Shown: positions 1-49,415 of the stretch, piece after piece
Layout of the letters: each line of letters opens with the position of its first letter
Position numbering within the stretch: position 1 is the first letter of the stretch
From: an uncultured Lachnospiraceae bacterium
Lineage (GTDB): Bacteria > Bacillota > Clostridia > Lachnospirales > Lachnospiraceae
Assembly: GCA_949447165.1 (NCBI GenBank)
Contig: CASTAV010000003.1
Location: forward strand, 1-49,415
DNA: 49,415 nt
Direction of reading: 5' to 3'
Notes under the pieces: generated by a model
What the model was told of the DNA's origin: nothing
Seen by the model: the letters and a program-made list of their open reading frames with translations, nothing else
Databases searched by the model: none
Made by a program: the position numbers and the translations under genes

Positions 1-105
1 ATGTACCTGTTCCCCCTGGTAATCCTCGCTGACTTTTGCCGCAATCTCTGCAATCCGCTTATCTACTTCCTCCTCAGATAACAACACGCGAACTGTTTCA
101 CTCAT
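1..105 (-). CDS. hprT: hypoxanthine phosphoribosyltransferase, N-terminal fragment (gene runs off the window start)
   Basis: Reverse complement of 1-105 reads ATG-SETVRVLLSEEEVDKRIAEIAAKVSEDYQGEQVH..., which resembles the HprT N-terminus. A GGAGG RBS lies 6 nt upstream. The ATG (103-105) overlaps the tilS TGA (102-104) as ATGA. The conserved order tilS-hprT-ftsH supports the call. Confidence 0.5.
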   Translation of the reverse strand, partial: MSETVRVLLSEEEVDKRIAEIAAKVSEDYQGEQVH

Positions 106-1502
106 TTTTCATCCTCCATATATCGTACTTCCAAAATCTTTTTCGTTTGTTCCGTAACTTTATAATATTCGCTGATACGCCATCCAAGCGCCCATAAGAT
201 ATGAGACCCGTCCGCAAGAAGCCATATATTGCTCCGCATGGACCTGGGCACTTTCTCATTGATCCAATAGTCTTTAAGCTTTTGCCTGTGTCCCTTGGCA
301 TCCAGCACAAAATAATCGCCAGGCTCTCTGGTTCTAAAATAAAGCCTGTTTTTTATCTTATCATAATCAAACCATTTCGTATACAGATTTTTGGGAAATT
401 TTACATCTTTTTTATTTTTTTCCATTAGACGGCAGCATATTTTTCCGCCGGATACGGTTCGTTCCAACGGAAATTCCGTAAGCGAAACGGCTTCAAATTT
501 TTCTTCCGCTTCTGGCTTTTTTGCCCTTTGGTAAAAAAGGAGCGTCCCATATGCCTTCTTCGCCACAATCCCGTAAGGCAGGGAAATCTGCCTGCCTGTC
601 CTGCCAACAGACAAATCCAAAATCGCGTTTGCGTGTTCCCTCGCCAAATCTTTCCTGCTCCCTGAAAGCTCCGCCAAAAGCTCCAAAAAGACCTGTTTTT
701 TTAGGACAGACGGATACGCATCAAATCCAGCAAGCGTCAGGCTGGTTTCCCCCTCTTTCGTTTTTTCCCGATATTTTTCCAATAGTTTTTGCGACTCGTT
801 TTGCAGATAGGCAGAAAGCTCCAATGCATCTTCTGCCAAATGGTTGATATGCGCCGCCGCTTTTTTATTTACTTTTGCAAGCTGTGGCATAATACAGTTT
901 CTTATACGGTTCCTGCTGTATGCAGTATCCGCATTTGTCGCATCCGTCCGGTATGCCTGCCCGATTTCTTTCAGATAAGCTTCGACGTCCCTTCTGCCAA
1001 CGCAAAGGAGCGGACGGATCAGGTTTCCCCGCGCAGGGTATATTCCCGCTAAGCCTTCTATCCCGCTTCCGCGGCACAAATGAAACAACAGCGTTTCCGC
1101 ATTGTCATCGGCATGATGCGCAAGCGCCGTCTTTGCCCGTCCGCCAAAACGCTCCATTTCCCGCGCATACGCTTTTCTTCTGACATTCCTTCCCGCCTCC
1201 TCCACGGAAATCCCTTCCGCTTTTGAAAGTTCCTCCACCGGATACGCATAGGCAGAAAACGGCACATCATACGCTTCTGAAAGCCTGCGGACAAATTCCT
1301 GATCCAAAACGCTTTCCCGGCCGCGAATCCCATGTTCAATATGCACTGCCGATACTGTAAATCCCATTGGGCGGCGCAACGCCTCTAATATCCGGAACAA
1401 ACAGACAGAATCCGCCCCGCCCGACACGCCTATACAGATATGATCTCCTTTTTCCACCATATGATGCTGTTCCATATATGATCTTACCCGTTCAATCATC
1501 AC
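102..1502 (-). CDS. tilS: tRNA(Ile)-lysidine synthetase (PP-loop ATPase)
   Basis: 466-aa ORF with the PP-loop SGGADS motif (ICIGVSGGADSVCL). It sits immediately downstream of spoIIE, as in Bacillus and Clostridium genomes. Confidence 0.85.
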   Translation of the reverse strand: MMIERVRSYMEQHHMVEKGDHICIGVSGGADSVCLFRILEALRRPMGFTVSAVHIEHGIRGRESVLDQEFVRRLSEAYDVPFSAYAYPVEELSKAEGISVEEAGRNVRRKAYAREMERFGGRAKTALAHHADDNAETLLFHLCRGSGIEGLAGIYPARGNLIRPLLCVGRRDVEAYLKEIGQAYRTDATNADTAYSRNRIRNCIMPQLAKVNKKAAAHINHLAEDALELSAYLQNESQKLLEKYREKTKEGETSLTLAGFDAYPSVLKKQVFLELLAELSGSRKDLAREHANAILDLSVGRTGRQISLPYGIVAKKAYGTLLFYQRAKKPEAEEKFEAVSLTEFPLERTVSGGKICCRLMEKNKKDVKFPKNLYTKWFDYDKIKNRLYFRTREPGDYFVLDAKGHRQKLKDYWINEKVPRSMRSNIWLLADGSHILWALGWRISEYYKVTEQTKKILEVRYMEDEK

Positions 1503-1602
1503 TTTTCCCTTTTCCGGTTTTTAACCGTCCCATTCTTTTGTCAATTTTCCCCCGCCGTCCCGCGTTTGCATCTGGCTGTTTTCCCTTGCCAATTTTCTTT
1601 TT

Positions 1603-3507
1603 TCAATTTTCCCAGATCGCCGCCGCAAGCACTGTCATGTCGTCCCTTACCTCGCCGCCTGTGTAATCCATCACTTTATCTAAAATCTTTTTTGCCAGAA
1701 GCGCCGGGTGATTGGTCTTTATGTCCGATATAATCCCTTCCATTGTTTCTTCCGGTTTTTCCGTATGCAGATATTCTAACACACCGTCCGTAATCATTAC
1801 AAGGAAATCCCCGTCACAAAGCCGCTTTTTCGCCTGTTCAATCTCTATTTCAAAACTAACGCCGACCGGAAGCGACGTGGACAAAAGGCACTCCACGCCT
1901 CCGTCCCTATGGCGGATAAATGTAGCCGACGCGCCTATTTTATAAAAAGACGTCTCTCCCGTATAGAGGTTGACTGATGAAATATCCACCGTCGAATAAT
2001 TATCGTCCTCCCCATGGATCACCATTGCAGAATTTAACATACGGATTGCCGTATCTTTCGTAAATCCCGCCTCAATAAACCGTTCCAGCAAATCAACGAC
2101 AAGTTCGCTCTCTTTACATGCCCGCGCGCCAAACCCCATTCCGTCGGAAAGGGAAAGCACCAGCTCCCCGTCCTCTTTTTCCAAACATGAAAAATTATCG
2201 CCCGAAACTTTCGCCCCGTCTTTTACCATACGCGCCACCCCATGCACAGCATGAAACAGCGGCATTTCTTCAAATACGACTTCCATCAGATCCTTTCCGA
2301 TAAATGTTTTCGTGTCCTTATGCGGTTTCATATTCAAATCAAGCGGCAAAGCCACCGCTTTTGTCAGCTCTTTCATCGCAATACTGTTTCCCCAGCGGGA
2401 ACGAGCCGTTACAAAAGCCTGAATATGCCCGTCGTTTTTCCGGTACAAATGGATTTCCTCTATCGCAATGCCATGTTCCCTTGCGCGGTACCGGATTTCT
2501 GAAATTTTGCGTTTTTCTTCCTGATCTAAAAGTTTTGCTTCATGGACACAGTCCTGCATAATAAACGCCATTGCATCTAGCTGCTGGGCTATCACCTCCC
2601 GATTCTCCAATAACCGGTTATACCATGCTTTATTTGCCCTTGCCTGCTCAAACACTGCCGCCGCTTCCCACTCCACATGCGCGGCGTAATGGCAGCGCCG
2701 TTCCAATTCCTGTTTCGTTTCTTCGTCCGCTTCCCCATTTTTCCAAAGGCTTTCCGTCAGCCTGCCAAAAAGACGGTACATCGTATCATTTGCAGGCTCC
2801 CAGCAGACTGCGCAGGTATCACATCCACTGCAAATGCGTCCGGTGATTTCCTGCTGAATCTGCCCCATATCCTCTGCATCCATATCCGTCCGCCGCTCCA
2901 TAGACAAAAATGTCTTTGACAAACCTTCAAAACTTTTCGCATAATTCCGAAGCCTTTGTTCCTGATACCCCTCTTTGGGGCGTCCCGTATGAAAAACAGG
3001 TTCTTTTTCTTCTAAAAATAAATGCGCGCCCCGCGCCGCTAATATCGTAAAGCCAAAAATAAACAACGCTTCAAATACCGCCGCCGCCATTGTGACCCTG
3101 TTGCGAATGTCAAATATTCCGCCAAACACCGAGAGCGCAAGCGTCCCGCCCGATGCGGCAATCGCCGCAACAACGGCATAACAGCGCTTTTCCACCCATT
3201 CTGACATACGCACAGCGATCGTGATGACCAACAGGGACATCGCATACTTTGCAATCACCGAAATAGGAAGAAATGCCGCCATTCCCGCTAACATACCCAC
3301 GGACAAAAGCCACCGCCCCTGTTCCTCTAAATAGACGGCCGCAAAAAATGCCGGTACAAGCGGGTAACATCCCATAACTGATATACGGCAGACAAAAGCC
3401 CCCGCAACACTAAGCGCCAACTGTTTCCATCCTGTTCGTTTCATGTCCATACCTATAATCCTCCTGTATTCCATTTTTTTCCTGAAACTAAGTGGCATTA
3501 TACGCAT
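1603..3507 (-). CDS. spoIIE: stage II sporulation protein E (PP2C-type Ser phosphatase with N-terminal multi-TM domain)
   Basis: 634-aa ORF with a hydrophobic N-terminal ~300 aa and a C-terminal PP2C-like domain (DGMGFG...MITDGV). Position upstream of tilS matches the conserved locus. Confidence 0.8.
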   Translation of the reverse strand: MRIMPLSFRKKMEYRRIIGMDMKRTGWKQLALSVAGAFVCRISVMGCYPLVPAFFAAVYLEEQGRWLLSVGMLAGMAAFLPISVIAKYAMSLLVITIAVRMSEWVEKRCYAVVAAIAASGGTLALSVFGGIFDIRNRVTMAAAVFEALFIFGFTILAARGAHLFLEEKEPVFHTGRPKEGYQEQRLRNYAKSFEGLSKTFLSMERRTDMDAEDMGQIQQEITGRICSGCDTCAVCWEPANDTMYRLFGRLTESLWKNGEADEETKQELERRCHYAAHVEWEAAAVFEQARANKAWYNRLLENREVIAQQLDAMAFIMQDCVHEAKLLDQEEKRKISEIRYRAREHGIAIEEIHLYRKNDGHIQAFVTARSRWGNSIAMKELTKAVALPLDLNMKPHKDTKTFIGKDLMEVVFEEMPLFHAVHGVARMVKDGAKVSGDNFSCLEKEDGELVLSLSDGMGFGARACKESELVVDLLERFIEAGFTKDTAIRMLNSAMVIHGEDDNYSTVDISSVNLYTGETSFYKIGASATFIRHRDGGVECLLSTSLPVGVSFEIEIEQAKKRLCDGDFLVMITDGVLEYLHTEKPEETMEGIISDIKTNHPALLAKKILDKVMDYTGGEVRDDMTVLAAAIWEN

Positions 3508-3557
3508 GGACGCTTGAAATGTTTGTCAAACGGTCGGGGCCGTTCTAAAAACTTTTC

Positions 3558-3598
3558 GCCAAAAATGCCCTCGAAATGTAGATTCGAGGGCATTTATC
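3558..3598 (-). terminator. Rho-independent terminator downstream of the divIC/ftsB-like gene
   Basis: Perfect 13-bp inverted repeat aaatgccctcgaa (3563-3575) / ttcgagggcattt (3583-3595) with a 7-nt loop. It is flanked by an A-run (3561-3565), which reads as a U-run on the minus strand, and by a T-run on the plus strand, so it could act bidirectionally. Confidence 0.55.
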
Positions 3599-3615
3599 CT
3601 TTTTAATATCTTCTC

Positions 3616-3906
3616 CTAGCGTTCTTTAAAAATAATCTCATTTTCATAAACGAGGCCTAATTTACTTTTGGCTGTATCTTCTATGTATTCTTTGCTTCCC
3701 ATGTACTCCTTGTAATCAGAAATCTTTTTCTCCCGATTTTTCTCCTCCTCTAACTGTGCTCTTAATTCCGCTTCCCTCGCAATATATTCCATGTCTTTCT
3801 GATACACCCTGAAAATCTGGACTGACATCACGAGCAGTAGAAAAATCACGATATAGGCAATGCTTGCCCGTCCCGCCTGCTTATTCTTTTTTCGATTTCT
3901 GCGCAT
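3616..3906 (-). CDS. septum formation initiator family protein (FtsB/DivIC-like)
   Basis: 96 aa with an N-terminal K/R tail, a single TM helix and a coiled-coil (AELRAQLEEEKNREKKI). It lies between yabQ and spoIIE, as divIC does in B. subtilis. The ORF ends with a TAG stop. Confidence 0.65.
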   Translation of the reverse strand: MRRNRKKNKQAGRASIAYIVIFLLLVMSVQIFRVYQKDMEYIAREAELRAQLEEEKNREKKISDYKEYMGSKEYIEDTAKSKLGLVYENEIIFKER

Positions 3907-3938
3907 AGAAACTACCTCTTAACTGCTATTGCATTACT

Positions 3939-4385
3939 TTATTGCTTGCTGATTCCTATCTTAAACGCTTTTCGGATTTTTTTCAATTCTTTTTTAAAAA
4001 ATAAGGAAACTTTTTTTGCCGGCTTTGTAAAAACTGAAACTATCTTACGGATTAGTTTAATCCATTTCTTTAAAATCCACACAAAAAAACGGACAATAAA
4101 CGGACTAAGCAGTTTATTTTCCAAAAGCATACCAACCGCGGCGCCTCCTATGACAAACCAGCGCAAAAGCCCGCCGTTTTCCTCATAAAGCAGGGCAAAA
4201 ATCCCAATCGCGCAGATAAGCCAATAGATGACGTCCTCCACCGCCAAAAACGCTGTTTTATGCTTTAACAGATGACGGAATATGCGAAGCATGTCATAAA
4301 GCATCATAAGCCCTGCGCCAAACAATACGGAAGCCAATAATAAACTGCCTTCCCCCGCAATCGTTTCGCTGACTGCGCCGCTCAT
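3939..4385 (-). CDS. yabQ: spore cortex biosynthesis membrane protein YabQ-like
   Basis: 148-aa multi-TM protein immediately downstream of yabP, with a 4-nt overlap. The assignment rests on conserved yabP-yabQ-divIC synteny. Confidence 0.5.
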   Translation of the reverse strand: MSGAVSETIAGEGSLLLASVLFGAGLMMLYDMLRIFRHLLKHKTAFLAVEDVIYWLICAIGIFALLYEENGGLLRWFVIGGAAVGMLLENKLLSPFIVRFFVWILKKWIKLIRKIVSVFTKPAKKVSLFFKKELKKIRKAFKIGISKQ

Positions 4386-4666
4386 TTAAATAACCGCCCA
4401 AAAAAAGATTCGGCCTGTTTCCCATAATCTTTTACTTCAGAATAGGCTAAGGAATCAATTCGGCCTTCAATGTCCACTTCCCCTTTTTCTAAACTTAAGC
4501 GGTTTACATGAAGGTCATTCCCCTTAATTAAAAGCATCCCCTGTTCCGTTTCTAAAAGGATTTCAGCAACGTCAAAAGAAAGCACGTCTACCACCCCGCT
4601 GAAATTTCCCGTCTTACGGTTATTAAGCAGAACCTTGTGTGATTTATTTCCTGTCTTTTCTTCCAT
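4382..4666 (-). CDS. yabP: sporulation protein YabP
   Basis: 94 aa. Its sequence (GNFSGVVDVLSFDVAEILLETEQGMLLIKGNDLHV) is typical of the YabP family, and the synteny fits. Confidence 0.7.
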   Translation of the reverse strand: MEEKTGNKSHKVLLNNRKTGNFSGVVDVLSFDVAEILLETEQGMLLIKGNDLHVNRLSLEKGEVDIEGRIDSLAYSEVKDYGKQAESFFGRLFK

Positions 4667-4748
4667 ACCTACCTCCTGCCAGAATGGTTGTCTGTTCTTT
4701 TAATTATATTAGGAGGCGTTTACATTTATGCCACGGACGGGCATTTGC

Positions 4749-4967
4749 TTATAAATACCGGAACATTTCTTTTGCATCTTCTTTTCTGACGGATTCTAAA
4801 AGCGAAAGGACTTCGGCTTTTACTGTTTTTTGCCCAAACGCGATTTCTATAATATCCCCAACTTTCACCTTTACGGAAGCTTTCGCCGGCTTGCCGTTTA
4901 TAGAAAACCTTGCAACTGTGCGGCGTTTGATTAAACGGGATACTTTTAAAAATTTGTCAAGTCTCAT
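4749..4967 (-). CDS. yabO: S4-domain RNA-binding protein (YabO/Hsp15-like)
   Basis: 72 aa beginning MRLDKFLKVSRLIKRR, an S4 domain signature. It lies between hup and yabP. Confidence 0.7.
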   Translation of the reverse strand: MRLDKFLKVSRLIKRRTVARFSINGKPAKASVKVKVGDIIEIAFGQKTVKAEVLSLLESVRKEDAKEMFRYL

Positions 4968-4989
4968 CTTTCTTTCTCCTATTCCTTAG

Positions 4990-5020
4990 ATAAAAATACA
5001 GAGGGCATGCCGCCCTCTGT
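4990..5020 (-). terminator. Rho-independent terminator downstream of hup
   Basis: 9-bp stem acagagggc (4998-5006) / gccctctgt (5012-5020) with a 5-nt loop. On the minus strand it is followed by a U-run (reverse complement of aaaaat, 4991-4996). Confidence 0.5.
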
Positions 5021-5042
5021 CAATGTTATCAATGAACCAAAC

Positions 5043-5318
5043 TTATGCGTTCACCATATCTTTTAATGCCTTTCCGGCTTTAAATTTCGGAGCTTTCGAA
5101 GCCGGAATCGATATTTCTTCCTTTGTATGCGGATTGCGGCCGATTCTTGCAGCCCGCTCTGATACTTCAAACGTGCCAAAGCCGACCAACTGAATTTTTT
5201 CACCTTTTTTTAATTCTTCAGTTACAACATCTGTAAATGCCTTCAATGCTGCTTCTGCATCTTTTTTCGATAATCCGGTCTGCTCAGCCATAGCTGCAAC
5301 TAATTCTGTCTTGTTCAT
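5043..5318 (-). CDS. hup: DNA-binding protein HU
   Basis: 91 aa, MNKTELVAAMAEQTGLSKKDAEAALKAF...GFGTFEVSERAARIGRNP, a canonical HU/IHF family fold. An AGGAGG RBS lies 9 nt upstream. Confidence 0.9.
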   Translation of the reverse strand: MNKTELVAAMAEQTGLSKKDAEAALKAFTDVVTEELKKGEKIQLVGFGTFEVSERAARIGRNPHTKEEISIPASKAPKFKAGKALKDMVNA

Positions 5319-5364
5319 TAAAAATTCCTCCTGTGGATTGTCATTAATTCAGGTTCTTTTTACC

Positions 5365-5393
5365 TATATGAATATATATACTTGTTTTACCTA
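5365..5393 (-). promoter_or_regulatory. sigma-A-like promoter for hup (-35 TTGACA, 17-nt spacer, -10 TATATA)
   Basis: The minus strand reads TTGACAaatataggtaaaacaagTATATA, with the -35 at 5388-5393 and the -10 at 5365-5370. The region also holds a direct repeat ATATAGGTAAAA x2. Confidence 0.4.
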
Positions 5394-5434
5394 TATTTGT
5401 CAAGGAAAAGTCTTGTTTTTTCTGATTTACCGGA

Positions 5435-7171
5435 CTAGATCAGCTTTTCTACCATCTCAAGCGTGGCCGCCCCTAATGCTTTTACCTGTTCTTCTGATTC
5501 CTGAATTGATGATCCTTTTACGCCAATATAAAATTTTACTTTTGGCTCTGTCCCTGAAGGACGGACGCATACCCATGCATCGTCTGTGAGTTCGTAATAT
5601 AACACATTCGACTTCGGCAGTCCGGTCGGACGCGTCTCTTTTGTCTTCGCATCAGTGATTATGCCCTCGCTGTAGTCACGGATGGCAAGCGCGTCATACC
5701 CTCCAATTACAGCCGGAGGATCTTTGCGGAGTGAGCTTAAGATATTCTTAATTTTCTCTAAGCCTTCCATTCCCTTTAACGTAATGGATTCGACATGGTC
5801 CTGATAATAGCCGTATCTCTCATAAAGGTCAGACATCGCATCCCAAAGGGTTTTCCCTTGTGTTTTATAAAATGCCGCCGCTTCGCACAAGAACATTGTC
5901 GCCGCCACTGCGTCTTTGTCCCTCGCATATGTGCCCGGCAGACATCCATAGCTTTCTTCCATCCCAAACAGATACGTCCCTTTTCCTGTCCGCTCAAATT
6001 CTAAAATCTGCTGTCCGATAAACTTAAATCCGGTCAGCACTTCAATCAGCTCCACTCCATAATAGTTTGCAATGGCATCCGCCATATTCGTCGTCACAAT
6101 CGAGCGGATATATGCGCCGTCTTTTGGCAGGCTGCCTTTGACCGCTTTGGTCTGCCCAATAATATAATCCGCAATTAAACATCCGGACATGTTCCCCGTA
6201 AGCATATGGTATCCGCCGTTCGTTTGATCTTTCACATAAACGCCGAGACGGTCTGCATCCGGATCAGTCGCAAGCACAAGATCCGCATCTTCTTTTTTTG
6301 CAAGCGCAAGCGCAAGCTCATACGCTTCAGGCGCTTCCGGATTCGGATAGCCGACGGTTGGGAAATCCCCATCGGGCAGTTCCTGCTCTTTTACGACAAA
6401 TACATGTTGAAACCCTAAATCCTTTAAAATCGCGCGCACTGGGATATTTCCGGTTCCATGAAGCGGCGTATAGACGATTTTTAACTCATCTTTCACAGCG
6501 TCAATGGCCTCCTGATGAATAACAAGCTTTTTAATTTCTTCCATATAAGAACGGTCAATTTCTTCCCCGATTACGACATAGAGCCCTTCTTCTAACGCTT
6601 TCTCTTTCTCCATCGTCAAAACGGATGCGTAATCCGTAACGGCTTTTACTTCCTCCATAATTCCCGTATCATGCGGCGGCGTAATTTGAGCCCCGTCTTC
6701 CCAGTACACCTTATAGCCGTTATATTCTGCCGGATTATGGCTTGCCGTAATGTTAATGCCTGCCGTACAGTTTAATTTACGGACTGCATAAGACAATTCC
6801 GGCGTTGGACGAAGCGATTCAAACACATATGCCTTAATGCCGTTTGCCGCAAGGCAAAGAGCGGCTTCGTCAGCAAATTCCGGTGACATGCGCCTTGAAT
6901 CGTAAGCGATTGCCACGCCTTTATCTGAAGCGTTTACTTTTTTAATATAATTTGCAAGCCCCTGAGTCGCTTTCCGGACCGTATAGACATTCATACGGTT
7001 TGTCCCTGCCCCGATAATGCCGCGGAGCCCTGCTGTGCCAAATTCCAGTTCCGTGTAAAATCTTTCTTCCTTTTCTTTCTCGTCTTCTGCGATTCCCCTT
7101 AATTCCGCCTTCACTTCCTCGTCAAAATACGGATTTGTAATCCATTCCTGATAAGTTTCTTTGTAATTCAT
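5435..7171 (-). CDS. phospho-sugar mutase (alpha-D-phosphohexomutase family; phosphoglucomutase/phosphomannomutase)
   Basis: 578 aa with the active-site loop TASHNPAEYNGYKV and the Mg-binding DPDADR motif. An AGGAGG RBS is present. Confidence 0.85.
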   Translation of the reverse strand: MNYKETYQEWITNPYFDEEVKAELRGIAEDEKEKEERFYTELEFGTAGLRGIIGAGTNRMNVYTVRKATQGLANYIKKVNASDKGVAIAYDSRRMSPEFADEAALCLAANGIKAYVFESLRPTPELSYAVRKLNCTAGINITASHNPAEYNGYKVYWEDGAQITPPHDTGIMEEVKAVTDYASVLTMEKEKALEEGLYVVIGEEIDRSYMEEIKKLVIHQEAIDAVKDELKIVYTPLHGTGNIPVRAILKDLGFQHVFVVKEQELPDGDFPTVGYPNPEAPEAYELALALAKKEDADLVLATDPDADRLGVYVKDQTNGGYHMLTGNMSGCLIADYIIGQTKAVKGSLPKDGAYIRSIVTTNMADAIANYYGVELIEVLTGFKFIGQQILEFERTGKGTYLFGMEESYGCLPGTYARDKDAVAATMFLCEAAAFYKTQGKTLWDAMSDLYERYGYYQDHVESITLKGMEGLEKIKNILSSLRKDPPAVIGGYDALAIRDYSEGIITDAKTKETRPTGLPKSNVLYYELTDDAWVCVRPSGTEPKVKFYIGVKGSSIQESEEQVKALGAATLEMVEKLI

Positions 7172-7192
7172 CTGCTTCCTCCTCTTTGCATT

Positions 7193-8566
7193 TTATTGAT
7201 CTCTCAAATCATCATATCCATTGCCTGATGATGAGCTGTTACTGTTGTTTTGGCTGTTCTCGTTTTCCTTTTTATTGGCAGAAGTTAATAAATTATACAA
7301 TGTCGTCAGATAATCCTGCTGCTGGGCCGCATTGTTATTATTCTGGTTATTGTTGTTCTGGTTATTATTGTTATTGTTTTGGTTATTGTTATTCTGATTA
7401 TTATTGTTATTGTTTTGGTTATTCTGATTATTATTGTTATTATTTTGGTTATTATTGTTGTTTTGATTATTCTGGCTTCCGCCGGTTTCATCTGAAGATG
7501 TGTTTTTTGAAGGCGACGTAAGCGCAATTTCAATTTCCGCCTCTTTCGAATTTACGACTAATTTCTTCGTTACCCTTTCATACCCTTCCGCCTCTAAAGC
7601 AATCGTATGCGTCCCGTACGCCAGCTCAAGAGGCGCAGAGTAATCGGCCTGTTTGCCGTCTATAAATAAAAGGGCGCCTTCCACACCGACCCGAAATGTA
7701 ATCTTACACAGTTTCGGCCCTTCTCCTTTTAGTTCGTCGAGGTTTAGGCTAAGCGTCTGATTTCTCTCAATAACGACTTCCTTGCTCCCGCCATACCCAT
7801 TATTTGCCACTGTCACAAGATGGGCGCCTTCCGGAACTTCAATCTTCATGTTCTTTTCAACTTCCTGAAATATTTTCTCGCCAATGCAGATAAAGCTGCC
7901 TTCAAACAGCTTTGTATTGGAAAGCGCCAGATACCCATGCCCCTTTGTCACTGCAAGGGAAAGGATTTTTTTATCTTGTCCGACAGCCCGTAACACATCT
8001 TCTGCCCCTAAACTTCTAAATTCAACGGAAGAATCTCCGGAAAATATTTTCATATCCGGTTCATAGGAAAAAATCTTCTGCCCAATCGTCACTGCATGGA
8101 TTTCCTCATCCACAGAATAATTCACAATATTCTCCTGAACCCAGACTTGATCCGACAACTGTACGGCAGTAAGACGCTGATCTCGTTCCTCTATCTGAAG
8201 CTCTACGGCGTCGCCGGACAAAAAGGATTCCGCAGATTTCGTATTTCCATATTTATCCAAAAACTGCGTTCCGGTATCGTAAGCGTACTGCGCCGCCCTG
8301 CCGTTTGAGGCTTTTTTTACATCTACTGTTTTTTGCGCGGCATCCACGCCCGTCAAGATATAAAGCTCCGCTGTTTCTTCTGCATTAGAATCGGCTGTTT
8401 CCGTTTCCAGAACGGCTTGTGTGTCCGCTCCGGTTCCTCTCCGCCTTGTAACTATGCCGCTGTCTGAAGAACTGCCACAGGCGCAGACGGTCACGGAAAA
8501 ACAGATTGCCGCCAATATCATAAAACTATTCTTTCGTATCCTCATCGATTCTCTCCATTTATCCAT
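7193..8566 (-). CDS. PEGA-domain lipoprotein with N/Q-rich low-complexity C-terminal tail
   Basis: Lipoprotein signal peptide (MRIRKNSFMILAAICFSVTVCACGSS) and PEGA motifs (IEVPEGAHLVTVANNGYG). The C-terminal ~70 aa consist of N/Q repeats (NNQNNNNNQNNNNNNQ...). Confidence 0.6.
   Translation of the reverse strand: MDKWRESMRIRKNSFMILAAICFSVTVCACGSSSDSGIVTRRRGTGADTQAVLETETADSNAEETAELYILTGVDAAQKTVDVKKASNGRAAQYAYDTGTQFLDKYGNTKSAESFLSGDAVELQIEERDQRLTAVQLSDQVWVQENIVNYSVDEEIHAVTIGQKIFSYEPDMKIFSGDSSVEFRSLGAEDVLRAVGQDKKILSLAVTKGHGYLALSNTKLFEGSFICIGEKIFQEVEKNMKIEVPEGAHLVTVANNGYGGSKEVVIERNQTLSLNLDELKGEGPKLCKITFRVGVEGALLFIDGKQADYSAPLELAYGTHTIALEAEGYERVTKKLVVNSKEAEIEIALTSPSKNTSSDETGGSQNNQNNNNNQNNNNNNQNNQNNNNNNQNNNNQNNNNNNQNNNNQNNNNAAQQQDYLTTLYNLLTSANKKENENSQNNSNSSSSGNGYDDLRDQ
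7300..7480. repeat. AAT/AAC/CAG codon microsatellite-like repeats encoding the N/Q tract
   Basis: Degenerate tandem ttattgttattgttttgg units inside the lipoprotein CDS. Confidence 0.6.
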
Positions 8567-8600
8567 TCCATATTATCCGAAACATTATACCACATTTTTT

Positions 8601-9602
8601 TTAATTTGTGAAATGAAACAATAGTTTTAAAAACTGTTCTCTCTGTGGTTCCTGCTCCATTACTTTTTCCAGTTTTTCAATATCTCTCCCAGAAACCCAT
8701 GATTTTCGGGAACTACAGTAGTGATTGGCGATTTTCCAATACTTTTTGGGATACGCAAGCCGCAGATAAAGCTGTTCCAATTCCTCCGGCAGAAGCTTCC
8801 TTACGCTGTCATACGCTGAAATAAGCTCTATGCCAAGCCCTGTGTTCCAGTTGTATTTTTCCAGAATTTTACGGACAAAATTGGCAAGGTCACGCGCCAG
8901 CATATCGTAAGACATCTGCTCAAAATTAATTAACGCCCATTCTCCCTGTGAATACACTACATTATGCTGGTTATAGTCCCCATGGCAAAGCCCCCGCATT
9001 TGGCATAATGTGTCTTCGCTAAGCCGCCCAAACTGGTTCCTAAGCTGTATTGTCACTTCATTTGCCTGTGTCCGGTACTTTTCATATACCTTCATAAACA
9101 GCATTTCAAATTCATTCTTTTTGTTCTTATTGCGGATATAATTTTTAACCTTATTTAACTCCCTGTTATGGCGTTCGTATTCATTTAACAGGCTGTATCG
9201 ATCCGCCTTTAAAAATTCCGGAATCTCTTTTTCATATTGTTTCGTCAGTTTATGTAACTGCGCCAGCTTTTTTATAGCGGCTAAAATATCGTCCCGGTTT
9301 TTCACGTCGCATTCCCTGCCCAGATACCAGTTCTTTAACAGGTAAAACGTATCGTTTATCTCATCTTTTACGAGGATTTCTCCGGTTTTTGCAGGAAATG
9401 CCGTCTCTACGGCAATCCCCTGCTTATTTAAATATTCCAATATATCATATAAAAAAGCCGCCCGTTCTTTTGAGCCGCGAAATTCCCGTAAAAGCATCGC
9501 GCCTTTGTCAGTATCACAGTTCAGGGCTCCGCGTCCTTTTGCCGTGCTTCTGACTTCCACTTCATATTGTTCCAGAATTTCTTCTTCCCGATTATACACC
9601 AA
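8601..9602 (-). CDS. CotS-family spore coat protein / aminoglycoside-phosphotransferase-like kinase
   Basis: 333 aa with an APH/CotS-type catalytic motif (LCHGDYNQHNVVY) and a Brenner-like region. Confidence 0.5.
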   Translation of the reverse strand: MVYNREEEILEQYEVEVRSTAKGRGALNCDTDKGAMLLREFRGSKERAAFLYDILEYLNKQGIAVETAFPAKTGEILVKDEINDTFYLLKNWYLGRECDVKNRDDILAAIKKLAQLHKLTKQYEKEIPEFLKADRYSLLNEYERHNRELNKVKNYIRNKNKKNEFEMLFMKVYEKYRTQANEVTIQLRNQFGRLSEDTLCQMRGLCHGDYNQHNVVYSQGEWALINFEQMSYDMLARDLANFVRKILEKYNWNTGLGIELISAYDSVRKLLPEELEQLYLRLAYPKKYWKIANHYCSSRKSWVSGRDIEKLEKVMEQEPQREQFLKLLFHFTN

Positions 9603-9693
9603 AACCCCTCCATATGATTCTATTCCACTTCATCTACCATTTCCGTACAATCCGTGTCTTTTAAACATATGAAAAGAGTTTTGATTTTATGCT

Positions 9694-11022
9694 CTATTTG
9701 ACTTGCTCCAAAAGATATTCTTTCGTATTCTTCTTTGGGTCGTCTATAACAAGTTCCAAAAGTTCCTTTAAGGTTTCCCCTAATGCCGGCCCTTCCGCCA
9801 TGCCCGCCTGAATTAAGTCGCTTCCGCTTACTGCAAGTTCTTTTAACGTTAAACAGTCTTTCGCTTCGATTATCTTTCTGTAATACATTTGAAAGCCGTC
9901 CAAATACTCTAGTTTTTCCTGTCTCTGATAATTGCTCTGCGCCAGAATGTCCGCCCGTTTTAACGCAAACAGCGCCGGAAACGCATCTGTCCCAATCCGC
10001 ATAATGACACGCCGGACGCTTCTTTCCGTTAAAGGCGGATTGTCGTCATGCGCCGACACAAGGCGGCAAATGCTTTGAATTGAACAGTTGTCAAATTTCA
10101 GACGGCGCAGTATCCGTTTCGCCATCTCCCCGCCTAACTCCGGATGGCCATGAAAATGGGAAACGCCTTCTTCGTCCACAGTTTCACAGAGCGGCTTCGC
10201 CACGTCATGCAGTAAAACAGCCAGCCTTAAGATCTTATCCTTTTCCACGAAACTTAAAGCGGCAATGGTATGCTCCCCCACCGTATAGAGATGATGCGGG
10301 TTCTTTTGTTCCGTCTGCATCATCGCGTCAAATTCCGGCAATATGACGCTTGTAATGCCTGACTCATACAATGCGCGTATTTTTTCCGGATAATCTGAAA
10401 CCAACAGCCCTACAAGCTCCGCCGCAATCCTTTCCACACTGATGCGCCGTAAGTCCCCCGCCATTTCACAAATTGCCGCATACGTTTCCCGCTCTATGGA
10501 AAATCCAAGCTGCGCCGCAAAGCGGACAGCCCGCATCAAGCGGAGCGCATCTTCTTTGAACCTTTGTTTTGCATCTCCTACGCACCGGATCAAGCCCCGC
10601 CGTAAATCTCCCACTCCGTCAAACGCATCCACAAGGCCGTCTTTCTGATTATATGCCATAGCGTTAATTGTAAAATCCCGCCGCTTTAAATCTTCCAAAA
10701 GGTTTGGCGTAAACGTCACTTCCTTTGGGTGGCGGGAGTCTTCGTATTTTCCGTCGATGCGGTAAGTCGTCACTTCAAATCCTTCCCGCTCTAACAAAAC
10801 GGTCACCGTCCCATGTGAAATCCCCGTATCGACCGTATGCGGAAAAAGGGATTTCACTTCTTTTGGCGTGGCAGACGTCGTAATATCCCAGTCTTTCGGC
10901 TCTTTGCCTAACAAACTGTCGCGTATGCATCCGCCGACCGCATAGCCTTCAAAACCCGCTGAATGGAGTGTGTCTAAAATATAGCTCACCTTATCCGGCA
11001 GTGTCAGTTCCATCGTATCCAC
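9694..11022 (-). CDS. cca: CCA tRNA nucleotidyltransferase with HD domain
   Basis: 442 aa carrying the polymerase-beta head motif GGCIRDSLLG...DWDITT and, downstream, an HD-domain H..HD motif. Confidence 0.8.
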   Translation of the reverse strand: MDTMELTLPDKVSYILDTLHSAGFEGYAVGGCIRDSLLGKEPKDWDITTSATPKEVKSLFPHTVDTGISHGTVTVLLEREGFEVTTYRIDGKYEDSRHPKEVTFTPNLLEDLKRRDFTINAMAYNQKDGLVDAFDGVGDLRRGLIRCVGDAKQRFKEDALRLMRAVRFAAQLGFSIERETYAAICEMAGDLRRISVERIAAELVGLLVSDYPEKIRALYESGITSVILPEFDAMMQTEQKNPHHLYTVGEHTIAALSFVEKDKILRLAVLLHDVAKPLCETVDEEGVSHFHGHPELGGEMAKRILRRLKFDNCSIQSICRLVSAHDDNPPLTERSVRRVIMRIGTDAFPALFALKRADILAQSNYQRQEKLEYLDGFQMYYRKIIEAKDCLTLKELAVSGSDLIQAGMAEGPALGETLKELLELVIDDPKKNTKEYLLEQVK

Positions 11023-11034
11023 TCCGTCCTGAAT

Positions 11035-12501
11035 TTAATATGCTTTTCCCCAATAGACTAATTTCTTCGCAGGCTTGCCACAGCAGACGCATACCTGTGA
11101 AATTTCTTCCTGATCATGAAACGGCATACAACGCGCCGTCGCCGCAAAGTCTTCTTTTATTTTATCTTCACAATCCTGATTCCCACACCACATTCCGCGG
11201 ATAAATCCCGCTTTCTGTTGAATCGTTTCCGTAAATTCTTCATAATTATGGGCATCGTAAATATGCGCATCCCTGTGTGATTTTGCGCGTTCAAACATAC
11301 TTTTTTGTATGGAAGCGAGCAATTCTTTTGCCGTTTCGCCAAGCTGATCAAATGGAACGGCCGTCTTTTCCCTTGTATCCCGACGCGTCAAAATGCACTG
11401 TCCCGCTTCCATGTCTTTTGGCCCAATCTCCACACGGAGCGGGATTCCACGCATCTCCTGTTCAGAAAACTTATAGCCCGGGCTTTTATCTGTTTCGTCT
11501 ATTTTTACACGGATTCCCGCTTTCGATAAAGTTTCTTTTAACTTACGGGCCATTTCCAATACGCCTTCTTTGCGTTGCTGGATCGGAATCACCATAACTT
11601 GAGTTGGCGCAATTTCAGGCGGAAGCGCAAGCCCAAAATCGTCCCCATGCACCATAATCACCGCCCCAATCAAACGGGTCGTAACGCCCCAAGACGTCTG
11701 ATGCGCGTATTGCAGGCGGTTGTCTTTGTCTGTGTACTGAATGCCAAACGCCTTTGCAAATCCGTCCCCGAAATTATGGCTTGTGCCGGACTGCAATGCC
11801 TTGCCGTCGTGCATCAGCGCCTCTATTGTATACGTCGCCTCTGCCCCGGCAAACTTTTCCTTTTCCGTCTTTTTGCCGCGTATCACCGGCATTGCCAAAA
11901 CTTCTTCACAAAAATCCGCATAGACGTTTAGCATCTGAACGGTCCGCTCCTCTGCTTCTTCAGCCGTCGCATGGGCCGTATGGCCTTCCTGCCATAAAAA
12001 CTCCCTCGACCGCAGGAACGGCCGCGTCTCTTTTTCCCAACGCACCACAGAGCACCACTGATTGTAATTTTTGGGCAAATCCCGATAGGACTGTATCACA
12101 TTTTTATAAAAATCGCAGAACAAAGTCTCTGACGTAGGACGGACGCAGAGACGCTCCTGAAGCGGGTTTAACCCCCCGTGGGTTACCCATGCCACTTCCG
12201 GCGCAAAGCCTTCTACATGTTCTTTTTCTTTATTTAACAGGCTTTCCGGTATAAACATCGGCAGATAGACATTCTCCACTCCCGTCTCTTTGAAACGCCT
12301 GTCCAATTCTTTCTGGATATTTTCCCAGATGGCGTATCCGTCCGGCTTTAAAATCATGCATCCTTTTATGGAAGAATAATCAATTAATTCTGCCTTTTTT
12401 ACAACATCGGTATACCATTGCGCAAAATCTTCCTCCATCGAGGTAATGGCTTCCACTAATTTCTTTTCTTTTGACATGGGTTTATTTCCTTTCTGTGTCA
12501 T
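11035..12501 (-). CDS. proS: proline--tRNA ligase (archaeal/eukaryotic-type ProRS)
   Basis: 488 aa class II aaRS with a C-terminal zinc-binding domain (CVCCGK) and a conserved core. Confidence 0.85.
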
Positions 12502-12541
12502 AGTTTAATGAAGTTATTATAGACTGCGCTATTTTGGTTCG

Positions 12542-13876
12542 TCAAGTTTTTTCCTCACTGTTTCTGATTTTCAGGTATGCGGCTGCGCAGACTGCCACAG
12601 ACAACAACGACCCCGCAGGCGCGGCAAGCCCCATCGGAAAAAGGCTGGCGGCAAAATACTCCGATGCAAAATAAGCTCCCGGAATGCGGATTAAGACAAT
12701 CGACAAGATATTATGCAGAAATGAAATGCCGGATTTCCCACACGCATAAAAATATCCGCTGAAACTAAAATGTATGCCCGCAAATACACAATCCCAGATA
12801 TAACTGCGCAAATACTGCCCGCCGGATAAAATCACGTCTGAATCTTCCGTAAAAATCCCAACCAACTGCCCATATGCAGACTGGACAAAAACAGACATGG
12901 CAATCCCGAAACCAACCGTGATAAAAATGGCATACCGAAGCGTCAGTCTTGCGCGCCCTTCCTTTTTTGCCCCTATGTTCTGCGCTGACAAAGCAGAAAC
13001 GGCAGAAAGCATAGTGGACGGAACCAAAAACACTACGCCTATGATTTTTTCCACAATTCCGACTGCCGCCGCATCTACAAGCCCCCTGCGGTTTGCTATA
13101 ATTGTAATGACAATAAATGCAACTTGTATAAAAGTGTCCTGCAAGGCTACGGGAACGCCTATCTTTAAGATCCGTTTTAAGGTTATAGGAGATGGCTTAA
13201 AATCTGCTTTTTGCAGTTTGATTCCGGCTGAATGCTTTAGAATCACAAAAAGGGCAAACACAACGCTAAGAGTCTGGGATATAACAGTGCCAAGCGCCGC
13301 TCCAGTTGCGCCAAGGGAAAAATAACGGATAAAAATATAATCCAATAAAATATTTGACACACACGCAGCCGCCACGAAATACATCGGGCTCTTTGAATCC
13401 CCAAGGCCGCGGAATATGGAACTGATGATATTATACGCCGTGATAAATGGAATCCCAAGGAAGCATATGGTAAGATACGACGCCGTTCCCAAAACCGCTT
13501 CTGTCGGAGTTGCCATAATGGCTGGGATCGGTTTTACCAAAAAAAGCAGCGCTGCCGTAAACCCAATAGAAAGCCCTAAAAACAACACGGCAGTGTTTCC
13601 AATGGCTAAAGAAGCTTCCTTTTCCTTCTTCGCCCCAACCGCTTTTGCGATTGTCACAGTCGCCCCCATCGCAAGTCCGACAATCATCACAGTCAGCATA
13701 TGCATCACCTGACTGCCGATAGAAACCGCTGTGATGTGGTTTACGCCGCTATACCTGCCTACCATATATAAATCTGCCATTCCATACAGGGTTTGAAGAA
13801 AATAGGAAAATAAATAGGGAATCGAGAATTGTAAAATTGTTTGAAACACACTGCCAGAGGTTTGATTTTTTTCCAT
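12542..13876 (-). CDS. MATE family efflux transporter
   Basis: Multi-TM protein. The likely start is the MEKNQTSGSVFQTILQFSIPY methionine, and the 23-aa N-terminal extension of the ORF is improbable. Confidence 0.75.
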   Translation of the reverse strand: MEKNQTSGSVFQTILQFSIPYLFSYFLQTLYGMADLYMVGRYSGVNHITAVSIGSQVMHMLTVMIVGLAMGATVTIAKAVGAKKEKEASLAIGNTAVLFLGLSIGFTAALLFLVKPIPAIMATPTEAVLGTASYLTICFLGIPFITAYNIISSIFRGLGDSKSPMYFVAAACVSNILLDYIFIRYFSLGATGAALGTVISQTLSVVFALFVILKHSAGIKLQKADFKPSPITLKRILKIGVPVALQDTFIQVAFIVITIIANRRGLVDAAAVGIVEKIIGVVFLVPSTMLSAVSALSAQNIGAKKEGRARLTLRYAIFITVGFGIAMSVFVQSAYGQLVGIFTEDSDVILSGGQYLRSYIWDCVFAGIHFSFSGYFYACGKSGISFLHNILSIVLIRIPGAYFASEYFAASLFPMGLAAPAGSLLSVAVCAAAYLKIRNSEEKT

Positions 13877-13985
13877 GTTTCCGGTTGCCTTCCTTTGCGC
13901 TTTTATGGATCTACTATAGCAGGGATTGAAAAATGTGTAAAGCAAACGTCACTTGCATTTTCAGAATAACGCTCCTAAAAAAGCG

Positions 13986-14026
13986 GCCTTGCCAGATTTC
14001 CATCTGCAAAACCGCCTCTTTGCTTT
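13986..14026 (-). terminator. Rho-independent terminator downstream of the YhgE/Pip-like gene
   Basis: The minus strand reads GCGGUUUUGC-loop(13)-GCAAGGCCGC followed by UUUUUUAGG, a 10-bp stem with two G.U pairs and a U6 tail. Confidence 0.5.
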
Positions 14027-14030
14027 CCCC

Positions 14031-16541
14031 TTATTCCGCTTTGATTTCGCCTGTTCGAATGATAAATTTCACGCTTCCCGCCGTATCTTTTGCTTTTCCG
14101 CCAAACGATTCATAGGAGCCGCCTAAATCCAAAACATTCTGAATCCGTTCCGTAAATTCTTTAACGTCGCCCTGATAAGCGTTTACCAGCTTTTCAATTC
14201 CTTCTTCGTCAAACTTCACTATTCCGTCTTTTAGTTCAACCGATCCATCTTTTAATTGACGGGTTCCGTCTGAGAACTGGCTTACGCCGTCTTTTAATTT
14301 TGAAACGCCATTATTTAATTCCGTATTTTTGGAAGCAAGCGTCTGGCTTCCATTGTATAGCTGGTCAATTCCCGACGTCAGTTTCGGCAATTTATCCGAC
14401 ATTCCGTTCACCGCTTCATCTAATGCCGACATTCCGGAAACCAGACTATATCCTGACTCTTTATCCTTTTTTTCAATGTTTCCGGCAATCTGCTTTTTCG
14501 CAGACTGCGCGCCTTCGACTGCCGCCATTGCCGCCGCCTGCCCTGCCGCCGTTTTTGCGCCTTGCTTTACGCTGTCCGCTACAGATGTCCCAACCGTTTC
14601 TTTTGCCTGTTCCGCTACGCTTACTACCACTTTAGGCGCGGTCTGTTCCGCTACGCTTCCCGCCGTCTGTTCCGCCACACTGCCTGCCACTTGCGCCGCC
14701 ACACTGCCTGCCACTTGTTCCGCTACGCTGCCTGCCGCCTGTTCCGCCACGCTTCCCGCCACGTTTGACGCTACGCTTCTGGCTGTCTGATCCGCCACTG
14801 CGCCTGCCGCTGTCTGAACTGTCCCGATAAATGCCGAAAGCTGTGTTTCCGCCGCCTGTGCAACAGCCGCCGCAATCGACGCGTCCGCCATTGCCTGTTC
14901 TACGGTAATCCCGTTCGCCTGCGCCGCCTGAACAAAGCCTGCCGCCTGAAACGCCGCCTTCAACTGCGCTTTCGTTTCCTCCGAAACCGCGCCTGCAACT
15001 GCGGCTGCTGCCTGATCCTTCGCCTGCGCCGCAATCTCGTCGAGCTTTCCATTTATCCCTGCCATTGCCTGATCCTTCGCCTGCGCCGCAATAACCGGCT
15101 TTTGTGTCTGTATTCCCGCCACTGCCTGATCCTTTGCCTGTTCCGCAATGACCGGCTTTTGCGACTGTATCCCCGCCACTGCCTGATCTTTCGCCTGCGC
15201 CGCCGCCGTCTGTTTTACAGAGTCGCTTGCAACGGATGCATAAAATGCCTGCGATGCCTGCGATTTGATATTATTGTAACTTTGCGGGTTCGCGTCATCT
15301 GCAAACTGCGTTTCCACTGCCTGCGCCGCCGCTGTTTTTGCCTGCGCCATGGCCGCCTCTTTTTCGCTGTTTCCCATTGGGGCGTTTAGGGCATTATCAA
15401 GCGTTTTCATGCCATTGTTTAACGTATGGATGCTCGCCGTCAAATCAGCTACGCCGCTGACTAACAGGCCTGTTTCTCCTTTCAATGCGCTGATTCCGTT
15501 CGCTAACTGTCCGGCGCCGTCCGTATATGCCGCAACCCCGTTTTTCAAGGAATCAACCCCTCCCGCAAATTCACCCATTTTCTCATCTAATTCGCCAATC
15601 CCGTCAGAAAGTTTCTCTGAACCGTCTCTTAACTGTCCCGTGGCAGACGTTAAATCTTCCATTTTTTCGTCCATTTCCGTCAAATCAAACGTATAATCTC
15701 CGGCAAATTCCGAAGGCTGCGCCACAACCGTCATTGTCATATCTAAAGAAAAATCCTTTACGTCAGCATTTACTTCCACATAATCCGGAATGGATATGTC
15801 TTTTTCTAAATCGCCATTCTTTAAGTTCAAGCTTTCCTTTAAGCCCGGCGCCGCCATGCCAACCACAATCATTGTATCCCCGTTTGATATGACTTTTCCA
15901 TTTTTTACTTCCACATTTGTAAAATTATCTTTTAAAAGCATACCCGACACAGCCGCAAACGGAACATAGTAATCTCCGTCTTTCTCATGGTTTGTATAGT
16001 CAAAACGTATTTTTACGTTTCCGCTTTTTCCCGCCAAATCTTTCGGGGAAATTTTTTTCCCGTCCAAATAATAGGATACATTGACGGTAACCGGAGCTTC
16101 TTTTGTCGTCACGCCCTGATAGTAAATATCGTTTCCATCTGCCTGCCATTCAAGGACGTTGCCTTTTTTCTCAAATGTCTCCCTGCCTTTTACGTTTTCT
16201 ATGTCTTTTAATTCCGAAACGTCCGAAAGCGCATCTAATTTTTCCGGATTTTTCAGCCATTCGCTGACAATCGCCGATTCTGCGTTTCCATTTGCATCAG
16301 CAAGGATATAGACGGTTTCTTCTTTCCCAATAGGCGTTTTTTCACTTTCCTCCTTTCGGGAAAGGAAATCTCCCAGTTCCATTTCCTTTGAAACGCTCTC
16401 TGTCTTAGCTTCCCCGCTTTTTGCGGCATAAACGCCGCATATGCCAGTGCCGCCTGTCAAAAGCGCCACCGTCAATACGCCTGCCGTCATGCGGATTACA
16501 TATTTGTGTTTGAACCGTTCTTTTAATTTTTTAAACTTCAT
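14031..16541 (-). CDS. YhgE/Pip-domain membrane-anchored protein with coiled-coil and tandem peptide repeats
   Basis: 836 aa with an N-terminal TM anchor and many L..G...L..G coiled segments (LKDGVSQFSDGTRQLKDGSVELKDG). Internal repeats include AQAKDQAVAGIQ.QKPVIA x3 and GSVAEQ.AGSVAEQ x6. It sits immediately downstream of an MMPL transporter, a common pairing. Confidence 0.5.
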   Translation of the reverse strand: MKFKKLKERFKHKYVIRMTAGVLTVALLTGGTGICGVYAAKSGEAKTESVSKEMELGDFLSRKEESEKTPIGKEETVYILADANGNAESAIVSEWLKNPEKLDALSDVSELKDIENVKGRETFEKKGNVLEWQADGNDIYYQGVTTKEAPVTVNVSYYLDGKKISPKDLAGKSGNVKIRFDYTNHEKDGDYYVPFAAVSGMLLKDNFTNVEVKNGKVISNGDTMIVVGMAAPGLKESLNLKNGDLEKDISIPDYVEVNADVKDFSLDMTMTVVAQPSEFAGDYTFDLTEMDEKMEDLTSATGQLRDGSEKLSDGIGELDEKMGEFAGGVDSLKNGVAAYTDGAGQLANGISALKGETGLLVSGVADLTASIHTLNNGMKTLDNALNAPMGNSEKEAAMAQAKTAAAQAVETQFADDANPQSYNNIKSQASQAFYASVASDSVKQTAAAQAKDQAVAGIQSQKPVIAEQAKDQAVAGIQTQKPVIAAQAKDQAMAGINGKLDEIAAQAKDQAAAAVAGAVSEETKAQLKAAFQAAGFVQAAQANGITVEQAMADASIAAAVAQAAETQLSAFIGTVQTAAGAVADQTARSVASNVAGSVAEQAAGSVAEQVAGSVAAQVAGSVAEQTAGSVAEQTAPKVVVSVAEQAKETVGTSVADSVKQGAKTAAGQAAAMAAVEGAQSAKKQIAGNIEKKDKESGYSLVSGMSALDEAVNGMSDKLPKLTSGIDQLYNGSQTLASKNTELNNGVSKLKDGVSQFSDGTRQLKDGSVELKDGIVKFDEEGIEKLVNAYQGDVKEFTERIQNVLDLGGSYESFGGKAKDTAGSVKFIIRTGEIKAE
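14570..15200. repeat. intragenic tandem DNA repeats (~21-bp and ~60-bp units) inside the YhgE/Pip-like CDS
   Basis: ctgttccgctacgcttcccgcc-type units at 14580-14790 and two ~60-bp units at 15060-15200. Confidence 0.5.
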
Positions 16542-16552
16542 AATAATTGCTC

Positions 16553-18640
16553 CTAATTTTTATTCTTTATTTTAGGCAAAAAGCCGATGCTTGTTTTCAC
16601 GATACATTTATCTAACATCAAAAACATTGCCGGAAGCAGAAACGCTACGACGAGCAGGCTTATCACCGCGCCCCTCGCCAAAAGCATACAAAGCGAACTA
16701 ATCATGTCTATGCTTGAATAAAGCGCCACGCCAAATGTGGCGGCAAAGAAACTTAACGCGCTGACGGCGACAGATTGTAAAGAGCTGTTTAACGCCGTAA
16801 TAACGGCTTCCCTTTTTCCCGCGCCGCGGCTGCGTTCCCGTTTATATTTATTCGTCATTAAAATCGCATAATCTACCGTTGCGCCAAGCTGAATTGTCCC
16901 GATTACAATCGAAGCGATAAACGGAAGAACCGTGTTCGTAAAATACGGGATTCCCATATTGATAAAAATTGCAAACTCAATCACCAGCACCAGTATCACC
17001 GGAAGGGACGCAGATTTTAGGACAATGGCTATAATCAGGAAAATCAGGACAATCGACGCCGCATTGACTATTTTAAAATCCCGATCAGTAATGGTAATTA
17101 AATCCTGCGTACATGGGGCTTCTCCAATTAACATAGCGGTTTCGTCATACTTTTTAATGACTTCCCGAATGGCATCGCACTGCGCGTTGACCTCGTCCGT
17201 CCCTGTTTTATATTCAGACAAAACATAAATCATCTGGTATGTCCCATTGTTTAATTTCTCTTTTATCCTGTCTGGGACAAATTCGGCGGGCGTTAAGGGC
17301 CCTGTCAGCGCATCTAACCCCAATGCAAGTTTCACGCCGTCCACTTCTTTTAACTCTTTTTCCATTTGAAACGCTTCGCTTTTCGGCAATTCACTGTCCG
17401 CTAAAATAACATGCGCCGCTCCCATGCCAAATTCATGTTCTAAAGCGTCCCCCGCTTCTACGCTTCCCAACTCTTTCGGCAGCGTCCCCACTAAATCATA
17501 GTACACTTCGTTGTGCCCCTGCGCATAATACATCGGCCCGATTCCCGCCAAAAACAGGACAATAAAAACCGGATAATGCTTTGCCACAAAACCGCCGATT
17601 CTCCCAAGGTCAGGCATCAGTGGCTTATGCTTTGTTTTTTCCAGCCATTTATCCATTGCAAGGATCATCGCCGGAAGAATTGTCACACAGCCTATCACCC
17701 CAAAGACTACTCCCTTTGCCATCACAATGCCTAAATCCATGCCAAGGGTAAATGTCATAAAGCACATAGCTAAAAATCCCGCAATCGTCGTAATGGAACT
17801 TCCGACAACAGAAGTGACCGTCTGGGAAATTGCATGCGCCATCGCGCGGTTTTTATCGTCCGGATAACGCTCTTGGTTTTCTTCATAACTGTGCCACAGG
17901 AAAATGGAATAATCCATCGTCACTGCAAGCTGTAAGACTGCCGCAAGCGCCTGCGTAATAAAGGAAATTTCTCCGGCAATCCGGTTCGTGCCAAGGTTAT
18001 AGACAATCGCCATTCCAATGCTGAGCAGGAAAATAGCGGGAATCAAATAAGAGTCCATCGTCAGCGCCAACGCCAGCGCCGACAATAACGCGGCAATCAC
18101 CACATACATAACCGCCTCACTGTTGCAGATTTTTTTTATGTCCGTGACAACTGCCGACATTCCACTTAACAGACACTTTTTGCCTGTTAATTCTCTAATT
18201 TCTTCAATCGCATCAAGCGTTTCGTCCGAAGACATTGACGTGTCGAATGTAAGAATTAAAAGGGAACTTTTTGTATCTGCGTTTTTTAACGTCTCCGCAA
18301 GTTCATCCGGAAGAATATCCATCGGCACAGATAAATCCGCTATACTTCCATACCAAATCACATCTTTGACATGGCCCACTTCTTTTAATTCGCCCTCGAG
18401 CGTTTGTATGTCTTTGTCCTCCAATCCCTTCACAACGCAGACGGAAAACGCGCCCGTGCCAAACTCCTCAAGCAAAATCTCCTGTCCCTCCATCGTTTCA
18501 ATGTCTTTCGGAAGATAAGAAAGTATATCATAATTGATTCTCGTGCTTAAATATCCAATCACGGCGGGAATCAGAAGCAGAAAACTTGCGGTTAAAATCA
18601 ATTTTCGCAGTTGAACCACTTTTTTTCCAAATTTTATCAT
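16553..18640 (-). CDS. MMPL family (RND superfamily) transporter
   Basis: 695 aa with two 6-TM bundles, each followed by a large extracytoplasmic loop. It resembles YdfJ-type MMPL proteins. Confidence 0.75.
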   Translation of the reverse strand: MIKFGKKVVQLRKLILTASFLLLIPAVIGYLSTRINYDILSYLPKDIETMEGQEILLEEFGTGAFSVCVVKGLEDKDIQTLEGELKEVGHVKDVIWYGSIADLSVPMDILPDELAETLKNADTKSSLLILTFDTSMSSDETLDAIEEIRELTGKKCLLSGMSAVVTDIKKICNSEAVMYVVIAALLSALALALTMDSYLIPAIFLLSIGMAIVYNLGTNRIAGEISFITQALAAVLQLAVTMDYSIFLWHSYEENQERYPDDKNRAMAHAISQTVTSVVGSSITTIAGFLAMCFMTFTLGMDLGIVMAKGVVFGVIGCVTILPAMILAMDKWLEKTKHKPLMPDLGRIGGFVAKHYPVFIVLFLAGIGPMYYAQGHNEVYYDLVGTLPKELGSVEAGDALEHEFGMGAAHVILADSELPKSEAFQMEKELKEVDGVKLALGLDALTGPLTPAEFVPDRIKEKLNNGTYQMIYVLSEYKTGTDEVNAQCDAIREVIKKYDETAMLIGEAPCTQDLITITDRDFKIVNAASIVLIFLIIAIVLKSASLPVILVLVIEFAIFINMGIPYFTNTVLPFIASIVIGTIQLGATVDYAILMTNKYKRERSRGAGKREAVITALNSSLQSVAVSALSFFAATFGVALYSSIDMISSLCMLLARGAVISLLVVAFLLPAMFLMLDKCIVKTSIGFLPKIKNKN

Positions 18641-18803
18641 CGTCCCTCTCCTCTCTATGTGTCAGATCTGTTTTATCGTTAGTATAAAAAAAAAGACTGA
18701 ACCTGAACAGATTCAATCTTTTCGTTTTGTTTTCCTTTTTATACAGATAAAGTGATTTGTCGTTTTTTTCAGAACACCGCATTTACATTGTATGGAGTTT
18801 AAA

Positions 18804-19364
18804 CTACCCTAATAATACTTCCTCAATGGAATGTTTCATTATGTAGTCATAAATTTCAGCCAGTTCCTTCGCCGAAACCGCAAGCCCGCTTTTAATCCAG
18901 ACAAGCGCCACAGAACAGATTGCCTGCGCATAATATTCCGCAATCCGCTCCGGCGTAAGCCACTGGAATTTCATGATTTTATCCTTCGGATTTTTCTCAA
19001 TAATTTCCAGCAAAATCCCCTTCACACAGCTTCTGGCAATGAGTTCGAATGAATTTTGCCCTTCTAACTTTGCCGCTTTTATATAGAACTTTTTCTCCTT
19101 TTCTATATTCATAAATAACAGCAAAAGCGCCTCGTCCATCATCTGGTTCTCAATTAATGGACGGATTGGCTCTAGCAGATCCGTCCATATAATCCACTCC
19201 AAAAGCTCATATTTATCCTGAAAATGATTGTAAAACGTCGGGCGTATTACGCCCGCTTTGTCCGTGATTTCTTTTACCGTGATTTTTTCAATCGGATTAT
19301 TTAACGCAAGTTCTTTCAAACTTTCCGCAAGCAGAGTATCCGTTTCATTTCTGAACGCCGCCAT
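18804..19364 (-). CDS. TetR/AcrR family transcriptional regulator
   Basis: 186 aa with an N-terminal HTH (ITVKEITDKAGVIRPTFYNHFQDKYELL). Confidence 0.75.
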   Translation of the reverse strand: MAAFRNETDTLLAESLKELALNNPIEKITVKEITDKAGVIRPTFYNHFQDKYELLEWIIWTDLLEPIRPLIENQMMDEALLLLFMNIEKEKKFYIKAAKLEGQNSFELIARSCVKGILLEIIEKNPKDKIMKFQWLTPERIAEYYAQAICSVALVWIKSGLAVSAKELAEIYDYIMKHSIEEVLLG

Positions 19365-19373
19365 AGATCCTCC

Positions 19374-20738
19374 CTACTTTCTCGCCGCTATCATAGACTC
19401 CAAATTTTTATTCACCTTCTTCAAATAAACGCATGTGACCGCCAAAGCCGCAAGCTCCGCGAGCGGGAACGAAAGCCAGACCGCCTCTAATATTCCCGTC
19501 AGGGAAAGCAGATATGCCGCCGGAAGCAAAATCACAAGCTGGCGTATAACCGACAATACCAGACTGTATACGCTTTTCCCCAATCCCTGAAACACCCCGC
19601 TCGCCACAATGGAAACGCCGGCAAAGAGATAGCATGCGCTTAAAATCCGAAGCGCCGGAACGCCGATTTCAATCATCTGGCCCGATGCATTAAAAAGCAT
19701 TAAAAGCTGTTTCGGCATTACTTCCGCCGTCAAAAACCCTGCAATCATCAACACAACCGCCGCTATCATGCTGCTTTTCATCACCTTCATAATCCTGTCT
19801 TTATATCCGGCTCCGTAATTATACGCCACAATCGGGATTAACCCGTTATTTAACCCAAACACAGGCATAAAGATAAAACTCTGCAATTTAAAGAATACGC
19901 CGAACACAGCCGCCGCCGTTGAAGTAAACCCAAGCAATATCTTGTTCATAAAAAATGTCATAACGGAACCAATCGACTGCATTAAAATCGCCGGAACCGC
20001 AACTTCATAAATCTGCAACAGCGTCTGTTTGTCCGGACGGATTTTTGAAAGCGTAAGATGGATTTCCGTATTTTTTTTCTGGTTGTAATAAAAACCAAAT
20101 ACCATCGCCACGATCTGCCCGAACACAGTCGCCGCCGCCGCGCCTGCAATTCCCATTTTCGGGAAGCCAAACAGCCCAAAAATCAATATCGGGTCAAAAA
20201 TCAGGTTAATCACTGCGCCCGTCGTCTGCGTAATCATCGTGCAGACCGTCCGCCCCGTCGCCTGTAAAAGACGTTCAAAACAAAACTGCCCATACAATCC
20301 AAAACTTGCCGCCGTACAAATCAAAAGATACGTCTTTCCATACGCTATAATTTCCGGTATATCTGTCTGTAGTTCAAAATACAGACCGGAAAAGCATACG
20401 CCGATCAGCAAAAACAGCAGATAATTTGCCCCCGCCAGTATAACGGAATTGCCTGCCGCTTTGTCCACTTCCTCAAACCGCTTTTCGCCCAGCCGTTTCG
20501 AAAGGAGCGCGTTTACCCCGACTCCCGTCCCCGCCGCGACCGCTATCATAAAATTTTGAAGTGGGAACGCCAGAGAAACTGCCGTCAGCGCATATTCATC
20601 AATCTGCGCGACAAATATACTGTCCACAATATTATACAATGCCTGAACCAGCATGGATATTACCATCGGCAGCGAAATATTAACTAACAGTTTATTAACC
20701 GGCATCGTCCCCATCTTGTTCTCTGTCTGCGCTTCCAT
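19374..20738 (-). CDS. MATE family efflux transporter
   Basis: 454-aa 12-TM protein with an N-terminus typical of MATE transporters (PVNKLLVNISLPMVISMLVQALYNIVDSIFV). Confidence 0.8.
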   Translation of the reverse strand: MEAQTENKMGTMPVNKLLVNISLPMVISMLVQALYNIVDSIFVAQIDEYALTAVSLAFPLQNFMIAVAAGTGVGVNALLSKRLGEKRFEEVDKAAGNSVILAGANYLLFLLIGVCFSGLYFELQTDIPEIIAYGKTYLLICTAASFGLYGQFCFERLLQATGRTVCTMITQTTGAVINLIFDPILIFGLFGFPKMGIAGAAAATVFGQIVAMVFGFYYNQKKNTEIHLTLSKIRPDKQTLLQIYEVAVPAILMQSIGSVMTFFMNKILLGFTSTAAAVFGVFFKLQSFIFMPVFGLNNGLIPIVAYNYGAGYKDRIMKVMKSSMIAAVVLMIAGFLTAEVMPKQLLMLFNASGQMIEIGVPALRILSACYLFAGVSIVASGVFQGLGKSVYSLVLSVIRQLVILLPAAYLLSLTGILEAVWLSFPLAELAALAVTCVYLKKVNKNLESMIAARK

Positions 20739-20743
20739 TTCTT

Positions 20744-29653: not shown

Positions 29654-32326
29654 CTAACTGCCCCTATATTGATAACAGATAAAACTCCCCCAATGTTTCG
29701 GCGAACGGTAAAGTAAAAAGTCGTCCCAAAGCCCTTCCATGTAAGAAAAAACATCTTCTTGTATGTTCTCAAAAAACTTTTGATCGGATGTAAGCCTCTC
29801 TTTTACCTGTCCCACTGTTGTGTCCCTCAGTTTTTTTCTCGCAGACTGAAGCGCTGCCGGAATCAAATCCCCCTGATTTAATCTTTCATAAAAATAAAAC
29901 ATAAAAAGCGCCGCCGCTAAATCATCTACTTCCCACAAAGCAGAGACGACATAATGAACTCCCGCAGCGCCAAACGCCACATGAAGCCCTGTCTGCCATT
30001 CAAATTTCGTAAACAGGCTGCTGCCGGAATGACAGGCAGACAAAACCGCTAACTTTGTCCCCGTCAACTGCATTCTGCTTATTTCTTCCGCTGTTAATAT
30101 CCCGTCCCCATATTCAAAAGATTCTTTTCCTGTTTGTAAATAATCTAGCATTCCGGAAAATGCGAGCGAACTTTCATACCATGGATTCTCCTTCTCCTGC
30201 ATATGTATCCCATGGGTGGCAATATGTAAAAAACGGTATCCGGGTTTTAACCGGCGTTTGGAAACTGCCCTCCCGACATAGCATTCACCACCGAAAAAAT
30301 CCGCTATTTTTTCTGCCTCATAACCACTGAACGGAAGCGGCGAAATTTCCTGAATATAGCGGAGCGATGCATTCTGCCCTGTCAGATTTCTATTTTCTGA
30401 CAGGCAAAACGCAGGATTTCCTATGATACAAGATTTCTTCATTGAAGGATTCCCTTCTTGCCAAACTTCAAAAATATCCCGGAAAGATTGAAAATAAACG
30501 ACTGGAATCCCAAAATATCCGCTATCCGCAGCTTCAAACAAAACTTCAAACGGAAGATTGCAAAGACATTGATCCGGAGACGCCCAGATTTGCCCGGCAT
30601 CTTTTAATTCCGTCTCTAATTCTCCGAATATATGGCAAAATAGTTCCCTTGCAAATTTTTTGCAGTTCCCTTTCGCATCCCTGACGCATTGAAGAAACCT
30701 CTGTATGCCTTCTTCCAAGTCAAAGATTTTTTCGATTCTCCGGCAGACAGGCGCTTTTCCTTTTCTTTTTACAAATATTTCCAGACATACATCTTTTTTC
30801 GTAGCCGAAACGGCATTCCCAGACCAAACCGCCTCCCGATCCATATATAAAAACTCTACTAAAACGGCATGTTCTGGCATTTGTTCTTCTAACTTTTGGT
30901 ATGAATAATACGGAATCTCCCCTTTTCGTTTCACCCTGCGGGCTGCGCCAGAGCATCGATTTCTGGCGCGCAGTACAGAACAAAGGATATTTTTATAATT
31001 TATACTATATTCCAGCCTTTTTTCAGAAGACGTGACGTCCATCACAGCCGCATACGCCAAATGAAACGCCGCCTTGCAAATGGTTAAATACTGTTCCATC
31101 TGCGCGTTGTCCTCGTAATACTCCGCCATGGAATAAAACTCAGCCATCTTTTCCAATAAACTGCCCGCGCACCAAAGCAGTTTTTTTTCGTCCGCATTCT
31201 TCTTATACTCGCATATAGCCCTTCCCATAATAGAAAAATATGCTTGCCTGTCCACCTCAAAAATCTCCGCTTTCATAAGCGTAAGAATGCTTTTATCCAG
31301 ATAATGCATCGGATACCGGCCTCCAAGCGCCTTTTCAAAATAATAGCAAAACTGATAAAAACTGCTGCGCGCCCATGGCGCGTAGCTCAAAAACTCCCTG
31401 TCCTGATTTATTTGCTTTTTTACTTTTTCAATTTCCCTAATCTGCTTTTTAGGAATCTTTTGGTTCTTTTGATCCATTTGCAATAAATAACTGCCATACA
31501 CATATAACATATAATCCTCTTTGCAAACGCGCCGGACAAACCCCGATTCCACGCATTTCCGGATAAACGCATATGCTTCGTCAGAGCGAAGCATCGTTTC
31601 CAACAAAACGGCATAATCCGCCACAAGCCTTTGTATATCCAGCATAAATGGACGTATTGCTTCTTTTGCGGCAAGCTTATCCAACAGAAAACGGCAAACT
31701 GTCTCTGCCTGAACAGCTTTACGGGAAAACACATACTGATGCGCCAGATGGACAAGCGCGCAAAACGCATATTGTGACAGAGGTTCTTGCCTATCCAAAT
31801 GCAGAAATACTTTTTCAAGGCTAGCTTCCGCAAGTGACGTTTTTCCCGTTTTTGCATAAAAAACGCCAAGCGCCCCATATACAAAAGCATACAGATCTTC
31901 CCCGTCTAACTCATCCCGCCGTTCCCGTTCCACAAACTCCGCCAATTCGTTCGCCAGACCTTCATAACCGGAAAACGATTCCTGCCTCCCATACTGTTTT
32001 TGGAGTATATGTGCCAAACCTCTGATATACATCTCTTTTATAAGAGAAAATGGCAGTTCCACAGATTCTTTTGCCTGCGCCAAATGCCGGCTTAACGCAT
32101 TGCAGAGAAAATCCATATCCGCTTTTTTATCATATAGCAGATGTAAAATTAACGTATTATATTCCACAATCCAGTCTTTATACGCCTGTGAACCCAAAAA
32201 AGCCGTTTGTCTGGCTTTTTTTAAGCATCGGAACGCTTTTTTTATGTTTCCTTTCCGCTCTGCTTTTGCCGTGGCATCAAGCCAACGGAAGAATTCATTT
32301 CTGTCAGTTTCCATCTGCATCCTCAA
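29654..32326 (-). CDS. TPR-like helical repeat protein with C-terminal CHAT (caspase-like) protease domain
   Basis: 890 aa. The C-terminal ~250 aa carry the CHAT His/Cys dyad blocks FLHIATHG and LAVLSACHSG, and the segment FGAAGVHYVVSALWEVDDLAAALFMFYFYERL matches the CHAT consensus closely. The N-terminal ~600 aa are all-helical repeats. Confidence 0.8.
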   Translation of the reverse strand: MRMQMETDRNEFFRWLDATAKAERKGNIKKAFRCLKKARQTAFLGSQAYKDWIVEYNTLILHLLYDKKADMDFLCNALSRHLAQAKESVELPFSLIKEMYIRGLAHILQKQYGRQESFSGYEGLANELAEFVERERRDELDGEDLYAFVYGALGVFYAKTGKTSLAEASLEKVFLHLDRQEPLSQYAFCALVHLAHQYVFSRKAVQAETVCRFLLDKLAAKEAIRPFMLDIQRLVADYAVLLETMLRSDEAYAFIRKCVESGFVRRVCKEDYMLYVYGSYLLQMDQKNQKIPKKQIREIEKVKKQINQDREFLSYAPWARSSFYQFCYYFEKALGGRYPMHYLDKSILTLMKAEIFEVDRQAYFSIMGRAICEYKKNADEKKLLWCAGSLLEKMAEFYSMAEYYEDNAQMEQYLTICKAAFHLAYAAVMDVTSSEKRLEYSINYKNILCSVLRARNRCSGAARRVKRKGEIPYYSYQKLEEQMPEHAVLVEFLYMDREAVWSGNAVSATKKDVCLEIFVKRKGKAPVCRRIEKIFDLEEGIQRFLQCVRDAKGNCKKFARELFCHIFGELETELKDAGQIWASPDQCLCNLPFEVLFEAADSGYFGIPVVYFQSFRDIFEVWQEGNPSMKKSCIIGNPAFCLSENRNLTGQNASLRYIQEISPLPFSGYEAEKIADFFGGECYVGRAVSKRRLKPGYRFLHIATHGIHMQEKENPWYESSLAFSGMLDYLQTGKESFEYGDGILTAEEISRMQLTGTKLAVLSACHSGSSLFTKFEWQTGLHVAFGAAGVHYVVSALWEVDDLAAALFMFYFYERLNQGDLIPAALQSARKKLRDTTVGQVKERLTSDQKFFENIQEDVFSYMEGLWDDFLLYRSPKHWGSFICYQYRGS

Positions 32327-32885
32327 TAATTTCTATCACAGTTTCCCCATGAAATTCTTCCGTATTTAGGATAACCTGATAACAGTCTTTGTCCGCATGG
32401 TAAACAAAATCATACGTTTTTTCACCATGATCCGTCTGAACCCTGACAACGAAAGCGCCAGCGGAAAATTCCTCTGCATCAAACTGAATCACAACTTGTG
32501 TTTGACTGCATTCTATGAAAGAATACTCGCCCTTTCTGCTGATAAATGTTTCTGTCTGCATTTTTTTGCCGCCGCTTCTGGATGCGGCAGGCATTGGCAG
32601 GCGGACAAATTCCCAGTTTGAATGAAACGTTTCCTTTTTTTGCTGTATCATTTCATAGATTCCCGCCGCTGCTTTTAGGGCAAAAACAACTCTCTTTTCT
32701 GATTCCGGCGGCAGTAAACCATGCGCAGATAATTGTTTTTGCAACACATACTGCGCGCAGAATATCTCATAACAGCGGTCACAATCCGCCATATGTTTTT
32801 TTAACTCTAACTGCCTGTCATTTAAACGTTCCTCTTTTACATAAGCTTCTGAAAGATTCCTAAGATCCTCCTCTGATATGTGCAT
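32304..32885 (-). CDS. zinc-finger (zf-HC2) anti-sigma factor
   Basis: 193 aa with the N-terminal zf-HC2 signature H-x3-C-x2-C (LELKKHMADCDRCYEIF). It sits immediately downstream of a sigma-70-like gene, with a 1-nt spacing. Confidence 0.6.
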   Translation of the reverse strand: MHISEEDLRNLSEAYVKEERLNDRQLELKKHMADCDRCYEIFCAQYVLQKQLSAHGLLPPESEKRVVFALKAAAGIYEMIQQKKETFHSNWEFVRLPMPAASRSGGKKMQTETFISRKGEYSFIECSQTQVVIQFDAEEFSAGAFVVRVQTDHGEKTYDFVYHADKDCYQVILNTEEFHGETVIEIIEDADGN

Positions 32886-33899
32886 TTAACCCTCCCGCCT
32901 GCAAAAGATATCCTCTGCTATGCCAATGCTTTTTTTACGGAATATATTATCCGCTAAAGCAAGTTTTTCTGTTTCATTTTTCAGGTTTTTTGCTATCCGA
33001 AGCGGCCAATTTTTCATTGCGTTTTTGGAAAATGTATCTGTGATGACAAGCTGTTTGACCGGACTGCCCTTATATTCTTTTTCCATATTTTCCTCATAAG
33101 CCCTTCCCCACCGGAATTGACTTTCGCTAAGCGGCTCTAAATGGTAAATTTCCAAAAACTCCCGGTTTAACAGTTCCGACGTCTGCCGATACATTGCGGA
33201 TATGGCAAAGTTCATCAGTATCACGCTGTTTCTAGTGATTTCTCCTTCAAGCCTGCCTGTTTTTTCATTGTAACGCGAAGCATCCCCATCTGTTTTCCTT
33301 GCGCCAATTACGTTTAATTTTTTCAACAGTTCTTTGTTGTCAGTTCGTTTTATTAGCTGTGGAACCAAAATAGCATAACAGTAGGTAAGCGTCTGATAAG
33401 GCGGGGCTTTCGTCTCTTTCAGCGCTTTTACATAAAACTCAAATATGCGGCGTATCACGGATAACCGTTCCTGTTCGATATAAGCGCTTTCCATCTGTTC
33501 CGATTCACCGCCTGTTTCGAATATACCGTTTTCCGGCTCTTTCGGTATAAATTCCTTTTTTGCAAAATGCCTCTTTCTGTAATTTTGGCAGCATATTTCC
33601 GCCAACCCGATCAAATACCCATAAAACCCTTCTGACGTCACTTTTTCAGGAAACCCGCGAAACGCCAGCTTCATCACTTCCATCCGGATTTCCTGCATCA
33701 CATCATCTAACGCTTCCGGCTGGCATATGCCATATGCGCGAAGCCTTTTTGCCGCCATTTCATAGGTATTGTCGCTTAAAATCTGAAGCGCTTTTTCCAA
33801 TGCGGATTTATCATTCCGCATTATCGGATCATATAAACGGCTTATGGCGCGCCCGGCATCCTCTCCTTCATAAAGCGCCTGATTATTTTCCTTTTCCAT
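32886..33899 (-). CDS. sigma-70 family (ECF-like region-2 N-terminus) sigma factor-like protein with extended C-terminal region
   Basis: 337 aa. A region-2-like segment ALDDVMQEIRMEVMKLAFRG...FYGYLIGLAEICCQNYRKR is present. It is paired with the downstream zf-HC2 anti-sigma factor. The length is atypical for an ECF sigma. Confidence 0.4.
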   Translation of the reverse strand: MEKENNQALYEGEDAGRAISRLYDPIMRNDKSALEKALQILSDNTYEMAAKRLRAYGICQPEALDDVMQEIRMEVMKLAFRGFPEKVTSEGFYGYLIGLAEICCQNYRKRHFAKKEFIPKEPENGIFETGGESEQMESAYIEQERLSVIRRIFEFYVKALKETKAPPYQTLTYCYAILVPQLIKRTDNKELLKKLNVIGARKTDGDASRYNEKTGRLEGEITRNSVILMNFAISAMYRQTSELLNREFLEIYHLEPLSESQFRWGRAYEENMEKEYKGSPVKQLVITDTFSKNAMKNWPLRIAKNLKNETEKLALADNIFRKKSIGIAEDIFCRREG

Positions 33900-33900
33900 A

Positions 33901-34494
33901 TTATTCTCCCGAAATTAATGCTGAAAACTCAATGATATGGTCTGCAAACCCAAATACGACCGCTTCTTTTGCCCTAAAAAAATGATCATATCCGGTTGCC
34001 AGTTCAATTTCTTCTTCTGTCCTTCCCGTATGTTTCGATAGAATTTGTATCAGCCGTCTCTTTGTCTCTAAAATCATTTCCGAAACTGAGCAAATCGTGG
34101 AACTGCTTCCTTGCACCGGATTCCCTAAAAGCGGTTCGTGCGCCATCAATTCACTGTTTGCAAGCATATAGCGGTTTCCTTTTGGGGCGGCGGCAAAAAT
34201 AACTGCGCCCATACTGTACGCTTTTCCCAGACAATACATTTTTAGCGGAGTCTGGCAAGTGGCAACTGCATCGTAAATGAGCAGTCCACTGTTTATTTCC
34301 CCTCCCCGCGTGTTTATCATAATCCGGATTGGAAGATATTTGTCTTCCACAGTTAAAACCATTAATTTTTTGATAAACTCCATTGCCGCCGCATCGTCAA
34401 TTTCCCCTTCTAAAAAAATAGTCCGCTCTCCAAACAAACAAGTTTCTAAAGGAACCAGCGAAATGCCGTTACTGCTTTTCTTCTGCATATCCAT
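33901..34494 (-). CDS. ClpP-family serine protease (catalytic triad intact)
   Basis: 197 aa. ERTIFLEGEIDDAAA, INTRGGEINSGLLIYDAV, GKAYSMGAVIFAAAPKGNRYMLANSELMAHEPL and a downstream YDHFF segment are present. These align with E. coli ClpP blocks including S97 (GQAASMG), H122 (MIHQP) and D171. Confidence 0.7.
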   Translation of the reverse strand: MDMQKKSSNGISLVPLETCLFGERTIFLEGEIDDAAAMEFIKKLMVLTVEDKYLPIRIMINTRGGEINSGLLIYDAVATCQTPLKMYCLGKAYSMGAVIFAAAPKGNRYMLANSELMAHEPLLGNPVQGSSSTICSVSEMILETKRRLIQILSKHTGRTEEEIELATGYDHFFRAKEAVVFGFADHIIEFSALISGE

Positions 34495-35785
34495 ATCTAT
34501 AACCCCCTGCTTTTATATATTGGTTTATTTGCTTTTGCATTTTTGATTCCTGATCCATCTGTAAAAGTTTTTGATACTCTCTGTCCTTTAATGTTTCATA
34601 GCGCTGTGTCACAATCGGCTTTTGCCCGCGCCGAAAAATATACTCCTGCCCGATTGGCATGGAAAGCACGTCTTCTAGCGGCTGGTTTAACCGCTGGCTG
34701 ATGGATTTTGCCGTTTGTATGTCAACTCCGCCCATATAAATATAAGTGTCGGAATTGTTGATGATAGTCTTTGCATCTTTTTCCCCATATATGGAATCCA
34801 ACTGGCTTTCGCTTTGGAGAAGCAAGGTGACGGAGATCCCTTTTTCCCTGAATATTGAAATGTATTCAGCAAAATTCGCGATTTTTGATCCACAGGCAAA
34901 ATCGTCGCACAGCACATGCACTGGGCGGTTTAACTGGCCAGATTCATTTTTTTCTCCGATTTCAAATAATTCTTTAAACATCTGGCTGTAAAAAATATTT
35001 ACAAAACTGTTTAGCGATGGGTTCACCGGAGAAGTTGTGACAAATAAAAGGGTTTTTTCATCGGATATTTTTTTAAAATCCACCTTTTCCGCTTTTTGCA
35101 TCATTCCACAGAGTTGTGGGGTAAAAATCGTGTTTAAAGCTACGGAAAGCGTAGAATAAATACAACTGGAAGTGCGGACAGGCATCTGATGGAAAGAATC
35201 CCAACAGCAAATAGCAAAACAATGCGGATCAGCCTGCCGGATCACCTCAAAATCTTCATCAAGTGAAGTTTCTATCAGATCACTGCCTTTTATAATGCGT
35301 AAATCTTTAAACAGGGATATTACATCTGCCATAGTTCCGTGTTCTTTTGTCATCAGCACATGGGCGATCAGCGCTGACAACAGGCTTATGCTCGCATGAT
35401 CCCAATATGGGTCTGAACTTGAATTTTTTTTCCTGCTGTCTGCCATAACGATTGCTTCCGCAAGATAAGTAACGTCTGTCCAGCTCTTAAGATATTGAAG
35501 CGGATCATAGGAAATTTCCGATTTTTCTGGAGAAACAAAGTTCAGATCTAGGACTTTATAGCCCCTTGTCTGAAAAAGTTTTATGTATTTTGCAATCAGC
35601 CTGCGTTTGGACAAAGTCATAATCAGACTGGAATGATAAGTATGCAGCAGCCTTGGCTCTGAAATAGACATCGTCTTTCCTGAGCCACTGCTTCCACAAA
35701 CAAGGACATTGTTATTAATCTTCGTTTCCCTGCAGTCTGCGCTAAATACTGCATTTTTCCCTAAAACAACAGTATCTTTTCTCAT
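34469..35785 (-). CDS. soluble TraG/TraD/VirD4-family (type IV coupling protein-like) P-loop ATPase
   Basis: The start is the MRKDTVVLGKN methionine (ATG 35783-35785), with a GGGAGG RBS 7 nt upstream. It overlaps the upstream gene's stop as ATGA. Walker A VLVCGSSGSGKTMS is present. The C-terminal T4CP block VLCDDFACGSKIANFAEYISIFREKGISVTLLLQSESQLDSIYGEKDAKTIINNSDTYIYMGGVDIQTAKSIS matches the TraG-D_C pattern (LDEF..lgkip.....RsrGi...lilQs.sQL...YG......i..n.......G..d..Ta). There is no N-terminal TM segment. Confidence 0.55.
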   Translation of the reverse strand: MRKDTVVLGKNAVFSADCRETKINNNVLVCGSSGSGKTMSISEPRLLHTYHSSLIMTLSKRRLIAKYIKLFQTRGYKVLDLNFVSPEKSEISYDPLQYLKSWTDVTYLAEAIVMADSRKKNSSSDPYWDHASISLLSALIAHVLMTKEHGTMADVISLFKDLRIIKGSDLIETSLDEDFEVIRQADPHCFAICCWDSFHQMPVRTSSCIYSTLSVALNTIFTPQLCGMMQKAEKVDFKKISDEKTLLFVTTSPVNPSLNSFVNIFYSQMFKELFEIGEKNESGQLNRPVHVLCDDFACGSKIANFAEYISIFREKGISVTLLLQSESQLDSIYGEKDAKTIINNSDTYIYMGGVDIQTAKSISQRLNQPLEDVLSMPIGQEYIFRRGQKPIVTQRYETLKDREYQKLLQMDQESKMQKQINQYIKAGGYRYGYAEEKQ

Positions 35786-36297
35786 AACGGCGCCTCCCAG
35801 AACGGATTTAAACGAATTTGGCTCAGTTTTAGACTGGTTTTTGATCCGACCGCTCCTTGTTTTAGAATGTTCTGTACACATTCTGCATAATTCATGGTAA
35901 TATTTGTTGCAAAACGGAACACAGACTGCAAATTTTCTATAAAACCATTTACGCTTTCCCTTCCTTTCGGCTGGTACAGCATCATCTGGTATTCTGCCAC
36001 CAAATCATTCTCGTTTGTCATATAAATGCGCATGTACAGCCATTCATTCTGCAAATCGTTTATCAATTTATAAATTTCCCTATGACGGTTCTCTGGAATC
36101 CCTTCTGCAAGACATGTGACAATCCGGATAATTTTACTTTTCTCACTTACGGATACATTCATCTTTAGGGAATGGCAGGGGTTGCCATAAGATAAACTAT
36201 ATTTGATAAATCCTTCTTTGTCGCGCTCCTCTGTGTTCGATACTTTCCCAAATTGGTTTAATACTTGTTTTACAATTTCCTGATAAGCGGCTGCCAT
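35782..36297 (-). CDS. first gene of the operon; possible YbjN-family (T3SS-chaperone-like fold) protein
   Basis: 171-aa acidic protein with an AGGAGG RBS 7 nt upstream. The family assignment is weak, from the pattern only. Confidence 0.3.
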   Translation of the reverse strand: MAAAYQEIVKQVLNQFGKVSNTEERDKEGFIKYSLSYGNPCHSLKMNVSVSEKSKIIRIVTCLAEGIPENRHREIYKLINDLQNEWLYMRIYMTNENDLVAEYQMMLYQPKGRESVNGFIENLQSVFRFATNITMNYAECVQNILKQGAVGSKTSLKLSQIRLNPFWEAPL

Positions 36298-36378
36298 AAG
36301 CTTTCCTCCTTTTTACATTCTCATAGACTATATGGCGGCTTACCAAACATTTACTCAAATTTTATTAAATTTTCCCTT

Positions 36379-36522
36379 CCGTCTTTTTGCTTTTCTTTCG
36401 CTGTCTTTTTTATTTTTCTTTCTCTATCTTTTTTGTTTTTCTTTCGCTGTCCTTTTGCTTTTCTTTCGCTGTCTTTTTACTTTTCTTTCGCTGTCTTTTT
36501 ACTCTTTTCGCTTTTTATGACT
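36379..36522. repeat. six imperfect tandem copies of a ~22-bp unit (gtctttttgcttttctttcgct) in the intergenic region upstream of the vault-like operon
   Basis: Direct reading: gtctttttgcttttctttcgct / gtcttttttatttttctttctcta / tcttttttgtttttctttcgct / gtccttttgcttttctttcgct / gtctttttacttttctttcgct / gtctttttactcttttcgct. Confidence 0.7.
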
Positions 36523-36540
36523 TATTTTTATGCGATTCCA

Positions 36541-37401
36541 TTAAAATTTCTTTTTTATTGTTTTCTTTTTATATCCCGATTTTTTAATCTGCGCTTTGAC
36601 CGTAATGCCTTTTAGCTTCTTTCTAAACTTAATTTTTGCATTTCCTTTTTTGTCTGCTTTTACAGTTTTAGAAGATTTCCCAAGGAACGATTTCTTTGCC
36701 CTGACTTTAACTCTTGCGTTTGGAACTGTTGTTATTTTTAACGTTTTTCCCTTTTTTGAAATTTTTGCCATTACCACCTGCACTTGATAGGTCGCTTTTA
36801 GTTTCCCAATTACAGCTTTAATTGTCACAGAGCCTTCCTTTAATCCTTTTATCTGCCCGGAAGGGGATACGGACGCCACTTTAGGGTTAGAACTGCTGTA
36901 AATTGGCTTTAAGCTTGTAATTTTTCCAAGGGAACCCATAACGGAAGCTTTCTGCGTCAAGGTATGCCCGGCTACCAGCGTTTTTTTCTTTTTTGAAAAT
37001 GTAATTGATTTTGGCTGGTTGGATACAACGGTCACTTTATAAGAAGCGGATAATTTTCCAGTTTTTGCAGTAATTACCGCCACTCCCGGCGCAATTCCTA
37101 ACACTGCGCCCGATGCGGATACAGACGCTGCTTTGGGATTGGAACTGCTGTATGACGGTTTTATATCATTGCGTACCCCCGCATCGTCTTTGACTACCGC
37201 TTTTTGCGTCATAGATTCCCCTGCCATAATTGTAACGCTTGATTTTAAAAATGAAATCTCTTTTGGCTTATGTGACACTGCGATATTAACTGTAGCTCGC
37301 CTGCCGCTTGTCGTCTTCGCAATAATGGTAACACTTCCCACTCCTTTTGCCGTTACCTCCCCAATGCTGTTCACCTCCGCAATGCCAGTATTGGAACTTT
37401 C
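36541..37401 (-). pseudogene. in-frame continuation of the LRR protein past the TAG: two to three Big_2 domains + Lys-rich C-terminal tail (no start codon of its own; the ORF track begins at a GTG)
   Basis: It is in the same frame as the upstream ORF. Reading through the stop gives ...ANTTDAVI*ESSNTGIAEVNSIGEVTAKGVGSVTIIAKTTSGRRATVNIAV, which completes a Big_2 domain. Further Big_2 units follow (SSSNPKAASVSASGAVLGIAPGVAVITAK; SSSNPKVASVSPSGQIKGLKEGSVTIKAV), then a KKGKTLKI...KKKTIKKKF tail. Confidence 0.5.
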
Positions 37402-38733
37402 CTATATAACTGCGTCGGTTGTATTCGCCGGCGTAATGGCATAAGTCAGCAGCCGCGTATCATCTACATTCATATAAATCGTTCCCGCAGAAAATTTAAT
37501 GCTGGAACTTGGAACTGCTTTTAATAAAACAATGGGATTCCCTTTCGCTGACGCATATTTTTCGGCTTCTGATCCGGCATAACATTTTATCGTCACTTCA
37601 TTACTGCATATTTGATAATAATGATCCTGCATATTTATTACGCTGTTCGGAATCAAAATGCTGCTTAGGGCATTGCAACTATTGAACGCCGCATATTCAA
37701 TTTGTGTAACCGTATTTGGAACTGCAACGCTTATAAGAGAACTGCATCCAGAAAAAGCGGTTCTTCCAATCTTTAACAAACGATTTGATAAACCTATCTG
37801 CTTTAAAGACGTACATCCTGCAAATGAAGACTCTTCCAAATACCTTACGCTTGATGGAAGTGTAACTTTTACCAAACTAGAACAGCCGCTAAATGCTTCC
37901 GTGCCAATTGAAATTCCGGTATTGCCATTTGCAATCGAAACATTTTTTAATGAAGAACACTGCTCAAATGCGTTATAACCAATATTGGCATTTGCCCCAA
38001 TGGAAACCGTCGTTAGATTCTTATTACCTGCAAAAGCATATCCGGATATAGACGTATGAACAGATGCACTTACTAAATTTTGACAATTATTAAAAGCACT
38101 TCTGTCCATTTCAACAGATGCCGCAACATTGACGCTTGTTAATCCTGTATTTTCAAAGCTACCTATGCCTAAATATGTAAGCGTTGACGGAAAAACACAG
38201 CCGTTTAACTTTACACAATTTTGAAAAGCATAATATCCTATTGACGTAAGCGCAGTTCCAAGAGAAACGCTTCGCAAATTTCCACAATTAGAAAAAGCGT
38301 ACCTACTTATAGACACTACATTTTTCATTCCATAAATAGCTGTCAGATTTCCGCAGCTCTGAAAACTACCGTAACCGATACTTGTAACCGTATCCGGTAT
38401 ATTAACAGATATCACCCAATCATTATATTCAAAAGCCCAATTACCAATCGCCGTTACTTTTTTTCCGGCTATCATGCTTGGAATCACTACATTTTCTTCT
38501 ACTCCTGTATATTTTGTTATAACAATATTGGAATAATCTCCTTCTTTATATTGCCAAAAACCAAATACGCCGTTTCCTTTCGCCATTTCCACAGTTTCTT
38601 CCCTGACAGTCTCCTCTGCATTCACCATCTCTGTCCCAGAAAAAAACATAAGAACCGCAAGCAACGCAACAAATAATATCCTTTTTTTCATAATCACTTT
38701 CCCCTTTCTACCGATAACCCATTTCTTCCTCAT
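37402..38733 (-). CDS. BspA-type leucine-rich-repeat (LRR_5) cell-surface protein, N-terminal part (ends at an in-frame TAG)
   Basis: The signal peptide KKRILFVALLAVLMFFSGTEMVNA is followed by many ~22-aa repeats of the type I(P/G)..VTSIG..AF..C..L. The ORF stops with TAG at 37402-37404 in the middle of a Big_2 domain. Confidence 0.7.
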   Translation of the reverse strand: MRKKWVIGRKGKVIMKKRILFVALLAVLMFFSGTEMVNAEETVREETVEMAKGNGVFGFWQYKEGDYSNIVITKYTGVEENVVIPSMIAGKKVTAIGNWAFEYNDWVISVNIPDTVTSIGYGSFQSCGNLTAIYGMKNVVSISRYAFSNCGNLRSVSLGTALTSIGYYAFQNCVKLNGCVFPSTLTYLGIGSFENTGLTSVNVAASVEMDRSAFNNCQNLVSASVHTSISGYAFAGNKNLTTVSIGANANIGYNAFEQCSSLKNVSIANGNTGISIGTEAFSGCSSLVKVTLPSSVRYLEESSFAGCTSLKQIGLSNRLLKIGRTAFSGCSSLISVAVPNTVTQIEYAAFNSCNALSSILIPNSVINMQDHYYQICSNEVTIKCYAGSEAEKYASAKGNPIVLLKAVPSSSIKFSAGTIYMNVDDTRLLTYAITPANTTDAVI

Positions 38734-39754
38734 AATCGAGAATCAGATACAAATTCTGCTTCTCATATTCATTTAACAAGCTGTCTTTAAAATCTTCCGG
38801 CTTAATAGAACCATGATACCAATCTTTTTCATCAAAATAATTTTGCAGCGCTTCATCATCAAACAACCGCCCATACCTCGCATAGACTTCATTCCTAGCC
38901 AAACGAAGCTCCTCTTTTCCTAACCCCTCTATATCCGATCTGTCCAGATACCGTGCGCCACTGTCCGGAATTATATAATCTTTCTCTTTTTCCTGCCGTT
39001 TTGTTTCTTTCGTCACTTTCACAGGCTGGCTTCCTTCCACTGTCGTATCCCATTCACAGATATATCCGCCCCTGCTTACTGTTTCATCATCATTCCCAAG
39101 GTCGTCCCACTGCCCTTCATCAATCCGATAACCATACCCGCTCCTTTCTCCATTACAGATTGCCCCGTAGCACTGTCCATAACTTCCATCAGGCTCCCCT
39201 TCTCCCCAATTCGTATAAGAAACAGGCTCTCCCGTCACCCATGTTTCCCATGGCTCCCGAATGCCTATCCAAAGATCACAGTCAAATCCCACATATTGAT
39301 TGATATATCCATAGACTGCTTTCTGTTCTTTTTTGGAGGCAATGGTAAGCAAATGCCCTCCTCTTTCTTCACATTTTTCTTTCGCCTCCTCCCATGTAAT
39401 GCCGCCAGCCTGTTCAAAATAATAATAGCTGTGCCCCTTATATTCGAAACAATCCGTAGGTATATGGAGGCTTTCCGTTTCATTCTGTTTGTTTTCCTGT
39501 TTAGTTTCCCACTCATCTTCCTTTTGGCTCTGCTGTTCTGCCTCCGATTGCTGTTTTGCTTCTTCCATGCGCTTCTGCTCTGCTTTTTGCTCTTTTGATT
39601 CCGCTAATGCAGTTTCCACTTTCGGTTTCAATTTTTTTATCCCATAGCGGACCCCCGCCGCAATCACTGCCGCCGCCACTGCGGCAAATACCGCCATCGC
39701 AAGCAGCATTTTTTTCATATCCTGTTTTCTGTAATTTGATAACTTCAACCTCAT
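38708..39754 (-). CDS. type-II membrane protein with C-type lectin-like domain and C-terminal YARHG domain
   Basis: N-terminus MRLKLSNYRKQDMKKMLL followed by a TM helix and a Q/E-rich coiled-coil. The CTLD is C..KGHSYYYF......W..A...C...GGHL..I.S..E...V.......WIGI......W.W..GEP..YTNW..GEP....C.......W.D..C....YICEW. A YARHG-like segment is present (NEVYARYGRLFDDEALQNYFDEKDWY). Confidence 0.7.
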   Translation of the reverse strand: MRLKLSNYRKQDMKKMLLAMAVFAAVAAAVIAAGVRYGIKKLKPKVETALAESKEQKAEQKRMEEAKQQSEAEQQSQKEDEWETKQENKQNETESLHIPTDCFEYKGHSYYYFEQAGGITWEEAKEKCEERGGHLLTIASKKEQKAVYGYINQYVGFDCDLWIGIREPWETWVTGEPVSYTNWGEGEPDGSYGQCYGAICNGERSGYGYRIDEGQWDDLGNDDETVSRGGYICEWDTTVEGSQPVKVTKETKRQEKEKDYIIPDSGARYLDRSDIEGLGKEELRLARNEVYARYGRLFDDEALQNYFDEKDWYHGSIKPEDFKDSLLNEYEKQNLYLILDYEEEMGYR

Positions 39755-39784
39755 TCTCCTTACTTTATTCCAAGCGCCAGCCGC

Positions 39785-40429
39785 TTAAAGAGCGAATATA
39801 AAAAGCATTAGAACTGCTGTATTCAATATAATACCCACAAGCGCCAAAGCCCCTCCCTGCTCCTTTCTGGCTCTCACGCCCAGAATCAATCCAAGAACAG
39901 CCATCCATAAAACTCCCCGAAAAGACAACACGCCTAAAACTACCGCCGCCACTGCTTTTCCATTTACTCTATTCTCCTCTGCTTCTCTTTCCTGCCCAAA
40001 GCCCTGAACATTCTCCTCTGCACTCTCTAAATCAGAAGATGCCGTTTCCGCAGTTTTCGCCTGTAACGCTTCCCCATTTCTGTTTAACCCACAAATATCC
40101 AAATAAACCTTACACCGGACGTCATCCTGATCCGCTCCGGCTTTCCAATACATTTTTGCCAGCCCAAAATTTTGCGCGCAGCAAATACCCGTCATATAGC
40201 ACCAGCCAAGGAAACGGTTGGTTTTATAATCATTCTGTTCGTTCTCGCATACTTCCCGGAAATATACTGATAAACGCGCTTCTATCAAATCTTTATCCGT
40301 ATCCTCTGCCGCATATTTGGCAAGCGTCATAAAGGCATTTCCATCTCCTTTAACGGCAGCTTTGCACAGCCAGTCCAAACAATCTTCTTTATCGCCTTTC
40401 TGCATACAAATCAGGCCAAAAAAATACAT
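39785..40429 (-). CDS. Sel1-like repeat protein, C-terminal part with TM segments (frameshifted continuation of 40411-41184)
   Basis: Sel1-like units (WLCKAAVKGDGNAFMTLAKYAA; AKMYWKAGADQDD) followed by two hydrophobic helices. The ORF start lies inside a T7 tract. Confidence 0.5.
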   Translation of the reverse strand: MYFFGLICMQKGDKEDCLDWLCKAAVKGDGNAFMTLAKYAAEDTDKDLIEARLSVYFREVCENEQNDYKTNRFLGWCYMTGICCAQNFGLAKMYWKAGADQDDVRCKVYLDICGLNRNGEALQAKTAETASSDLESAEENVQGFGQEREAEENRVNGKAVAAVVLGVLSFRGVLWMAVLGLILGVRARKEQGGALALVGIILNTAVLMLFIFAL

Positions 40430-41184
40430 GGATTCTGAATAGCCGCATTCTGCAGGAAACCGGAGATATTCTTCCGCTTTTTTAAGTCCTTTGGAACTTC
40501 TTCCCCTTTTATATACATCTCGCCCAATTCCTGCGAACTTAAAGCATCCCCTTCCTTTACTCCCAGTAATAAAAGCTTTATTTTTTTATCCGTATCCGTC
40601 AGTTGAAATGCTTCTTCCCAATAATGCCGCGCCGCTTCATTTGACTTTTTCTCCTCTTTTTCTAAAAAACGCAAAAACGCTTCCTGAATCTTAGGATTCT
40701 CAATATGTTTTCCATAATCGCTCTTTGTCTGGCTATAATTCTTCACTTTAACAGGAATATCTCCATGAAGCGCGCTTTGTATCTGCGCAAACATTTCATT
40801 AACTGCGCCCGTATTAAAAATATAATTAGCGTCTGTGCCCAGATCTGTAAACGAATCTACACTGATGCAATCCTCATACTTCTCAAATTGCGCTTCATGG
40901 AAGGCGCCCGCTTTATAATAGATACCATCAAAGCCAAATACCATTCCTTCTTTGCCGTTACTTGAAGATACAATAATAAAAATATCTTCTTTTTTTAGAG
41001 ATGGATATTTATATTTTACATTTCCGATTTTATACAACGCGCCCTCTATAACTTTCACAGGAACTTCTTCCCCAAAACTCCACTTATAAACCTCCCCGTA
41101 GTTGTCCCTGAGTATTTTTTCGCAGTAGTTAAGAATTATCCTACAGATTTTCTCCATTTCCTGTCTGGAATAAATGAGATTCAT
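40411..41184 (-). CDS. Sel1-like repeat protein, N-terminal part (reading frame breaks at a T7 homopolymer)
   Basis: 257 aa. The C-terminal region begins Sel1-like repeats (LGEMYIKGEEVPKDLKK). The ORF ends ...CIFLA* within tgtatttttttggcc. A +1 T would fuse it in frame to the downstream ORF as ...PCIFFGLICMQKGDKED. Confidence 0.5.
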   Translation of the reverse strand: MNLIYSRQEMEKICRIILNYCEKILRDNYGEVYKWSFGEEVPVKVIEGALYKIGNVKYKYPSLKKEDIFIIVSSSNGKEGMVFGFDGIYYKAGAFHEAQFEKYEDCISVDSFTDLGTDANYIFNTGAVNEMFAQIQSALHGDIPVKVKNYSQTKSDYGKHIENPKIQEAFLRFLEKEEKKSNEAARHYWEEAFQLTDTDKKIKLLLLGVKEGDALSSQELGEMYIKGEEVPKDLKKRKNISGFLQNAAIQNPCIFLA

Positions 41185-41201
41185 GTGTTTCTCCCCCTAT
41201 T

Positions 41202-42317
41202 TTATGAAATGCTTTCCCCCTGAATACAAGACTGTATCGCCAGAAGCGTCCCATAATCATGTTGGTCTAATCTCTCTGCCCCCTTTGTCTCAAGCCTTCG
41301 TAATTGAATCACCGCCGACGCTTGTACACATAATTTGAAAAATTCACACAGCCACTTGCTTCTGTTCGAAACAGAGCCTGTATAAATATAATTCACCCCG
41401 TAACAAGTCGGGCAGACAAAATGATACTTACATTCCACGCAGCGTTTTTCTTCGTGAATATCCGCTGCAGGCAATTTATAATCCACAAATTTCCCCGCTT
41501 CCTCTCCCAGCCCGACCGGGCTAAAGGAATGGCAGGGATATAACTTTCCTTCCGTGTCATACGCTTTCATCAACTCTCCAGCCCCACATCGCTTAAACCC
41601 GGCGTCTGGTTTTTTCAGGATTCCAGTCAAATCAATATTTAATATCTGGCATAAAGGAAGGTTTGGATTTTCAGTATAATACGCCACTAATTTATCAAGC
41701 TGTCCTTTTAGCCCGTGTATTAAATCATCGCTCCATTCCAGACCATATGCAAACGTACACCCACATGGAAACCCTTTTTCATGGATAAAGATAACGCCTT
41801 CTGCCAGACTGGGAAGCGTCTCTTTTGACACAGTCATCTTCACATTCTGTCCTGGCCAGCATTCCCTAAAAAAATCCAAATCAATGCGGTCAAAAGAATC
41901 CGAACGGTTCTGATTGTGCATTTCTCTTGTCCCATCTAGGCTGATTCCACAGTAGATGTGTTCCTTCCGCTCTCTAAGCCACTGCTTCATTTCCGCGTCA
42001 AGCAATGTTCCATTTGTATTCACAAAAATAACTGCCTTTTTTCGCCACTTTGGCATATTCGACTCAATATAGCCATAAATCTCTTTAATTATCTGCTTTT
42101 CTAAAAATGGCTCGCCGCCAAACAATGTAAACCTGCATTCGTCCGCGCCGTCTTCCATTGACATTTCCGCATCGATAATCTTTTTTGCCGTCTCAAATTT
42201 CATTCTCTTATCCGATTTATAATGTTCAAAACAATAAGAACATGACAGATTGCAGCCTTCTGTCAAGATCAGCATGACTTCTTTTAACATACCTCTATCG
42301 CCCCCGTTTCTTTGCAA
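41202..42317 (-). CDS. radical SAM / SPASM-domain peptide-modifying enzyme
   Basis: CxxxCxxC cluster (CNLSCSYC) near the N-terminus and a C-terminal SPASM-type Cys cluster (CVECKYHFVCPTCYG). Confidence 0.8.
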   Translation of the reverse strand: MQRNGGDRGMLKEVMLILTEGCNLSCSYCFEHYKSDKRMKFETAKKIIDAEMSMEDGADECRFTLFGGEPFLEKQIIKEIYGYIESNMPKWRKKAVIFVNTNGTLLDAEMKQWLRERKEHIYCGISLDGTREMHNQNRSDSFDRIDLDFFRECWPGQNVKMTVSKETLPSLAEGVIFIHEKGFPCGCTFAYGLEWSDDLIHGLKGQLDKLVAYYTENPNLPLCQILNIDLTGILKKPDAGFKRCGAGELMKAYDTEGKLYPCHSFSPVGLGEEAGKFVDYKLPAADIHEEKRCVECKYHFVCPTCYGVNYIYTGSVSNRSKWLCEFFKLCVQASAVIQLRRLETKGAERLDQHDYGTLLAIQSCIQGESIS

Positions 42318-42371
42318 ATATGCAGGAAAAGACTTCTCTTTTCCTGCATTTTTCTGTAATGCCGTTTCCTC

Positions 42372-42545
42372 TTACCTCACATCACAGGCTGTCCACACAG
42401 AAATCCCATGTCCTTTGCAGCTTCCGGAACAGGAATCGCAAGCGCTGGAAATTACGATGTTTTCGATTGAAAGTTCACCGAATTTCTTTTCACAGACGTC
42501 AAGCATACTCTGTAAAGCAAATTTTTCTTCTTTTGTCATTGCCAT
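42372..42545 (-). CDS. candidate Cys-rich RiPP precursor peptide (ranthipeptide/sactipeptide-like) for the adjacent rSAM-SPASM enzyme
   Basis: 57 aa, MAMTKEEKFALQSMLDVCEKKFGELSIENIVISSACDSCSGSCKGHGISVWTACDVR. An AAAGGGGG SD lies 8 nt upstream of the ATG at 42543-42545. The peptide has five Cys, four of them clustered in the C-terminal 20 aa, and it sits 55 nt upstream of the rSAM gene. Confidence 0.45.
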   Translation of the reverse strand: MAMTKEEKFALQSMLDVCEKKFGELSIENIVISSACDSCSGSCKGHGISVWTACDVR

Positions 42546-43392
42546 AACATTCACCCCCTTTCCAAATGTTTCTCTTTTTATAATCCAGAGCCATTCCTCT
42601 CTCCAGTAATTCCATCAAGCCGCTTTTTTCCTCCAATTCTGTACGCAGGCGGCAGGAAAACACGTCACAATCCAACCGCTCCTCCGCCCCCGGAGGCGCA
42701 GCGTTTGCCAGACAAAAATACCATGTCGCATAAAAGGCATAGATATCCGTCCATACGCCATACATGCCTCCCTTTTCATATTGTTCCGGCGGGCTAAAGC
42801 CGGTTCGGTAAGTTGGTTCTTCAAGCTGCTGTTTTCGGCTGTTTAAATCCAATGCAGATCCAAAATCAATCAGTCCCACTTCTTTTGCTTCTGTAACAAT
42901 AATATTGTCAGGACAAATGTCCCTATGGATAATTCCATGTCTATGTATCTGCTCCAAACTTTTTTGAAGGGATTCCATCAGTACATAAGATTCTTTCGCT
43001 TCCATTCTTCCATTTTTCTGAACCATCTCGCGTAACGTCATGCCCTTACAGCGCCCCATAACGATATAAGCCGTATTATTTTCCAAAAAAAAGTCCTGGA
43101 TTTTAACAATCCCCTCAATATTTTTTAATTTTTCCAGAATAGATGCTTCATGGATAAACATGTCATATTTGCCGCTGTTATTTTTGAAAAAAACCTGAGA
43201 CGTTTCACCGCGGTATGCTTTTCCATATGGAAAATACTCCTTAATCACGACATCCTTATCCTGCGCAAAATCTACCGAAAGATAAGAAATCCCAAAACCG
43301 CCCTGCCCAATCATTTTTTTTATACAATATCTATTCTGAAGGATCTTGCCACTGTTTAAAAGTTTCCTCCCCCTATATAACCGATCTCCCAT
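42499..43392 (-). CDS. Hanks-type Ser/Thr protein kinase domain protein (atypical catalytic loop HRDICPDN)
   Basis: Glycine loop IGQGGFG, beta-3 Lys VVIKEY, HRD catalytic loop, DFG (IDFGSA) and an APE-like TGFSPPE. Confidence 0.75.
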   Translation of the reverse strand: MGDRLYRGRKLLNSGKILQNRYCIKKMIGQGGFGISYLSVDFAQDKDVVIKEYFPYGKAYRGETSQVFFKNNSGKYDMFIHEASILEKLKNIEGIVKIQDFFLENNTAYIVMGRCKGMTLREMVQKNGRMEAKESYVLMESLQKSLEQIHRHGIIHRDICPDNIIVTEAKEVGLIDFGSALDLNSRKQQLEEPTYRTGFSPPEQYEKGGMYGVWTDIYAFYATWYFCLANAAPPGAEERLDCDVFSCRLRTELEEKSGLMELLERGMALDYKKRNIWKGGECYGNDKRRKICFTEYA

Positions 43393-43454
43393 GCCAGTTT
43401 CGCCTTTTCAAAATTCTTTTATTCACCAATGACAGAAAACAACGCCGCTTTTCC

Positions 43455-43865
43455 TTACGCGCAAGCCTCTTGGCGTTCGCGCATCAAATCTTTTATCCCA
43501 TAGACAACTCCCGGAACCCAAACCACTCCAACCGCAAAACTAAATACAAACATTGCGATAAAAAGCCCTTTCCCAATTCCCTTTCCCGTTATCAAATGCA
43601 CGATAAGATAGAAAAAGCTAATATCCGCGCTGACTTTTGCAGCGCCGGCTAAAAATCCTTTGCATCTTTTCCAGCCAAATGCGTAACCAAACGCATATAA
43701 CATACAACATGGAACCATCAAAAAGCTCTGTACTGTAAGCCCGGTTTGTGATTCTCCGATCATCTCCCCATATTGCCTTACATAAGTCATCATATAAATT
43801 CCAATAACTGCTCCAATAACTGCCCCAACTATAATTGCAATAATTGCTTTTTTCTTTGCGCTCAT
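43455..43865 (-). CDS. small integral membrane protein (hypothetical)
   Basis: 136 aa with about four hydrophobic helices. No recognisable family. Confidence 0.4.
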   Translation of the reverse strand: MSAKKKAIIAIIVGAVIGAVIGIYMMTYVRQYGEMIGESQTGLTVQSFLMVPCCMLYAFGYAFGWKRCKGFLAGAAKVSADISFFYLIVHLITGKGIGKGLFIAMFVFSFAVGVVWVPGVVYGIKDLMRERQEACA

Positions 43866-43933
43866 ACTTTCACCTCATCTATTTTCTGTCATTCCTATCA
43901 TTTCTGTCATTGGCAAATAAAAAATTTTCTCTT

Positions 43934-44566
43934 TTATTCCATAGAAAAATCCTCTTTTGGATCTTCCGTCACCTCTTTATAATAAGAAGACAAATATTCA
44001 AACCTGTTTACAACCGATTGTGGACAGTAGCGGATAATATACGCCAAATCCCGTTCCATAAACGCTTTCCGGATTTTTGTCGAAGACAGGCCTTCAAAAA
44101 TACAGTTTCGTTCGAAATTCCGGTATCTAATAAAGGAATAGACCTCCGTATCCAAAAACCAACTGTCTAATATCTGCGGATTATCTGAATAGTACAGCGA
44201 AAATCTTTTCTGCCCGATTCTGGACACGACATTATAATAAAAATATCGTCCCCAGATTTTTGCGCCTTCTAAATCGGATTCCATAGACCAATCCGGCAAT
44301 GTATCTACCTTTATTCTTCTATTCTGTTTTTCATCAAAACACTCTCGCAGCATCCTTTCCCGCAATGAGATGTCAAACGGATTTCTAAGCATGTCCAGTT
44401 TGTTCTCACTGCCAAGCATAATAAATACTTTGTCATTTTCCTCTAACGCTTTCTCCACTAAGAACAGATGCGCATTATGGACAGGCTGCATTCTTGCCAA
44501 AAACACGCCATATGTATCTGACATTTGATCTCTCCCCTTTCTTTCAAGCCTGCTTATTTTTCCCAC
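43934..44566 (-). CDS. cytidylyl/adenylyltransferase-family nucleotidyltransferase (NMN adenylyltransferase NadM-like)
   Basis: GVFLARMQPVHNAHL fits the (H/T)xGH nucleotidyltransferase motif (G.f.GRFQP.H.GHL), followed by IMLGSENK. Confidence 0.55.
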   Translation of the reverse strand: MGKISRLERKGRDQMSDTYGVFLARMQPVHNAHLFLVEKALEENDKVFIMLGSENKLDMLRNPFDISLRERMLRECFDEKQNRRIKVDTLPDWSMESDLEGAKIWGRYFYYNVVSRIGQKRFSLYYSDNPQILDSWFLDTEVYSFIRYRNFERNCIFEGLSSTKIRKAFMERDLAYIIRYCPQSVVNRFEYLSSYYKEVTEDPKEDFSME

Positions 44567-45606
44567 TCACAAAAATAAACGCCGCTCCATATGCTGTCAT
44601 TCCACTTATATTTTGCATCTGCATAAAAGGCTGCATAATCTTCATCTCCCTGAAAATTATCCGGCTGATTCTTTCCCCAATTTGTATAATCAGATTCATA
44701 GCCTTCTGCCCAAACCCATTTTCCTTCTTCTTTTTGGTCCGTATATCCAAAATTCACACTCTCGTAGCCTCGTTCTATCATATATTTATATAGAGCTTTA
44801 TTTTCTTTTTTGTTATTTATCACAGCAAGATGCCCACCCAGACTTTCGCATCTTTCATTTGCTTCTTCCCATGTTGCTTCACCTTCTAAAATCATATAAC
44901 GACGCGATTTATATGTAAGAACCGGATCAATCGGATTTAAATAGCCTGTTTCTTCATTATCTGCTTCAATTCTTTCTCTGTTTTTCCTGCCCTGCTCTTT
45001 TGAATCCCATTCACATACATAAGATGAAGTGTCATTAGTAGAAATGGCCCTCCATTTCGACTGATCATAACGGTAATATGACCCATACATACAATCTTTG
45101 TCACTTCCAAGATCCGGCTCCCCTTCTGTCCAGTTCGCATACTCCGTCCCTTCTGTGATAATCCAATTCCAACTAATTTGCTCCATATCCATATACAATC
45201 CGAAAAAAACATATTCATACTCTTTAGAAGACACATACTTATAAACCGCTTTATCTTCAGAAGACGTCGTCATCGTTGCCAGATGCCCTCCAAGCTGCTC
45301 ACATTTCCATTCTGCATCTTCCCACGACTCGGCATCGTCATATACATAGTAATAGTGTCCATTATATTCTAATGCGGAATACGGTATATCCATTTCCTTT
45401 TCCCATGCTTCCTTTTCTATCCGTTCCAATCTCTCTTTTTCCCTTGTTTCTTTAAACTCCGAAAACACTTCTTCCACTTTCGGCCTAAAAAACCGGACTG
45501 CCTGACTAATTGCAATTATCGCCACAATGGCAACTGCAAAAGAAATTGCCGCCATTACAAGAAATATTTTCTTTGCATCTTTTCCTCTAAAATTTGAAAA
45601 CTTCAT
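44554..45606 (-). CDS. type-II membrane protein with two tandem C-type lectin-like domains
   Basis: The likely start is MKFSNFRGKDAKK (ATG 45604-45606) followed by a TM helix. The two CTLDs are ...GHYYYVYDDAESWEDAEWKCEQLGGHLATM...YANWTEGEPD...YVCEWD and ...RRYMILEGEATWEEANERCESLGGHLAVI...YTNWGKNQPDN...YFCEWEK. Confidence 0.7.
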   Translation of the reverse strand: MKFSNFRGKDAKKIFLVMAAISFAVAIVAIIAISQAVRFFRPKVEEVFSEFKETREKERLERIEKEAWEKEMDIPYSALEYNGHYYYVYDDAESWEDAEWKCEQLGGHLATMTTSSEDKAVYKYVSSKEYEYVFFGLYMDMEQISWNWIITEGTEYANWTEGEPDLGSDKDCMYGSYYRYDQSKWRAISTNDTSSYVCEWDSKEQGRKNRERIEADNEETGYLNPIDPVLTYKSRRYMILEGEATWEEANERCESLGGHLAVINNKKENKALYKYMIERGYESVNFGYTDQKEEGKWVWAEGYESDYTNWGKNQPDNFQGDEDYAAFYADAKYKWNDSIWSGVYFCEWEK

Positions 45607-45655
45607 TTTTCTTTTCCACCATTTTTTCCAAACAATATACAACGTTCCATATTTT

Positions 45656-45925
45656 TTACTTTTGTTTTTTCCTTTCTTTTTCACGTTTTCTTTTCCGAAA
45701 CATTATAATTATAAAGCAAGGGATACCAACGAAAACCAATAGGCAGCCCTTCACTTCATTTTCATTCTGAACAATCCAGTCCACTGTATCCAACACAACC
45801 GGCCCCAAAAACCGTACTCCTGCGATGATTGCCGCCAATGCCAGAATCAATCCAATTCCCGCTAAACTCCCGGCAATCAGCAGCATCCTTTTTTTATCTT
45901 TTCCCCTAAAATTTGAAATCGTCAT
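45656..45925 (-). CDS. small two-TM protein sharing the lectin-family N-terminal motif (possible truncated paralog)
   Basis: MTISNFRGKDKKRMLLIAGSLAGIGLILALAAIIAGVRF... then a second TM and a KR-rich tail. No lectin domain. Confidence 0.35.
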   Translation of the reverse strand: MTISNFRGKDKKRMLLIAGSLAGIGLILALAAIIAGVRFLGPVVLDTVDWIVQNENEVKGCLLVFVGIPCFIIIMFRKRKREKERKKQK

Positions 45926-45939
45926 TTTTTCTCCACCGT

Positions 45940-49415: not shown

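What the first reader, a model, noticed from the sequence alone, without database searches (positions are those of the whole stretch)
32304..33899. Dedicated sigma-like / zf-HC2 anti-sigma pair embedded mid-operon
A 337-aa protein with a sigma-70 region-2-like N-terminus is followed 1 nt later by a cytoplasmic anti-sigma factor with the H-x3-C-x2-C zinc motif (HMADCDRCYEIF). Placing a regulatory switch between the ATPase/ClpP genes and the CHAT/MVP genes suggests the downstream half, and possibly the 1390-aa surface protein, is conditionally expressed. The sigma is unusually long for an ECF.
Basis: partly seen in the sequence, partly recalled or inferred. Interest (0 to 1): 0.55.

Follow-up and report, generated by a model that had tools for sequence, protein, structure and literature searches.

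The report
Sigma-like/anti-sigma pair tied to CHAT protease
Two adjacent genes encode a sigma-factor-like protein that lacks the usual second DNA-binding domain and a zinc-type anti-sigma partner; across many gut Firmicutes the pair travels with a caspase-like CHAT protease, so it looks like an undescribed protease-gated transcription switch of the kind recently found in bacterial immune systems.

Summary
The 337-aa protein (X, 32886-33899, minus strand) has a genuine sigma-70 region-2 domain. The 193-aa protein that starts directly after its stop codon (Y, 32304-32885) has an N-terminal zinc anti-sigma (ZAS) domain. Its ligands H2/H31/C35/C38 are invariant in 14 relatives, and its best PDB match is RsiW.

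Genes from the chaperone to CHAT overlap or are 0-1 nt apart, and no internal promoter or terminator was found. The MVP and the 1390-aa protein are not conserved neighbours.

What is conserved is the trio X + Y + TPR-CHAT protease, in either gene order. It was seen in 11 of the 16 different loci examined, counting this window. A soluble VirD4-like ATPase + ClpP module accompanies it in a subset. Distant relatives sit beside TIR/STAND, DO-GTPase and DarT-type genes.

Best model: CHAT cleaves Y and releases X onto RNA polymerase. This resembles Craspase (Csx29-Csx30-CASP-sigma) and DdvA-DdvS. It is a new variant of a known kind, and the mechanism is inferred, not shown.

The parts
36329..36357 (-). 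Conserved bipartite promoter-like motif TGAGTAAAT-N11-CGCCATATA, about 30 nt upstream of the chaperone gene start.
   Evidence: The same motif (TGAGTAAAT-N10-11-CG[CG][CT](T)ATATA) precedes the chaperone/VirD4-like/ClpP module in L004/5, L011-13, L014, L016 and L017, whether X-Y lies upstream or downstream of that module. It occurs once per locus. It is not a good sigma-A promoter. Assigning it to X is inference.
35782..36297 (-). 171-aa T3SS-chaperone-like (TY-Chap1/YbjN) protein.
   Evidence: Pfam PF22551, E 3e-7. It is fused to the VirD4-like ATPase as one ~650-aa protein in L004, L011 and L014. Here the two are coupled by an ATGA overlap.
34469..35785 (-). Soluble VirD4/TraG-like ATPase (start taken at ATG 35785).
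   Evidence: Pfam T4SS-DNA_transf 1.5e-36 and TraG-D_C 4.5e-19. NCBIfam conju_CD1115 234 bits, below its 250 cutoff. No hydrophobic segment.
33901..34494 (-). ClpP-family serine protease.
   Evidence: Pfam CLP_protease 4.9e-47. Ser (AYSMG), His (MAHEP) and Asp (GYDHF) are present in the translation. It always follows the VirD4-like gene in related loci.
32886..33899 (-). X: 337-aa sigma-like protein. Sigma-2 domain at residues ~15-115 (33555-33857); novel C-terminal domain at residues 131-335 (32895-33509).
   Evidence: Searches support sigma-2. Searches find no sigma-4 and no known fold for the C-terminal domain. The family has 132 clusters at 50% identity, and none of the members read carries a name from its source.
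32304..32885 (-). Y: 193-aa soluble anti-sigma-like protein. ZAS domain at residues 1-55 (32721-32885) with the H31-x3-C35-x2-C38 motif at 32772-32795. Conserved linker W91..R103-S-G (32571-32615). Beta-rich C-terminal domain (32316-32558).
   Evidence: Alignments A2, A5, A6 and A7. RsiW is the top PDB hit, E 0.0023. R103 is conserved in at least 90% of the wider family. The C-terminal domain gives only weak alpha-crystallin-like hits.
29654..32314 (-). TPR-CHAT caspase-like protease (CHAT domain 29672-30658; catalytic His705 and Cys765 in 890-aa ORF numbering).
   Evidence: Pfam CHAT 2.9e-38. The dyad motifs HIATHG and LSAC are conserved in 9 homologues. The best PDB sequence relative is DdvA, 8rot_B, E 0.0024 with a family profile. 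It is adjacent to X-Y in 11 of 16 different loci, counting this window.

Best explanation
X and Y are a cognate pair. X is an RNA-polymerase-binding sigma-2-type factor whose sigma-4 domain is replaced by a novel ~200-aa helical domain. Y is a soluble zinc-binding (ZAS) anti-sigma that holds X inactive.

The pair is one module of a cytoplasmic, protease-gated switch. Its third conserved component is the TPR-CHAT caspase-like protease.

Proposed sequence of events, all inferred:
1. An unknown trigger, most likely linked to phage or another genetic conflict, activates CHAT.
2. CHAT cuts Y in its conserved linker. The candidate site is after the near-invariant Arg103, motif A-[AS]-R|[GS].
3. The remaining anti-sigma domain is removed. 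Where present, this would be done by the co-encoded chaperone / VirD4-like ATPase / ClpP machine, playing the part ClpXP plays for RseA.
4. Freed X loads onto core RNA polymerase and redirects transcription. A candidate target is the conserved TGAGTAAAT-N11-CGCCATATA element in front of the ATPase-ClpP(-X-Y-CHAT) operon, which would give positive feedback.

Shown here: the domain identities, the conserved zinc ligands, the intact catalytic residues and the conserved gene linkage. Inferred: X-Y binding, cleavage of Y by CHAT, the role of the ATPase/ClpP pair, promoter recognition by X, and the trigger.
For: **Sigma-2 domain in X:**

**ZAS domain in Y:**
- H2/H31/C35/C38 are invariant, the same ligand arrangement I recall for ChrR and RsiW-type ZAS domains.
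- RsiW is the top PDB hit.

**Tight coupling:** TAAATG junction between X and Y, and an 11-nt Y/CHAT overlap.

**Conserved linkage:**
- X-Y are adjacent in 15 of the 16 different loci read; in L011 a Sel1-like gene sits between them.
- CHAT is adjacent in the window, L001, L004, L009, L011, L014, L015, L018, L020, L022 and L024, in both gene orders. This holds down to relatives with E ~1e-13 to the X profile.
- The CHAT dyad is conserved.
- Every locus with CHAT has a long Y (194-216 aa, with linker and C-terminal domain). The two loci with a short Y (89 and 104 aa: L019, L051) lack CHAT.

**Fusion precedent:** DdvA carries a ZAS domain and TPR-CHAT in one protein, and it is the closest solved relative of this CHAT.

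**Mechanistic precedent:** Csx29 (TPR-CHAT) cleaves Csx30 to relieve inhibition of CASP-sigma, and the cleaved fragment is unstable, with an explicit parallel drawn to RseA/ClpXP (PMC10028731).

**Conflict-system company in distant relatives:** TIR + nSTAND1, DO-GTPase2, NADAR-DarT1.

**Promoter-like motif** that tracks the ATPase-ClpP module.
Against: - No sigma-4 or other DNA-binding domain is detectable in X, so promoter-specific initiation is unproven.
- Pfam zf-HC2 is below threshold for Y.
- L016, L017 and L050 have a long Y but no CHAT in the flanks read.
- X, Y and ClpP have no PADLOC hit, and CHAT hits only BovA weakly.
- The motif's -10-like block (CATATA) also resembles sporulation-sigma -10 elements as I recall them, so it may belong to another sigma.
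- The motif is absent upstream of X in L001, L009 and L015.
- The trigger is unknown.
Confidence: 0.5

Rival explanations
1. X is not a promoter-specific sigma. It is an RNA-polymerase-binding effector, a sigma mimic. Once released from Y, its sigma-2 domain occupies the sigma-binding site on core polymerase and shuts down or stalls transcription. That would be an abortive-infection or dormancy output, and the novel C-terminal domain would do something other than read the -35 element.
For: - Sigma-2 is present but sigma-4 is undetectable.
- The minimal conserved system has only three genes (L001, L009, L015), so one of them must be the output.
- Relatives sit among TIR, STAND and DarT-type conflict genes.
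- No X-type promoter was found in loci that lack the ATPase-ClpP module.
Against: - The sigma-2 region keeps the region 2.3/2.4-like motif FYGYL..LAE....NY used for -10 recognition in ECF sigmas.
- A conserved non-sigma-A promoter-like element exists beside the module.
Confidence: 0.2
2. The signal runs the other way. Y is itself the sensor, for example a thiol/redox-sensitive ZAS domain like RsrA. When Y releases X, X switches on the protease genes (CHAT, VirD4-like ATPase, ClpP), and these are the effectors.
For: - The zinc ligands are conserved.
- The conserved promoter-like motif sits in front of the ATPase-ClpP module, and in L016/L017 it lies downstream of X-Y.
- A single-gene CHAT defence (BovA, which I recall as the Borvo system) is the only PADLOC relative of this CHAT.
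- L016, L017 and L050 lack CHAT.
Against: - In the window and in L004/L011/L014, X, Y and CHAT lie inside the same translationally coupled operon as their supposed targets.
- This model does not explain Y's conserved linker Arg and extra C-terminal domain, which appear only where CHAT is present.
- In DdvA and Craspase the CHAT acts upstream of the sigma.
Confidence: 0.15
3. One reading: an ordinary dedicated ECF sigma/anti-sigma pair, placed mid-operon so that the downstream CHAT, MVP and 1390-aa surface protein genes are expressed conditionally from an internal ECF promoter.
For: - Sigma-2 and ZAS domains are present.
- Surface-protein genes (lectin/YARHG, LRR, Big_2, transglutaminase-like lipoprotein) recur around X-Y loci, so an envelope-related regulon cannot be excluded.
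Against: - There is no sigma-4.
- There is no intergenic space or promoter between Y and CHAT: an 11-nt overlap and nothing distinctive in the scan.
- CHAT is upstream of X-Y in four loci.
- MVP and the 1390-aa gene are unique to this lineage.
- The only conserved motif lies upstream of the whole operon.
Confidence: 0.07

Closest known systems
Type III-E CRISPR 'Craspase': Csx29 (TPR-CHAT) - Csx30 - CASP-sigma/RpoE (PMC10028731)
   Same: A cytoplasmic TPR-CHAT protease is genetically linked to a soluble sigma inhibitor and a sigma factor. The proposed logic is the same: cleavage of the inhibitor relieves the sigma, and the cleaved fragment is then degraded.
   Different: - This locus has no Cas7-11 or CRISPR, so the trigger cannot be guide-RNA target binding.
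- Nothing here indicates that Csx30 is a ZAS protein, whereas Y is.
[quoted passage not shown]
- A dedicated ATPase + ClpP is present here.
DdvA-DdvS of Myxococcus xanthus (PMC11506125; PDB 8rot)
   Same: A ZAS anti-sigma domain is functionally joined to a TPR-CHAT protease with a His-Cys dyad and controls a sigma factor in a defence context. DdvA is the closest solved sequence relative of this CHAT.
   Different: - DdvA is one transmembrane protein with a periplasmic CHAT, and it relies on RseP intramembrane proteolysis.
- Here the ZAS protein and CHAT are separate and have no membrane segments.
- DdvS is described as an ECF sigma.
- DdvA-like proteins were reported only in Myxococcota and one Comamonas species; this family is in Lachnospiraceae and Eubacterium.
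SigW-RsiW and other ECF / ZAS anti-sigma pairs (RsrA-SigR, ChrR-SigE)
   Different: - X lacks sigma-4, which ASDs normally clamp together with sigma-2.
- From memory, RsiW is membrane-anchored and removed by regulated intramembrane proteolysis.
- Y is soluble and has a distinct C-terminal beta-rich domain.
CalpL-CalpT-CalpS (type III CRISPR SAVED-Lon protease / anti-sigma / ECF-like sigma)
   Same: A tripartite protease + anti-sigma + sigma-like effector module in an immune system (abstracts).
   Different: The protease there is a Lon family member switched on by cyclic oligoadenylate through a SAVED domain. Neither SAVED nor a cyclase is present here.
Phage T4 gp55 (late sigma without sigma-4)
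   Different: There is no sequence relationship in the C-terminal part, and no X relatives were found in viral contigs. From memory, gp55 needs gp33 and the sliding clamp; no such partners are evident here.
ECF54 group (ECF sigmas with CHAT proteins in their conserved neighbourhood; PMC8999054)
   Same: A bioinformatic association of a sigma factor with CHAT-domain proteins, with regulation by proteolysis proposed.
   Different: ECF54 is described as lacking an anti-sigma factor. Here a ZAS anti-sigma is invariably present. As ECF-group members, ECF54 sigmas would be expected to carry sigma-4, which X lacks.

Membership tests
Sigma-70 family, group 4 (ECF) sigma factor | Sigma-2 domain (regions 2.1-2.4) | tested here: met
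- hhalign to RpoE: 93% probability, E 2.7e-7.
- All four PDB profile hits are ECF sigmas.
- 34 of 108 relatives hit Pfam Sigma70_r2.
- X itself scores below Pfam reporting.
Sigma-70 family, group 4 (ECF) sigma factor | Sigma-4 domain (regions 4.1-4.2, helix-turn-helix that reads the -35 element) | tested here: not met
   - No Sigma70_r4 or r4_2 hit in X. Only 2 of 108 relatives hit these models.
- The C-terminal domain profile has 0 PDB hits at E<=10.
- hhalign against RpoE sigma-4 gives 0.2% probability.
- The alignment to RpoE stops at residue 137, before the LPEDL motif.
Sigma-70 family, group 4 (ECF) sigma factor | Binds core RNA polymerase and directs promoter-specific initiation | not testable with these tools
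   The only lead is a candidate promoter-like motif.
ZAS (zinc-binding) class I anti-sigma factor, Pfam zf-HC2 PF13490 | H-x3-C-x2-C motif plus a fourth upstream His/Cys ligand in an N-terminal helical anti-sigma domain | tested here: met
   H2, H31, C35 and C38 are invariant in 14 diverse homologues and near-invariant across the wider family.
ZAS (zinc-binding) class I anti-sigma factor, Pfam zf-HC2 PF13490 | Significant sequence match to the family model or to a solved member | tested here: inconclusive
   Pfam zf-HC2 scores 13.4 bits against a 22.2 cutoff; the best of 6 homologues has E 0.022. The N-terminal profile has RsiW as top PDB hit at E 0.0023 over residues 6-43.
ZAS (zinc-binding) class I anti-sigma factor, Pfam zf-HC2 PF13490 | Encoded next to, and binds, its cognate sigma | tested here: inconclusive
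   Adjacency and translational coupling are met in 15 of the 16 different loci read; in L011 another gene intervenes. Physical binding and zinc content cannot be tested here.
TPR-CHAT protease-gated sigma switches (Craspase, DdvA type) | CHAT domain with catalytic His-Cys dyad | tested here: met
   Pfam CHAT 2.9e-38. H705 and C765 are conserved in 9 homologues.
TPR-CHAT protease-gated sigma switches (Craspase, DdvA type) | Conserved genetic or physical linkage of CHAT to an anti-sigma and a sigma | tested here: met
   CHAT is adjacent to X-Y in 11 of 16 different loci counting this window, in both gene orders.
TPR-CHAT protease-gated sigma switches (Craspase, DdvA type) | CHAT cleaves the anti-sigma on a defined signal (target RNA for Craspase) | not testable with these tools
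   No Cas7-11 or CRISPR gene is among the genes identified around the module here. The conserved linker Arg103 is only a candidate cleavage site.
Known anti-phage defence systems (PADLOC-DB 2.0) | Match of the components to a catalogued system | tested here: not met
   X has no hit. Y has only a chance-level hit (E 0.014). CHAT hits BovA weakly (5.6e-7) and the ATPase hits mad8 weakly (7.6e-8).

The most novel reading that the evidence does not exclude
X founds a new class of sigma-like factors. The ECF-type sigma-2 domain is kept, but sigma-4 is replaced by a novel, conserved ~150-200-aa domain that gives a new way of recognising promoters or capturing RNA polymerase.

It would be controlled by a free-standing, CRISPR-independent caspase-like protease cascade in Firmicute immune islands. 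In that cascade a soluble VirD4-like coupling ATPase with a T3SS-chaperone-like substrate domain has been recruited as the unfoldase partner of ClpP, which would be a new type of ATP-dependent protease.
Probability: 0.2. Interest if true: 0.8.

Novelty: new variant of a known kind. Interest (0 to 1): 0.6.

Why it matters
Protease-released sigma factors have recently emerged as an output of bacterial immunity (Craspase, CalpL-T-S, DdvA-DdvS), but what they switch on and why is still unclear.

This family would be a compact, CRISPR-free, fully cytoplasmic version in common gut Lachnospiraceae. It is about 130 clusters at 50% identity, and none of the members read carries a name from its source. 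That makes the logic testable with three or six genes.

It also raises two specific structural questions:
- How does a sigma-2 domain work, or how is it held by a ZAS domain, without sigma-4?
- Can a membrane-less VirD4-type ATPase feed ClpP?

For annotation, X and Y have no family-level annotation: no Pfam match above threshold and no name from any source. They could be given provisional names.

Tried and rejected
- **Pfam, NCBIfam and PADLOC on X and Y.** Nothing above threshold.
- **Word-index homologue search for Y alone.** It found only near-identical copies. Neighbours of X homologues had to be used instead.
- **afdb50 fold search.** It was not available.
- **Internal promoter or terminator scan of 22800-37500.** Nothing distinctive.
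- **Metagenome-wide scan for the promoter-like motif.** 25 exact matches, none next to a homologue of any locus protein, so they are chance hits.
- **X relatives in viral contigs.** None.
- **Rfam on the whole window.** None.
- **Literature searches** for a description of this trio or of a VirD4-ClpP pairing. None found. The eLife 2020 conflict-systems paper does not mention sigma, VirD4, ClpP or vault in its main text.
- **MVP or the 1390-aa protein as part of the system.** Rejected because neither is present in any other locus.

Full report
**1. What is there**

All long ORFs of the window are on the minus strand. Around the finding, the order in the direction of transcription is as follows.

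| Gene | Coordinates | Identification |
|---|---|---|
| Chaperone | 35782-36297 | 171-aa TY-Chap1/YbjN chaperone-like protein |
| ATPase | 34469-35785 | VirD4/TraG-like ATPase |
| ClpP | 33901-34494 | ClpP |
| X | 32886-33899 | 337 aa |
| Y | 32304-32885 | 193 aa |
| CHAT | 29654-32314 | CHAT protease |
| MVP | 27249-29642 | Protein with MVP shoulder domain |
| Surface protein | 23062-27234 | 1390 aa, Big_2/Flg_new |

The junctions are very tight:
- The chaperone and ATPase genes share an ATGA overlap.
- ClpP and X are 1 nt apart.
- X and Y are joined as TAAATG.
- Y overlaps CHAT by 11 nt.
- The CHAT-MVP gap is 11 nt and the MVP-1390 gap is 14 nt.

None of the proteins from the chaperone to MVP has a segment hydrophobic enough for a membrane helix.

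**2. X has a real sigma-2 domain but no sigma-4**

X has no Pfam hit, and only a weak NCBIfam hit to a sigma factor model (E 1e-3, residues 52-121). Its family is small in the word-indexed search: 14 clusters, aligned as A1.

Evidence for sigma-2:
- The A1 profile finds only four PDB sequences, all ECF sigmas (RpoE and AlgU type, E 0.016-0.03).
- hhalign against E. coli RpoE gives 93% probability, E 2.7e-7, aligning X 22-155 to RpoE 10-137.
- Typical motifs are present: DDVMQE, AFRGFP and FYGYL..LAE....NY.

The exhaustive profile search finds 132 clusters at 50% identity, mostly 280-370 aa. Of 108 members scanned, 34 hit Pfam Sigma70_r2 and only 2 hit a region-4 model.

Evidence against sigma-4:
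- The alignment to RpoE stops just before the sigma-4 LPEDL motif.
- The same model finds nothing in BFVD.
- A profile of 18 diverse C-terminal domains has no PDB hit at E<=10.
- That profile does not align to RpoE sigma-4.

The C-terminal domain is nevertheless conserved across the whole family. Two blocks are shared, P..L..CYA..LP and S..WA...M...T...L....WG....VxT..F....NW. The close family also has an insertion of about 45 residues.

X is therefore sigma-like. It is not a canonical ECF sigma.

**3. Y is a ZAS-type anti-sigma-like protein**

Y alone scores below the Pfam zf-HC2 threshold. The evidence comes from its relatives:
- The genes downstream of X homologues form one family of 194-216 aa.
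- In 14 diverse N-termini, H2, H31, C35 and C38 are invariant.
- The same ligands persist next to distant X relatives (L018, L020, L022, L024, L019, L050).
- The N-terminal profile has a single significant PDB hit, the zinc-binding anti-sigma-W factor RsiW (E 0.0023, residues 6-43 aligned, including HLETCEKC).
- RsiW's partner SigW is among the best structural matches of X.

After the ZAS domain comes a linker with a conserved W-x-F...A-[AS]-R-[GS] motif, in which R103 is conserved in at least 90% of sequences. A beta-rich C-terminal domain follows, with only weak alpha-crystallin-like similarity.

**4. What is conserved around the pair**

*X-Y and CHAT.* X-Y are adjacent in 15 of the 16 different loci read, counting this window. 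In L011 a Sel1-like gene sits between them. A TPR-CHAT protease of about 890-1200 aa is adjacent in 11 loci:
- Downstream of X-Y in the window, L001, L004, L009, L011, L014 and L020.
- Upstream of X-Y in L015, L018, L022 and L024.

The catalytic motifs HIATHG and LSAC are conserved in the nine homologues aligned. The closest solved sequence relative is DdvA (8rot_B), at E 0.068 for the single sequence and 0.0024 for a profile.

*The ATPase-ClpP module.* The chaperone / VirD4-like ATPase / ClpP module occurs in two positions:
- Upstream of X-Y in the window, L004, L011 and L014, where chaperone and ATPase are fused except in the window.
- Downstream of X-Y in L016 and L017.

L019 has only a VirD4-like gene upstream of X; the gene that follows it has no ClpP or other Pfam hit.

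*Other neighbours.* Distant members sit beside TIR + nSTAND1 (L019), DO-GTPase2 (L051) and NADAR-DarT1 (L050). The MVP and 1390-aa genes occur in no other locus.

*Y length and CHAT.* Every locus with CHAT has the long form of Y. The two loci with short Y forms (89 and 104 aa) lack CHAT. Three loci with a long Y show no CHAT in the flanks read.

*Hosts.* The hosts identified are Lachnospiraceae and Eubacterium genomes. No X relative was found in viral contigs. None of the X or Y cluster members read carries a name from its source.

**5. A conserved promoter-like element**

A bipartite motif, TGAGTAAAT-N10-11-CG[CG][CT](T)ATATA, lies about 30-75 nt upstream of the chaperone/ATPase start. It is present in the window (36357-36329), L004/5, L011-13, L014, L016 and L017. 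It follows that module whether X-Y is upstream or downstream of it, and it occurs once per locus.

It is a poor sigma-A promoter: the only TATAGT-like hexamer sits 20 nt from TTGAGT. It is a candidate X-dependent promoter.

Three points caution against that assignment:
- Its CATATA block also resembles sporulation-sigma -10 elements as I recall them.
- It is absent upstream of X in loci without the module.
- Upstream of X in L001, L006 and L016 I read sigma-A-like hexamers by eye.

A metagenome-wide scan for the motif returned only chance matches.

**6. Most likely mechanism**

The anatomy matches protease-gated sigma switches described in bacterial immunity.
- In type III-E systems the TPR-CHAT protease Csx29 cleaves Csx30, which otherwise inhibits CASP-sigma. 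The cleaved fragment is unstable, and the authors draw a parallel to RseA and ClpXP.
- In M. xanthus a ZAS domain and a TPR-CHAT are fused in DdvA, which controls the ECF sigma DdvS and a defence island.
- CalpL-CalpT-CalpS is the Lon-protease version.

I therefore propose the following chain. Y sequesters X. CHAT, activated by an unknown signal, cuts Y in the conserved linker, with R103 as the candidate site. The remnant is destroyed by the dedicated ATPase/ClpP pair where it is present. X then engages RNA polymerase.

Only the domain assignments, the conserved residues and the gene linkage are shown. Every biochemical step is inferred.

The main rivals are:
- X is a sigma-mimic effector rather than a true sigma, which is favoured by the missing sigma-4.
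- Y is the sensor and the proteases are the regulated output, which is favoured by the position of the motif in L016 and L017.

**7. Comparison and novelty**

Compared with known systems:
- It works like Craspase or DdvA-DdvS, but it is not a member of either. It has no Cas7-11 or CRISPR, no membrane anchor, a separate soluble ZAS protein and a sigma-like protein without sigma-4.
- It is not a member of the ECF family in the strict sense, because sigma-4 was tested and not found.
- ECF54 sigmas are known to have CHAT neighbours but are described as lacking anti-sigmas.

I found no paper describing this trio or a VirD4-ClpP pairing.

This is a new variant of a known kind and moderately to highly interesting (0.6).

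Noticed in passing
window 36381-36500 (repeat unit read on the minus strand: AAAAAGACAGCGAAAGAAAAGC): A 22-nt tandem repeat of 5.4 copies (86% matches) lies in the 244-nt intergenic region, about 25 nt upstream of the conserved promoter-like motif. It is absent from the equivalent region of L004, L011 and L014. It could be a regulator-binding array or simply a slippage product.
   Followed up: partly
window 27249-29642 (-): A 797-aa bacterial protein has a major-vault-protein shoulder domain (PF11978, 4.9e-21) and a weak Vault_3 repeat. It lies 11 nt downstream of CHAT on the same strand, preceded by its own ribosome-binding-site-like sequence. One source labels a cluster member 'major vault protein'. 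It was not found next to X-Y in any other locus.
   Followed up: partly
window 34469-36297 (-); L004 7429-9381, L011 7423-9381: A VirD4/TraG-type coupling ATPase with no membrane segment is preceded by, or fused to, a T3SS-chaperone-like (TY-Chap1) domain. In the six loci where the ClpP gene was identified it always follows. This may be an undescribed ATP-dependent protease pairing. No literature on it was found.
   Followed up: partly
window 38708-49077 (-); L004, L011, L014, L015, L020: A set of upstream genes recurs near X-Y loci: an NMN-adenylyltransferase-like gene (77% identity, directly upstream of the ATPase in L004, L011 and L014), a radical-SAM/SPASM maturase-like gene, a Ser/Thr kinase, Lectin_C/YARHG membrane proteins, and a transglutaminase-related lipoprotein (50-60% identity even beside the distant X relative in L020). 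The island may be larger than the six-gene module and related to the cell surface.
   Followed up: partly
L011 11044-12339 (also L012, L013): In one lineage a 431-aa Sel1-repeat-like gene is inserted between X and Y. This is the only case seen where the pair is not directly adjacent.
   Followed up: no
L019 and L051: Some distant X relatives have a much shorter partner that consists of little more than an anti-sigma domain. The 89-aa partner in L019 carries the zinc motif. The 104-aa partner in L051 has no His/Cys motif. These loci lack CHAT and instead carry TIR + nSTAND1 or DO-GTPase2 genes.
   Followed up: partly
window 23062-27234 (-): A 1390-aa predicted surface protein with Big_2, Listeria-Bacteroides repeat (Flg_new) and CarboxypepD_reg domains lies 14 nt after the MVP-like gene on the same strand. 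BspA-type LRR and Big_2 proteins lie just upstream of the module.
   Followed up: no

Follow-up and report, generated by a model that had tools for sequence, protein, structure and literature searches.

The window analysed here, a stretch of 49,415 nucleotides from an uncultured Lachnospiraceae bacterium, carries on its minus strand a tightly packed row of genes, in which a ClpP-family peptidase adjoins an ATPase resembling type IV coupling proteins. The operon runs in the order chaperone, ATPase, ClpP, sigma-like protein, zinc anti-sigma-like protein, TPR-CHAT protease and MVP-like protein, and neighbouring genes overlap or are at most 12 nt apart. The features are as follows.

36381..36500, minus strand: direct repeats, about 5 x 22–23 nt, core GACAGCGAAAGAAAAG (TRF score 173)
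35782..36297, minus strand: TY-Chap1/YbjN-type (T3SS-chaperone-like) peptide-binding protein, 171 aa (Pfam TY-Chap1)
34469..35785, minus strand: soluble type IV coupling protein-like P-loop ATPase, 438 aa (Pfam, NCBIfam, AF2 fold)
33901..34494, minus strand: ClpP-family serine peptidase, 197 aa (Pfam CLP_protease, alignments to ClpP1 and E. coli ClpP)
32886..33899, minus strand: 337-aa protein with an ECF-sigma region-2-like segment (NCBIfam, hhalign), accessory
32304..32885, minus strand: 193-aa protein with an N-terminal HxxxCxxC, zf-HC2/ZAS anti-sigma-like (alignment), accessory
29654..32326, minus strand: caspase-like protease with a C-terminal CHAT domain, 890 aa (Pfam CHAT, E 2.9e-38), accessory
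27249..29642, minus strand: major-vault-protein-like protein, 797 aa (Pfam MVP_shoulder, E 4.9e-21)

Organization of the operon

The ATPase start at 35785 (MRKDT...) is backed by a 438-aa database protein of 99% identity, is preceded by a GGGAGG Shine-Dalgarno sequence and overlaps the stop of the upstream TY-Chap1 gene as ATGA. At the other end, the last 26 nt of the ATPase gene overlap the ClpP gene, whose ATG (34494) is preceded by GGGGG at a distance of 8 nt. This arrangement agrees with the translational coupling proposed in an earlier reading of the DNA alone (hereafter, the sequence-only reading). The sigma-like gene begins 1 nt past the ClpP stop, and the MVP-like gene lies 12 nt downstream of the CHAT gene, whose start codon is uncertain (TTG 32326 or ATG 32320/32314). 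A promoter and terminator scan of 22.5–37.5 kb revealed no informative terminator inside the gene row. The repeats lie ahead of the operon's first gene, within an intergenic region of 243 nt, where their core is matched 4 times against 0.07 expected; the array is absent from 96 of 96 other loci examined and possibly serves as an operator array.

The 337-aa protein has a weak match to an NCBIfam sigma factor (E 1e-3) and, by hhalign, a match to E. coli RpoE that covers region 2 only (85% probability, E 6e-6). No sigma region 4 was found, neither the PDB sequence search nor Pfam gave a match, and the single-sequence AF2 model (pLDDT 37.5) is too poor for use. Its gene is present in 7 of 81 loci, all in the window's subclade. 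In the 193-aa protein, the HxxxCxxC motif is invariant in an alignment of three sequences only, and the matches to zf-HC2 (E 0.085 and 0.0072) and RsrA (E 0.049) are weak. The CHAT protease carries the His (HIATHG) and the Cys (SACHSG), and its N-terminal region is presumed to be TPR-like, with no TPR match in Pfam; the gene occurs in 6 of the 81 loci, again in the window's subclade, where L002–L006 share the gene order.

According to one alternative in the sequence-only reading, the ATPase would translocate its substrate, be it DNA or protein, into a vault-like shell of the MVP, and the MVP-like gene does lie in the same operon, four genes downstream in the tightly packed row. It accompanies the pair in 1 of 81 loci only, however, namely in the window itself, and is missing from the 80 related loci. 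The operon of the closest relatives stops at the CHAT gene, and MVP homologues elsewhere sit in unrelated contexts with neither ClpP nor the ATPase nearby. The MVP-like gene is a locus-specific addition outside the conserved module, and shell loading, to which we grant next to no likelihood, was dropped on these grounds of conservation.

The ATPase and the peptidase

Both C-terminal motifs behind the proposed TraG/VirD4 signature, LLLQSESQLDSIYG and NSDTYIYMGG, are present in the translation of the minus-strand ORF ending at 34469. Pfam agrees, with matches to T4SS-DNA_transf (E 1.5e-36), TraG-D_C (4.5e-19) and TrwB_AAD_bind (4.5e-12) and none to FtsK/HerA. On the NCBIfam model of the CD1115-family VirD4-like proteins (NF045973), the ATPase reaches 234.6 bits, short of the cut-off at 250. 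The AF2 model (pLDDT 89) finds its best PDB matches by Foldseek in Cagβ (E 1.5e-16) and TrwB (TM 0.67–0.70), those to HerA, TdpAB and VirB4 being weaker (E 1e-8 to 1e-7, TM 0.38–0.54). Asked whether it belongs with the HerA/FtsK or the coupling-protein clades, the protein groups with the latter. Like TrwB, VirD4/Cagβ and the CD1115 proteins, it combines a nucleotide-binding domain with an all-alpha domain and has the Walker A and Q-S-x-S-Q motifs; in addition, one of its Arg residues aligns with a TrwB Arg in the R-K-A-G segment.

What the ATPase does not have is the N-terminal transmembrane domain. Its alignment starts about 120 residues into the CD1115 proteins, and it is shorter by about that much. 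The maximum Kyte-Doolittle mean over 19 residues is 1.15 for the window protein and 1.19 for the family median, as opposed to 2.65 and 1.86 for two true CD1115-type coupling proteins, which bears out the earlier suggestion that the membrane anchor is missing. Mutants of type IV coupling proteins without this domain fail in conjugation (PMC7431656). The best explanation for the ATPase is descent from Firmicute VirD4/CD1115-type coupling proteins, minus the membrane anchor.

The window ATPase has the Walker A sequence GSSGSGKT. In a census of the family, the Walker A Lys is kept in 81 of 82 members and the Walker B Asp, Arg313 and Gln324 in all 82, and four further residues (Glu314, Glu326, Cys208 and Arg385) are invariant and specific to the family. 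Judged by these counts, the active site is under strict selection. The Walker B motif itself reads VLCDDF, that is, Asp-Asp and not Asp-Glu: the position of the catalytic Glu is taken by Asp in 82 of 82 members, whereas both CD1115 proteins and TrwB have Asp-Glu. Such a replacement might indicate that hydrolysis is slow, or that the protein acts as a switch and not as a motor. The sequence-only reading had advised a look for a ClpP-docking loop or an IGF-like motif on the ATPase; no conserved IGF/LGF-like tripeptide or loop and no HbYX-like tail was recognised in the family. The C-terminal tails vary, and many are acidic and end in aromatic residues. One relative (L070, 728 aa) has an unrelated C-terminal extension.

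The peptidase matches Pfam CLP_protease (PF00574) at E 4.9e-47 over profile positions 12–180 of 182, and ClpP entries of the PDB at E about 1e-31 in a sequence search. It falls below all NCBIfam ClpP cut-offs, the best score being 157.9 bits against 228 (NF009205), followed by 150.2 against 249 (NF001368) and 130.7 against 308.6 (TIGR00493). All three motifs read as the catalytic triad (GKAYSMG, MAHEP and YDHFF) are found in the 197-aa translation, and their Ser, His and Asp line up with the triad of M. tuberculosis ClpP1. The triad is also conserved beyond the window. Among 77 ATPase-linked homologues compared with E. coli ClpP, the window protein included, Ser97 and His122 are present in all 77 and the Asp in 71, and the oxyanion residues Gly68 and Met98 are kept throughout; by its residues, this is not a dead enzyme.

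The surface that would face an unfoldase has changed. In E. coli ClpP, Tyr60, Tyr62 and Phe82, among others, form the hydrophobic/aromatic pocket that engages the IGF/LGF loop of ClpX/ClpA and also ADEP. In the linked ClpPs, Tyr60 is replaced by Asp, Thr or Asn, Tyr62 by Leu in 51 of 77, and Phe82 by Ser, Gly, Ala or Thr, with an aromatic residue at 82 in none of the 77. Similarly, the N-terminal residues Glu8, Arg12, Glu14, Arg15 and Lys25, the gate residues contacting the AAA+ pore-2 loops, have given way to a different conserved motif; the N-terminal motif specific to this family reads K-S-S-N-G-I-x-L-V-P. Also lost are the C-terminal tail and the inter-ring sensor pair Glu169/Arg170. The window ClpP, as its residues indicate, is a divergent, catalytically competent paralogue without the canonical aromatic docking pocket for ClpX/ClpA.

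These substitutions bear on the idea that a housekeeping AAA+ unfoldase (ClpX, ClpC or ClpE) still drives the paralogue, with the ATPase linked to it for some other reason, for instance as adaptor, inhibitor, substrate or chaperone in the same pathway. The intact catalytic machinery is compatible with this idea, mixed ClpP1/ClpP2 rings are known from other bacteria, and at least one pair-bearing genome has a canonical ClpX as a possible partner: in L041, a canonical clpP-clpX pair lies 6 kb from the ClpP/ATPase pair. The canonical ClpP of that genome retains most of the pocket and gate residues, differing at 60 (Asn), 82 (Tyr) and 12 (Lys). Nevertheless, the aromatics that hold the IGF/LGF loop are gone from the linked ClpPs, the gate has been rebuilt around another conserved motif, and an AAA+ gene is linked to the pair in none of 81 loci. 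Likewise, no ClpX/ClpA/ClpC-type domain was detected by Pfam among 41 ORFs of the window, which comprise most ORFs of at least 110 aa, and the earlier statement that no Clp ATPase is nearby holds. We regard a housekeeping motor as distinctly improbable.

Conservation of the pair across genomes

To what extent do the two genes travel together? We surveyed 80 species-level genomes with an ATPase relative at 45–76% identity. In 75 of the 80, a ClpP homologue of the same clade (E 1e-50 to 1e-89) directly adjoins the ATPase. Two of the remaining five cases are contig edges; the other three (L069, L076 and L083) have sequence on both sides of the ATPase, yet no adjoining ClpP. The reverse survey, from three ClpP homologues, found the ATPase adjacent wherever the contig permitted. 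ClpP comes first in 72 loci and the ATPase in 4, the adjacency holding in both orders, and the spacing is tight (median gap 4 nt; overlapping or at most 30 nt apart in 54 of 76 pairs). The pairwise divergences of the two proteins are correlated (Mantel r 0.77, reached by 0 of 2000 permutations). Whereas the other neighbours vary, ClpP and the ATPase are the sole universal genes at the related loci, and in at least 12 genomes they stand alone as a two-gene operon. These observations support the view that the pair is a dedicated, conserved and self-contained two-gene module, not debris.

A rival reading is that the locus is a decayed conjugative or viral element, in which a leftover coupling protein or packaging ATPase and a prohead-type protease lie side by side with no joint function. 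The closest named family of the ATPase is indeed the conjugative VirD4-like CD1115 family, some copies of the pair have an integrase or recombinase gene nearby, and prohead proteases of ClpP-like type exist. Yet a phmmer search with MOBP and MobQ relaxases, VirB4 (CD1110), VirB6 (CD1112), PrgI, PcfB, DUF3801 and SLT returned zero matches within 10 kb on either side of the ATPase in 85 related loci. True CD1115 proteins, in turn, differ from the ATPase in that they are of another length, carry a membrane anchor, have another Walker B and sit in another context. On both counts we reject the conjugation remnant, a possibility that the sequence-only reading had raised. The identity to true coupling proteins is 26–28%, as opposed to an average of 57% within the family, whose active sites are invariant. 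A phage origin is also unsupported. Plasmid matches are about 27% identical and phage matches at most 30%; no relative was found among the 2.9 million viral contigs of IMG/VR; prohead-protease models score 69 bits on the window ClpP versus 158 for ClpP models; and no capsid gene is conserved near the pair at the related loci. We thus consider a decayed element very improbable.

The most frequent variable neighbour is a gene for a TY-Chap-like protein, found beside the pair at 32 of 81 loci (about 40%). In the window, the 171-aa protein matches TY-Chap1 (PF22551) at E 3e-07, with 30.6 bits against a gathering score of 27, and an iterated HMM joins it with a 225-aa family found upstream of ClpP at other loci. 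In P0002/P0003, the chaperone is fused to the N-terminus of the ATPase, and the ATPase matches of about 640 aa are such fusions and not fusions to ClpP. T3SS chaperones present unfolded substrates to a ring ATPase, and we infer that the TY-chaperone acts as a substrate adaptor here.

Possible modes of action

Since the pair recurs away from conjugation genes, it may be a ClpP protease with a non-AAA+ motor, as the sequence-only reading had proposed. The ClpP and the coupling-protein-like ATPase form a conserved module that is most likely a joint ATP-dependent protease, although we put the chance of this, as judged from the sequences, at no better than even. In the scheme that we have in mind, a hexameric coupling-protein-like ring would replace ClpX/ClpA/ClpC, pick a protein substrate and then either deliver it to the ClpP chamber or gate ClpP; a T3SS/YbjN-type peptide-binding chaperone would often assist the ring or be fused to it. 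The parts of the scheme that we infer from genomes are the physical complex, the passage of protein into ClpP, the chaperone's role as adaptor and what the substrates are. That part of the proposal which concerns a dedicated pair stands, given the 75 of 80 genomes. The part which concerns the motor is weakened by several facts: fusion proteins of ClpP and the ATPase are missing among the best 120 matches of either protein, the docking loop was not recognised, Asp replaces Glu in Walker B in 82 of 82 members, three loci have no adjoining ClpP, and a canonical ClpX is at hand in at least one genome. Somewhat more tentatively still, the pair may represent a new class of protease, that is, a ClpP paralogue powered or gated by an anchorless coupling-protein-like hexamer, served by T3SS-type chaperone adaptors and portable, as a unit of regulated proteolysis, among variable stress or conflict operons.

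Coupling proteins known so far are DNA-stimulated ATPases, so that DNA, not protein, could be the ligand of the ATPase. The anchorless ring might then keep the DNA binding and the DNA-stimulated ATPase activity of TrwB/VirD4, sense foreign or damaged DNA and license ClpP allosterically, with no threading of protein, as an abortive-infection effector or a regulator. By fold and by family, the ATPase belongs with the coupling proteins of DNA transfer, the Asp in Walker B of 82 of 82 members fits a slow switch, and the neighbours at various loci have a flavour of conflict (CARF-nuclease, Macro, Zeta toxin, TerD/vWA, STAND-like NTPase, WYL and recombinases). Furthermore, HerA-type rings serve as scaffolds for the effector enzymes of known defence complexes, and these turn up as weaker fold matches. 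On the other hand, the TY-chaperone, a frequent partner that can be fused to the ATPase, points to a peptide ligand. The viral contigs, 2.9 million in number, hold no relative, so there is no direct phage link. PADLOC-DB 2.0 has no match for ClpP or TY-Chap, and weak ones for the ATPase (mad8, 6.2e-08) and the CHAT protein (BovA); among 139 operonic neighbours, a few match CARF-effector models, most having no defence annotation. These matches are unconvincing for the pair and its neighbours alike, and assignment to a known defence system was rejected. We consider the DNA-sensing switch unlikely, and return to the joint protease.

Several known systems resemble such a protease in part. First, as in ClpXP, ClpAP and ClpCP, a peptidase of ClpP fold with a Ser-His-Asp triad is coupled to an adjoining ring-forming P-loop ATPase, adaptors are frequent, and the proposed logic would be that of a 6-fold ring on a 7-fold ring. 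All characterised ClpP partners, to our knowledge, are AAA+ unfoldases. The partner here, in contrast, is of VirD4/TrwB type (the FtsK-HerA/T4CP assemblage) with no recognised IGF/LGF loop, and ClpP is correspondingly without the aromatic pocket, the gate residues, the Glu169/Arg170 pair and the C-terminal tail. Second, the ATPase differs from type IV coupling proteins in the missing transmembrane domain, the Asp-Asp of Walker B and the partner gene, which is ClpP, with no relaxase or type IV secretion genes near ATPases of the window type. Third, a ring ATPase handles unfolded protein substrates in the T3SS pairs of CesT or SycE with SctN and in the DotL-IcmSW coupling complex, and there, as here, a small chaperone of TY fold is genetically tied to it. 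The window system has no secretion apparatus; a peptidase comes next after the ring, so that substrates would be broken down rather than exported. The TY fold defines a family of peptide-binding chaperones (PMC9503650). Fourth, Sir2-HerA, DUF4297-HerA, TdpAB and NurA-HerA likewise join a non-AAA+ ASCE hexamer and an effector in a two-gene operon, often in variable islands. Their TM-scores, however, are 0.5 or lower, as opposed to 0.67–0.70 for TrwB, and in place of a nuclease or NADase the effector here is a peptidase that forms its own compartment.

The remaining genes of the window's operon call to mind a fifth group. Csx29, a TPR-CHAT protease acting with Csx30 and a sigma factor, and CalpL-CalpT-CalpS are cascades of protease, anti-sigma and sigma factor (PMC10028731; 10.1101/2024.05.08.593097), and caspase-ECF sigma conflict systems have also been described (PMC8195603). 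The operon likewise joins proteases with sigma-like and zinc anti-sigma-like proteins, but it has no CRISPR or cOA sensor, PADLOC detected no similarity to Csx29, Csx30 or CalpT, and the sigma and anti-sigma assignments are weak and confined to one subclade. Still, the tight packing from the chaperone to the MVP-like gene leads us to suggest regulated proteolysis that would switch a transcriptional and/or proteolytic response, as in stress or anti-invader conflict systems.

A full-text search of a limited literature collection returned no published description of a ClpP and VirD4-like pair. If the joint protease is real, it would be a second, independent way to power a compartmentalised protease, and the clearest setting yet in which to test unfolding and threading of polypeptides by coupling proteins. 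Such threading is hard to study in type IV secretion because of the membrane context; here, the ring is soluble and proteolysis would provide the readout. The present annotations, "conjugal transfer protein" and "Clp protease subunit", are both misleading for the pair. Its hosts are Clostridia and Negativicutes of the gut, rumen and mouth; a single family member accounts for over 1000 indexed assembly blocks, and the family is abundant in human-gut Clostridia.

Gene row around the ClpP/ATPase pair

The genes surrounding the pair, a ClpP homologue and a VirD4/TrwB-type ATPase, are all on the minus strand and packed closely in one row.

Genes of the row, with Pfam matches
36297-35782 (-), TY-Chap1/YbjN-type chaperone (related to type III secretion chaperones), 171 aa; TY-Chap1 3e-07
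35785-34469 (-), VirD4/TrwB-type ATPase, 438 aa; T4SS-DNA_transf 1.5e-36, TraG-D_C 4.5e-19, TrwB_AAD_bind 4.5e-12
34494-33901 (-), ClpP homologue, 197 aa; CLP_protease 4.9e-47
33899-32886 (-), 337-aa protein
32885-32304 (-), 193-aa protein
32326-29654 (-), CHAT-domain protein, 890 aa, N-terminal region presumed TPR-like; CHAT 2.9e-38
29642-27249 (-), major-vault-protein (MVP)-like protein, 797 aa; MVP_shoulder 4.9e-21

The chaperone stop codon and the ATPase start codon share the tetranucleotide ATGA, which GGGAGG precedes by 7 nt. The ClpP ATG lies 26 nt inside the 3' end of the ATPase gene and is preceded, 8 nt away, by GGGGG. After ClpP, the spacing is 1 nt to the 337-aa gene, then 0 nt, then an overlap, then 12 nt between CHAT and MVP. 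The sequence-only reading had described a ClpP coupled to a TraG/VirD4-type P-loop protein that lacks membrane anchors, with no AAA+ Clp ATPase nearby. A Pfam scan of 41 window ORFs, which include most of those of at least 110 aa, found no such Clp ATPase, and no hydrophobic segment shows up in the P-loop protein (highest 19-residue Kyte-Doolittle mean 1.15); gene content, overlaps and this absence therefore confirm that reading in every particular. The remaining window is ordinary Clostridia chromosome (TilS, SpoIIE, YabQ, ProRS, CCA enzyme, MatE, MMPL, lectin/LRR surface proteins, a radical SAM enzyme and a Ser/Thr kinase).

Upstream of the chaperone gene, the intergenic stretch 36381-36500 carries about five tandem copies of a 22-23-nt unit with the core GACAGCGAAAGAAAAG (4 matches versus 0.07 expected). 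This repeat, present in none of the 96 fetched loci, may serve the operon as an array of operators. At the other end, a gene for a 1390-aa surface-type protein (23062-27234 (-); Big_2, Listeria-Bacteroides repeats, CarboxypepD_reg), missing from related loci, starts 14 nt past the MVP gene and may be co-transcribed with the operon.

Conservation of the pair and relation to conjugation

A protein search returned 1242 ATPase homologues, the best 120 of which are mostly soluble, about 420 aa long and from gut Lachnospiraceae/Ruminococcus-type sources. Scanning one genome per species gave 80 ATPase loci (45–76% identity) in Lachnospiraceae, Oscillospiraceae, Ruminococcus, Christensenellaceae, Selenomonadaceae and Lachnoanaerobaculum. 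In 75 of these loci the ATPase gene directly adjoins one for a ClpP homologue (E 1e-50 to 1e-89); of the five that differ, two lie at contig edges. Searching from the ClpP side added three homologues, each with the ATPase next to it whenever its contig reached that far. The ClpP gene precedes the ATPase gene in 72 non-redundant loci and follows it in 4, those of the window's subclade. The median spacing is 4 nt, with an overlap or a gap of at most 30 nt in 54 of 76 pairs. Neighbour clustering found only these two genes to be universal, the next commonest family occurring in 17–18 loci, and in at least 12 genomes the pair makes up a two-gene operon by itself. The pairwise divergences of one protein correlate with those of the other (Mantel r 0.77; reached by 0 of 2000 permutations).

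The nearest named family of the ATPase is the NCBIfam "VirD4-like conjugal transfer protein, CD1115 family" (234.6 bits; cut-off 250). Its AlphaFold2 model (pLDDT 89) best matches H. pylori Cagβ (E 1.5e-16) and TrwB (TM 0.67–0.70), with HerA, TdpAB and VirB4 far behind; thus it is of the coupling-protein type, and not HerA/FtsK.

The pair might nevertheless be a conjugation or phage relic, as the sequence-only reading had allowed for a conjugative element. We rejected this origin. MOBP and MobQ relaxases, VirB4, VirB6, PrgI, PcfB, DUF3801 and SLT gave zero matches within ±10 kb at 85 loci. The best matches among 72,556 plasmids (about 27% identity) were true CD1115 proteins, those in phage records reached at most 30%, and an IMG/VR scan found no relative. 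True CD1115 proteins, taken from one C. botulinum plasmid and one Vescimonas replicon, have 603–623 aa and an N-terminal membrane domain, and their genes sit among relaxase, VirB4, VirB6, PrgI and PcfB, whereas the window family is anchorless and without these neighbours; it shares 26–28% identity with them and 57% on average within itself. Coupling-protein mutants without the transmembrane domain fail to support conjugation (PMC7431656).

The furthest the data go is that the anchorless coupling-protein-like ATPase and ClpP form a co-inherited functional unit, distinct from conjugation and from housekeeping ClpXP. In public annotation the two are simply labelled conjugal transfer protein and Clp protease subunit, and we found no description of the pairing in the full-text literature searched.

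Active sites, docking surfaces and a possible mechanism

The most economical mechanism, as first proposed from sequence, is a ring ATPase serving ClpP. The putative ring, with TY-chaperone adaptors, would pick protein substrates and then hand them to, or gate, ClpP; we give this an even chance. If true, the pair would be an ATP-dependent, compartmentalised protease whose partner is not AAA+, and interest is high because the pair is widespread, its genomic support good and the idea directly testable.

In the ATPase family, the Walker A Lys (81/82), Walker B Asp, Arg313 and Gln324 (each 82/82) are fixed, so the nucleotide site is under strong selection. However, a second Asp follows the Walker B Asp in 82/82, at the position of the catalytic Glu of TrwB and CD1115 proteins, and Glu314 and Glu326 are invariant and family-specific; this is therefore not a standard coupling-protein site. 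The Asp-Asp Walker B fits the main rival, in which the ring would respond to DNA and act as a switch licensing ClpP, as does the DNA-dependent ATPase activity of known coupling proteins; we consider this rival unlikely.

ClpP appears competent. Its Ser, His and Asp, noted in the sequence-only reading, align with the catalytic residues of solved ClpPs, and among 77 linked ClpPs Ser97, His122, Gly68 and Met98 are invariant and Asp171 is kept in 71, which argues against a dead enzyme. The window ClpP falls under all curated NCBIfam ClpP cut-offs (best 157.9 bits; cut-off 228), and prohead protease models are far more distant (69 bits).

For docking residues, the linked ClpPs were aligned with E. 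coli ClpP (whose numbering proved self-consistent) and, as internal control, with the canonical ClpP adjoining clpX in one related locus, L041. There, clpP-clpX (16346-18280 (-); ClpX E 7e-156) occurs in the same genome as the pair, 6 kb away, and thus the linked ClpP is an additional paralogue. Tyr60, Tyr62 and Phe82, residues of the pocket gripping the IGF/LGF loops of ClpX/ClpA and also ADEPs, are altered in the linked ClpPs: Tyr60 to Asp/Thr/Asn, Tyr62 to Leu in 51/77, and Phe82 to Ser/Gly/Ala/Thr (aromatic in 0/77). The N-terminal gate residues Glu8, Arg12, Glu14, Arg15 and Lys25 are swapped for a different conserved motif, the inter-ring Glu169/Arg170 pair is replaced and the C-terminal tail is absent. 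In contrast, the canonical L041 ClpP keeps most of these residues, differing at 60 (Asn), 82 (Tyr) and 12 (Lys). Because the docking residues are lost, a continued partnership with AAA+ unfoldases is quite improbable.

As for adaptors, two ATPase homologues of about 640 aa (P0002/P0003) have a TY-chaperone domain fused N-terminally, in place of the membrane domain of conjugative relatives. By iterated HMM, the family seen most often beside the pair (about 225 aa, encoded upstream of ClpP) is TY-chaperone-like as well, and a TY-chaperone-like gene flanks the pair in 32/81 loci. The paper that defined TY-chaperones describes them as peptide-binding and as relatives of T3SS chaperones and YbjN, and mentions neither ClpP nor VirD4 (PMC9503650).

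Separately, the ATPase C-terminal tails (L074, L077, P0002/P0003) are variable, often strongly acidic, with aromatic/hydrophobic ends (...DDFPDFF, ...DDFFDIF, ...EDLLDE), and are candidate docking or adaptor-binding tails. In loci L029 (9336-11323) and L050 (1884-3745), the ATPase frame is open for 70–150 codons 5' of the start, overlapping ClpP out of frame; this is probably incidental and less likely a frameshift fusion.

Variable neighbours

Most of the operonic neighbours carry no annotation. The domains that recur are YbjN, rhodanese, XRE-type HTH, Macro, Zeta toxin, Card1/NERD nuclease, vWA, TerD/vWA-TerF, Copine, OmpA-like and HD; a giant STAND-like NTPase, WYL, PP2C, JAB-E1, transglutaminase and a few CARF-effector matches also occur, with recombinases or integrases at some loci. 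These neighbourhoods resemble the conflict-system neighbourhoods of TY-chaperones (PMC9503650) and those of caspase/ECF-sigma systems (PMC8195603); no known defence model fits (PADLOC). In Lachnoanaerobaculum (L071-L080) the pair sits inside a conserved row (about 6–9.3 kb and 11.5–13.7 kb), with Macro-HTH, vWA, a 197-aa protein and rhodanese upstream and a 740-aa PMT_2-like membrane protein downstream, echoing ADP-ribose-countering systems (PMC9503650).

The sequence-only reading had alternatively supposed that the ATPase loads an MVP shell. The MVP-like protein (MVP shoulder, vault repeat, C-terminal coiled coil) belongs to a family with 6344 database matches. ClpP-class NfeD proteases pair with SPFH/stomatin proteins, which the MVP shoulder fold resembles, but the ClpP-MVP linkage is not conserved. 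Among 81 loci MVP accompanies the pair only in the window, and relatives occur in unrelated settings, on a phage-like contig with DNA ligase, RNA ligase and Band_7 (L088) or beside an FtsA/PilM-like gene (L089/L090); shell loading is therefore not supported.

In the window's subclade (L002-L006, L008) the pair is followed by the 337-aa protein, the 193-aa protein and the CHAT protease; some relatives (L007-L009) have HTH proteins instead. The 337-aa family matches E. coli RpoE region 2 (hhalign 85%, E 6e-6), and in the 193-aa family, which weakly matches zf-HC2 and RsrA, an HxxxCxxC motif is invariant. The CHAT protein retains both caspase-type residues, His (HIATHG) and Cys (LSACHSG), weakly matches BovA in PADLOC and resembles the Csx29-type architecture, although CRISPR context is absent here. 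CRISPR-linked defence has established examples of protease/anti-sigma/sigma cascades, namely Csx29-Csx30 (PMC10028731) and CalpL-CalpT-CalpS (10.1101/2024.05.08.593097), which makes regulatory proteolysis plausible for the window operon by analogy, with weak sigma and anti-sigma assignments.

A second anchorless TrwB-like ATPase family (about 434 aa), without ClpP, occurs in the same islands (L001 19036-20337, L013, L018), with an OmpA-like protein in 2/3 loci and two unannotated families in 2/3; L001 also holds a JAB-E1 (ThiF) protein and a transglutaminase. Recruitment of soluble coupling-protein-like ATPases may have happened more than once.

Follow-up and report, generated by a model that had tools for sequence, protein, structure and literature searches.

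The locus and its genes

The tandem array described here occupies an intergenic gap in a 49,415-nucleotide stretch of DNA, which was analysed over its full length and is referred to below as the window. The gap measures exactly 243 bp, as given in the preliminary description, and lies between two ORFs on the minus strand (Table 1). Downstream of it begins an operon whose first gene encodes a TY-Chap1/YbjN-like chaperone, followed by genes for a VirD4/TraG-like ATPase (T4CP), ClpP, a candidate ECF-like sigma factor, a candidate anti-sigma factor, a CHAT protease and an MVP-like protein. A gene for a 1390-aa surface protein on the same strand closes the listed operon genes. The unit ends near position 23062, and a second gap of 305 bp, containing a terminator-like hairpin and the sigma-A-type promoter of the next gene, comes next. 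Contrary to the preliminary description, the 243-bp gap is thus not the only sizeable one flanking the operon. All the ORFs of at least 120 aa with family support in the window are on the minus strand. Genes for SpoIIE, YabQ, TilS and ProRS were found elsewhere in the window, which indicates that it derives from the chromosome of a spore-forming Firmicute.

Table 1. Features of the array locus and copies of the promoter-like motif. Positions are those of the window unless another locus is named.
Feature	Position	Strand	Sequence or remarks
Big_2/Ig-like ORF, upstream of the gap	36541..37374	-	Pfam; 3′ fragment of an LRR_5/Big_2 surface-protein gene
Gap containing the array	36298-36540		243 bp
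Stretch between upstream ORF stop codon and array	36513..36540	-	28 bp
Tandem array	36381-36512	-	132 bp
Unit u1	36512-36493	-	AGCGAAAAGAGTAAAAAGAC; 20 bp, degenerate/decayed
Unit u2	36492-36471	-	AGCGAAAGAAAAGTAAAAAGAC; 22 bp
Unit u3	36470-36449	-	AGCGAAAGAAAAGCAAAAGGAC; 22 bp
Unit u4	36448-36426	-	AGCGAAAGAAAAACAAAAAAGAT; 23 bp
Unit u5	36425-36403	-	AGAGAAAGAAAAATAAAAAAGAC; 23 bp
Unit u6	36402-36381	-	AGCGAAAGAAAAGCAAAAAGAC; 22 bp
A/T-rich spacer	36358..36380	-	GGAAGGGAAAATTTAATAAAATT; 23 bp, separates array from conserved motif
Conserved promoter-like motif	36330..36357	-	TGAGTAAAT gtttggtaag CCGCCATATAGTC; downstream of array
Putative short 5′ UTR	36298..36329	-	Shine-Dalgarno AGGAGG at 36310-36305
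TY-Chap1/YbjN-like chaperone, first operon gene	35782..36297	-	171 aa; Pfam PF22551, E=3e-7
VirD4/TraG-like ATPase (T4CP)	34469-35785	-	Pfam E=1.5e-36; NCBIfam CD1115-type, below cut-off
ClpP	33901-34494	-
Candidate ECF-like sigma factor, divergent	32886..33899	-	337 aa
Candidate anti-sigma factor	32304..32885	-	193 aa
CHAT protease	29654-32326	-
MVP-like protein	27249-29642	-	MVP shoulder domain, E=4.9e-21; directly after CHAT protease
Gap at the 3′ end of the operon	22757-23061		305 bp
Motif in L009	3338		TGAGTAAAT tttctcagag CCTCCATATGTAA
Motif in L013	3937		TGAGTAAAT tctccaaata CCGCTATATACAG
Motif in L017	2387		TGAGTAAAT tcccaaggtg CGGTTATATATAG
Motif in L018	2405		TGAGTAAAA atttacatat AGCCTATATAACA
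Motif in L054	2393		TGAGTAAAT tctccaattc CCGCCATATATAG

The chaperone, ATPase and ClpP genes form a triad (33901-36297, minus strand) that recurred in most of the examined loci without other conjugation genes. The triad suggests a coupling-protein-like ATPase that would partner a protease instead of taking part in DNA transfer. The VirD4-like ATPase had 1228 relatives at E<=1e-20, and in some lineages, including L013, it was fused with the chaperone into a single protein of 636-652 aa. A word-based search for relatives of the 171-aa chaperone returned only its own cluster.

The LRR_5/Big_2 gene upstream of the gap is split by a TGG to TAG change (37402-37404) in the window and in the same-species contig L001. 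It was intact in L003 (716 aa), and in L002 it was broken by a different 1-bp deletion, at about window position 36893. This surface-protein gene has been inactivated independently in near-clonal populations. A tiny ORF, ATGGAATCGCATAAAAATAAGTCATAA (MESHKNKS; 36517-36543, minus strand), lies just ahead of the array, where it overlaps the upstream stop codon (TAATG), and is probably fortuitous. The 28 bp between the upstream stop codon and the array lacked a terminator hairpin, and no terminator-like site was detected from the upstream ORF to the array. A consensus scan of the gap recovered neither a sigma-70 promoter nor an intrinsic terminator. Other tandem repeats in the window (7331-7471, 14641-14810, 15008-15203 and 47803-47858) repeat with periods divisible by 3 and are located in ORFs, encoding a PEGA-domain protein, an 836-aa protein without a family hit and a 258-aa protein. 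These are presumably coding repeats.

Structure and composition of the array

The array takes up 132 of the 243 bp in the gap. It consists of five full units (22, 22, 23, 23 and 22 bp, from u2 to u6) and one degenerate distal unit of 20 bp, and the six imperfect copies of about 22 bp that had been described before are a fair count. TRF delimited it at 36381-36500, with a period of 22, 5.4 copies, 86% matches and a score of 173, and additionally called a super-period of 68 bp with a score of 200. The repeat finder placed five copies in register, spaced by 23, 23, 22 and 22 bp. On the coding (minus) strand the unit reads AGCGAAAGAAAAGCAAAAAGAC, and the sense-strand consensus is AGcGAAAGAAAAgc(A)AAAAaGAc. 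Units differ by substitutions and a 1-bp indel. The segment GAAAGAAAA is constant across units 2-6 and the differences cluster at two central positions, giving an invariant core of GAAAGAAAA...AAAA.GA. The sense strand of the array is composed of 65% A, 22% G, 10% C and 3% T, and the plus strand is 87% pyrimidine, in agreement with its earlier description as pyrimidine-rich.

The array is real and non-random. When the gap was shuffled 300 times with its dinucleotides preserved, the top TRF score averaged 39 and was at most 103, compared with 173 in the real sequence. The consensus unit, allowed up to 3 mismatches, was absent from 100 shuffled versions of the window. The array is therefore not an artefact of composition, and chance is ruled out even at its skewed base content. 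No further copies of the unit were found elsewhere in the 49-kb window.

Two simple identities were rejected on structure. The units follow each other head-to-tail without spacers, so that the array is not a CRISPR array, as had been recognised at the outset. Neither is it a coding repeat or an extension of the upstream gene, since unit lengths of 22 and 23 bp are not multiples of 3 and there are stop codons in all three sense frames. No minus-strand ORF of at least 40 aa covers the array.

A conserved promoter-like motif downstream of the array

Six lineages of the operon family have a single upstream block in common, TGAGTAAA(T/A)-N10-ssnyyATAT, which can also be written as TGAGTAAA(T/A)-N10-(C/A)(C/G)N(C/T)(C/T)ATAT and takes the form TGAGTAAAT-N10-CCGCCATAT in the window (36357-36330). 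Each locus has a single copy that directly precedes the TY-Chap gene, 59-155 nt from its ATG (Table 1), and the window contained no second copy. The gaps of the five orthologous lineages measured 88-183 bp and could not be aligned with the gap of the window except at this block. The bipartite structure of the block, its fixed internal spacing and its variable distance to the start codon together constitute a promoter signature. In L018 a strong hairpin with a U7 run behind it (-24.5 kcal/mol, z -6.6) was found about 35 nt upstream of the motif, and this terminator hairpin indicates that a new transcription unit starts at the motif.

The spacing is not that of a sigma-70 promoter. TTGAGT and TATAGT are 20 nt apart and the sigma-70 scan was empty at this position. 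We propose TGAGTA as the -35 and CATATAG as the -10 element, with a spacer of 17 nt, which is the geometry of alternative or ECF-type promoters. The motif thus looks like a promoter for an alternative sigma factor, a role that we infer from its sequence and placement, and it would put the start of transcription near 36320. Between the array and the motif are 23 bp, and the array would extend from about -61 to -192 relative to this putative start. As the motif is downstream of the array, the array would be upstream DNA and not part of a 5′ UTR, and its earlier placement in the leader of the operon does not hold.

The A/T-rich spacer between array and motif is about as long as one array unit and may be UP-element-like. 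The 17 bp adjoining the conserved motif, AAAATTTAATAAAATT, look UP-like. Orthologs also had A/T runs at the position of the spacer, of unalignable sequence.

A candidate sigma and anti-sigma factor pair

The 337-aa and 193-aa proteins had no significant match to a Pfam family, the best being zf-HC2 for the 193-aa protein (E=0.085). The 337-aa protein had a weak match to an RNA polymerase sigma factor in NCBIfam (E=1e-3), and a profile built from 13 of its homologs matched only ECF sigma factors in PDB (E between 0.015 and 0.028). Its AF2 model (pLDDT 79) resembled region 2 of ECF sigma factors at TM 0.65-0.79. The top Foldseek matches of this model were SigC (2o7g, TM 0.79) and sigmaE region 2 (TM 0.59-0.73), with probabilities of 0.99-1.0 and E-values of only 0.17-0.7. 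The 193-aa protein has the zinc anti-sigma motif H31-x3-C35-x2-C38. Together the two proteins look like a divergent ECF-like sigma factor with its zinc anti-sigma partner. Beyond this pair, neither response regulators nor DNA-binding factors of other types were detected by Pfam in the operon or next to it.

The anti-sigma candidate always adjoined the sigma-like gene, and the position of the pair relative to the chaperone-ATPase-ClpP core shifted between lineages. The pair follows ClpP in the window and L013, and in L017 and L054 its homologs directly precede the motif. Neither gene of the pair was detectable beside the motif in L009 and L018. In a test for autoregulation, the motif was not found upstream of the sigma-like gene in L056 and L058, two loci in which the pair is accompanied only by CHAT. 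Due to these two findings the link between the sigma-like protein and the motif is tentative, action of the protein at the motif being no more than plausible.

Comparison of same-species assemblies

DNA identical to the window was present in mouse-gut metagenomes. Six contigs from separate samples and studies (L001, L002, L003, L006, L007 and L008) were retrieved by way of the 171-aa protein and a 99% variant of it. The whole gap, including the array, was base-for-base identical in all five contigs that span it (L001, L002, L003, L006 and L007), in a comparison that has low power for point changes, the same-species contigs being near-clonal (they share 99.8-100% identity with the window across 6.5 kb), and in which consensus assemblies mask heterogeneity within samples. 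L008 begins inside the array and was identical over the 14 array bases that it retains and over the downstream part of the gap. Position 1 of this short-read contig (ERZ941102 k127_40058) thus marks a break within the array, which could be either an assembly break at a repeat or a hint of within-sample heterogeneity.

Phase-variable promoter repeats include the TAAA tract of nadA in Neisseria and the 7-bp repeats upstream of hmw1A and hmw2A in Haemophilus. The array resembles these in being a tandem repeat near a promoter of surface-associated genes, and the preliminary description had raised a phase-variable promoter spacer and proposed a check for copy-number variation in related strains. 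A contingency repeat of this kind would change its unit number by slippage, and with it the geometry of the promoter and the expression of the operon. A location beside the promoter of genes that form a surface- or conflict-type cluster would suit such a function, as would the end of L008 within the array and the independent inactivation of the neighbouring surface-protein gene in different samples. However, a slippage-prone repeat is expected to vary in unit number, and the same number and sequence of units in all five full-length assemblies, near-clonal as they are, gave no sign of phase variation. Unlike the short, perfect and copy-number polymorphic units of nadA and hmw, the units here are long (22/23 bp), imperfect (86% matches, with substitutions and a 1-bp indel) and monomorphic in the five assemblies, and they are located outside both the -35/-10 spacer and any ORF. 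The array was therefore rejected as a contingency repeat, and we regard phase variation at this locus as highly improbable.

Orthologous operons and wider searches

Homologs of the ATPase, 66-76% identical to the T4CP of the window, identified five orthologous lineages with the chaperone-ATPase-ClpP core (L009, L013, L017, L018 and L054). TRF and inspection of the sequences found no tandem array upstream of the chaperone gene in any of the five. The gap of the closest ortholog was only 88 bp long. The preliminary description had also raised a recombination hot-spot, and gene order at the array junction did differ between lineages. Since the array is absent from the orthologs, the operon family does not need it, and the array is apparently recent.

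No second locus with this array was found in the public scans. A scan of GTDB genomes with the T4CP recovered only two distant loci of conjugation type (L004 and L005), without an array at the corresponding position. The sole TRF hit in these was in L004 (3640-3691, period 23-24, 2.2 copies), about 2.3 kb upstream of the T4CP gene. Scanning metagenomes with a two-unit pattern did not retrieve this species and returned 27 unrelated stretches, mostly with in-frame periods of 21 or 24 bp. The same scan detected two unrelated A-rich arrays with units of 22-23 bp, in L022 (about 1250-1420) and L026 (about 620-1000). In both arrays the unit combines a shared AAAGAAAA(A) core with a G+C-rich segment behind it, which reads GGCGCGCC in L022 and GCCCAGT in L026. 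A hairpin follows the array in L022. A viral scan had four matches, all of in-frame periods, and blastn against plasmids and phages had none, in a search where the low-complexity filter may mask an array query.

Possible replication, curvature and RNA-level roles

Plasmid replication iterons were considered as an identity for the array, and the gamma origin of R6K has seven 22-bp repeats. The array is similar in its number of direct repeats of about 22 bp and in its position beside an A/T-rich stretch. Unlike the R6K iterons it is chromosomal, with no rep gene nearby and no plasmid match in the blastn search, subject to its low-complexity filter. No Rep protein was found by Pfam among the neighbouring genes, and the DnaA box TTWTNCACA had four matches in the window, fewer than expected by chance, none of them less than 7 kb from the array. 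The array was therefore not accepted as a set of iterons.

A-tracts of 3-6 bp are found in every unit, and the array is upstream of a promoter-like element, which would fit a stimulation of the promoter by intrinsically curved A-tract DNA. UP elements and upstream A-tract DNA are likewise A-rich and located ahead of the -35. Unlike UP elements, however, the array extends far beyond -60, and its A-tracts, about 6.5 bp apart within a unit, are not helically phased. In a dinucleotide wedge model, in which the controls behaved as expected, the ratio of end-to-end distance to contour length was 0.91 for the array. This is at the 11th percentile of the 132-bp windows of the analysed DNA and equal to the value for shuffles of the array (0.92+/-0.05), whereas controls with phased A6 tracts ranged between 0.25 and 0.68. 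No curvature is thus predicted. The autocorrelation at lag 11 was only 0.56, against a background of about 0.46 and a value of 0.57 at lag 6, and an 11-bp sub-periodicity, as in half-sites of the OmpR/PhoB type, was rejected as well. Intrinsic curvature was rejected on these grounds, and it is very unlikely to account for the array.

The array could also act in RNA. Transcripts reading through from the surface-protein genes would carry it as a long, unstructured A/G-rich intercistronic segment, serving as an entry site for an RNase or as a platform for a protein, and in this way uncouple the two sets of genes. The genes of the window all share one strand and no terminator-like site separates the upstream ORF from the array, so that read-through RNA may include it. 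Folding predicts no structure for the sense RNA of the gap, which would be single-stranded (MFE z +0.65). No known RNA family or structured leader was recovered from Rfam, either at the gathering score or at E<=1. The array is also not conserved at orthologous loci, down to the 88-bp gap of the closest ortholog, and the promoter-like motif downstream of it would make it dispensable for expression of the operon. We therefore consider a function at the RNA level to be quite improbable.

Possible regulator binding and the probable origin of the array

The preliminary description had also proposed that the array binds a regulator. If so, the six direct sites, spaced by two helical turns, would recruit to one face of the DNA an activator or repressor that multimerises, and the bound protein would reach the -35 region and tune the promoter in this species only. 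The period of 22-23 bp, close to two turns, and the position upstream of the promoter-like motif, at about -61 to -192, fit this proposal. The distance between the array and the -35-like element is about one unit length (23 bp), a geometry seen in cooperative activator arrays. An invariant GAAAGAAAA with a variable centre is also the pattern that a bipartite protein site would give.

[quoted passage not shown] The array resembles this system in its roughly six sites and its two-turn spacing of 22 bp, the sites at Pptx lying roughly at -35 to -170 upstream of the promoter (PMC7250471). Pptx differs in having inverted heptads, a known response regulator and a proximal site that abuts the -35. 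The array is made of direct A-rich repeats, with a gap of 23 bp to the -35-like element, and there are no such sites at the orthologous promoters.

The last point speaks against the proposal. A functional regulator array would be expected to have sites at orthologous promoters, and all five lineages are without the repeat. No nearby DNA-binding factor other than the sigma/anti-sigma pair was found by Pfam. The unit is a low-information sequence of 87% purine, its proximal copy does not abut the -35, and the 49-kb window contains no other copy. A cooperative binding platform is for these reasons unlikely, although it is the least unlikely of the alternatives to the reading given below. A narrower form of it is somewhat less likely again. 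In this form the array would be a species-specific, helically phased loading platform for a multimerising protein, either a silencer of nucleoid type or an activator, which would put a further layer of control on the alternative-sigma promoter of a conflict-type operon. If that were true, the array would be a recently evolved enhancer or silencer made by minisatellite expansion.

We lean, by a modest preponderance, towards the array being a fixed, lineage-specific, non-coding minisatellite, which is at most a passive A-rich upstream spacer or a modest modulator. Such a minisatellite would probably have started from an A-rich 22-bp segment that was copied by slippage or unequal duplication, and the super-period of 68 bp is a hint that a second round followed. 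The array would then have decayed to about 86% identity between units and become fixed, with a decaying surface-protein gene on one side and a conserved promoter-like element on the other. The latter, as a conserved promoter of alternative-sigma type, would drive the operon of TY-Chap, VirD4-like ATPase, ClpP, sigma/anti-sigma, CHAT and MVP-like genes. If the array has any effect, this is most likely passive and may be that of an A-rich unstructured spacer between the promoter and the upstream gene, perhaps prolonging the A/T-rich UP-like zone.

On its own the array matters little, being one more intergenic minisatellite beside a promoter, which is a known kind of element. It was useful as a landmark, as it led to the 28-bp promoter-like motif and to the operon's own candidates for an ECF-like sigma factor and a zinc anti-sigma factor, and these by-products are more informative than the array itself. 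If the array does bind a regulator, it would represent a control region upstream of a promoter that was made de novo by repeat expansion in a single Lachnospiraceae-like lineage of the gut.

What the first reader, a model, noticed from the sequence alone, without database searches (positions are those of the whole stretch)
37390..37416. Single in-frame amber codon splits an LRR-Big_2 surface protein inside a Big_2 domain
The ORF 37402-38733 and the ORF 36541-37374 are in the same frame, separated only by TAG (37402-37404). Read-through yields a contiguous Big_2 domain (...PANTTDAVI*ESSNTGIAEVNSIGEVTAKGVGSVTIIAK...). TAG is used as a genuine stop elsewhere, for example the divIC-like gene at 3616. 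The site is therefore a recent nonsense mutation (pseudogene or phase-off allele), a sequencing error, or regulated read-through. The downstream part has no start codon or RBS of its own, since the ORF track starts it at a GTG.
Basis: seen in the sequence. Interest (0 to 1): 0.55.

Follow-up and report, generated by a model that had tools for sequence, protein, structure and literature searches.

The report
Nonsense mutation truncating a secreted LRR protein
One strain of a mouse-gut bacterium carries a real single-base change (TGG to TAG) that cuts a BspA-like adhesin-type protein in half; this is an ordinary strain-specific nonsense allele, not a sequencing error and not recoding.

Summary
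On the minus strand, one TAG (window 37402-37404) separates two same-frame open stretches that together encode a signal peptide, a BspA-type LRR_5 solenoid, three Big_2 domains and a very basic C-terminal domain.

The TAG replaces an invariant tryptophan, W430. All 11 homologues aligned (42-100% identity) have W. Near-identical contigs (99.7-99.9% DNA identity) and a syntenic 90% ortholog read TGG.

It is not a sequencing error. The same TAG occurs in eight fetched contigs from several mouse-gut metagenome assemblies, and a fragment diagnostic of this allele is indexed in 134 collection blocks, against 57 for the intact 716-aa allele.

A second haplotype has TGG but carries an independent 1-bp deletion, giving a 613-aa product. 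The TAG haplotype also has an A7>A6 frameshift in the neighbouring Sel1 gene.

Nothing supports recoding. TAG ends 11 other ORFs in the window, no tRNA or Rfam element is present, and there is no structure downstream of the stop.

Best reading: a recent strain-specific nonsense allele that yields an LRR-only secreted fragment, or a null. Interest is low.

The parts
36541..38691 (-). Whole disrupted gene: a 716-codon BspA-like protein with a signal peptide, an LRR_5 solenoid, three Big_2 domains and a basic C-terminal beta-sandwich. An alternative upstream ATG at 38733 would add 14 residues.
   Evidence: Translation. Pfam LRR_5 at 3e-64, Big_2 x3 and Big-like. Colinear intact homologues of 712-767 aa. 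An intact 716-aa allele, P0127, at about 99.7% DNA identity. AlphaFold2 model of the intact allele with mean pLDDT 87.4.
37402..37404 (-). Premature TAG at codon 430, which is TGG (Trp) in intact alleles. The mutated base is window 37403: A on the coding strand, T on the plus strand.
   Evidence: Sequence. Base-by-base comparison with L001-L007 and L023-L025 gives G at this base. The outgroup ortholog L026 reads TGG. W430 is invariant in a 12-sequence alignment.
37402..38691 (-). N-terminal ORF that remains translatable: 429 aa from ATG 38691, or 443 aa from ATG 38733. It holds the signal peptide, the complete LRR_5 region and the first four strands of Big_2 domain 1.
   Evidence: ORF list. 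The exact 443-aa product is found on 9 contigs, and a 429-aa call is made in L021 and L022. Model strands 397-420 precede the stop, and strand 428-432 contains W430. The ATG at 38691 has an SD-like site with -10.8 kcal/mol pairing.
36541..37401 (-). Orphaned C-terminal remnant of 286 codons plus a TAA stop: the rest of Big_2 domain 1, Big_2 domains 2 and 3, and a 76-aa C-terminal domain with net charge +29. It has no signal peptide of its own.
   Evidence: Translation. Pfam Big_2 and Big-like. Charge count. This part has dN/dS 0.18 between the intact allele and the 90% ortholog, so it is constrained when the gene is intact.
37339..37361 (-). Fortuitous SD-like GGGAGG (37356-37361) with an in-frame GTG (37339-37341). 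Gene callers begin a 266-aa ORF (P0126) here. It is a possible weak re-initiation site.
   Evidence: Anti-SD duplex of -11.2 kcal/mol, against a median of -7.4 for 26 real starts and -2.65 for internal codons. P0126 begins MGSVTIIAK. The same sequence lies within the intact allele's coding region.
37368..37368 (-). Derived non-synonymous change G442S (GGC>AGC), 12 codons after the stop. It is a second coding-strand G>A change, 35 bp from the first.
   Evidence: The outgroup has GGC. All seven close homologues have G at this position.
40478..40483 (-). A second lesion on the same haplotype. An A6 run, which is A7 in other strains, frameshifts the neighbouring 466-aa Sel1/DUF4190 gene into ORFs 40411..41184 and 39785..40429.
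   Evidence: One search shows A6 in L008, L021 and L022 (TAG haplotype) and A7 in L001-L005 and L023-L028.

Best explanation
The TAG is a real, recent, strain-specific nonsense mutation. A single G>A transition changed TGG (Trp430) to TAG in a chromosomal gene of an uncultured mouse-gut Clostridia bacterium. Relatives are Lachnospiraceae MAGs, and an NCBI MAG with near-identical housekeeping genes is labelled 'Eubacterium sp.'.

The intact gene encodes a 716-aa secreted BspA-like protein. It has a signal peptide, an LRR_5 solenoid (about residues 45-390), three Big_2 Ig-like domains (about 393-640) and a 76-residue, strongly basic C-terminal beta-sandwich.

Trp430 is the conserved aromatic core residue in the middle strand of the first Big_2 domain. 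Translation in this strain should therefore stop after residue 429. The product would be an exported LRR-only fragment with an unfoldable stub of 4 of the 9 Big_2 strands, lacking the Ig-like stalk and the basic C-terminal domain.

The downstream 286 codons are an untranslated remnant. At most they are weakly re-initiated, and any such product would have no signal peptide and stay in the cytoplasm. Functionally this is a loss-of-function or 'released LRR' allele, that is, a young pseudogene.

Shown by the data: the mutation, its direction, its reality across samples, the intact allele, and a second independent disruption in another haplotype.

Inferred only: export by the signal peptide, an envelope-binding role for the basic C-terminus, and the fate of the truncated product.
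For: - Same-frame junction with a single TAG.
- All 7 closest homologues (54-98% identity) have W at the stop column. W430 is invariant in a 12-sequence alignment reaching down to 42% identity.
- DNA of seven contigs at 99.72% identity reads G where the window reads A at 37403. The same holds for three intact-allele contigs at 99.86-99.89% identity over 14-22 kb.
- A syntenic ortholog 90% identical in protein (L026) has TGG, which polarises the change. The window-derived changes are A64V, W430* and G442S.
- The TAG allele recurs in L008-L012, L021, L022 and L029, which come from different assemblies and projects (PRJEB7759, PRJEB10308, XIAO15-1, ERZ1755865/888, OFGK01). L021 differs from the window by 1 base in 20.8 kb.
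- Intact 716-aa alleles are P0127 (52 contigs) and P0128 (9 contigs).
- The AlphaFold2 model (mean pLDDT 87.4) places W430 in strand 428-432 of the first Ig-like domain, with four strands before it and four after.
- The other two Big_2 repeats have Y at the equivalent position (PSYSSSNP, PIYSSSNP).
- The C-terminal part has dN/dS 0.18 in intact lineages.
- TAG is a normal stop here. It ends 11 other ORFs, for example TAG-GGAGGATCT-ATG at 19374.
Against: - No expression or protein data exist, so the fate of the N-terminal fragment and of the remnant is inferred.
- The TAG haplotype appears at least as common in public mouse-gut assemblies as the intact one: 134 versus 57 index blocks. A second independent truncation also exists. 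The allele may therefore be tolerated or even favoured rather than simply decaying.
- Only the window and flanks of at most 10 kb could be searched for suppressor tRNAs, not the whole genome.
- Only one substitution (G442S) has accumulated downstream of the stop, so relaxed constraint cannot be demonstrated statistically.
Confidence: 0.9

Rival explanations
1. Sequencing or assembly error: the true sequence is TGG and the gene is intact.
For: It is a single-base difference from an intact allele at about 99.9% identity. Several of the contigs carrying it have low coverage, for example cov 2.2 in the names of L009 and L011.
Against: The identical TAG appears in eight fetched contigs from several assemblies and projects, built with different assemblers. 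It is linked to the same private variants, G442S and the Sel1 A6 run. A substitution outside any homopolymer is not a typical systematic error.
Confidence: 0.01
2. Programmed or tolerated amber read-through. This could be a suppressor tRNA, pyrrolysine or near-cognate decoding, so that one gene yields both an LRR-only form and a full-length form.
For: The downstream frame is still fully open and has only one substitution. The allele is widespread. The whole genome could not be scanned for tRNA-CUA.
Against: - The stop is not conserved. Every homologue and near-identical strain encodes Trp.
- TAG ends 11 of 35 other ORFs in the window, and no stop codon differs between the TAG and intact haplotypes, so there is no sign of TAG avoidance.
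- No tRNA is present in the window or in five of the related loci (L001, L021-L023, L025) that extend up to 10 kb on each side of the gene, nor in L024.
- There is no Rfam family hit.
- The 136 nt around and after the stop fold no better than shuffles, z = -0.07.
- The base after the stop is G. In E. coli studies, as I recall them and did not check here, this is not a leaky context.
Confidence: 0.03
3. Two genuine separate genes: an LRR protein and a Big_2 protein that are normally encoded apart.
For: Gene callers annotate two ORFs, 429/443 aa plus 266/277/228 aa. An SD-like site precedes the GTG at 37341.
Against: - The split falls in the middle strand of a folded Ig-like domain.
- All orthologs are single ORFs of 712-767 aa.
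- The downstream ORF lacks a signal peptide.
- Different gene callers pick three different starts for it.
Confidence: 0.01
4. A classical phase-variable on/off switch that reverts at high frequency.
For: Secreted adhesin-like genes are often phase variable. The neighbouring Sel1 gene is switched by a homopolymer length change, A7 to A6.
Against: The TAG site (GTTATATAGGAAAG) has no simple-sequence repeat or inverted repeat. The 1-bp deletion in the other haplotype (AGCAGTTCT to AGCATTCT) is also not in a homopolymer. Each state is tied to a distinct haplotype with other fixed differences, rather than mixing on one background.
Confidence: 0.03
5. Adaptive rather than neutral truncation. Loss of the stalk and basic C-terminal domain is selected in the mouse gut, for example to escape IgA or phage, or to release the LRR module. 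This would parallel inlA premature stop codons in Listeria. It refines the best explanation rather than replacing it.
For: - Two independent truncating lesions on different haplotypes both remove the C-terminal basic domain but keep the LRR region.
- The TAG haplotype is the most frequently indexed.
- 12 of the 23 substitutions between strains fall in this gene and the adjacent lectin/YARHG gene, which together span about 3.2 kb of the 22 kb compared.
- The LRR part has dN/dS 0.49.
Against: Contig counts mostly reflect how often one clonal strain was sampled in laboratory mice. The same haplotype's housekeeping PGM allele is on 96 contigs. Two events are too few for a test. The same haplotype also carries a frameshift in a neighbouring gene, which suggests general decay of the locus.
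Confidence: 0.2

Closest known systems
BspA of Tannerella forsythia and BspA-like LRR proteins (Pfam LRR_5, PF13306), including TpLRR, LrrA and PcpA
   Same: Same domain logic: N-terminal BspA-type LRRs followed by bacterial Ig-like (Big_2) domains. PMC7296668 describes BspA as 20 LRRs plus 4 Ig-like domains, with the LRR region mediating protein-protein interactions. LRR_5 matches here at E = 3e-64. The nearest solved structures are LRR_5 'cell surface' proteins of gut bacteria (4fs7, 4gt6, 4h09), TpLRR (6mlx) and PcpA (4cp6).
   Different: The host is a Gram-positive-type Clostridia bacterium, not a Bacteroidota. There are three rather than four Big_2 domains. No type IX secretion C-terminal domain was found; instead there is a 76-aa beta-sandwich with net charge +29 and no Pfam match. 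No binding partner or adhesion function has been tested. In this window the gene is truncated.
Premature stop codon (PMSC) alleles of internalin A (inlA) in Listeria monocytogenes
   Same: A secreted LRR protein is cut by natural nonsense or frameshift mutations upstream of its C-terminal attachment region. Several independent truncating alleles circulate alongside intact ones. PMC5131979 reports that 40-50% of food and processing-plant isolates carry PMSCs, and cites Nightingale 2005 for truncated, secreted InlA. Here there are two independent truncations and one intact allele.
   Different: InlA uses a different LRR type with an LPXTG sortase anchor. No LPXTG motif or other recognised anchor was found here, and envelope attachment through the basic C-terminus is only an inference. 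No phenotype is known. This is an analogy of mechanism, not family membership.
Ordinary young bacterial pseudogenes (a single nonsense or frameshift lesion in an otherwise intact reading frame)
   Same: There is one lesion. The downstream frame is still open and nearly unchanged. An intact allele exists in sister strains at about 99.9% identity, and there is a second lesion in a neighbouring gene on the same haplotype.
   Different: Nothing material. The only notable points are its high frequency in public mouse-gut assemblies and the parallel truncation in another haplotype.

Membership tests
BspA-like LRR_5 / Big_2 secreted proteins | Tandem BspA-type leucine-rich repeats (Pfam PF13306) | tested here: met
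   LRR_5 at E = 3.3e-64, 214.9 bits against a cut-off of 27.7, in 3 stretches. The model shows a solenoid of short strands over residues 45-390. PDB relatives are 4fs7, 4gt6, 6mlx and 4cp6.
BspA-like LRR_5 / Big_2 secreted proteins | Bacterial Ig-like (Big_2) domains C-terminal to the LRRs | tested here: met
   Big_2 at E = 1.7e-18 in 3 stretches, and Big-like at 8.5e-8. Three nine-strand beta domains span residues 393-640 in the model. In this window the first of them is interrupted by the TAG.
BspA-like LRR_5 / Big_2 secreted proteins | N-terminal secretion signal | tested here: inconclusive
   The sequence reads MKKRILFVALLAVLMFFSGTEMVNA/EE, with a basic n-region, a hydrophobic core and a VNA cleavage-type motif. 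No signal-peptide predictor was available. Residues 1-43 have pLDDT below 50.
BspA-like LRR_5 / Big_2 secreted proteins | Type IX secretion C-terminal domain, as in Tannerella BspA | tested here: not met
   No such Pfam domain was found. The C-terminus is a basic (+29) 76-aa beta-sandwich. The spore-former gene context (SpoIIE, YabQ) makes T9SS inapplicable. The protein is therefore BspA-like in architecture but not an ortholog of BspA.
Nonsense-mutation pseudogene / null allele | Orthologs and sister strains carry a sense codon at the site, one base away from the stop | tested here: met
   TGG in L001-L007, L023-L025 and the outgroup L026, and W in all aligned homologues.
Nonsense-mutation pseudogene / null allele | The lesion is reproducible, not an artefact of one assembly | tested here: met
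   TAG in L008-L012, L021, L022 and L029, from several assemblies and projects.
Nonsense-mutation pseudogene / null allele | Full-length protein is absent in the carrier strain | not testable with these tools
   This needs proteomics or Western blots on the strain.
Programmed stop-codon recoding (amber suppression, pyrrolysine, read-through) | The in-frame stop is conserved among orthologs | tested here: not met
   No homologue or sister strain has a stop here; all have Trp.
Programmed stop-codon recoding (amber suppression, pyrrolysine, read-through) | A dedicated tRNA (CUA anticodon), recoding machinery or a cis element | tested here: inconclusive
   No tRNA in the window or in L001 and L021-L025. 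No Rfam hit. The downstream fold has z = -0.07. The rest of the genome was not available.
Programmed stop-codon recoding (amber suppression, pyrrolysine, read-through) | TAG is rare or avoided as a genuine terminator in the genome | tested here: not met
   TAG terminates 11 of the 35 other long minus-strand ORFs, followed by normal SD and ATG of the next gene, for example at 19374.
Phase-variable contingency locus | A simple-sequence repeat or invertible element at the switch point | tested here: not met
   The context is GCAGTTATATAGGAAAGTTCC, with no repeat. The lesion is a substitution. The other haplotype's deletion is also outside any homopolymer.
inlA-type natural truncation polymorphism (analogy) | Several independent truncating alleles coexist with an intact allele and remove the C-terminal attachment region | tested here: inconclusive
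   Two independent truncations (W430*, and a 1-bp deletion giving 613 aa) coexist with intact 716-aa alleles. The attachment role of the C-terminal region is only inferred from its +29 charge.

The most novel reading that the evidence does not exclude
The stop may not be neutral decay but one of at least two convergent 'release' alleles. W430* on this haplotype and a 1-bp deletion at codon ~597 on another each delete the strongly basic C-terminal domain while keeping the LRR module. This would convert an envelope-associated BspA-like protein of a mouse-gut commensal into a shed or absent one, under host (IgA) or phage pressure. It would be a commensal counterpart of the inlA premature-stop polymorphism. 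A still more exotic reading, low-level amber read-through giving two isoforms, is treated as a rival at about 3%.
Probability: 0.2. Interest if true: 0.4.

Novelty: new member of a known kind. Interest (0 to 1): 0.15.

Why it matters
For annotation, the two ORFs (37402..38733 and 36541..37374) should be recorded as one disrupted gene, with TGG>TAG at codon 430. They are not two genes and not a recoding event.

Biologically it is a small example of strain-level polymorphism in a secreted LRR/Ig-like protein of an uncultured mouse-gut Clostridia bacterium. Intact, nonsense and frameshift alleles circulate in laboratory-mouse microbiomes at about 99.9% overall identity.

If the truncations proved to be selected, the locus could serve as a natural marker for host- or phage-driven loss of surface structures in a commensal. 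As it stands the finding is ordinary and does not open a new question.

Tried and rejected
- **Phage or plasmid origin.** Megablast of 36400-38900 against the plasmid and phage collections gave no match. The left half of the window is housekeeping and sporulation genes, so the locus is chromosomal.
- **General TAG reassignment.** I scanned all six frames for long same-frame open stretches separated by one stop. On the coding strand the only other TAG case (19374) is a normal gene boundary with GGAGG followed by ATG.
- **Suppressor tRNA.** None was found in the window or in L001 and L021-L025. The two tRNAs in L013 are Tyr-GTA and Leu-TAA in a distant MAG.
- **Recoding RNA element.** There was no Rfam hit over the whole window at gathering thresholds, and the downstream fold is no better than shuffles.
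- **A truncated VirD4-like gene in L022** (401 aa against 438 aa) looked like a third lesion, but it is caused by runs of N in the scaffold.
- **P0136** (572 aa, one contig) looked like a further truncated allele. It carries several odd substitutions and comes from a single 2.6-kb contig, so I did not count it.
- **The species' reference genome.** The genome-contig scan returned only 25-61% relatives in Lachnospiraceae and Bacillota MAGs, so the GTDB representative of this species either lacks the gene or was not matched. Only an NCBI MAG label, 'Eubacterium sp.', was recovered, via housekeeping proteins.
- **A test of relaxed constraint downstream of the stop** was not possible, because only one substitution has accumulated there.
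Full report
**1. Observation**

The gene lies on the minus strand. Plus-strand cta at 37402-37404 is TAG on the coding strand. The two ORFs, 37402..38733 (443 aa) and 36541..37374 (277 aa, GTG start), are as reported.

Pfam on the joined product finds BspA-type LRR_5 (E = 3e-64), three Big_2 stretches and a Big-like domain. The 96-aa divIC-like ORF at 3616..3906 ends in TAG, and TAG terminates 11 of the 35 other long minus-strand ORFs (TAA 17, TAG 12 including this one, TGA 7).

**2. What the codon was**

A protein search with the joined sequence returned full-length colinear homologues of 712-767 aa. In the alignment, all seven closest (54-98% identity) have Trp at the stop column. In a 12-sequence alignment reaching down to 42% identity, W430 is invariant (numbering from the MKKRI start that homologues use).

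At the DNA level, seven contigs that are 99.72% identical over 2.5 kb read G where the window reads A at 37403 (coding strand). Three contigs carrying an intact 716-aa allele do the same, at 99.86-99.89% identity over 14-22 kb.

A syntenic ortholog that is 90% identical in protein (L026) sits in the same order: Pkinase, radical SAM, Sel1, Lectin_C/YARHG, LRR gene. It also has TGG, so the window state is derived.

The two other Big_2 repeats of the same protein have Tyr at the equivalent position (PSYSSSNP, PIYSSSNP), so this is the conserved aromatic position of the domain. An AlphaFold2 model of the intact allele (mean pLDDT 87.4) has these parts:
- a disordered signal and linker region, residues 1-43;
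- an LRR solenoid up to about residue 390;
- three nine-strand Ig-like domains at about 393-476, 477-558 and 559-640;
- a last beta-sandwich at 641-716.

W430 lies in strand 428-432, the fifth of nine strands of the first Ig-like domain.

**3. Real or artefact**

The exact 443-aa truncated product is on 9 contigs in the collection. TAG itself is seen in L008-L012, L021, L022 and L029. These come from different assemblies and projects: PRJEB7759, PRJEB10308, XIAO15-1, ERZ1755865/888 and OFGK01. L021 differs from the window by one base in 20.8 kb.

The 266-aa downstream ORF, which gene callers produce only when the gene is interrupted upstream, is indexed in 134 blocks of the collection. The intact 716-aa protein is indexed in 57. 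A sequencing error is excluded.

These counts largely reflect how often one clonal strain was sampled. The matching housekeeping PGM allele is on 96 contigs and shares the same 224,978-bp longest contig.

**4. Population picture**

Three haplotypes of about 99.9% identity exist:

| Haplotype | Members | Codon 430 | Other lesion | Sel1 A-run |
|---|---|---|---|---|
| H1 | window, L008-L012, L021-L022, L029 | TAG | none in this gene | A6 (frameshift) in L008, L021 and L022 |
| H2 | L001-L007 | TGG | 1-bp deletion at window 36893 | A7 (L001-L005) |
| H3 | L023-L025 | TGG | none (intact) | A7 |

- In H1, the A7>A6 contraction at 40478-40483 splits the neighbouring 466-aa Sel1/DUF4190 gene into 257 aa plus 214 aa.
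- In H2, the deletion (AGCAGTTCT>AGCATTCT) is not in a homopolymer and gives a 613-aa product.
- The two lesions in the LRR gene are on different backgrounds and are therefore independent.
- Both remove the C-terminal 76-residue domain, which has 30 K+R, 1 D+E and a net charge of +29.

Between the intact allele and the 90% ortholog, dN/dS is 0.49 for the LRR part and 0.18 for the Ig-like and C-terminal part. The region lost in this strain is therefore constrained when the gene is intact.

On the window lineage the derived changes in this gene are A64V, W430* and G442S, and no synonymous change could be polarised to this lineage. This fits relaxed constraint, but the numbers are far too small to test.

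**5. Recoding and other rivals**

- **Conservation.** The stop is not conserved in any relative.
- **TAG usage.** TAG is a normal terminator here. No stop codon differs between the TAG and intact haplotypes.
- **tRNA.** No tRNA gene is present in the window or in L001 and L021-L025.
- **RNA elements.** No Rfam family matches anywhere in the window. The 136 nt around and after the stop fold no better than shuffles, z = -0.07.
- **Repeats.** The site has no repeat, so classical phase variation is not supported.
- **Downstream start.** The GTG at 37374 has no usable SD (-1.5 kcal/mol). The in-frame GTG at 37339-37341 follows a GGGAGG (37356-37361) that pairs with the anti-SD as strongly as at real genes (-11.2 against a median of -7.4), although the 14-nt spacing is long. 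Gene callers begin the 266-aa ORF there. The motif is simply the coding sequence for the conserved ...IGEVTAKGVG... and is present in the intact allele too. Any product would lack a signal peptide.

**6. Mechanism**

Translation starts at ATG 38691, which has an SD-like site at -10.8 kcal/mol, and stops at codon 430. The expected product is a 429-aa pre-protein with a signal peptide, a complete LRR_5 solenoid and an unfoldable 35-residue stub of the first Ig-like domain.

It would be exported and then either shed or degraded. It lacks the Ig-like stalk and the basic C-terminal domain. I infer that this domain holds the intact protein on the anionic cell envelope. That inference rests on charge only. 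No LPXTG motif or other recognised anchor was seen, and Pfam found no domain there.

The mutation, its direction and its reality are shown by the data. Export, attachment and the fate of the fragment are inferred.

**7. Comparison with known systems**

In architecture the protein is BspA-like. Tannerella forsythia BspA has N-terminal LRRs followed by four bacterial Ig-like domains, and the LRRs mediate protein-protein interactions (PMC7296668). The nearest solved structures are LRR_5 'cell surface' proteins of gut bacteria (4gt6, 4fs7, 4h09), TpLRR and PcpA. It is not a BspA ortholog, because it has no T9SS C-terminal domain and sits in a spore-former context.

The closest analogue of the polymorphism is the set of premature stop codons in Listeria monocytogenes inlA. 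Those truncate an LRR surface protein upstream of its anchor, are common in some populations and yield secreted, non-functional InlA (PMC5131979 and references therein). This is an analogy, not membership.

**8. Verdict**

This is a real, well-supported, strain-specific nonsense allele (TGG>TAG at W430) of a BspA-like LRR/Big_2 gene in an uncultured mouse-gut Clostridia bacterium. Relatives are Lachnospiraceae MAGs, and the NCBI MAG label is 'Eubacterium sp.'.

It is ordinary in kind. The only mildly interesting points are its high frequency in public mouse-gut data and the independent second truncation in a sister haplotype, which leave open selection for loss (about 20%). Interest is 0.15.

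Noticed in passing
window 39785-41184 (A-run at 40478-40483, minus strand): The neighbouring 466-aa Sel1/DUF4190 gene is split into 257-aa and 214-aa ORFs by an A7>A6 homopolymer contraction. The split occurs only on the haplotype that also carries the TAG (L008, L021, L022). Other strains and the 90% ortholog have A7 and an intact gene.
   Followed up: yes
L001-L007 (for example L001 11799), equivalent to window 36893: A sister haplotype has TGG at codon 430 but an independent 1-bp deletion (AGCAGTTCT>AGCATTCT). It gives a 613-aa frameshifted product that also loses the C-terminal basic domain. It was found on 15 contigs.
   Followed up: yes
window 23062-49077, all on the minus strand: An unusual co-directional gene array lies next to housekeeping genes. 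It contains, in order:
- a 1390-aa Big_2/Flg_new/CarboxypepD_reg protein;
- a protein of about 796 aa with major-vault-protein shoulder and Vault_3 domains;
- an 890-aa CHAT protease-like protein;
- two proteins with no Pfam match;
- ClpP;
- a VirD4/TraG-like coupling ATPase;
- a TY-Chap1/YbjN chaperone-like protein;
- the LRR gene of this finding;
- three C-type-lectin-domain proteins, one of them with YARHG;
- Sel1, radical SAM and Ser/Thr kinase proteins;
- a CTP_transf_like protein, a GH3-like protein and a transglutaminase-like protein.

It looks like a conflict or secretion-type system, but I did not analyse it.
   Followed up: partly
window 37368-39200: Strain-to-strain substitutions are concentrated in the LRR gene and the adjacent Lectin_C/YARHG gene: 12 of the 23 substitutions against L023 fall in about 3.2 kb of the 22 kb compared. 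Six lie within the 348-aa lectin gene alone, which suggests diversifying selection or a small recombination tract.
   Followed up: partly
window 36541-36768 (residues 641-716 of the intact protein): The C-terminal 76-residue domain has 30 Lys/Arg, 1 acidic residue and net charge +29. It is predicted as a confident beta-sandwich and has no Pfam match. Many Lys positions are invariant among homologues. It is a candidate non-covalent cell-envelope binding module.
   Followed up: partly
window 1-22756: The left half of the window is ordinary chromosomal content of a spore-forming Firmicute: TilS, SpoIIE, a divIC-like gene, YabQ, an HU-like gene, phosphoglucomutase, the CCA-adding enzyme, ProRS, two MatE genes, MMPL and TetR. 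The locus is therefore chromosomal, not phage or plasmid. There were no megablast hits in the phage or plasmid collections.
   Followed up: yes

What the first reader, a model, noticed from the sequence alone, without database searches (positions are those of the whole stretch)
40405..40435. Sel1-repeat membrane protein disrupted at a T7 homopolymer: candidate slipped-strand phase switch
The ORFs 40411-41184 and 39785-40429 overlap by 19 nt in different frames exactly at tgtaTTTTTTTggcc (A7 on the top strand, 40418-40424). Adding one T fuses them into one ~465-aa protein (...NPCIFFGLICMQKGDKED...) with continuous Sel1-like repeats and C-terminal TM helices. This is either a homopolymer sequencing error or an ON/OFF phase-variable locus, currently OFF.
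Basis: seen in the sequence. Interest (0 to 1): 0.5.

Follow-up and report, generated by a model that had tools for sequence, protein, structure and literature searches.

The report
Inherited frameshift in Sel1-repeat membrane gene

Summary
The ORF geometry is as described: 40411-41184(-) and 39785-40429(-) overlap by 19 nt at a coding-strand T7 (40418-40424). The T7 is not the lesion. Intact 466-aa homologues, including one with the same amino-acid haplotype as the window (P0007), have the same T7 but carry A7 where the window has A6 (coding strand; + strand T6, 40478-40483). Restoring that base gives P0007 exactly.

The exact 257-aa truncated product occurs on 112 contigs from several independent mouse-gut projects, so a sequencing error is excluded. 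Only 1 of 89 homopolymers of 6 nt or more differs between the window and a 99.9%-identical intact strain.

A6 is completely linked to two derived flanking SNPs (41625 T, 45576 G) in all three A6 haplotypes, and these SNPs are absent from all four A7 lineages. No A5 or A8 allele, T6 or T8 allele, or ±1 variant at two other A7 tracts of the gene exists in about 15 billion proteins. This points to one old deletion inherited by a widespread lineage, not fast phase variation.

The deletion incidentally creates an in-frame A_AAA_AAG slippery heptamer, but nothing supports programmed frameshifting. This is an ordinary finding of low interest.

The parts
39785..41184 (-). Whole disrupted gene. With one base restored it encodes a 466-aa protein: N-terminal domain of unknown function, Sel1-like repeat solenoid and a C-terminal two-helix membrane anchor.
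   Evidence: Inserting one base at 40478-40483 gives a protein 100% identical to P0007. Homologues P0001, P0002 and P0005 are single ORFs.
40478..40483 (-). The real lesion: coding-strand A6 (+ strand T6). All intact alleles have A7 here (codons TTA AAA AAA GCG = L-K-K-A, residues 234-237).
   Evidence: It is the only indel inside the gene in alignments with L001, L006, L009 and L073-75. The tract is shown side by side.
40477..40483 (-). A_AAA_AAG heptamer in the 0 frame, an automatic by-product of deleting one A from TTA AAA AAA G. A -1 slip here would restore the native ...DLKKAEEYL... reading.
   Evidence: Read directly from the sequence. No stimulatory structure was found (z = -0.27).
40414..40476 (-). 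Out-of-frame tail of the truncated product. The 19 residues after LKK are non-native (RKNISGFLQNAAIQNPCIFLA); the native sequence is AEEYLRFPAECGYSESMYFFG...
   Evidence: Comparison of P0004 with P0007 and P0001.
40411..40413 (-). Premature TGA stop of the 257-aa product.
40418..40424 (-). It encodes the conserved Tyr-Phe-Phe of the SLR motif, does not vary, and is not the lesion.
   Evidence: Identical in all A6 and A7 loci. T6 and T8 variants are absent from the protein collection.
40427..40429 (-). Internal ATG (Met253, invariant in the family) that makes the downstream 214-aa ORF appear. No Shine-Dalgarno sequence lies upstream of it.
   Evidence: Alignment A1 shows M253 invariant.
40403..40405 (-). 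Second internal ATG, 5 nt after the premature stop. Gene callers start the 206-aa downstream ORF here, so it is the only plausible site for termination-reinitiation. It also lacks a Shine-Dalgarno sequence.
   Evidence: Gene calls in L005, L065 and L066. Sequence.
41191..41197 (-). Strong ribosome-binding site GGGGGAG, 6 nt upstream of the true start codon at 41182-41184.
40765..41184 (-). N-terminal domain (residues 1-140, mixed alpha/beta, no Pfam match). It also occurs fused to other C-termini in homologues P0064, P0095 and P0160.
40094..40716 (-). Sel1-like repeat solenoid (residues ~157-364, pLDDT mostly >90). The frameshift at residue 237/238 falls inside helix 234-246, in the middle of the solenoid.
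   Evidence: AlphaFold model. Foldseek top hits are all SLR proteins such as 6ok3, 4bwr, 8sxq, 5b26 and 5jkp. The Pfam Sel1 score of 27.9 bits is below the 30.7 cut-off.
39791..39961 (-). C-terminal two-helix membrane hairpin (residues 409-465, DUF4190-like).
   Evidence: Pfam DUF4190 E = 9e-5, below cut-off. Model helices 409-443 and 446-465.

Best explanation
The window carries a heritable loss-of-function (at best hypomorphic) allele of a 466-aa Sel1-like-repeat membrane protein.

Shown:
- One A was deleted from a coding A7 run (TTA AAA AAA GCG -> TTA AAA AAG CG; window 40478-40483).
- Translation from the strong RBS and ATG at 41184 therefore leaves the native frame after Lys236, reads 19-21 foreign residues and stops at TGA 40411-40413.
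- The product has 257 aa and lacks most of the solenoid and the membrane anchor.

Inferred:
- The deletion happened once, in the ancestor of one strain lineage of an uncultured mouse-gut Lachnospiraceae species. It has since been inherited stably while that lineage diversified and spread through mouse colonies.
- The downstream 206/214-aa ORF is a remnant without its own RBS. At most it is made in traces, either by reinitiation at the ATG 5 nt after the stop or by rare spontaneous -1 slippage on the A_AAA_AAG that the deletion created.
- The T7 tract plays no role.
For: (a) Site of the lesion. Alignments with intact loci show a single indel in the gene, A7 versus A6 at 40478-40483. Restoring it gives P0007 exactly. 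The native reading DLKKAEEYL...SMYFFGL is conserved down to homologues of 33-48% identity.

(b) The allele is real. The exact 257-aa product is on 112 contigs (201 index blocks) and the 206-aa remnant is in 178 blocks. Contigs from ERR982839, GCA_949441635.1, GCA_948888185.1, SAMEA3134362 and ERR675633 all carry A6, and L005 and L067 are 100% identical to the window. Only 1 of 89 homopolymers of 6 nt or more differs between the window and the intact strain L006 over 19.6 kb.

(c) Single origin and stable inheritance. With L001 as outgroup, the derived alleles 41625 T and 45576 G are present wherever covered in A6 haplotypes (window/L005/L067-69, L070; L008 covers only 41625). They are absent from all A7 lineages (L001, L006, L009, L073-75). 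The A6 clade has since accumulated further SNPs (45143, 43468 and 41853 in the window sub-lineage; 43480 and 41876 in L070). All 23 longest contigs carrying the window-type neighbouring YARHG protein were collapsed by the tool as sharing mostly the same neighbouring proteins as the one place shown, whose arrangement is 257+206 aa.

(d) No sign of hypermutability. The 48%-identical homologue has TTG AAA AAG at this site, so the tract is not conserved.

(e) The break falls inside a helix in the middle of a confidently modelled solenoid, not at the natural module boundary near residue 140-165 where shorter natural homologues begin.

(f) Other lineages of the same species carry different widespread inactivating lesions in the same gene cluster: the kinase cut to 258 aa on 361 contigs and the radical-SAM enzyme cut to 298 aa on 358 contigs. 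The window also has a TGG->TAG nonsense mutation in the neighbouring LRR/Big_2 gene. This is the pattern expected for a dispensable cluster.
Against: - Only a handful of haplotypes could be examined at the DNA level (3 with A6, 4 with A7), because the contig tool collapses similar places. Rare revertants cannot be excluded.
- One 1.2-kb JGI contig (L008) combines A6 with the V45I substitution otherwise seen on an A7 background. A 114-nt start-region deletion also occurs on both A6 (L070) and A7 (L073-75) backgrounds. So either recombination or recurrent mutation operates in this 1-2 kb, and a second independent A7->A6 event is possible.
- No read-level data were available, so within-sample heterogeneity is untested.
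- The downstream ORF shows no further decay, although the clade is too young (about 0.1% divergence) for that to be informative.
Confidence: 0.8

Rival explanations
1. Slow contingency switch: the A7/A6 tract is a low-rate reversible ON/OFF switch, and A6 is simply the OFF phase that dominates in some mouse colonies.
For: A ±1 change in a coding homopolymer toggles the frame. ON and OFF alleles are both common on the same amino-acid haplotype (P0007 on 147 contigs, P0004 on 112 contigs). A6 also occurs once with V45I (P0014/L008). The gene lies among surface and membrane protein genes.
Against: - A 7-nt poly-A tract is below the 10-nt poly-A/T cut-off used for phase-variable tracts (PMC6321876).
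- A6 is perfectly linked to flanking derived SNPs.
- No A8 or A5 allele was found anywhere.
- The tract is not conserved in the next homologue.
- Three other 7-nt A or T tracts in the same gene never vary.
- The single discordant contig is 1.2 kb from a metagenome and could be chimeric.
Confidence: 0.1
2. Homopolymer sequencing or assembly error in this assembly; the organism actually has A7.
For: The lesion is a 1-nt change in a homopolymer, the classic error type.
Against: - The same allele occurs in 112 contigs (201 index blocks) from independent Illumina-based projects, some 100% identical to the window.
- It is linked to SNPs.
- 88 of 89 other homopolymers of 6 nt or more are identical between the window and L006.
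Confidence: 0.02
3. Recoding: the A6 allele is expressed as full-length protein by programmed -1 ribosomal frameshifting (dnaX-like) or by transcriptional slippage at A_AAA_AAG, producing both a short and a long product by design.
For: The heptamer A_AAA_AAG is in the correct 0 frame, and a -1 slip gives exactly the native sequence DLKKAEEYL. This heptamer is the known slippery site of dnaX (PMC5389563; PMC9307594).
Against: - The heptamer is an automatic consequence of deleting one A from TTA AAA AAA G.
- The ancestral and outgroup state is the in-frame A7.
- The local fold is no better than shuffled sequence (z = -0.27).
- The only SD-like AAGGA lies about 3 nt upstream rather than 10-14 nt. 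That spacing requirement is from my own knowledge of dnaX.
- A_AAA_AAG occurs in 68 E. coli genes, and spontaneous frameshifting in vivo is about 1e-4 to 1e-5 (PMC9307594).
Confidence: 0.03
4. Functional split gene: the two ORFs are both translated and work as a two-subunit version of the protein.
For: The N-terminal domain and the Sel1+TM module occur as separate proteins in other organisms (P0020, P0022, P0028 and P0003 lack the N-domain; P0064, P0095 and P0160 have other C-termini). An ATG lies 5 nt after the premature stop, which would allow reinitiation.
Against: - The break is at residue 237/238, inside a repeat helix, and not at the natural module boundary near residue 140-165.
- There is no Shine-Dalgarno sequence before either internal ATG.
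- About 20 foreign residues are appended to the first product.
- The split form is confined to one recent lineage.
Confidence: 0.05

Closest known systems
Strain-specific frameshift pseudogenes caused by single-base indels in short coding homopolymers
   Same: A 1-nt deletion in a 7-nt run, a premature stop, inheritance by descent in one lineage, the intact allele in sister lineages, and other loss-of-function lesions nearby.
   Different: Nothing essential. It is notable only for how widespread the allele is in public mouse-gut data (112 contigs).
Simple-sequence-repeat (homopolymer) translational phase variation, e.g. the contingency loci of Campylobacter, Neisseria and Haemophilus
   Same: A coding homopolymer whose ±1 change switches the frame of a membrane or surface-associated protein.
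   Different: The tract is only 7 nt of A/T (usual cut-off 10 or more; PMC6321876). Only two lengths exist. The state is linked to flanking SNPs. The tract is not conserved. No reversibility has been shown.
E. coli dnaX programmed -1 frameshift at A_AAA_AAG
   Same: An identical heptamer in the correct frame; a -1 slip would restore the native protein.
   Different: No upstream SD at the right spacing and no downstream hairpin. The two-frame arrangement is derived and lineage-specific, not conserved.
Sel1-like repeat (SLR) proteins (HcpC 1ouv, LpnE 6deh, LceB 8sxq, Oxalobacter SLR proteins 6ok3, Pseudomonas immunity protein PA5087 5jkp)
   Same: The alpha/alpha solenoid fold and the SLR sequence motif (G..V.KD...A..Y...AA..G...A...LG).
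   Different: There is no signal peptide. Instead the protein has a novel N-terminal domain and a C-terminal two-helix anchor, so the solenoid is probably cytoplasmic. The gene sits directly after a radical-SAM/SPASM maturase.

Membership tests
SSR-mediated translational phase variation | A repeat tract inside the ORF whose ±1 change toggles the reading frame | tested here: met
A7 gives 466 aa and A6 gives 257 aa.
SSR-mediated translational phase variation | Tract long enough to be hypermutable (poly-A/T of 10 or more in PhasomeIt cut-offs) | tested here: not met
   The tract is 7 nt (6 in the window). Cut-offs are from PMC6321876.
SSR-mediated translational phase variation | Tract length varies independently of strain background, with several lengths among close relatives | tested here: not met
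   A6 is fully linked to derived SNPs 41625 T and 45576 G. A5, A8, T6 and T8 variants are absent from about 15 billion proteins. One discordant 1.2-kb contig (L008) leaves a small doubt.
SSR-mediated translational phase variation | High-frequency reversible switching within a clonal population | not testable with these tools
   This needs raw reads or amplicon sequencing of cultures; no read-level data were available.
   T7 is identical in the window and all eight related loci listed (five with A7, three with A6); the more distant homologue L004 has no T7. T6 and T8 products are absent.
Programmed -1 ribosomal frameshift (dnaX type) | X_XXY_YYZ slippery heptamer in the 0 frame | tested here: met
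   tt A_AAA_AAG cgg in the upstream ORF frame.
Programmed -1 ribosomal frameshift (dnaX type) | Stimulatory elements (upstream SD-like sequence at about 10-14 nt, downstream stable hairpin or pseudoknot) | tested here: not met
   The fold of 40380-40520(-) has z = -0.27 against shuffles. AAGGA lies only about 3 nt upstream.
Programmed -1 ribosomal frameshift (dnaX type) | The two-frame gene organisation is conserved among relatives | tested here: not met
   The outgroup and all other lineages encode a single in-frame ORF.
Sequencing/assembly homopolymer artefact | Allele not reproducible in independent assemblies; general homopolymer noise in the assembly | tested here: not met
   The allele is on 112 contigs (201 index blocks) from several projects. 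Only 1 of 89 homopolymers differs from L006.
Sel1-like repeat (SLR) protein family | Pfam Sel1 (PF08238) match above the gathering score | tested here: inconclusive
   27.9 bits against a cut-off of 30.7, with one stretch at residues 325-355. The precomputed Pfam annotation of P0001 lists PF08238.
Sel1-like repeat (SLR) protein family | SLR alpha/alpha solenoid fold | tested here: met
   The model has pLDDT >90 over most of residues ~160-365. The top 23 Foldseek PDB hits are all Sel1/SLR proteins, 15 of them at E <= 1e-3.

The most novel reading that the evidence does not exclude
The A6 allele may be a tuned hypomorph rather than a dead gene. Occasional -1 ribosomal slippage on the newly created A_AAA_AAG, or rare A6->A7 reversion, would supply low levels of the full-length Sel1-repeat membrane protein. 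The A-tract would then act as a slow dose or contingency control for a protein tied to the adjacent kinase / Cys-rich peptide / radical-SAM (RiPP-like) cluster in a gut commensal Firmicute, a group in which SSR-type switching is hardly documented.
Probability: 0.08. Interest if true: 0.35.

Novelty: already known. Interest (0 to 1): 0.12.

Why it matters
This result mainly serves as a correction and a caution.

An ORF overlap at a homopolymer does not identify the site of a frameshift. Here the true lesion lies about 55 nt upstream and was visible only by comparison with intact alleles.

Annotators of this mouse-gut Lachnospiraceae species (GTDB representative MAG MGBC163558) should treat 39785-41184 as one frameshifted gene.

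Biologically, different common lineages of the species have each inactivated a different gene of the same kinase / peptide / radical-SAM / Sel1 cluster. This suggests the cluster is dispensable or counter-selected in laboratory mice. That is a modest lead for anyone studying that putative RiPP system.

Tried and rejected
- T7 as the switch: rejected. The tract is invariant and the T8 repair gives non-native residues.
- Sequencing error: rejected.
- Frameshift-stimulating RNA structure: none found.
- tRNA-Lys repertoire: there are no tRNA genes in the window, so it could not be assessed.
- DNA pattern scan of JGI metagenome contigs for the tract with variable length: 0 hits. A protein-based scan of the same collection found only two distant relatives. 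No extra population sample came from there.
- L068 and L069 seemed to show further breaks in the gene. These are N-filled scaffold gaps, not mutations.
- I first read the 114-nt start-region deletion in L070 as decay after inactivation. I rejected this because the same deletion occurs in A7 (intact, 424-aa) contigs L073-75.
- First AlphaFold run with 5 sequences: too poor to use (pLDDT 50). The second run with 23 sequences was usable.
- Literature search for homopolymer phase variation in Lachnospiraceae: nothing relevant.
- Literature search for the conflict-system vocabulary: no hits.
- Exact look-up of the 429-aa nonsense-truncated LRR product failed, although gene calls list it. Its frequency is therefore unknown.
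Full report
OBSERVATION. On the minus strand, ORF 40411-41184 (257 aa) and ORF 39785-40429 (214 aa) overlap by 19 nt in different frames. The overlap contains a coding-strand T7 (+ strand A7, 40418-40424). Adding one T yields a 466-aa ORF. All long ORFs in the window lie on the minus strand. Runs of this length are common in the window: 12 A7 and 37 T7 on the + strand, at 43% G+C.

WHERE THE GENE IS ACTUALLY BROKEN. The fused protein and P0001 agree everywhere except between ...DLKK and YFFGL.... The window-derived fusion reads RKNISGFLQNAAIQNPCIF, whereas the homologues read AEEYLRFPAECGYSESMYF. That is the signature of a frameshift further upstream.
- DNA alignment with the syntenic contig L001 shows one indel inside the gene. 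L001 has CTTAAAAAAAGCGG (A7) and the window has CTTAAAAAAGCGG (A6), at window 40478-40483.
- The same holds for L006, L007/L009 and L073-75, while the T7 is identical in every locus.
- Restoring one base at 40478-40483 gives a protein 100% identical to P0007.
- The native reading (KDLKKAEEYL ... AMxxxG) is a conserved Sel1 motif down to 33% identity, and Met253, the 'start' of the downstream ORF, is invariant in the family.
- The overlap at the T7 is therefore incidental. The shifted frame stays open for 19 codons and ends at a TGA created by reading GGC CTG ATT out of frame.

NOT A SEQUENCING ERROR.
- The exact 257-aa truncated product (P0004) is on 112 contigs (201 index blocks) from NCBI, ENA and Logan. 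The 206-aa downstream remnant is in 178 blocks.
- A6 contigs come from several independent projects: ERR982839/PRJEB10308, ERR675633/PRJEB7759, SAMEA3134362, and MAGs GCA_949441635.1 and GCA_948888185.1. L005 and L067 are 100% identical to the window over 6.8 and 3.8 kb.
- Over 19.6 kb shared with the intact strain L006 (99.89% identity), only 1 of 89 homopolymers of 6 nt or more differs, namely this one.

THE ORGANISM AND THE ALLELES. The GTDB species representative is an uncultured mouse-gut Lachnospiraceae MAG (MGBC163558, L009). It carries the intact gene. NCBI names the product 'hypothetical protein [Eubacterium sp.]' / 'TPR repeat protein'.
- Intact alleles: P0005 (V45I) on 256 contigs (483 blocks); P0007 (the window's own amino-acid haplotype) on 147 contigs (178 blocks); P0009 (N-terminally shortened) on 3 contigs.
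- Broken alleles: P0004 on 112 contigs; P0014 (V45I) on 1 contig; plus edge or gap-truncated versions.

PHASE VARIATION OR INHERITED MUTATION? I polarised SNPs with L001 (95% identity) as outgroup.
- The derived alleles 41625 T and 45576 G are present in every A6 haplotype that covers those sites (window/L005/L067-69, L070; L008 covers only 41625). They are absent from every A7 lineage (L001, L006, L009, L073-75).
- Inside the A6 clade further substitutions have accumulated: 45143, 43468 and 41853 in the window sub-lineage, and 43480 and 41876 in L070. The deletion therefore predates much of the diversity at this locus and has not reverted in the sampled descendants.
- All 23 longest contigs carrying the window-type neighbouring YARHG protein were collapsed by the tool onto one place, whose arrangement is 257+206 aa.
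None exists among about 15 billion proteins.
- The tract is 7 nt. A published cut-off for poly-A/T phase-variable tracts is 10 or more, and the authors note that mutability below about 1e-5 is inefficient for reversible switching (PMC6321876).
- The 48%-identical homologue has TTG AAA AAG GCA at this site, so the run is not conserved.

Two observations point the other way. One 1.2-kb JGI contig (L008) combines A6 with V45I. A 114-nt deletion of the start region occurs on both A6 (L070) and A7 (L073-75) backgrounds. Short-patch recombination, recurrent mutation or metagenome chimerism can each explain these. Neither breaks the link between A6 and 41625 T. I conclude that a single, old, inherited deletion is the best explanation (about 0.8) and that a slow contingency switch remains possible (about 0.1).

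RECODING? Deleting one A from TTA AAA AAA G automatically leaves tt A_AAA_AAG in the 0 frame. This is the dnaX slippery heptamer, and a -1 slip would give exactly ...DLKKAEEYL.... Several points argue against programmed frameshifting.
- The arrangement is derived, not conserved.
- The region folds no better than shuffled sequence (z = -0.27).
- The only SD-like element sits about 3 nt upstream.
- The bare heptamer occurs in 68 E. coli genes, and spontaneous frameshifting in vivo is about 1e-4 to 1e-5 (PMC9307594).
Trace read-through is plausible but is only an inference.

Neither internal ATG (40427-40429 or 40403-40405) has a Shine-Dalgarno sequence, in contrast to GGGGGAG before the true start. 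The second ATG lies 5 nt after the premature stop, so weak reinitiation cannot be excluded.

WHAT THE PROTEIN IS. Three parts can be distinguished.
- Residues 1-140 form a mixed alpha/beta domain with no Pfam match. In other organisms it is fused to different C-termini (P0064, P0095, P0160).
- Residues ~157-364 form a Sel1-like-repeat solenoid. pLDDT is mostly >90, all top Foldseek PDB hits are SLR proteins, and the Pfam Sel1 score is just below the cut-off.
- Residues 409-465 form a two-helix DUF4190-like membrane hairpin.
There is no signal peptide. Natural 'short' relatives begin at about residue 140-165. The window's break at residue 237/238 lies inside helix 234-246. This argues against a functional two-subunit version.

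CONTEXT. The gene starts 17 nt after a PapB-like radical-SAM/SPASM maturase. That maturase is preceded by a 57-aa Cys-rich peptide ORF and a Ser/Thr kinase, which together look like a RiPP-like cluster. Downstream lie a C-type-lectin/YARHG membrane protein and an LRR_5/Big_2 surface protein.
- The commonest lineage of the species (V45I, the species representative) has 1-nt deletions that cut the kinase to 258 aa (361 contigs) and the radical-SAM enzyme to 298 aa (358 contigs), while keeping the Sel1 gene intact.
- The window's lineage keeps those two genes intact but has the Sel1 frameshift and a TGG->TAG nonsense mutation at 37402-37404 in the LRR/Big_2 gene.
Independent, widespread loss-of-function lesions in different genes of one cluster fit dispensability better than programmed switching.

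VERDICT. The feature is real, but it was mislocated and misinterpreted. It is an ordinary lineage-specific frameshift allele at an A7->A6 tract (40478-40483). It is neither a T7 phase switch nor a sequencing error. Interest is low.

Noticed in passing
window 41202-43392 (-): kinase 42499-43392, small ORF 42372-42545, radical-SAM enzyme 41202-42317: Candidate RiPP cluster. A Ser/Thr kinase is followed by a 57-aa peptide with a Cys-rich C-terminus (...SSACDSCSGSCKGHGISVWTACDVR) and a PapB-like radical-SAM/SPASM maturase (NF047865, E = 9e-44, below cut-off). The Sel1-TM gene follows 17 nt later. The 57-aa peptide is on 285 contigs.
   Followed up: partly
window 42691, 42526 and 41514, compared with L007/L009: The commonest lineage (the GTDB species representative MGBC163558) has three 1-nt deletions. 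They truncate the kinase to 258 aa (361 contigs) and the radical-SAM enzyme to 298 aa (358 contigs). Different lineages therefore break different genes of the same cluster.
   Followed up: partly
window 37402-37404 (-): A derived TGG->TAG nonsense mutation splits the LRR_5/Big_2 surface protein into 429/443-aa and 266/277-aa ORFs (37402-38733 and 36541-37374). The protein is 716 aa in L006 and L075 and 712 aa in L001. The split gene arrangement (429 + 266 aa) is shown for contig L065, which carries the window-type neighbouring protein; the 22 other contigs read were collapsed by the tool as having mostly the same neighbours.
   Followed up: partly
window 41074-41187 (-), compared with L070 and L073-L075: A 114-nt deletion between imperfect repeats (GGGGGAGAA / GGGGAAGAA) removes the start codon and 38 codons and places the RBS in front of a GTG. 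It gives an N-terminally shortened protein (424 aa when A7, 215 aa when A6). It occurs on both A6 and A7 backgrounds, which implies recombination or recurrence.
   Followed up: partly
window 44554-45684 (-), compared with L001: The C-type-lectin protein has two lectin domains here (376/350 aa). The 95%-identical relative L001 lacks about 560 nt and has only a 109-aa lectin ORF plus an 89-aa ORF. This is a domain-level indel between sister lineages.
   Followed up: no
window 27249-36297 and 47233-49415 (-); L006 1-3151: The neighbourhood looks like a conflict or defence-type island. It contains a CHAT protease-domain protein (890 aa), a protein with major-vault-protein shoulder and repeat domains (797 aa), ClpP, a VirD4/TraG-like coupling ATPase, a TY-Chap1 chaperone, a transglutaminase-core protein, further C-type-lectin proteins and, just beyond the window in L006, a GAP1-N2/GAP1-M protein.
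   Followed up: no
L006 versus window, 21 SNPs over 29785-49415: In roughly half of the substitutions separating L006 from the window, L006 carries G where the window carries A, T or C, often next to other Gs. Six differences are shared with L009 and so are real. The rest could include two-colour-chemistry G miscalls in the Logan contig.
   Followed up: no

What the first reader, a model, noticed from the sequence alone, without database searches (positions are those of the whole stretch)
41202..43392. Ser/Thr kinase, Cys-rich small peptide and rSAM-SPASM enzyme: putative RiPP (ranthipeptide/sactipeptide-like) cluster
A 57-aa ORF (leader-like N-terminus; core SSACDSCSGSCKGHGISVWTACDVR) with a strong SD lies 55 nt upstream of a radical-SAM enzyme that has a SPASM auxiliary-cluster domain (CVECKYHFVCPTCYG). 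It also overlaps the 3' end of a stand-alone Hanks kinase. Small Cys-rich peptide with an rSAM/SPASM partner is the hallmark of thioether-crosslinked RiPPs. The kinase neighbour is unusual and might phosphorylate or regulate the peptide.
Basis: partly seen in the sequence, partly recalled or inferred. Interest (0 to 1): 0.6.

Follow-up and report, generated by a model that had tools for sequence, protein, structure and literature searches.

The report
Kinase-linked radical-SAM peptide maturation cassette
A gut Lachnospiraceae genome carries a conserved three-gene unit (protein kinase, 57-residue cysteine-rich peptide, radical-SAM/SPASM enzyme) that looks like a modified-peptide pathway, and its dedicated kinase is a partner I found no description of.

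Summary
On the minus strand lie a 297-aa Hanks-type kinase (43392-42499), a 57-aa Cys-rich ORF (42545-42372) and a radical-SAM/SPASM enzyme (42290-41202).

The small ORF is a real gene. It sits directly upstream of the orthologous rSAM gene in 11 of 11 distinct loci. Its C-terminal core is under strong purifying selection (pN/pS 0.17, against 0.51 in the leader). A strong hairpin of differing sequence follows it in every locus examined.

The enzyme is not an anaerobic sulfatase maturase. It aligns full-length to the PapB and CXXX-repeat peptide maturase models, and its best fold match is the ranthipeptide maturase CteB. It reaches no curated family cut-off and lacks the N-terminal peptide-recognition domain (RRE) found in PapB.

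Its wider family (83 genome loci) mostly has a small Cys-rich ORF just upstream.

The kinase is catalytically intact. It is directly adjacent in 9 of 11 loci whose flanks otherwise differ. A second, non-sister rSAM clade independently carries a kinase immediately downstream.

Verdict: a RiPP-type cassette, probably thioether-forming, with a dedicated kinase. It is a new variant of a known kind. The cross-link chemistry and the kinase's role are inferred, not shown.

The parts
42499..43392 (-). Stand-alone Hanks-type Ser/Thr protein kinase, 297 aa. The last ~19 residues are a disordered tail that reads through the peptide's ribosome-binding site and start codon.
   Evidence: Pkinase E 3.8e-30. 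K51, E82, HRD156-158, N163, DFG176-178 and E203 are invariant across rSAM-linked kinases. AF2 pLDDT is 83.6, with the tail 279-297 below 50. Best folds are PpkA, Stk1 and PknB.
42372..42545 (-). Precursor peptide gene, 57 aa plus stop. The leader is roughly residues 1-35 (42441-42545), with the conserved motif ML[DT]xCxxK[FY]G. The core is residues 36-57 (42375-42440): CDSCSGSCKGHGISVWTACDVR.
   Evidence: Homologues P0121-P0123 and P0244-P0246. Present in 11 of 11 loci. pN/pS is 0.17 in the core and 0.51 in the leader, with saturated synonymous sites. SD read from the sequence.
42320..42349 (-). 13-bp perfect hairpin between the peptide and rSAM genes. It is probably a leaky terminator or an mRNA-stabilising stem, which would set a high ratio of precursor to enzyme.
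   Evidence: z = -4.8. Strong stems of differing sequence sit at the same place in every locus examined from both kinase-linked clades, several followed by U-tracts.
41202..42290 (-). Radical-SAM/SPASM peptide maturase, 362 aa, with no N-terminal RRE. CX3CX2C is at 42231-42254. The SPASM auxiliary-cluster cysteines lie at 41346-41588.
   Evidence: AF2 pLDDT is 92.7. Fold matches: CteB TM 0.75, anSME 0.69.
39785..41184 (-). Possible accessory gene: a Sel1-repeat protein with a C-terminal DUF4190 membrane segment. It is split in the window into 257-aa and 214-aa ORFs by a frameshift near 40411-40429. In the near-identical L004 it is one 466-aa ORF.
   Evidence: Homologues lie next to the cassette in L085 and L087. 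Unrelated Sel1 proteins lie downstream in L084 and L090. The linkage is weaker than that of the kinase.

Best explanation
This is a compact RiPP-type cassette. The 57-aa gene product is a precursor with a helical leader (conserved ML[DT]xCxxK[FY]G) and a 22-residue core, C-x2-C-[ST]-G-x-C-x-G-H-G-x-S-[VI]-W-x2-C-D-[VI]-[KR].

The adjacent RRE-less radical-SAM/SPASM enzyme binds the precursor. It uses a 5'-deoxyadenosyl radical and its two auxiliary Fe-S clusters to cross-link core cysteines to other side chains. The most likely products are non-alpha or alpha thioethers, as made by PapB, CteB and sactisynthases. The conserved Asp37, Asp55, Ser/Thr40, Ser49, His46 and Trp51 are candidate acceptors.

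The co-transcribed, translationally overlapping kinase is a dedicated third component. Most likely it phosphorylates a conserved Ser/Thr of the precursor (Ser49 or Ser/Thr40), either as a tailoring or as a priming step. It may also supply the leader binding that the maturase lacks.

The hairpin after the peptide gene keeps precursor mRNA in excess over enzyme mRNA.

Shown: gene reality, conserved synteny, the enzyme class and cofactor motifs, kinase catalytic integrity, and repeated kinase linkage. Inferred: the type of cross-link, the kinase substrate, and the fate of the product. No protease or exporter is encoded, so the product may stay inside the cell, as is proposed for SCIFF peptides.
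For: Peptide conservation and selection.

Peptide directly upstream of the rSAM gene in 11 of 11 loci of this clade. Small Cys-rich ORFs lie upstream in most of the 83 loci of the wider family, including CXXX-repeat types.

rSAM and SPASM cysteines invariant.

Full-length similarity to the PapB and CXXX-repeat maturase models, but only N-terminal similarity to anSME.

The high-confidence model matches CteB best.

Kinase directly upstream in 9 of 11 loci with otherwise unrelated flanks.

A second, non-sister rSAM clade has a Pkinase gene 17-190 nt downstream in 9 loci, some inside housekeeping flanks.

All kinase catalytic residues are retained in both clades.

Conserved intercistronic hairpin.

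PapB chemistry and its RRE: PMC12715619. Ranthipeptide background: PMC8326336.
Against: No curated maturase family cut-off is reached: PapB 150 against 340, CXXX-repeat 108 against 350, SCIFF 84 against 425. The chemistry therefore cannot be transferred with confidence.

The Pfam SPASM model itself did not hit at E <= 0.01.

No leader peptidase, exporter or immunity gene is in the conserved unit.

One locus (L085) has no kinase within 8 kb, and in another (L002/L003) the kinase is 3.7 kb away.

By sequence and by fold the kinase resembles ordinary signalling kinases (PpkA, Stk1, PknB) rather than lanthipeptide-synthetase kinase domains. A regulatory role is therefore as compatible with the data as a biosynthetic one.

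The CxxCxxxC...C plus His pattern could also be a metal site.
Confidence: 0.55

Rival explanations
1. The peptide-rSAM pair is a RiPP system, but the kinase is a regulator rather than a biosynthetic enzyme. It might, for example, phosphorylate the maturase or a transcription factor to gate production. Alternatively the mature peptide could be an intracellular signal that acts on the kinase.
For: After its few rSAM-linked relatives, the kinase is closest to ordinary PASTA-type signalling kinases at about 40% identity. Its best structural matches are PpkA, Stk1 and PknB. No exporter is present, which fits an intracellular role. SCIFF ranthipeptides are linked to quorum sensing (PMC8326336).
Against: The kinase has no sensor or membrane domain. 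It overlaps the peptide gene translationally. A kinase was linked to the rSAM gene in two separate rSAM clades, in different gene orders. That pattern suggests a direct mechanistic partner.
Confidence: 0.25
2. A lanthipeptide-like route. The kinase phosphorylates core Ser/Thr, the phosphate is eliminated to give dehydro-amino acids, and cysteines add to them to form lanthionines. The rSAM enzyme would carry out a different reaction.
For: The core is rich in Ser/Thr next to Cys. The kinase scores 104 bits against the LanL model and 73 against LanKC. Kinase-based dehydration is established for class III and IV lanthipeptides (PMC8341899, listed; otherwise my own knowledge).
Against: No lyase or cyclase domain or gene lies in the conserved unit. 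The LanL and LanKC scores are no better than those for generic kinases (PknB 115 bits). No lanthipeptide-synthetase kinase appears among the top 50 fold matches.
Confidence: 0.07
3. The trio is a conflict or defence module rather than a natural-product pathway. An example would be an abortive-infection or inter-bacterial system in which kinase and rSAM act on host or invader targets.
For: The cassette sits in variable islands with CHAT, TraG/VirD4-like, DO-GTPase, GAP1-M, HSP70 and AAA+ genes. The kinase matches PADLOC kinase models, mad6 at 127 bits and PD-T4-6 at about 120 bits.
Against: The PADLOC scores are in the same range as those for generic kinases. The rSAM enzyme matches pVip only in the generic core, at 52 bits. 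The second kinase-linked clade lies among housekeeping genes. The tightly conserved Cys-rich core peptide with a leader is the signature of a substrate, not of a sensor.
Confidence: 0.08
4. The rSAM enzyme is an anaerobic sulfatase-maturase-type enzyme, or another enzyme that modifies proteins. On this view the small ORF is either a chance ORF or an unmodified metal-binding mini-protein.
For: anSME is the second-best fold match (TM 0.69), and like this enzyme it lacks an RRE. The CxxCxxxC...C plus His pattern could bind a metal.
Against: TIGR03942 scores 60.7 against a cut-off of 349, over the N-terminus only. No sulfatase is among the neighbours scanned. The ORF is under purifying selection and is syntenic in 11 of 11 loci. 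Relatives of the enzyme mostly carry diverse Cys-rich peptides directly upstream.
Confidence: 0.03

Closest known systems
PapB/PapA (freyrasin), a ranthipeptide from Paenibacillus polymyxa; NCBIfam NF047865
   Same: It is the best-scoring curated model, at 150 bits over the full length including SPASM. The substrate is Cys-rich with Asp residues. The chemistry is a radical thioether from Cys to Asp/Glu (PMC12715619, PMC9413430).
   Different: The score is far below the 340-bit cut-off. PapB has an N-terminal RRE (residues 1-86, PMC12715619), which this enzyme lacks. PapA carries six CSANDA repeats, whereas this core has no Cys-X3-Asp/Glu spacing. No kinase partner of PapB appears in the PapB paper I read (PMC12715619) or in the abstracts listed.
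CXXX-repeat peptide maturase family (TIGR04115), predicted in silico
   Same: It aligns over the full length at 108 bits. Other clades of the same 83-locus family have true CXXX-repeat precursors, such as GCMDCSNSCAENCAVKCKK and KKDCGSSCSGHCGETCQALCKSTCSALF. The window core starts with CxxCxxxC.
   Different: No member of the 83-locus family that I tested reaches the 350-bit cut-off. The window core has only one CXXX step, followed by the distinct GHGxS[VI]WxxCD tail. It also has a kinase partner.
CteB/CteA (thermocellin, a SCIFF ranthipeptide), PDB 5WGG/5WHY
   Same: It is the best match among solved structures, both by sequence and by fold (TM 0.75, 23-24% identity). Both enzymes are rSAM with a SPASM domain holding two auxiliary clusters.
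   Different: CteB carries an RRE of about 90 aa. The SCIFF model scores 84 against a cut-off of 425. The SCIFF precursor motif is absent.
Kinase domains of class III/IV lanthipeptide synthetases (LanKC, LanL) and stand-alone kinases of class V lanthipeptides
   Same: In these systems a protein-kinase-fold enzyme is dedicated to a ribosomal peptide rich in Ser/Thr and Cys (my own knowledge; PMC8341899).
   Different: There is no lyase or cyclase here. The kinase is a generic signalling type by sequence and by fold. The cross-linking enzyme is a radical-SAM protein.
QhpD/QhpC (maturation of the quinohemoprotein amine dehydrogenase gamma subunit)
   Same: It is an rSAM/SPASM enzyme that makes Cys-Asp/Glu thioethers in a small Cys-rich polypeptide that stays inside the cell (PMC8326336).
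   Different: It scores 91 bits against a cut-off of 453, over the N-terminal part only. No dehydrogenase subunits are nearby.

Membership tests
Radical-SAM/SPASM RiPP maturase (general class) | CX3CX2C radical-SAM cluster motif in a TIM-barrel core | tested here: met
   C13, C17 and C20 are invariant in 30 homologues. Radical_SAM E 3.4e-11. The fold matches CteB, anSME and SuiB.
Radical-SAM/SPASM RiPP maturase (general class) | C-terminal SPASM domain with about 7 Cys for two auxiliary [4Fe-4S] clusters | tested here: met
   C235, C253, C284, C287, C293, C296 and C315 are invariant. The full-length structural alignment to CteB includes the C-terminus. Caveat: Pfam PF13186 did not hit at E <= 0.01.
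Radical-SAM/SPASM RiPP maturase (general class) | A small precursor gene adjacent and co-conserved, with a variable leader and a conserved core | tested here: met
   Present in 11 of 11 loci. pN/pS is 0.17 in the core and 0.51 in the leader.
Radical-SAM/SPASM RiPP maturase (general class) | RiPP recognition element (PqqD-like), either N-terminal in the maturase or as a separate protein | tested here: not met
   The rSAM motif starts at residue 13 of 362. The model has no wHTH domain. No PqqD-like hit was found in the neighbours scanned.
Ranthipeptide / sactipeptide | Cys sulfur linked to a carbon of another residue (loss of 2 Da per link), shown by MS or NMR | not testable with these tools
   This needs heterologous expression followed by HR-MS/MS or NMR.
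PapB family (NF047865) | Whole-protein score at or above the curated cut-off of 340 bits | tested here: not met
   150.1 bits.
CXXX-repeat target maturase (TIGR04115) | Score of at least 350 bits and a precursor with tandem CXXX repeats | tested here: not met
   108.4 bits. The core has CxxCxxxC only.
SCIFF maturase (TIGR03974) | Score of at least 425 bits and a SCIFF precursor | tested here: not met
   84.5 bits. No NCBIfam hit for the peptide.
Anaerobic sulfatase-maturating enzyme (TIGR03942) | Score of at least 349 bits and a sulfatase substrate gene in the neighbourhood | tested here: not met
   60.7 bits, residues 20-141 only. No sulfatase is among the neighbours scanned.
Hanks-type (eukaryote-like) Ser/Thr protein kinase | Gly-rich loop, VAIK Lys, alphaC Glu, HRD, catalytic Asn, DFG and APE-type motifs | tested here: met
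   GQGGFG, K51, E82, H156-R157-D158, N163, D176-F177-G178 and E203. Pkinase scores 105.6 bits against a cut-off of 31.7.
Class III/IV lanthipeptide synthetase (LanKC/LanL) | Kinase fused to a lyase domain and a cyclase domain | tested here: not met
   The protein is 297 aa and is a kinase domain only. LanL scores 104 against 650 and LanKC 73 against 575.

The most novel reading that the evidence does not exclude
The kinase is an obligatory biosynthetic partner of an RRE-less radical-SAM maturase. It would either install a phosphate on the precursor that directs or enables the radical cross-linking, or act as the leader-binding subunit. Either role would be a biosynthetic logic not described for rSAM RiPPs. 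The logic would have arisen twice, since two non-sister rSAM clades carry kinases in different gene orders.
Probability: 0.3. Interest if true: 0.75.

Novelty: new variant of a known kind. Interest (0 to 1): 0.55.

Why it matters
Peptides modified by radical-SAM/SPASM enzymes are a fast-growing source of gut-microbiome signalling and antimicrobial molecules, and of enzymes for peptide macrocyclisation. PapB is already used in that way.

This cassette is minimal: three genes of about 2.2 kb. It lacks the usual recognition domain. It carries a catalytically intact protein kinase that is conserved across different genomic contexts and recurs in a second clade.

If the kinase takes part in maturation, it would add phosphorylation to the radical-SAM RiPP toolbox. 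It could also explain how RRE-less maturases find their substrates.

Even if the kinase is only regulatory, the wider family has thousands of database relatives (4,494 hits at E <= 0.001, a count that also includes more distant rSAM proteins). It spans Clostridia, Bacilli, Bacteroidota, Coriobacteriia and at least one archaeal bin. It has no curated model and, as far as I could find, no characterised member.

Tried and rejected
1. anSME assignment: rejected on model scores and on context.

2. Linkage of the cassette to the TraG/ClpP/CHAT island. The TraG, ClpP, p337, p193 and YbjN block is shared within 8 kb only with L002/L003. CHAT plus TraG also appears in L091. Other loci have unrelated flanks, so the island is not part of the unit.

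3. PADLOC scan for a known defence system: only generic kinase and rSAM-core matches.

4. Metagenome scan with the peptide profile: one true extra locus, L088, identical to the window. L089 is a spurious high-GC match.

5. Profile search of the peptide against 1.84 billion representative proteins: only three small-protein relatives, so the precursor family is rare.

6. Literature searches for a kinase-associated rSAM RiPP or for the CXXX-repeat family: no relevant paper in the held library. This is not proof of absence.

7. A test of whether the kinase looks like a lanthipeptide-synthetase kinase: no. It looks like PpkA, Stk1 and PknB.

Full report
**What is there**

Everything in the finding lies on the minus strand.

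- **Kinase.** A 297-aa ORF (43392-42499) is a bare Hanks-type kinase domain. Pkinase covers residues 24-233 with E 3.8e-30, and there is no sensor, PASTA or membrane segment.
- **Peptide.** Overlapping the kinase's last 47 nt, a 57-codon ORF starts at ATG 42545 behind a GGGGG(TG) Shine-Dalgarno sequence and ends at 42372. It encodes MAMTKEEKFALQSMLDVCEKKFGELSIENIVISSACDSCSGSCKGHGISVWTACDVR.
- **Hairpin.** After an 81-nt spacer that contains a perfect 13-bp hairpin (42320-42349; z = -4.8 against shuffles) comes the radical-SAM gene.
- **rSAM enzyme.** The mechanical ORF starts at TTG 42317. All homologues start at the ATG at 42290, giving 362 aa identical to database protein P0001.
- **Cofactor motifs.** The enzyme has CX3CX2C at residues 13/17/20. 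Its SPASM cysteines, C235, C253, C284-x2-C287-x5-C293-x2-C296 and C315, are invariant in 30 homologues down to 40% identity.

**Is the small ORF a gene?**

Yes. A protein search found three called homologues (56-72% identity). Reading the DNA upstream of orthologous rSAM genes gave more.

I collected 11 distinct loci of this rSAM clade (61-100% identity):

- the window, which equals L004 and L088
- L001
- L002, which equals L003
- L005, which equals L086
- L084, L085, L087, L090, L091, L092 and L093

All 11 carry a 57- or 58-codon ORF directly upstream of the rSAM gene.

The consensus is a variable leader with the motif ML[DT]xCxxK[FY]G. It is followed by a core, C-x2-C-[ST]-G-x-C-x-G-H-G-x-S-[VI]-W-x2-C-D-[VI]-[KR].

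Synonymous sites between homologues are saturated (pS about 0.9). Non-synonymous change is low, especially in the core: pooled pN/pS is 0.17 in the core and 0.51 in the leader.

In all eight loci of this clade that I folded, and in the seven of the second kinase-linked clade, a strong stem-loop of differing sequence follows the peptide gene. Several are followed by U-tracts. A leaky terminator or stabiliser after the structural gene is a familiar feature of RiPP operons (my own knowledge).

A profile of the peptide found only three further small proteins among 1.84 billion representatives, so the precursor family is rare.

**What is the enzyme?**

- **NCBIfam.** The best matches are full-length alignments to the PapB ranthipeptide maturase (150 bits) and to the CXXX-repeat peptide maturase (108 bits). 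Next come nif11-type, QhpD, CcpM and SCIFF maturases over the N-terminal half. The anaerobic sulfatase maturase model scores 60.7 bits over residues 20-141 only. No model reaches its curated cut-off.
- **Solved structures by sequence.** CteB is the closest.
- **Solved structures by fold.** An AlphaFold model built on 30 homologues is confident (pLDDT 92.7). Its best fold match is again CteB (TM 0.75), ahead of anSME (0.69), TigE, ChlB and SuiB.
- **No RRE.** Unlike PapB, whose RRE is residues 1-86 (PMC12715619), and unlike CteB, this protein has no N-terminal recognition element.

A scan of one genome per species found 113 relatives, and 80 loci were kept. They come from Clostridia, Bacilli, Coriobacteriia, Bacteroidota, Chloroflexota, Planctomycetota and a Methanomethylophilaceae bin.

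In most of them a small Cys-rich ORF sits just upstream. Several types occur: true CXXX repeats (GCMDCSNSCAENCAVKCKK; KKDCGSSCSGHCGETCQALCKSTCSALF), GC-x4-C-x-AW[DA] peptides, and others.

The family is therefore a broad, uncurated set of RRE-less peptide maturases. Even its members with CXXX-repeat precursors score only 110-154 bits on TIGR04115.

**The kinase**

All catalytic residues are invariant in the rSAM-linked kinases: the Gly loop, K51, E82, HRD, N163, DFG and E203.

In the window's clade a Pkinase gene lies directly upstream of the peptide in 9 of 11 distinct loci. In L087 only the C-terminal fragment is visible, at the contig end. The kinase is 3.7 kb upstream in L002/L003 and absent within 8 kb in L085.

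The flanks of these loci are otherwise unrelated: UvrD/HTH, PTS/PGM/FtsW, HSP70/AAA+, DO-GTPases, and CHAT plus TraG.

A second rSAM clade is not sister to the first in a neighbour-joining tree. Its precursors end in GC-x4-C-[QM]-AW[DA], and it has a Pkinase gene 17-190 nt downstream of the rSAM gene in nine loci. In some of these the three genes sit alone among housekeeping genes.

The two kinase groups share only 20-23% identity in the alignment. After its few rSAM-linked relatives, the window kinase's nearest relatives are ordinary PASTA kinases at about 40% identity.

This pattern argues for a functional tie between kinase and cassette, possibly acquired twice.

By sequence and by fold the kinase resembles PpkA, Stk1 and PknB. 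No lanthipeptide-synthetase kinase domain appears among the top 50 fold matches. Its C-terminal 19 residues, encoded where it overlaps the peptide gene, are predicted to be disordered.

**Mechanism proposed**

The rSAM/SPASM enzyme most probably cross-links core cysteines to other residues by radical chemistry. Thioethers are the best guess from its relatives (PMC8326336).

The core lacks the Cys-X3-Asp/Glu spacing used by PapB, so the exact links cannot be predicted.

The kinase most probably phosphorylates a conserved Ser/Thr of the precursor, or substitutes for the missing recognition element. A purely regulatory role is the main rival.

No protease, exporter or immunity gene is conserved with the unit. 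The product may therefore act inside the cell, or it may depend on unlinked functions.

**Comparison and novelty**

The pairing of a Cys-rich peptide with an rSAM/SPASM enzyme is a known kind. The enzyme fails the curated membership tests for PapB, CXXX-repeat, SCIFF and anSME.

The conserved stand-alone Hanks kinase is the new element. Searches of the held literature found no description of such a combination, which is not proof of absence.

I rate it a new variant of a known kind, of moderate interest and readily testable.

**Context**

The first 22 kb of the window are ordinary chromosome. From 23 kb onward it is an unusual island.

L004, a mouse-gut Lachnospiraceae MAG (MGBC163558), is 97-100% identical to the window. 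It differs by frameshifts in several genes.

Noticed in passing
window 23062-36297 (minus strand): An unusual island runs next to the cassette. It holds a 1390-aa Flg_new/Big_2 surface protein, a 797-aa protein with a Major-Vault-Protein shoulder domain (27249-29642), an 890-aa CHAT-domain protein (29654-32326), ClpP (33901-34494), a 470-aa TraG/VirD4-like coupling ATPase (34469-35881) and a YbjN/TY-Chap1 chaperone-like protein (35782-36297). The TraG, ClpP, p337, p193 and YbjN block recurs in L002/L003. CHAT plus TraG recurs next to the cassette in L091. Its function is unknown. It looks like a conflict or secretion module.
   Followed up: partly
window 39785-41184 (about 40411-40429); L004 4901-7088: The 257-aa and 214-aa ORFs downstream of the rSAM gene are one 466-aa Sel1/DUF4190 gene in the near-identical L004, so the window carries a frameshift there. 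Conversely, L004 has frameshifts in the kinase and rSAM genes that are intact in the window. These are either assembly indels or pseudogenisation.
   Followed up: partly
L030-L032, L046, L055, L056, L060, L063, L067 (rSAM at about 6001-7074): A second kinase-linked clade has the order peptide (...GC-x4-C-[QM]-AW[D/A]), then rSAM, then Pkinase. It is often preceded by a ~283-aa protein with no Pfam hit (motif NIDFFGINV...FKIY). A different 310-aa protein downstream of the rSAM in L038 gives a weak Trp_DMAT hit, and L072 has a relative of the 283-aa protein. Together these hint at Trp prenylation of the C-terminal Trp.
   Followed up: partly
L054 7189-10285; L076 4129-10903: The clade nearest to the window's rSAM clade in the tree carries three extra genes. 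These are a second rSAM/SPASM enzyme fused to an FAD-binding domain, a U32 peptidase, and a ~350-aa protein with a marginal APH-phosphotransferase hit (24.5 bits). The last is another possible phosphotransfer partner of a different fold.
   Followed up: no
window 38708-39754, 44554-45684, 47233-48009: Three paralogous proteins each have an N-terminal membrane anchor, a Lys/Glu-rich linker and C-type lectin domain(s). One also has a YARHG domain. Relatives lie beside the cassette in L002/L003 and L085.
   Followed up: no
P0083 (599 aa, relative of the rSAM enzyme): One database relative (43% identity) is annotated with TraG/T4SS-DNA_transf domains fused to the rSAM domains. It could be a true fusion or a gene-calling artefact.
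   Followed up: no
window 42499-43392: The kinase's best solved relative, by a wide margin, is the type VI secretion regulator kinase PpkA (104 bits, against 62 for StkP; 30% identity). That is unexpected for a Firmicute kinase.
   Followed up: no
window 8601-9602: In the ordinary chromosomal part there is a 333-aa APH/EcKL-type small-molecule kinase with a weak TCAD9 (ternary-complex-associated domain) hit.
   Followed up: no
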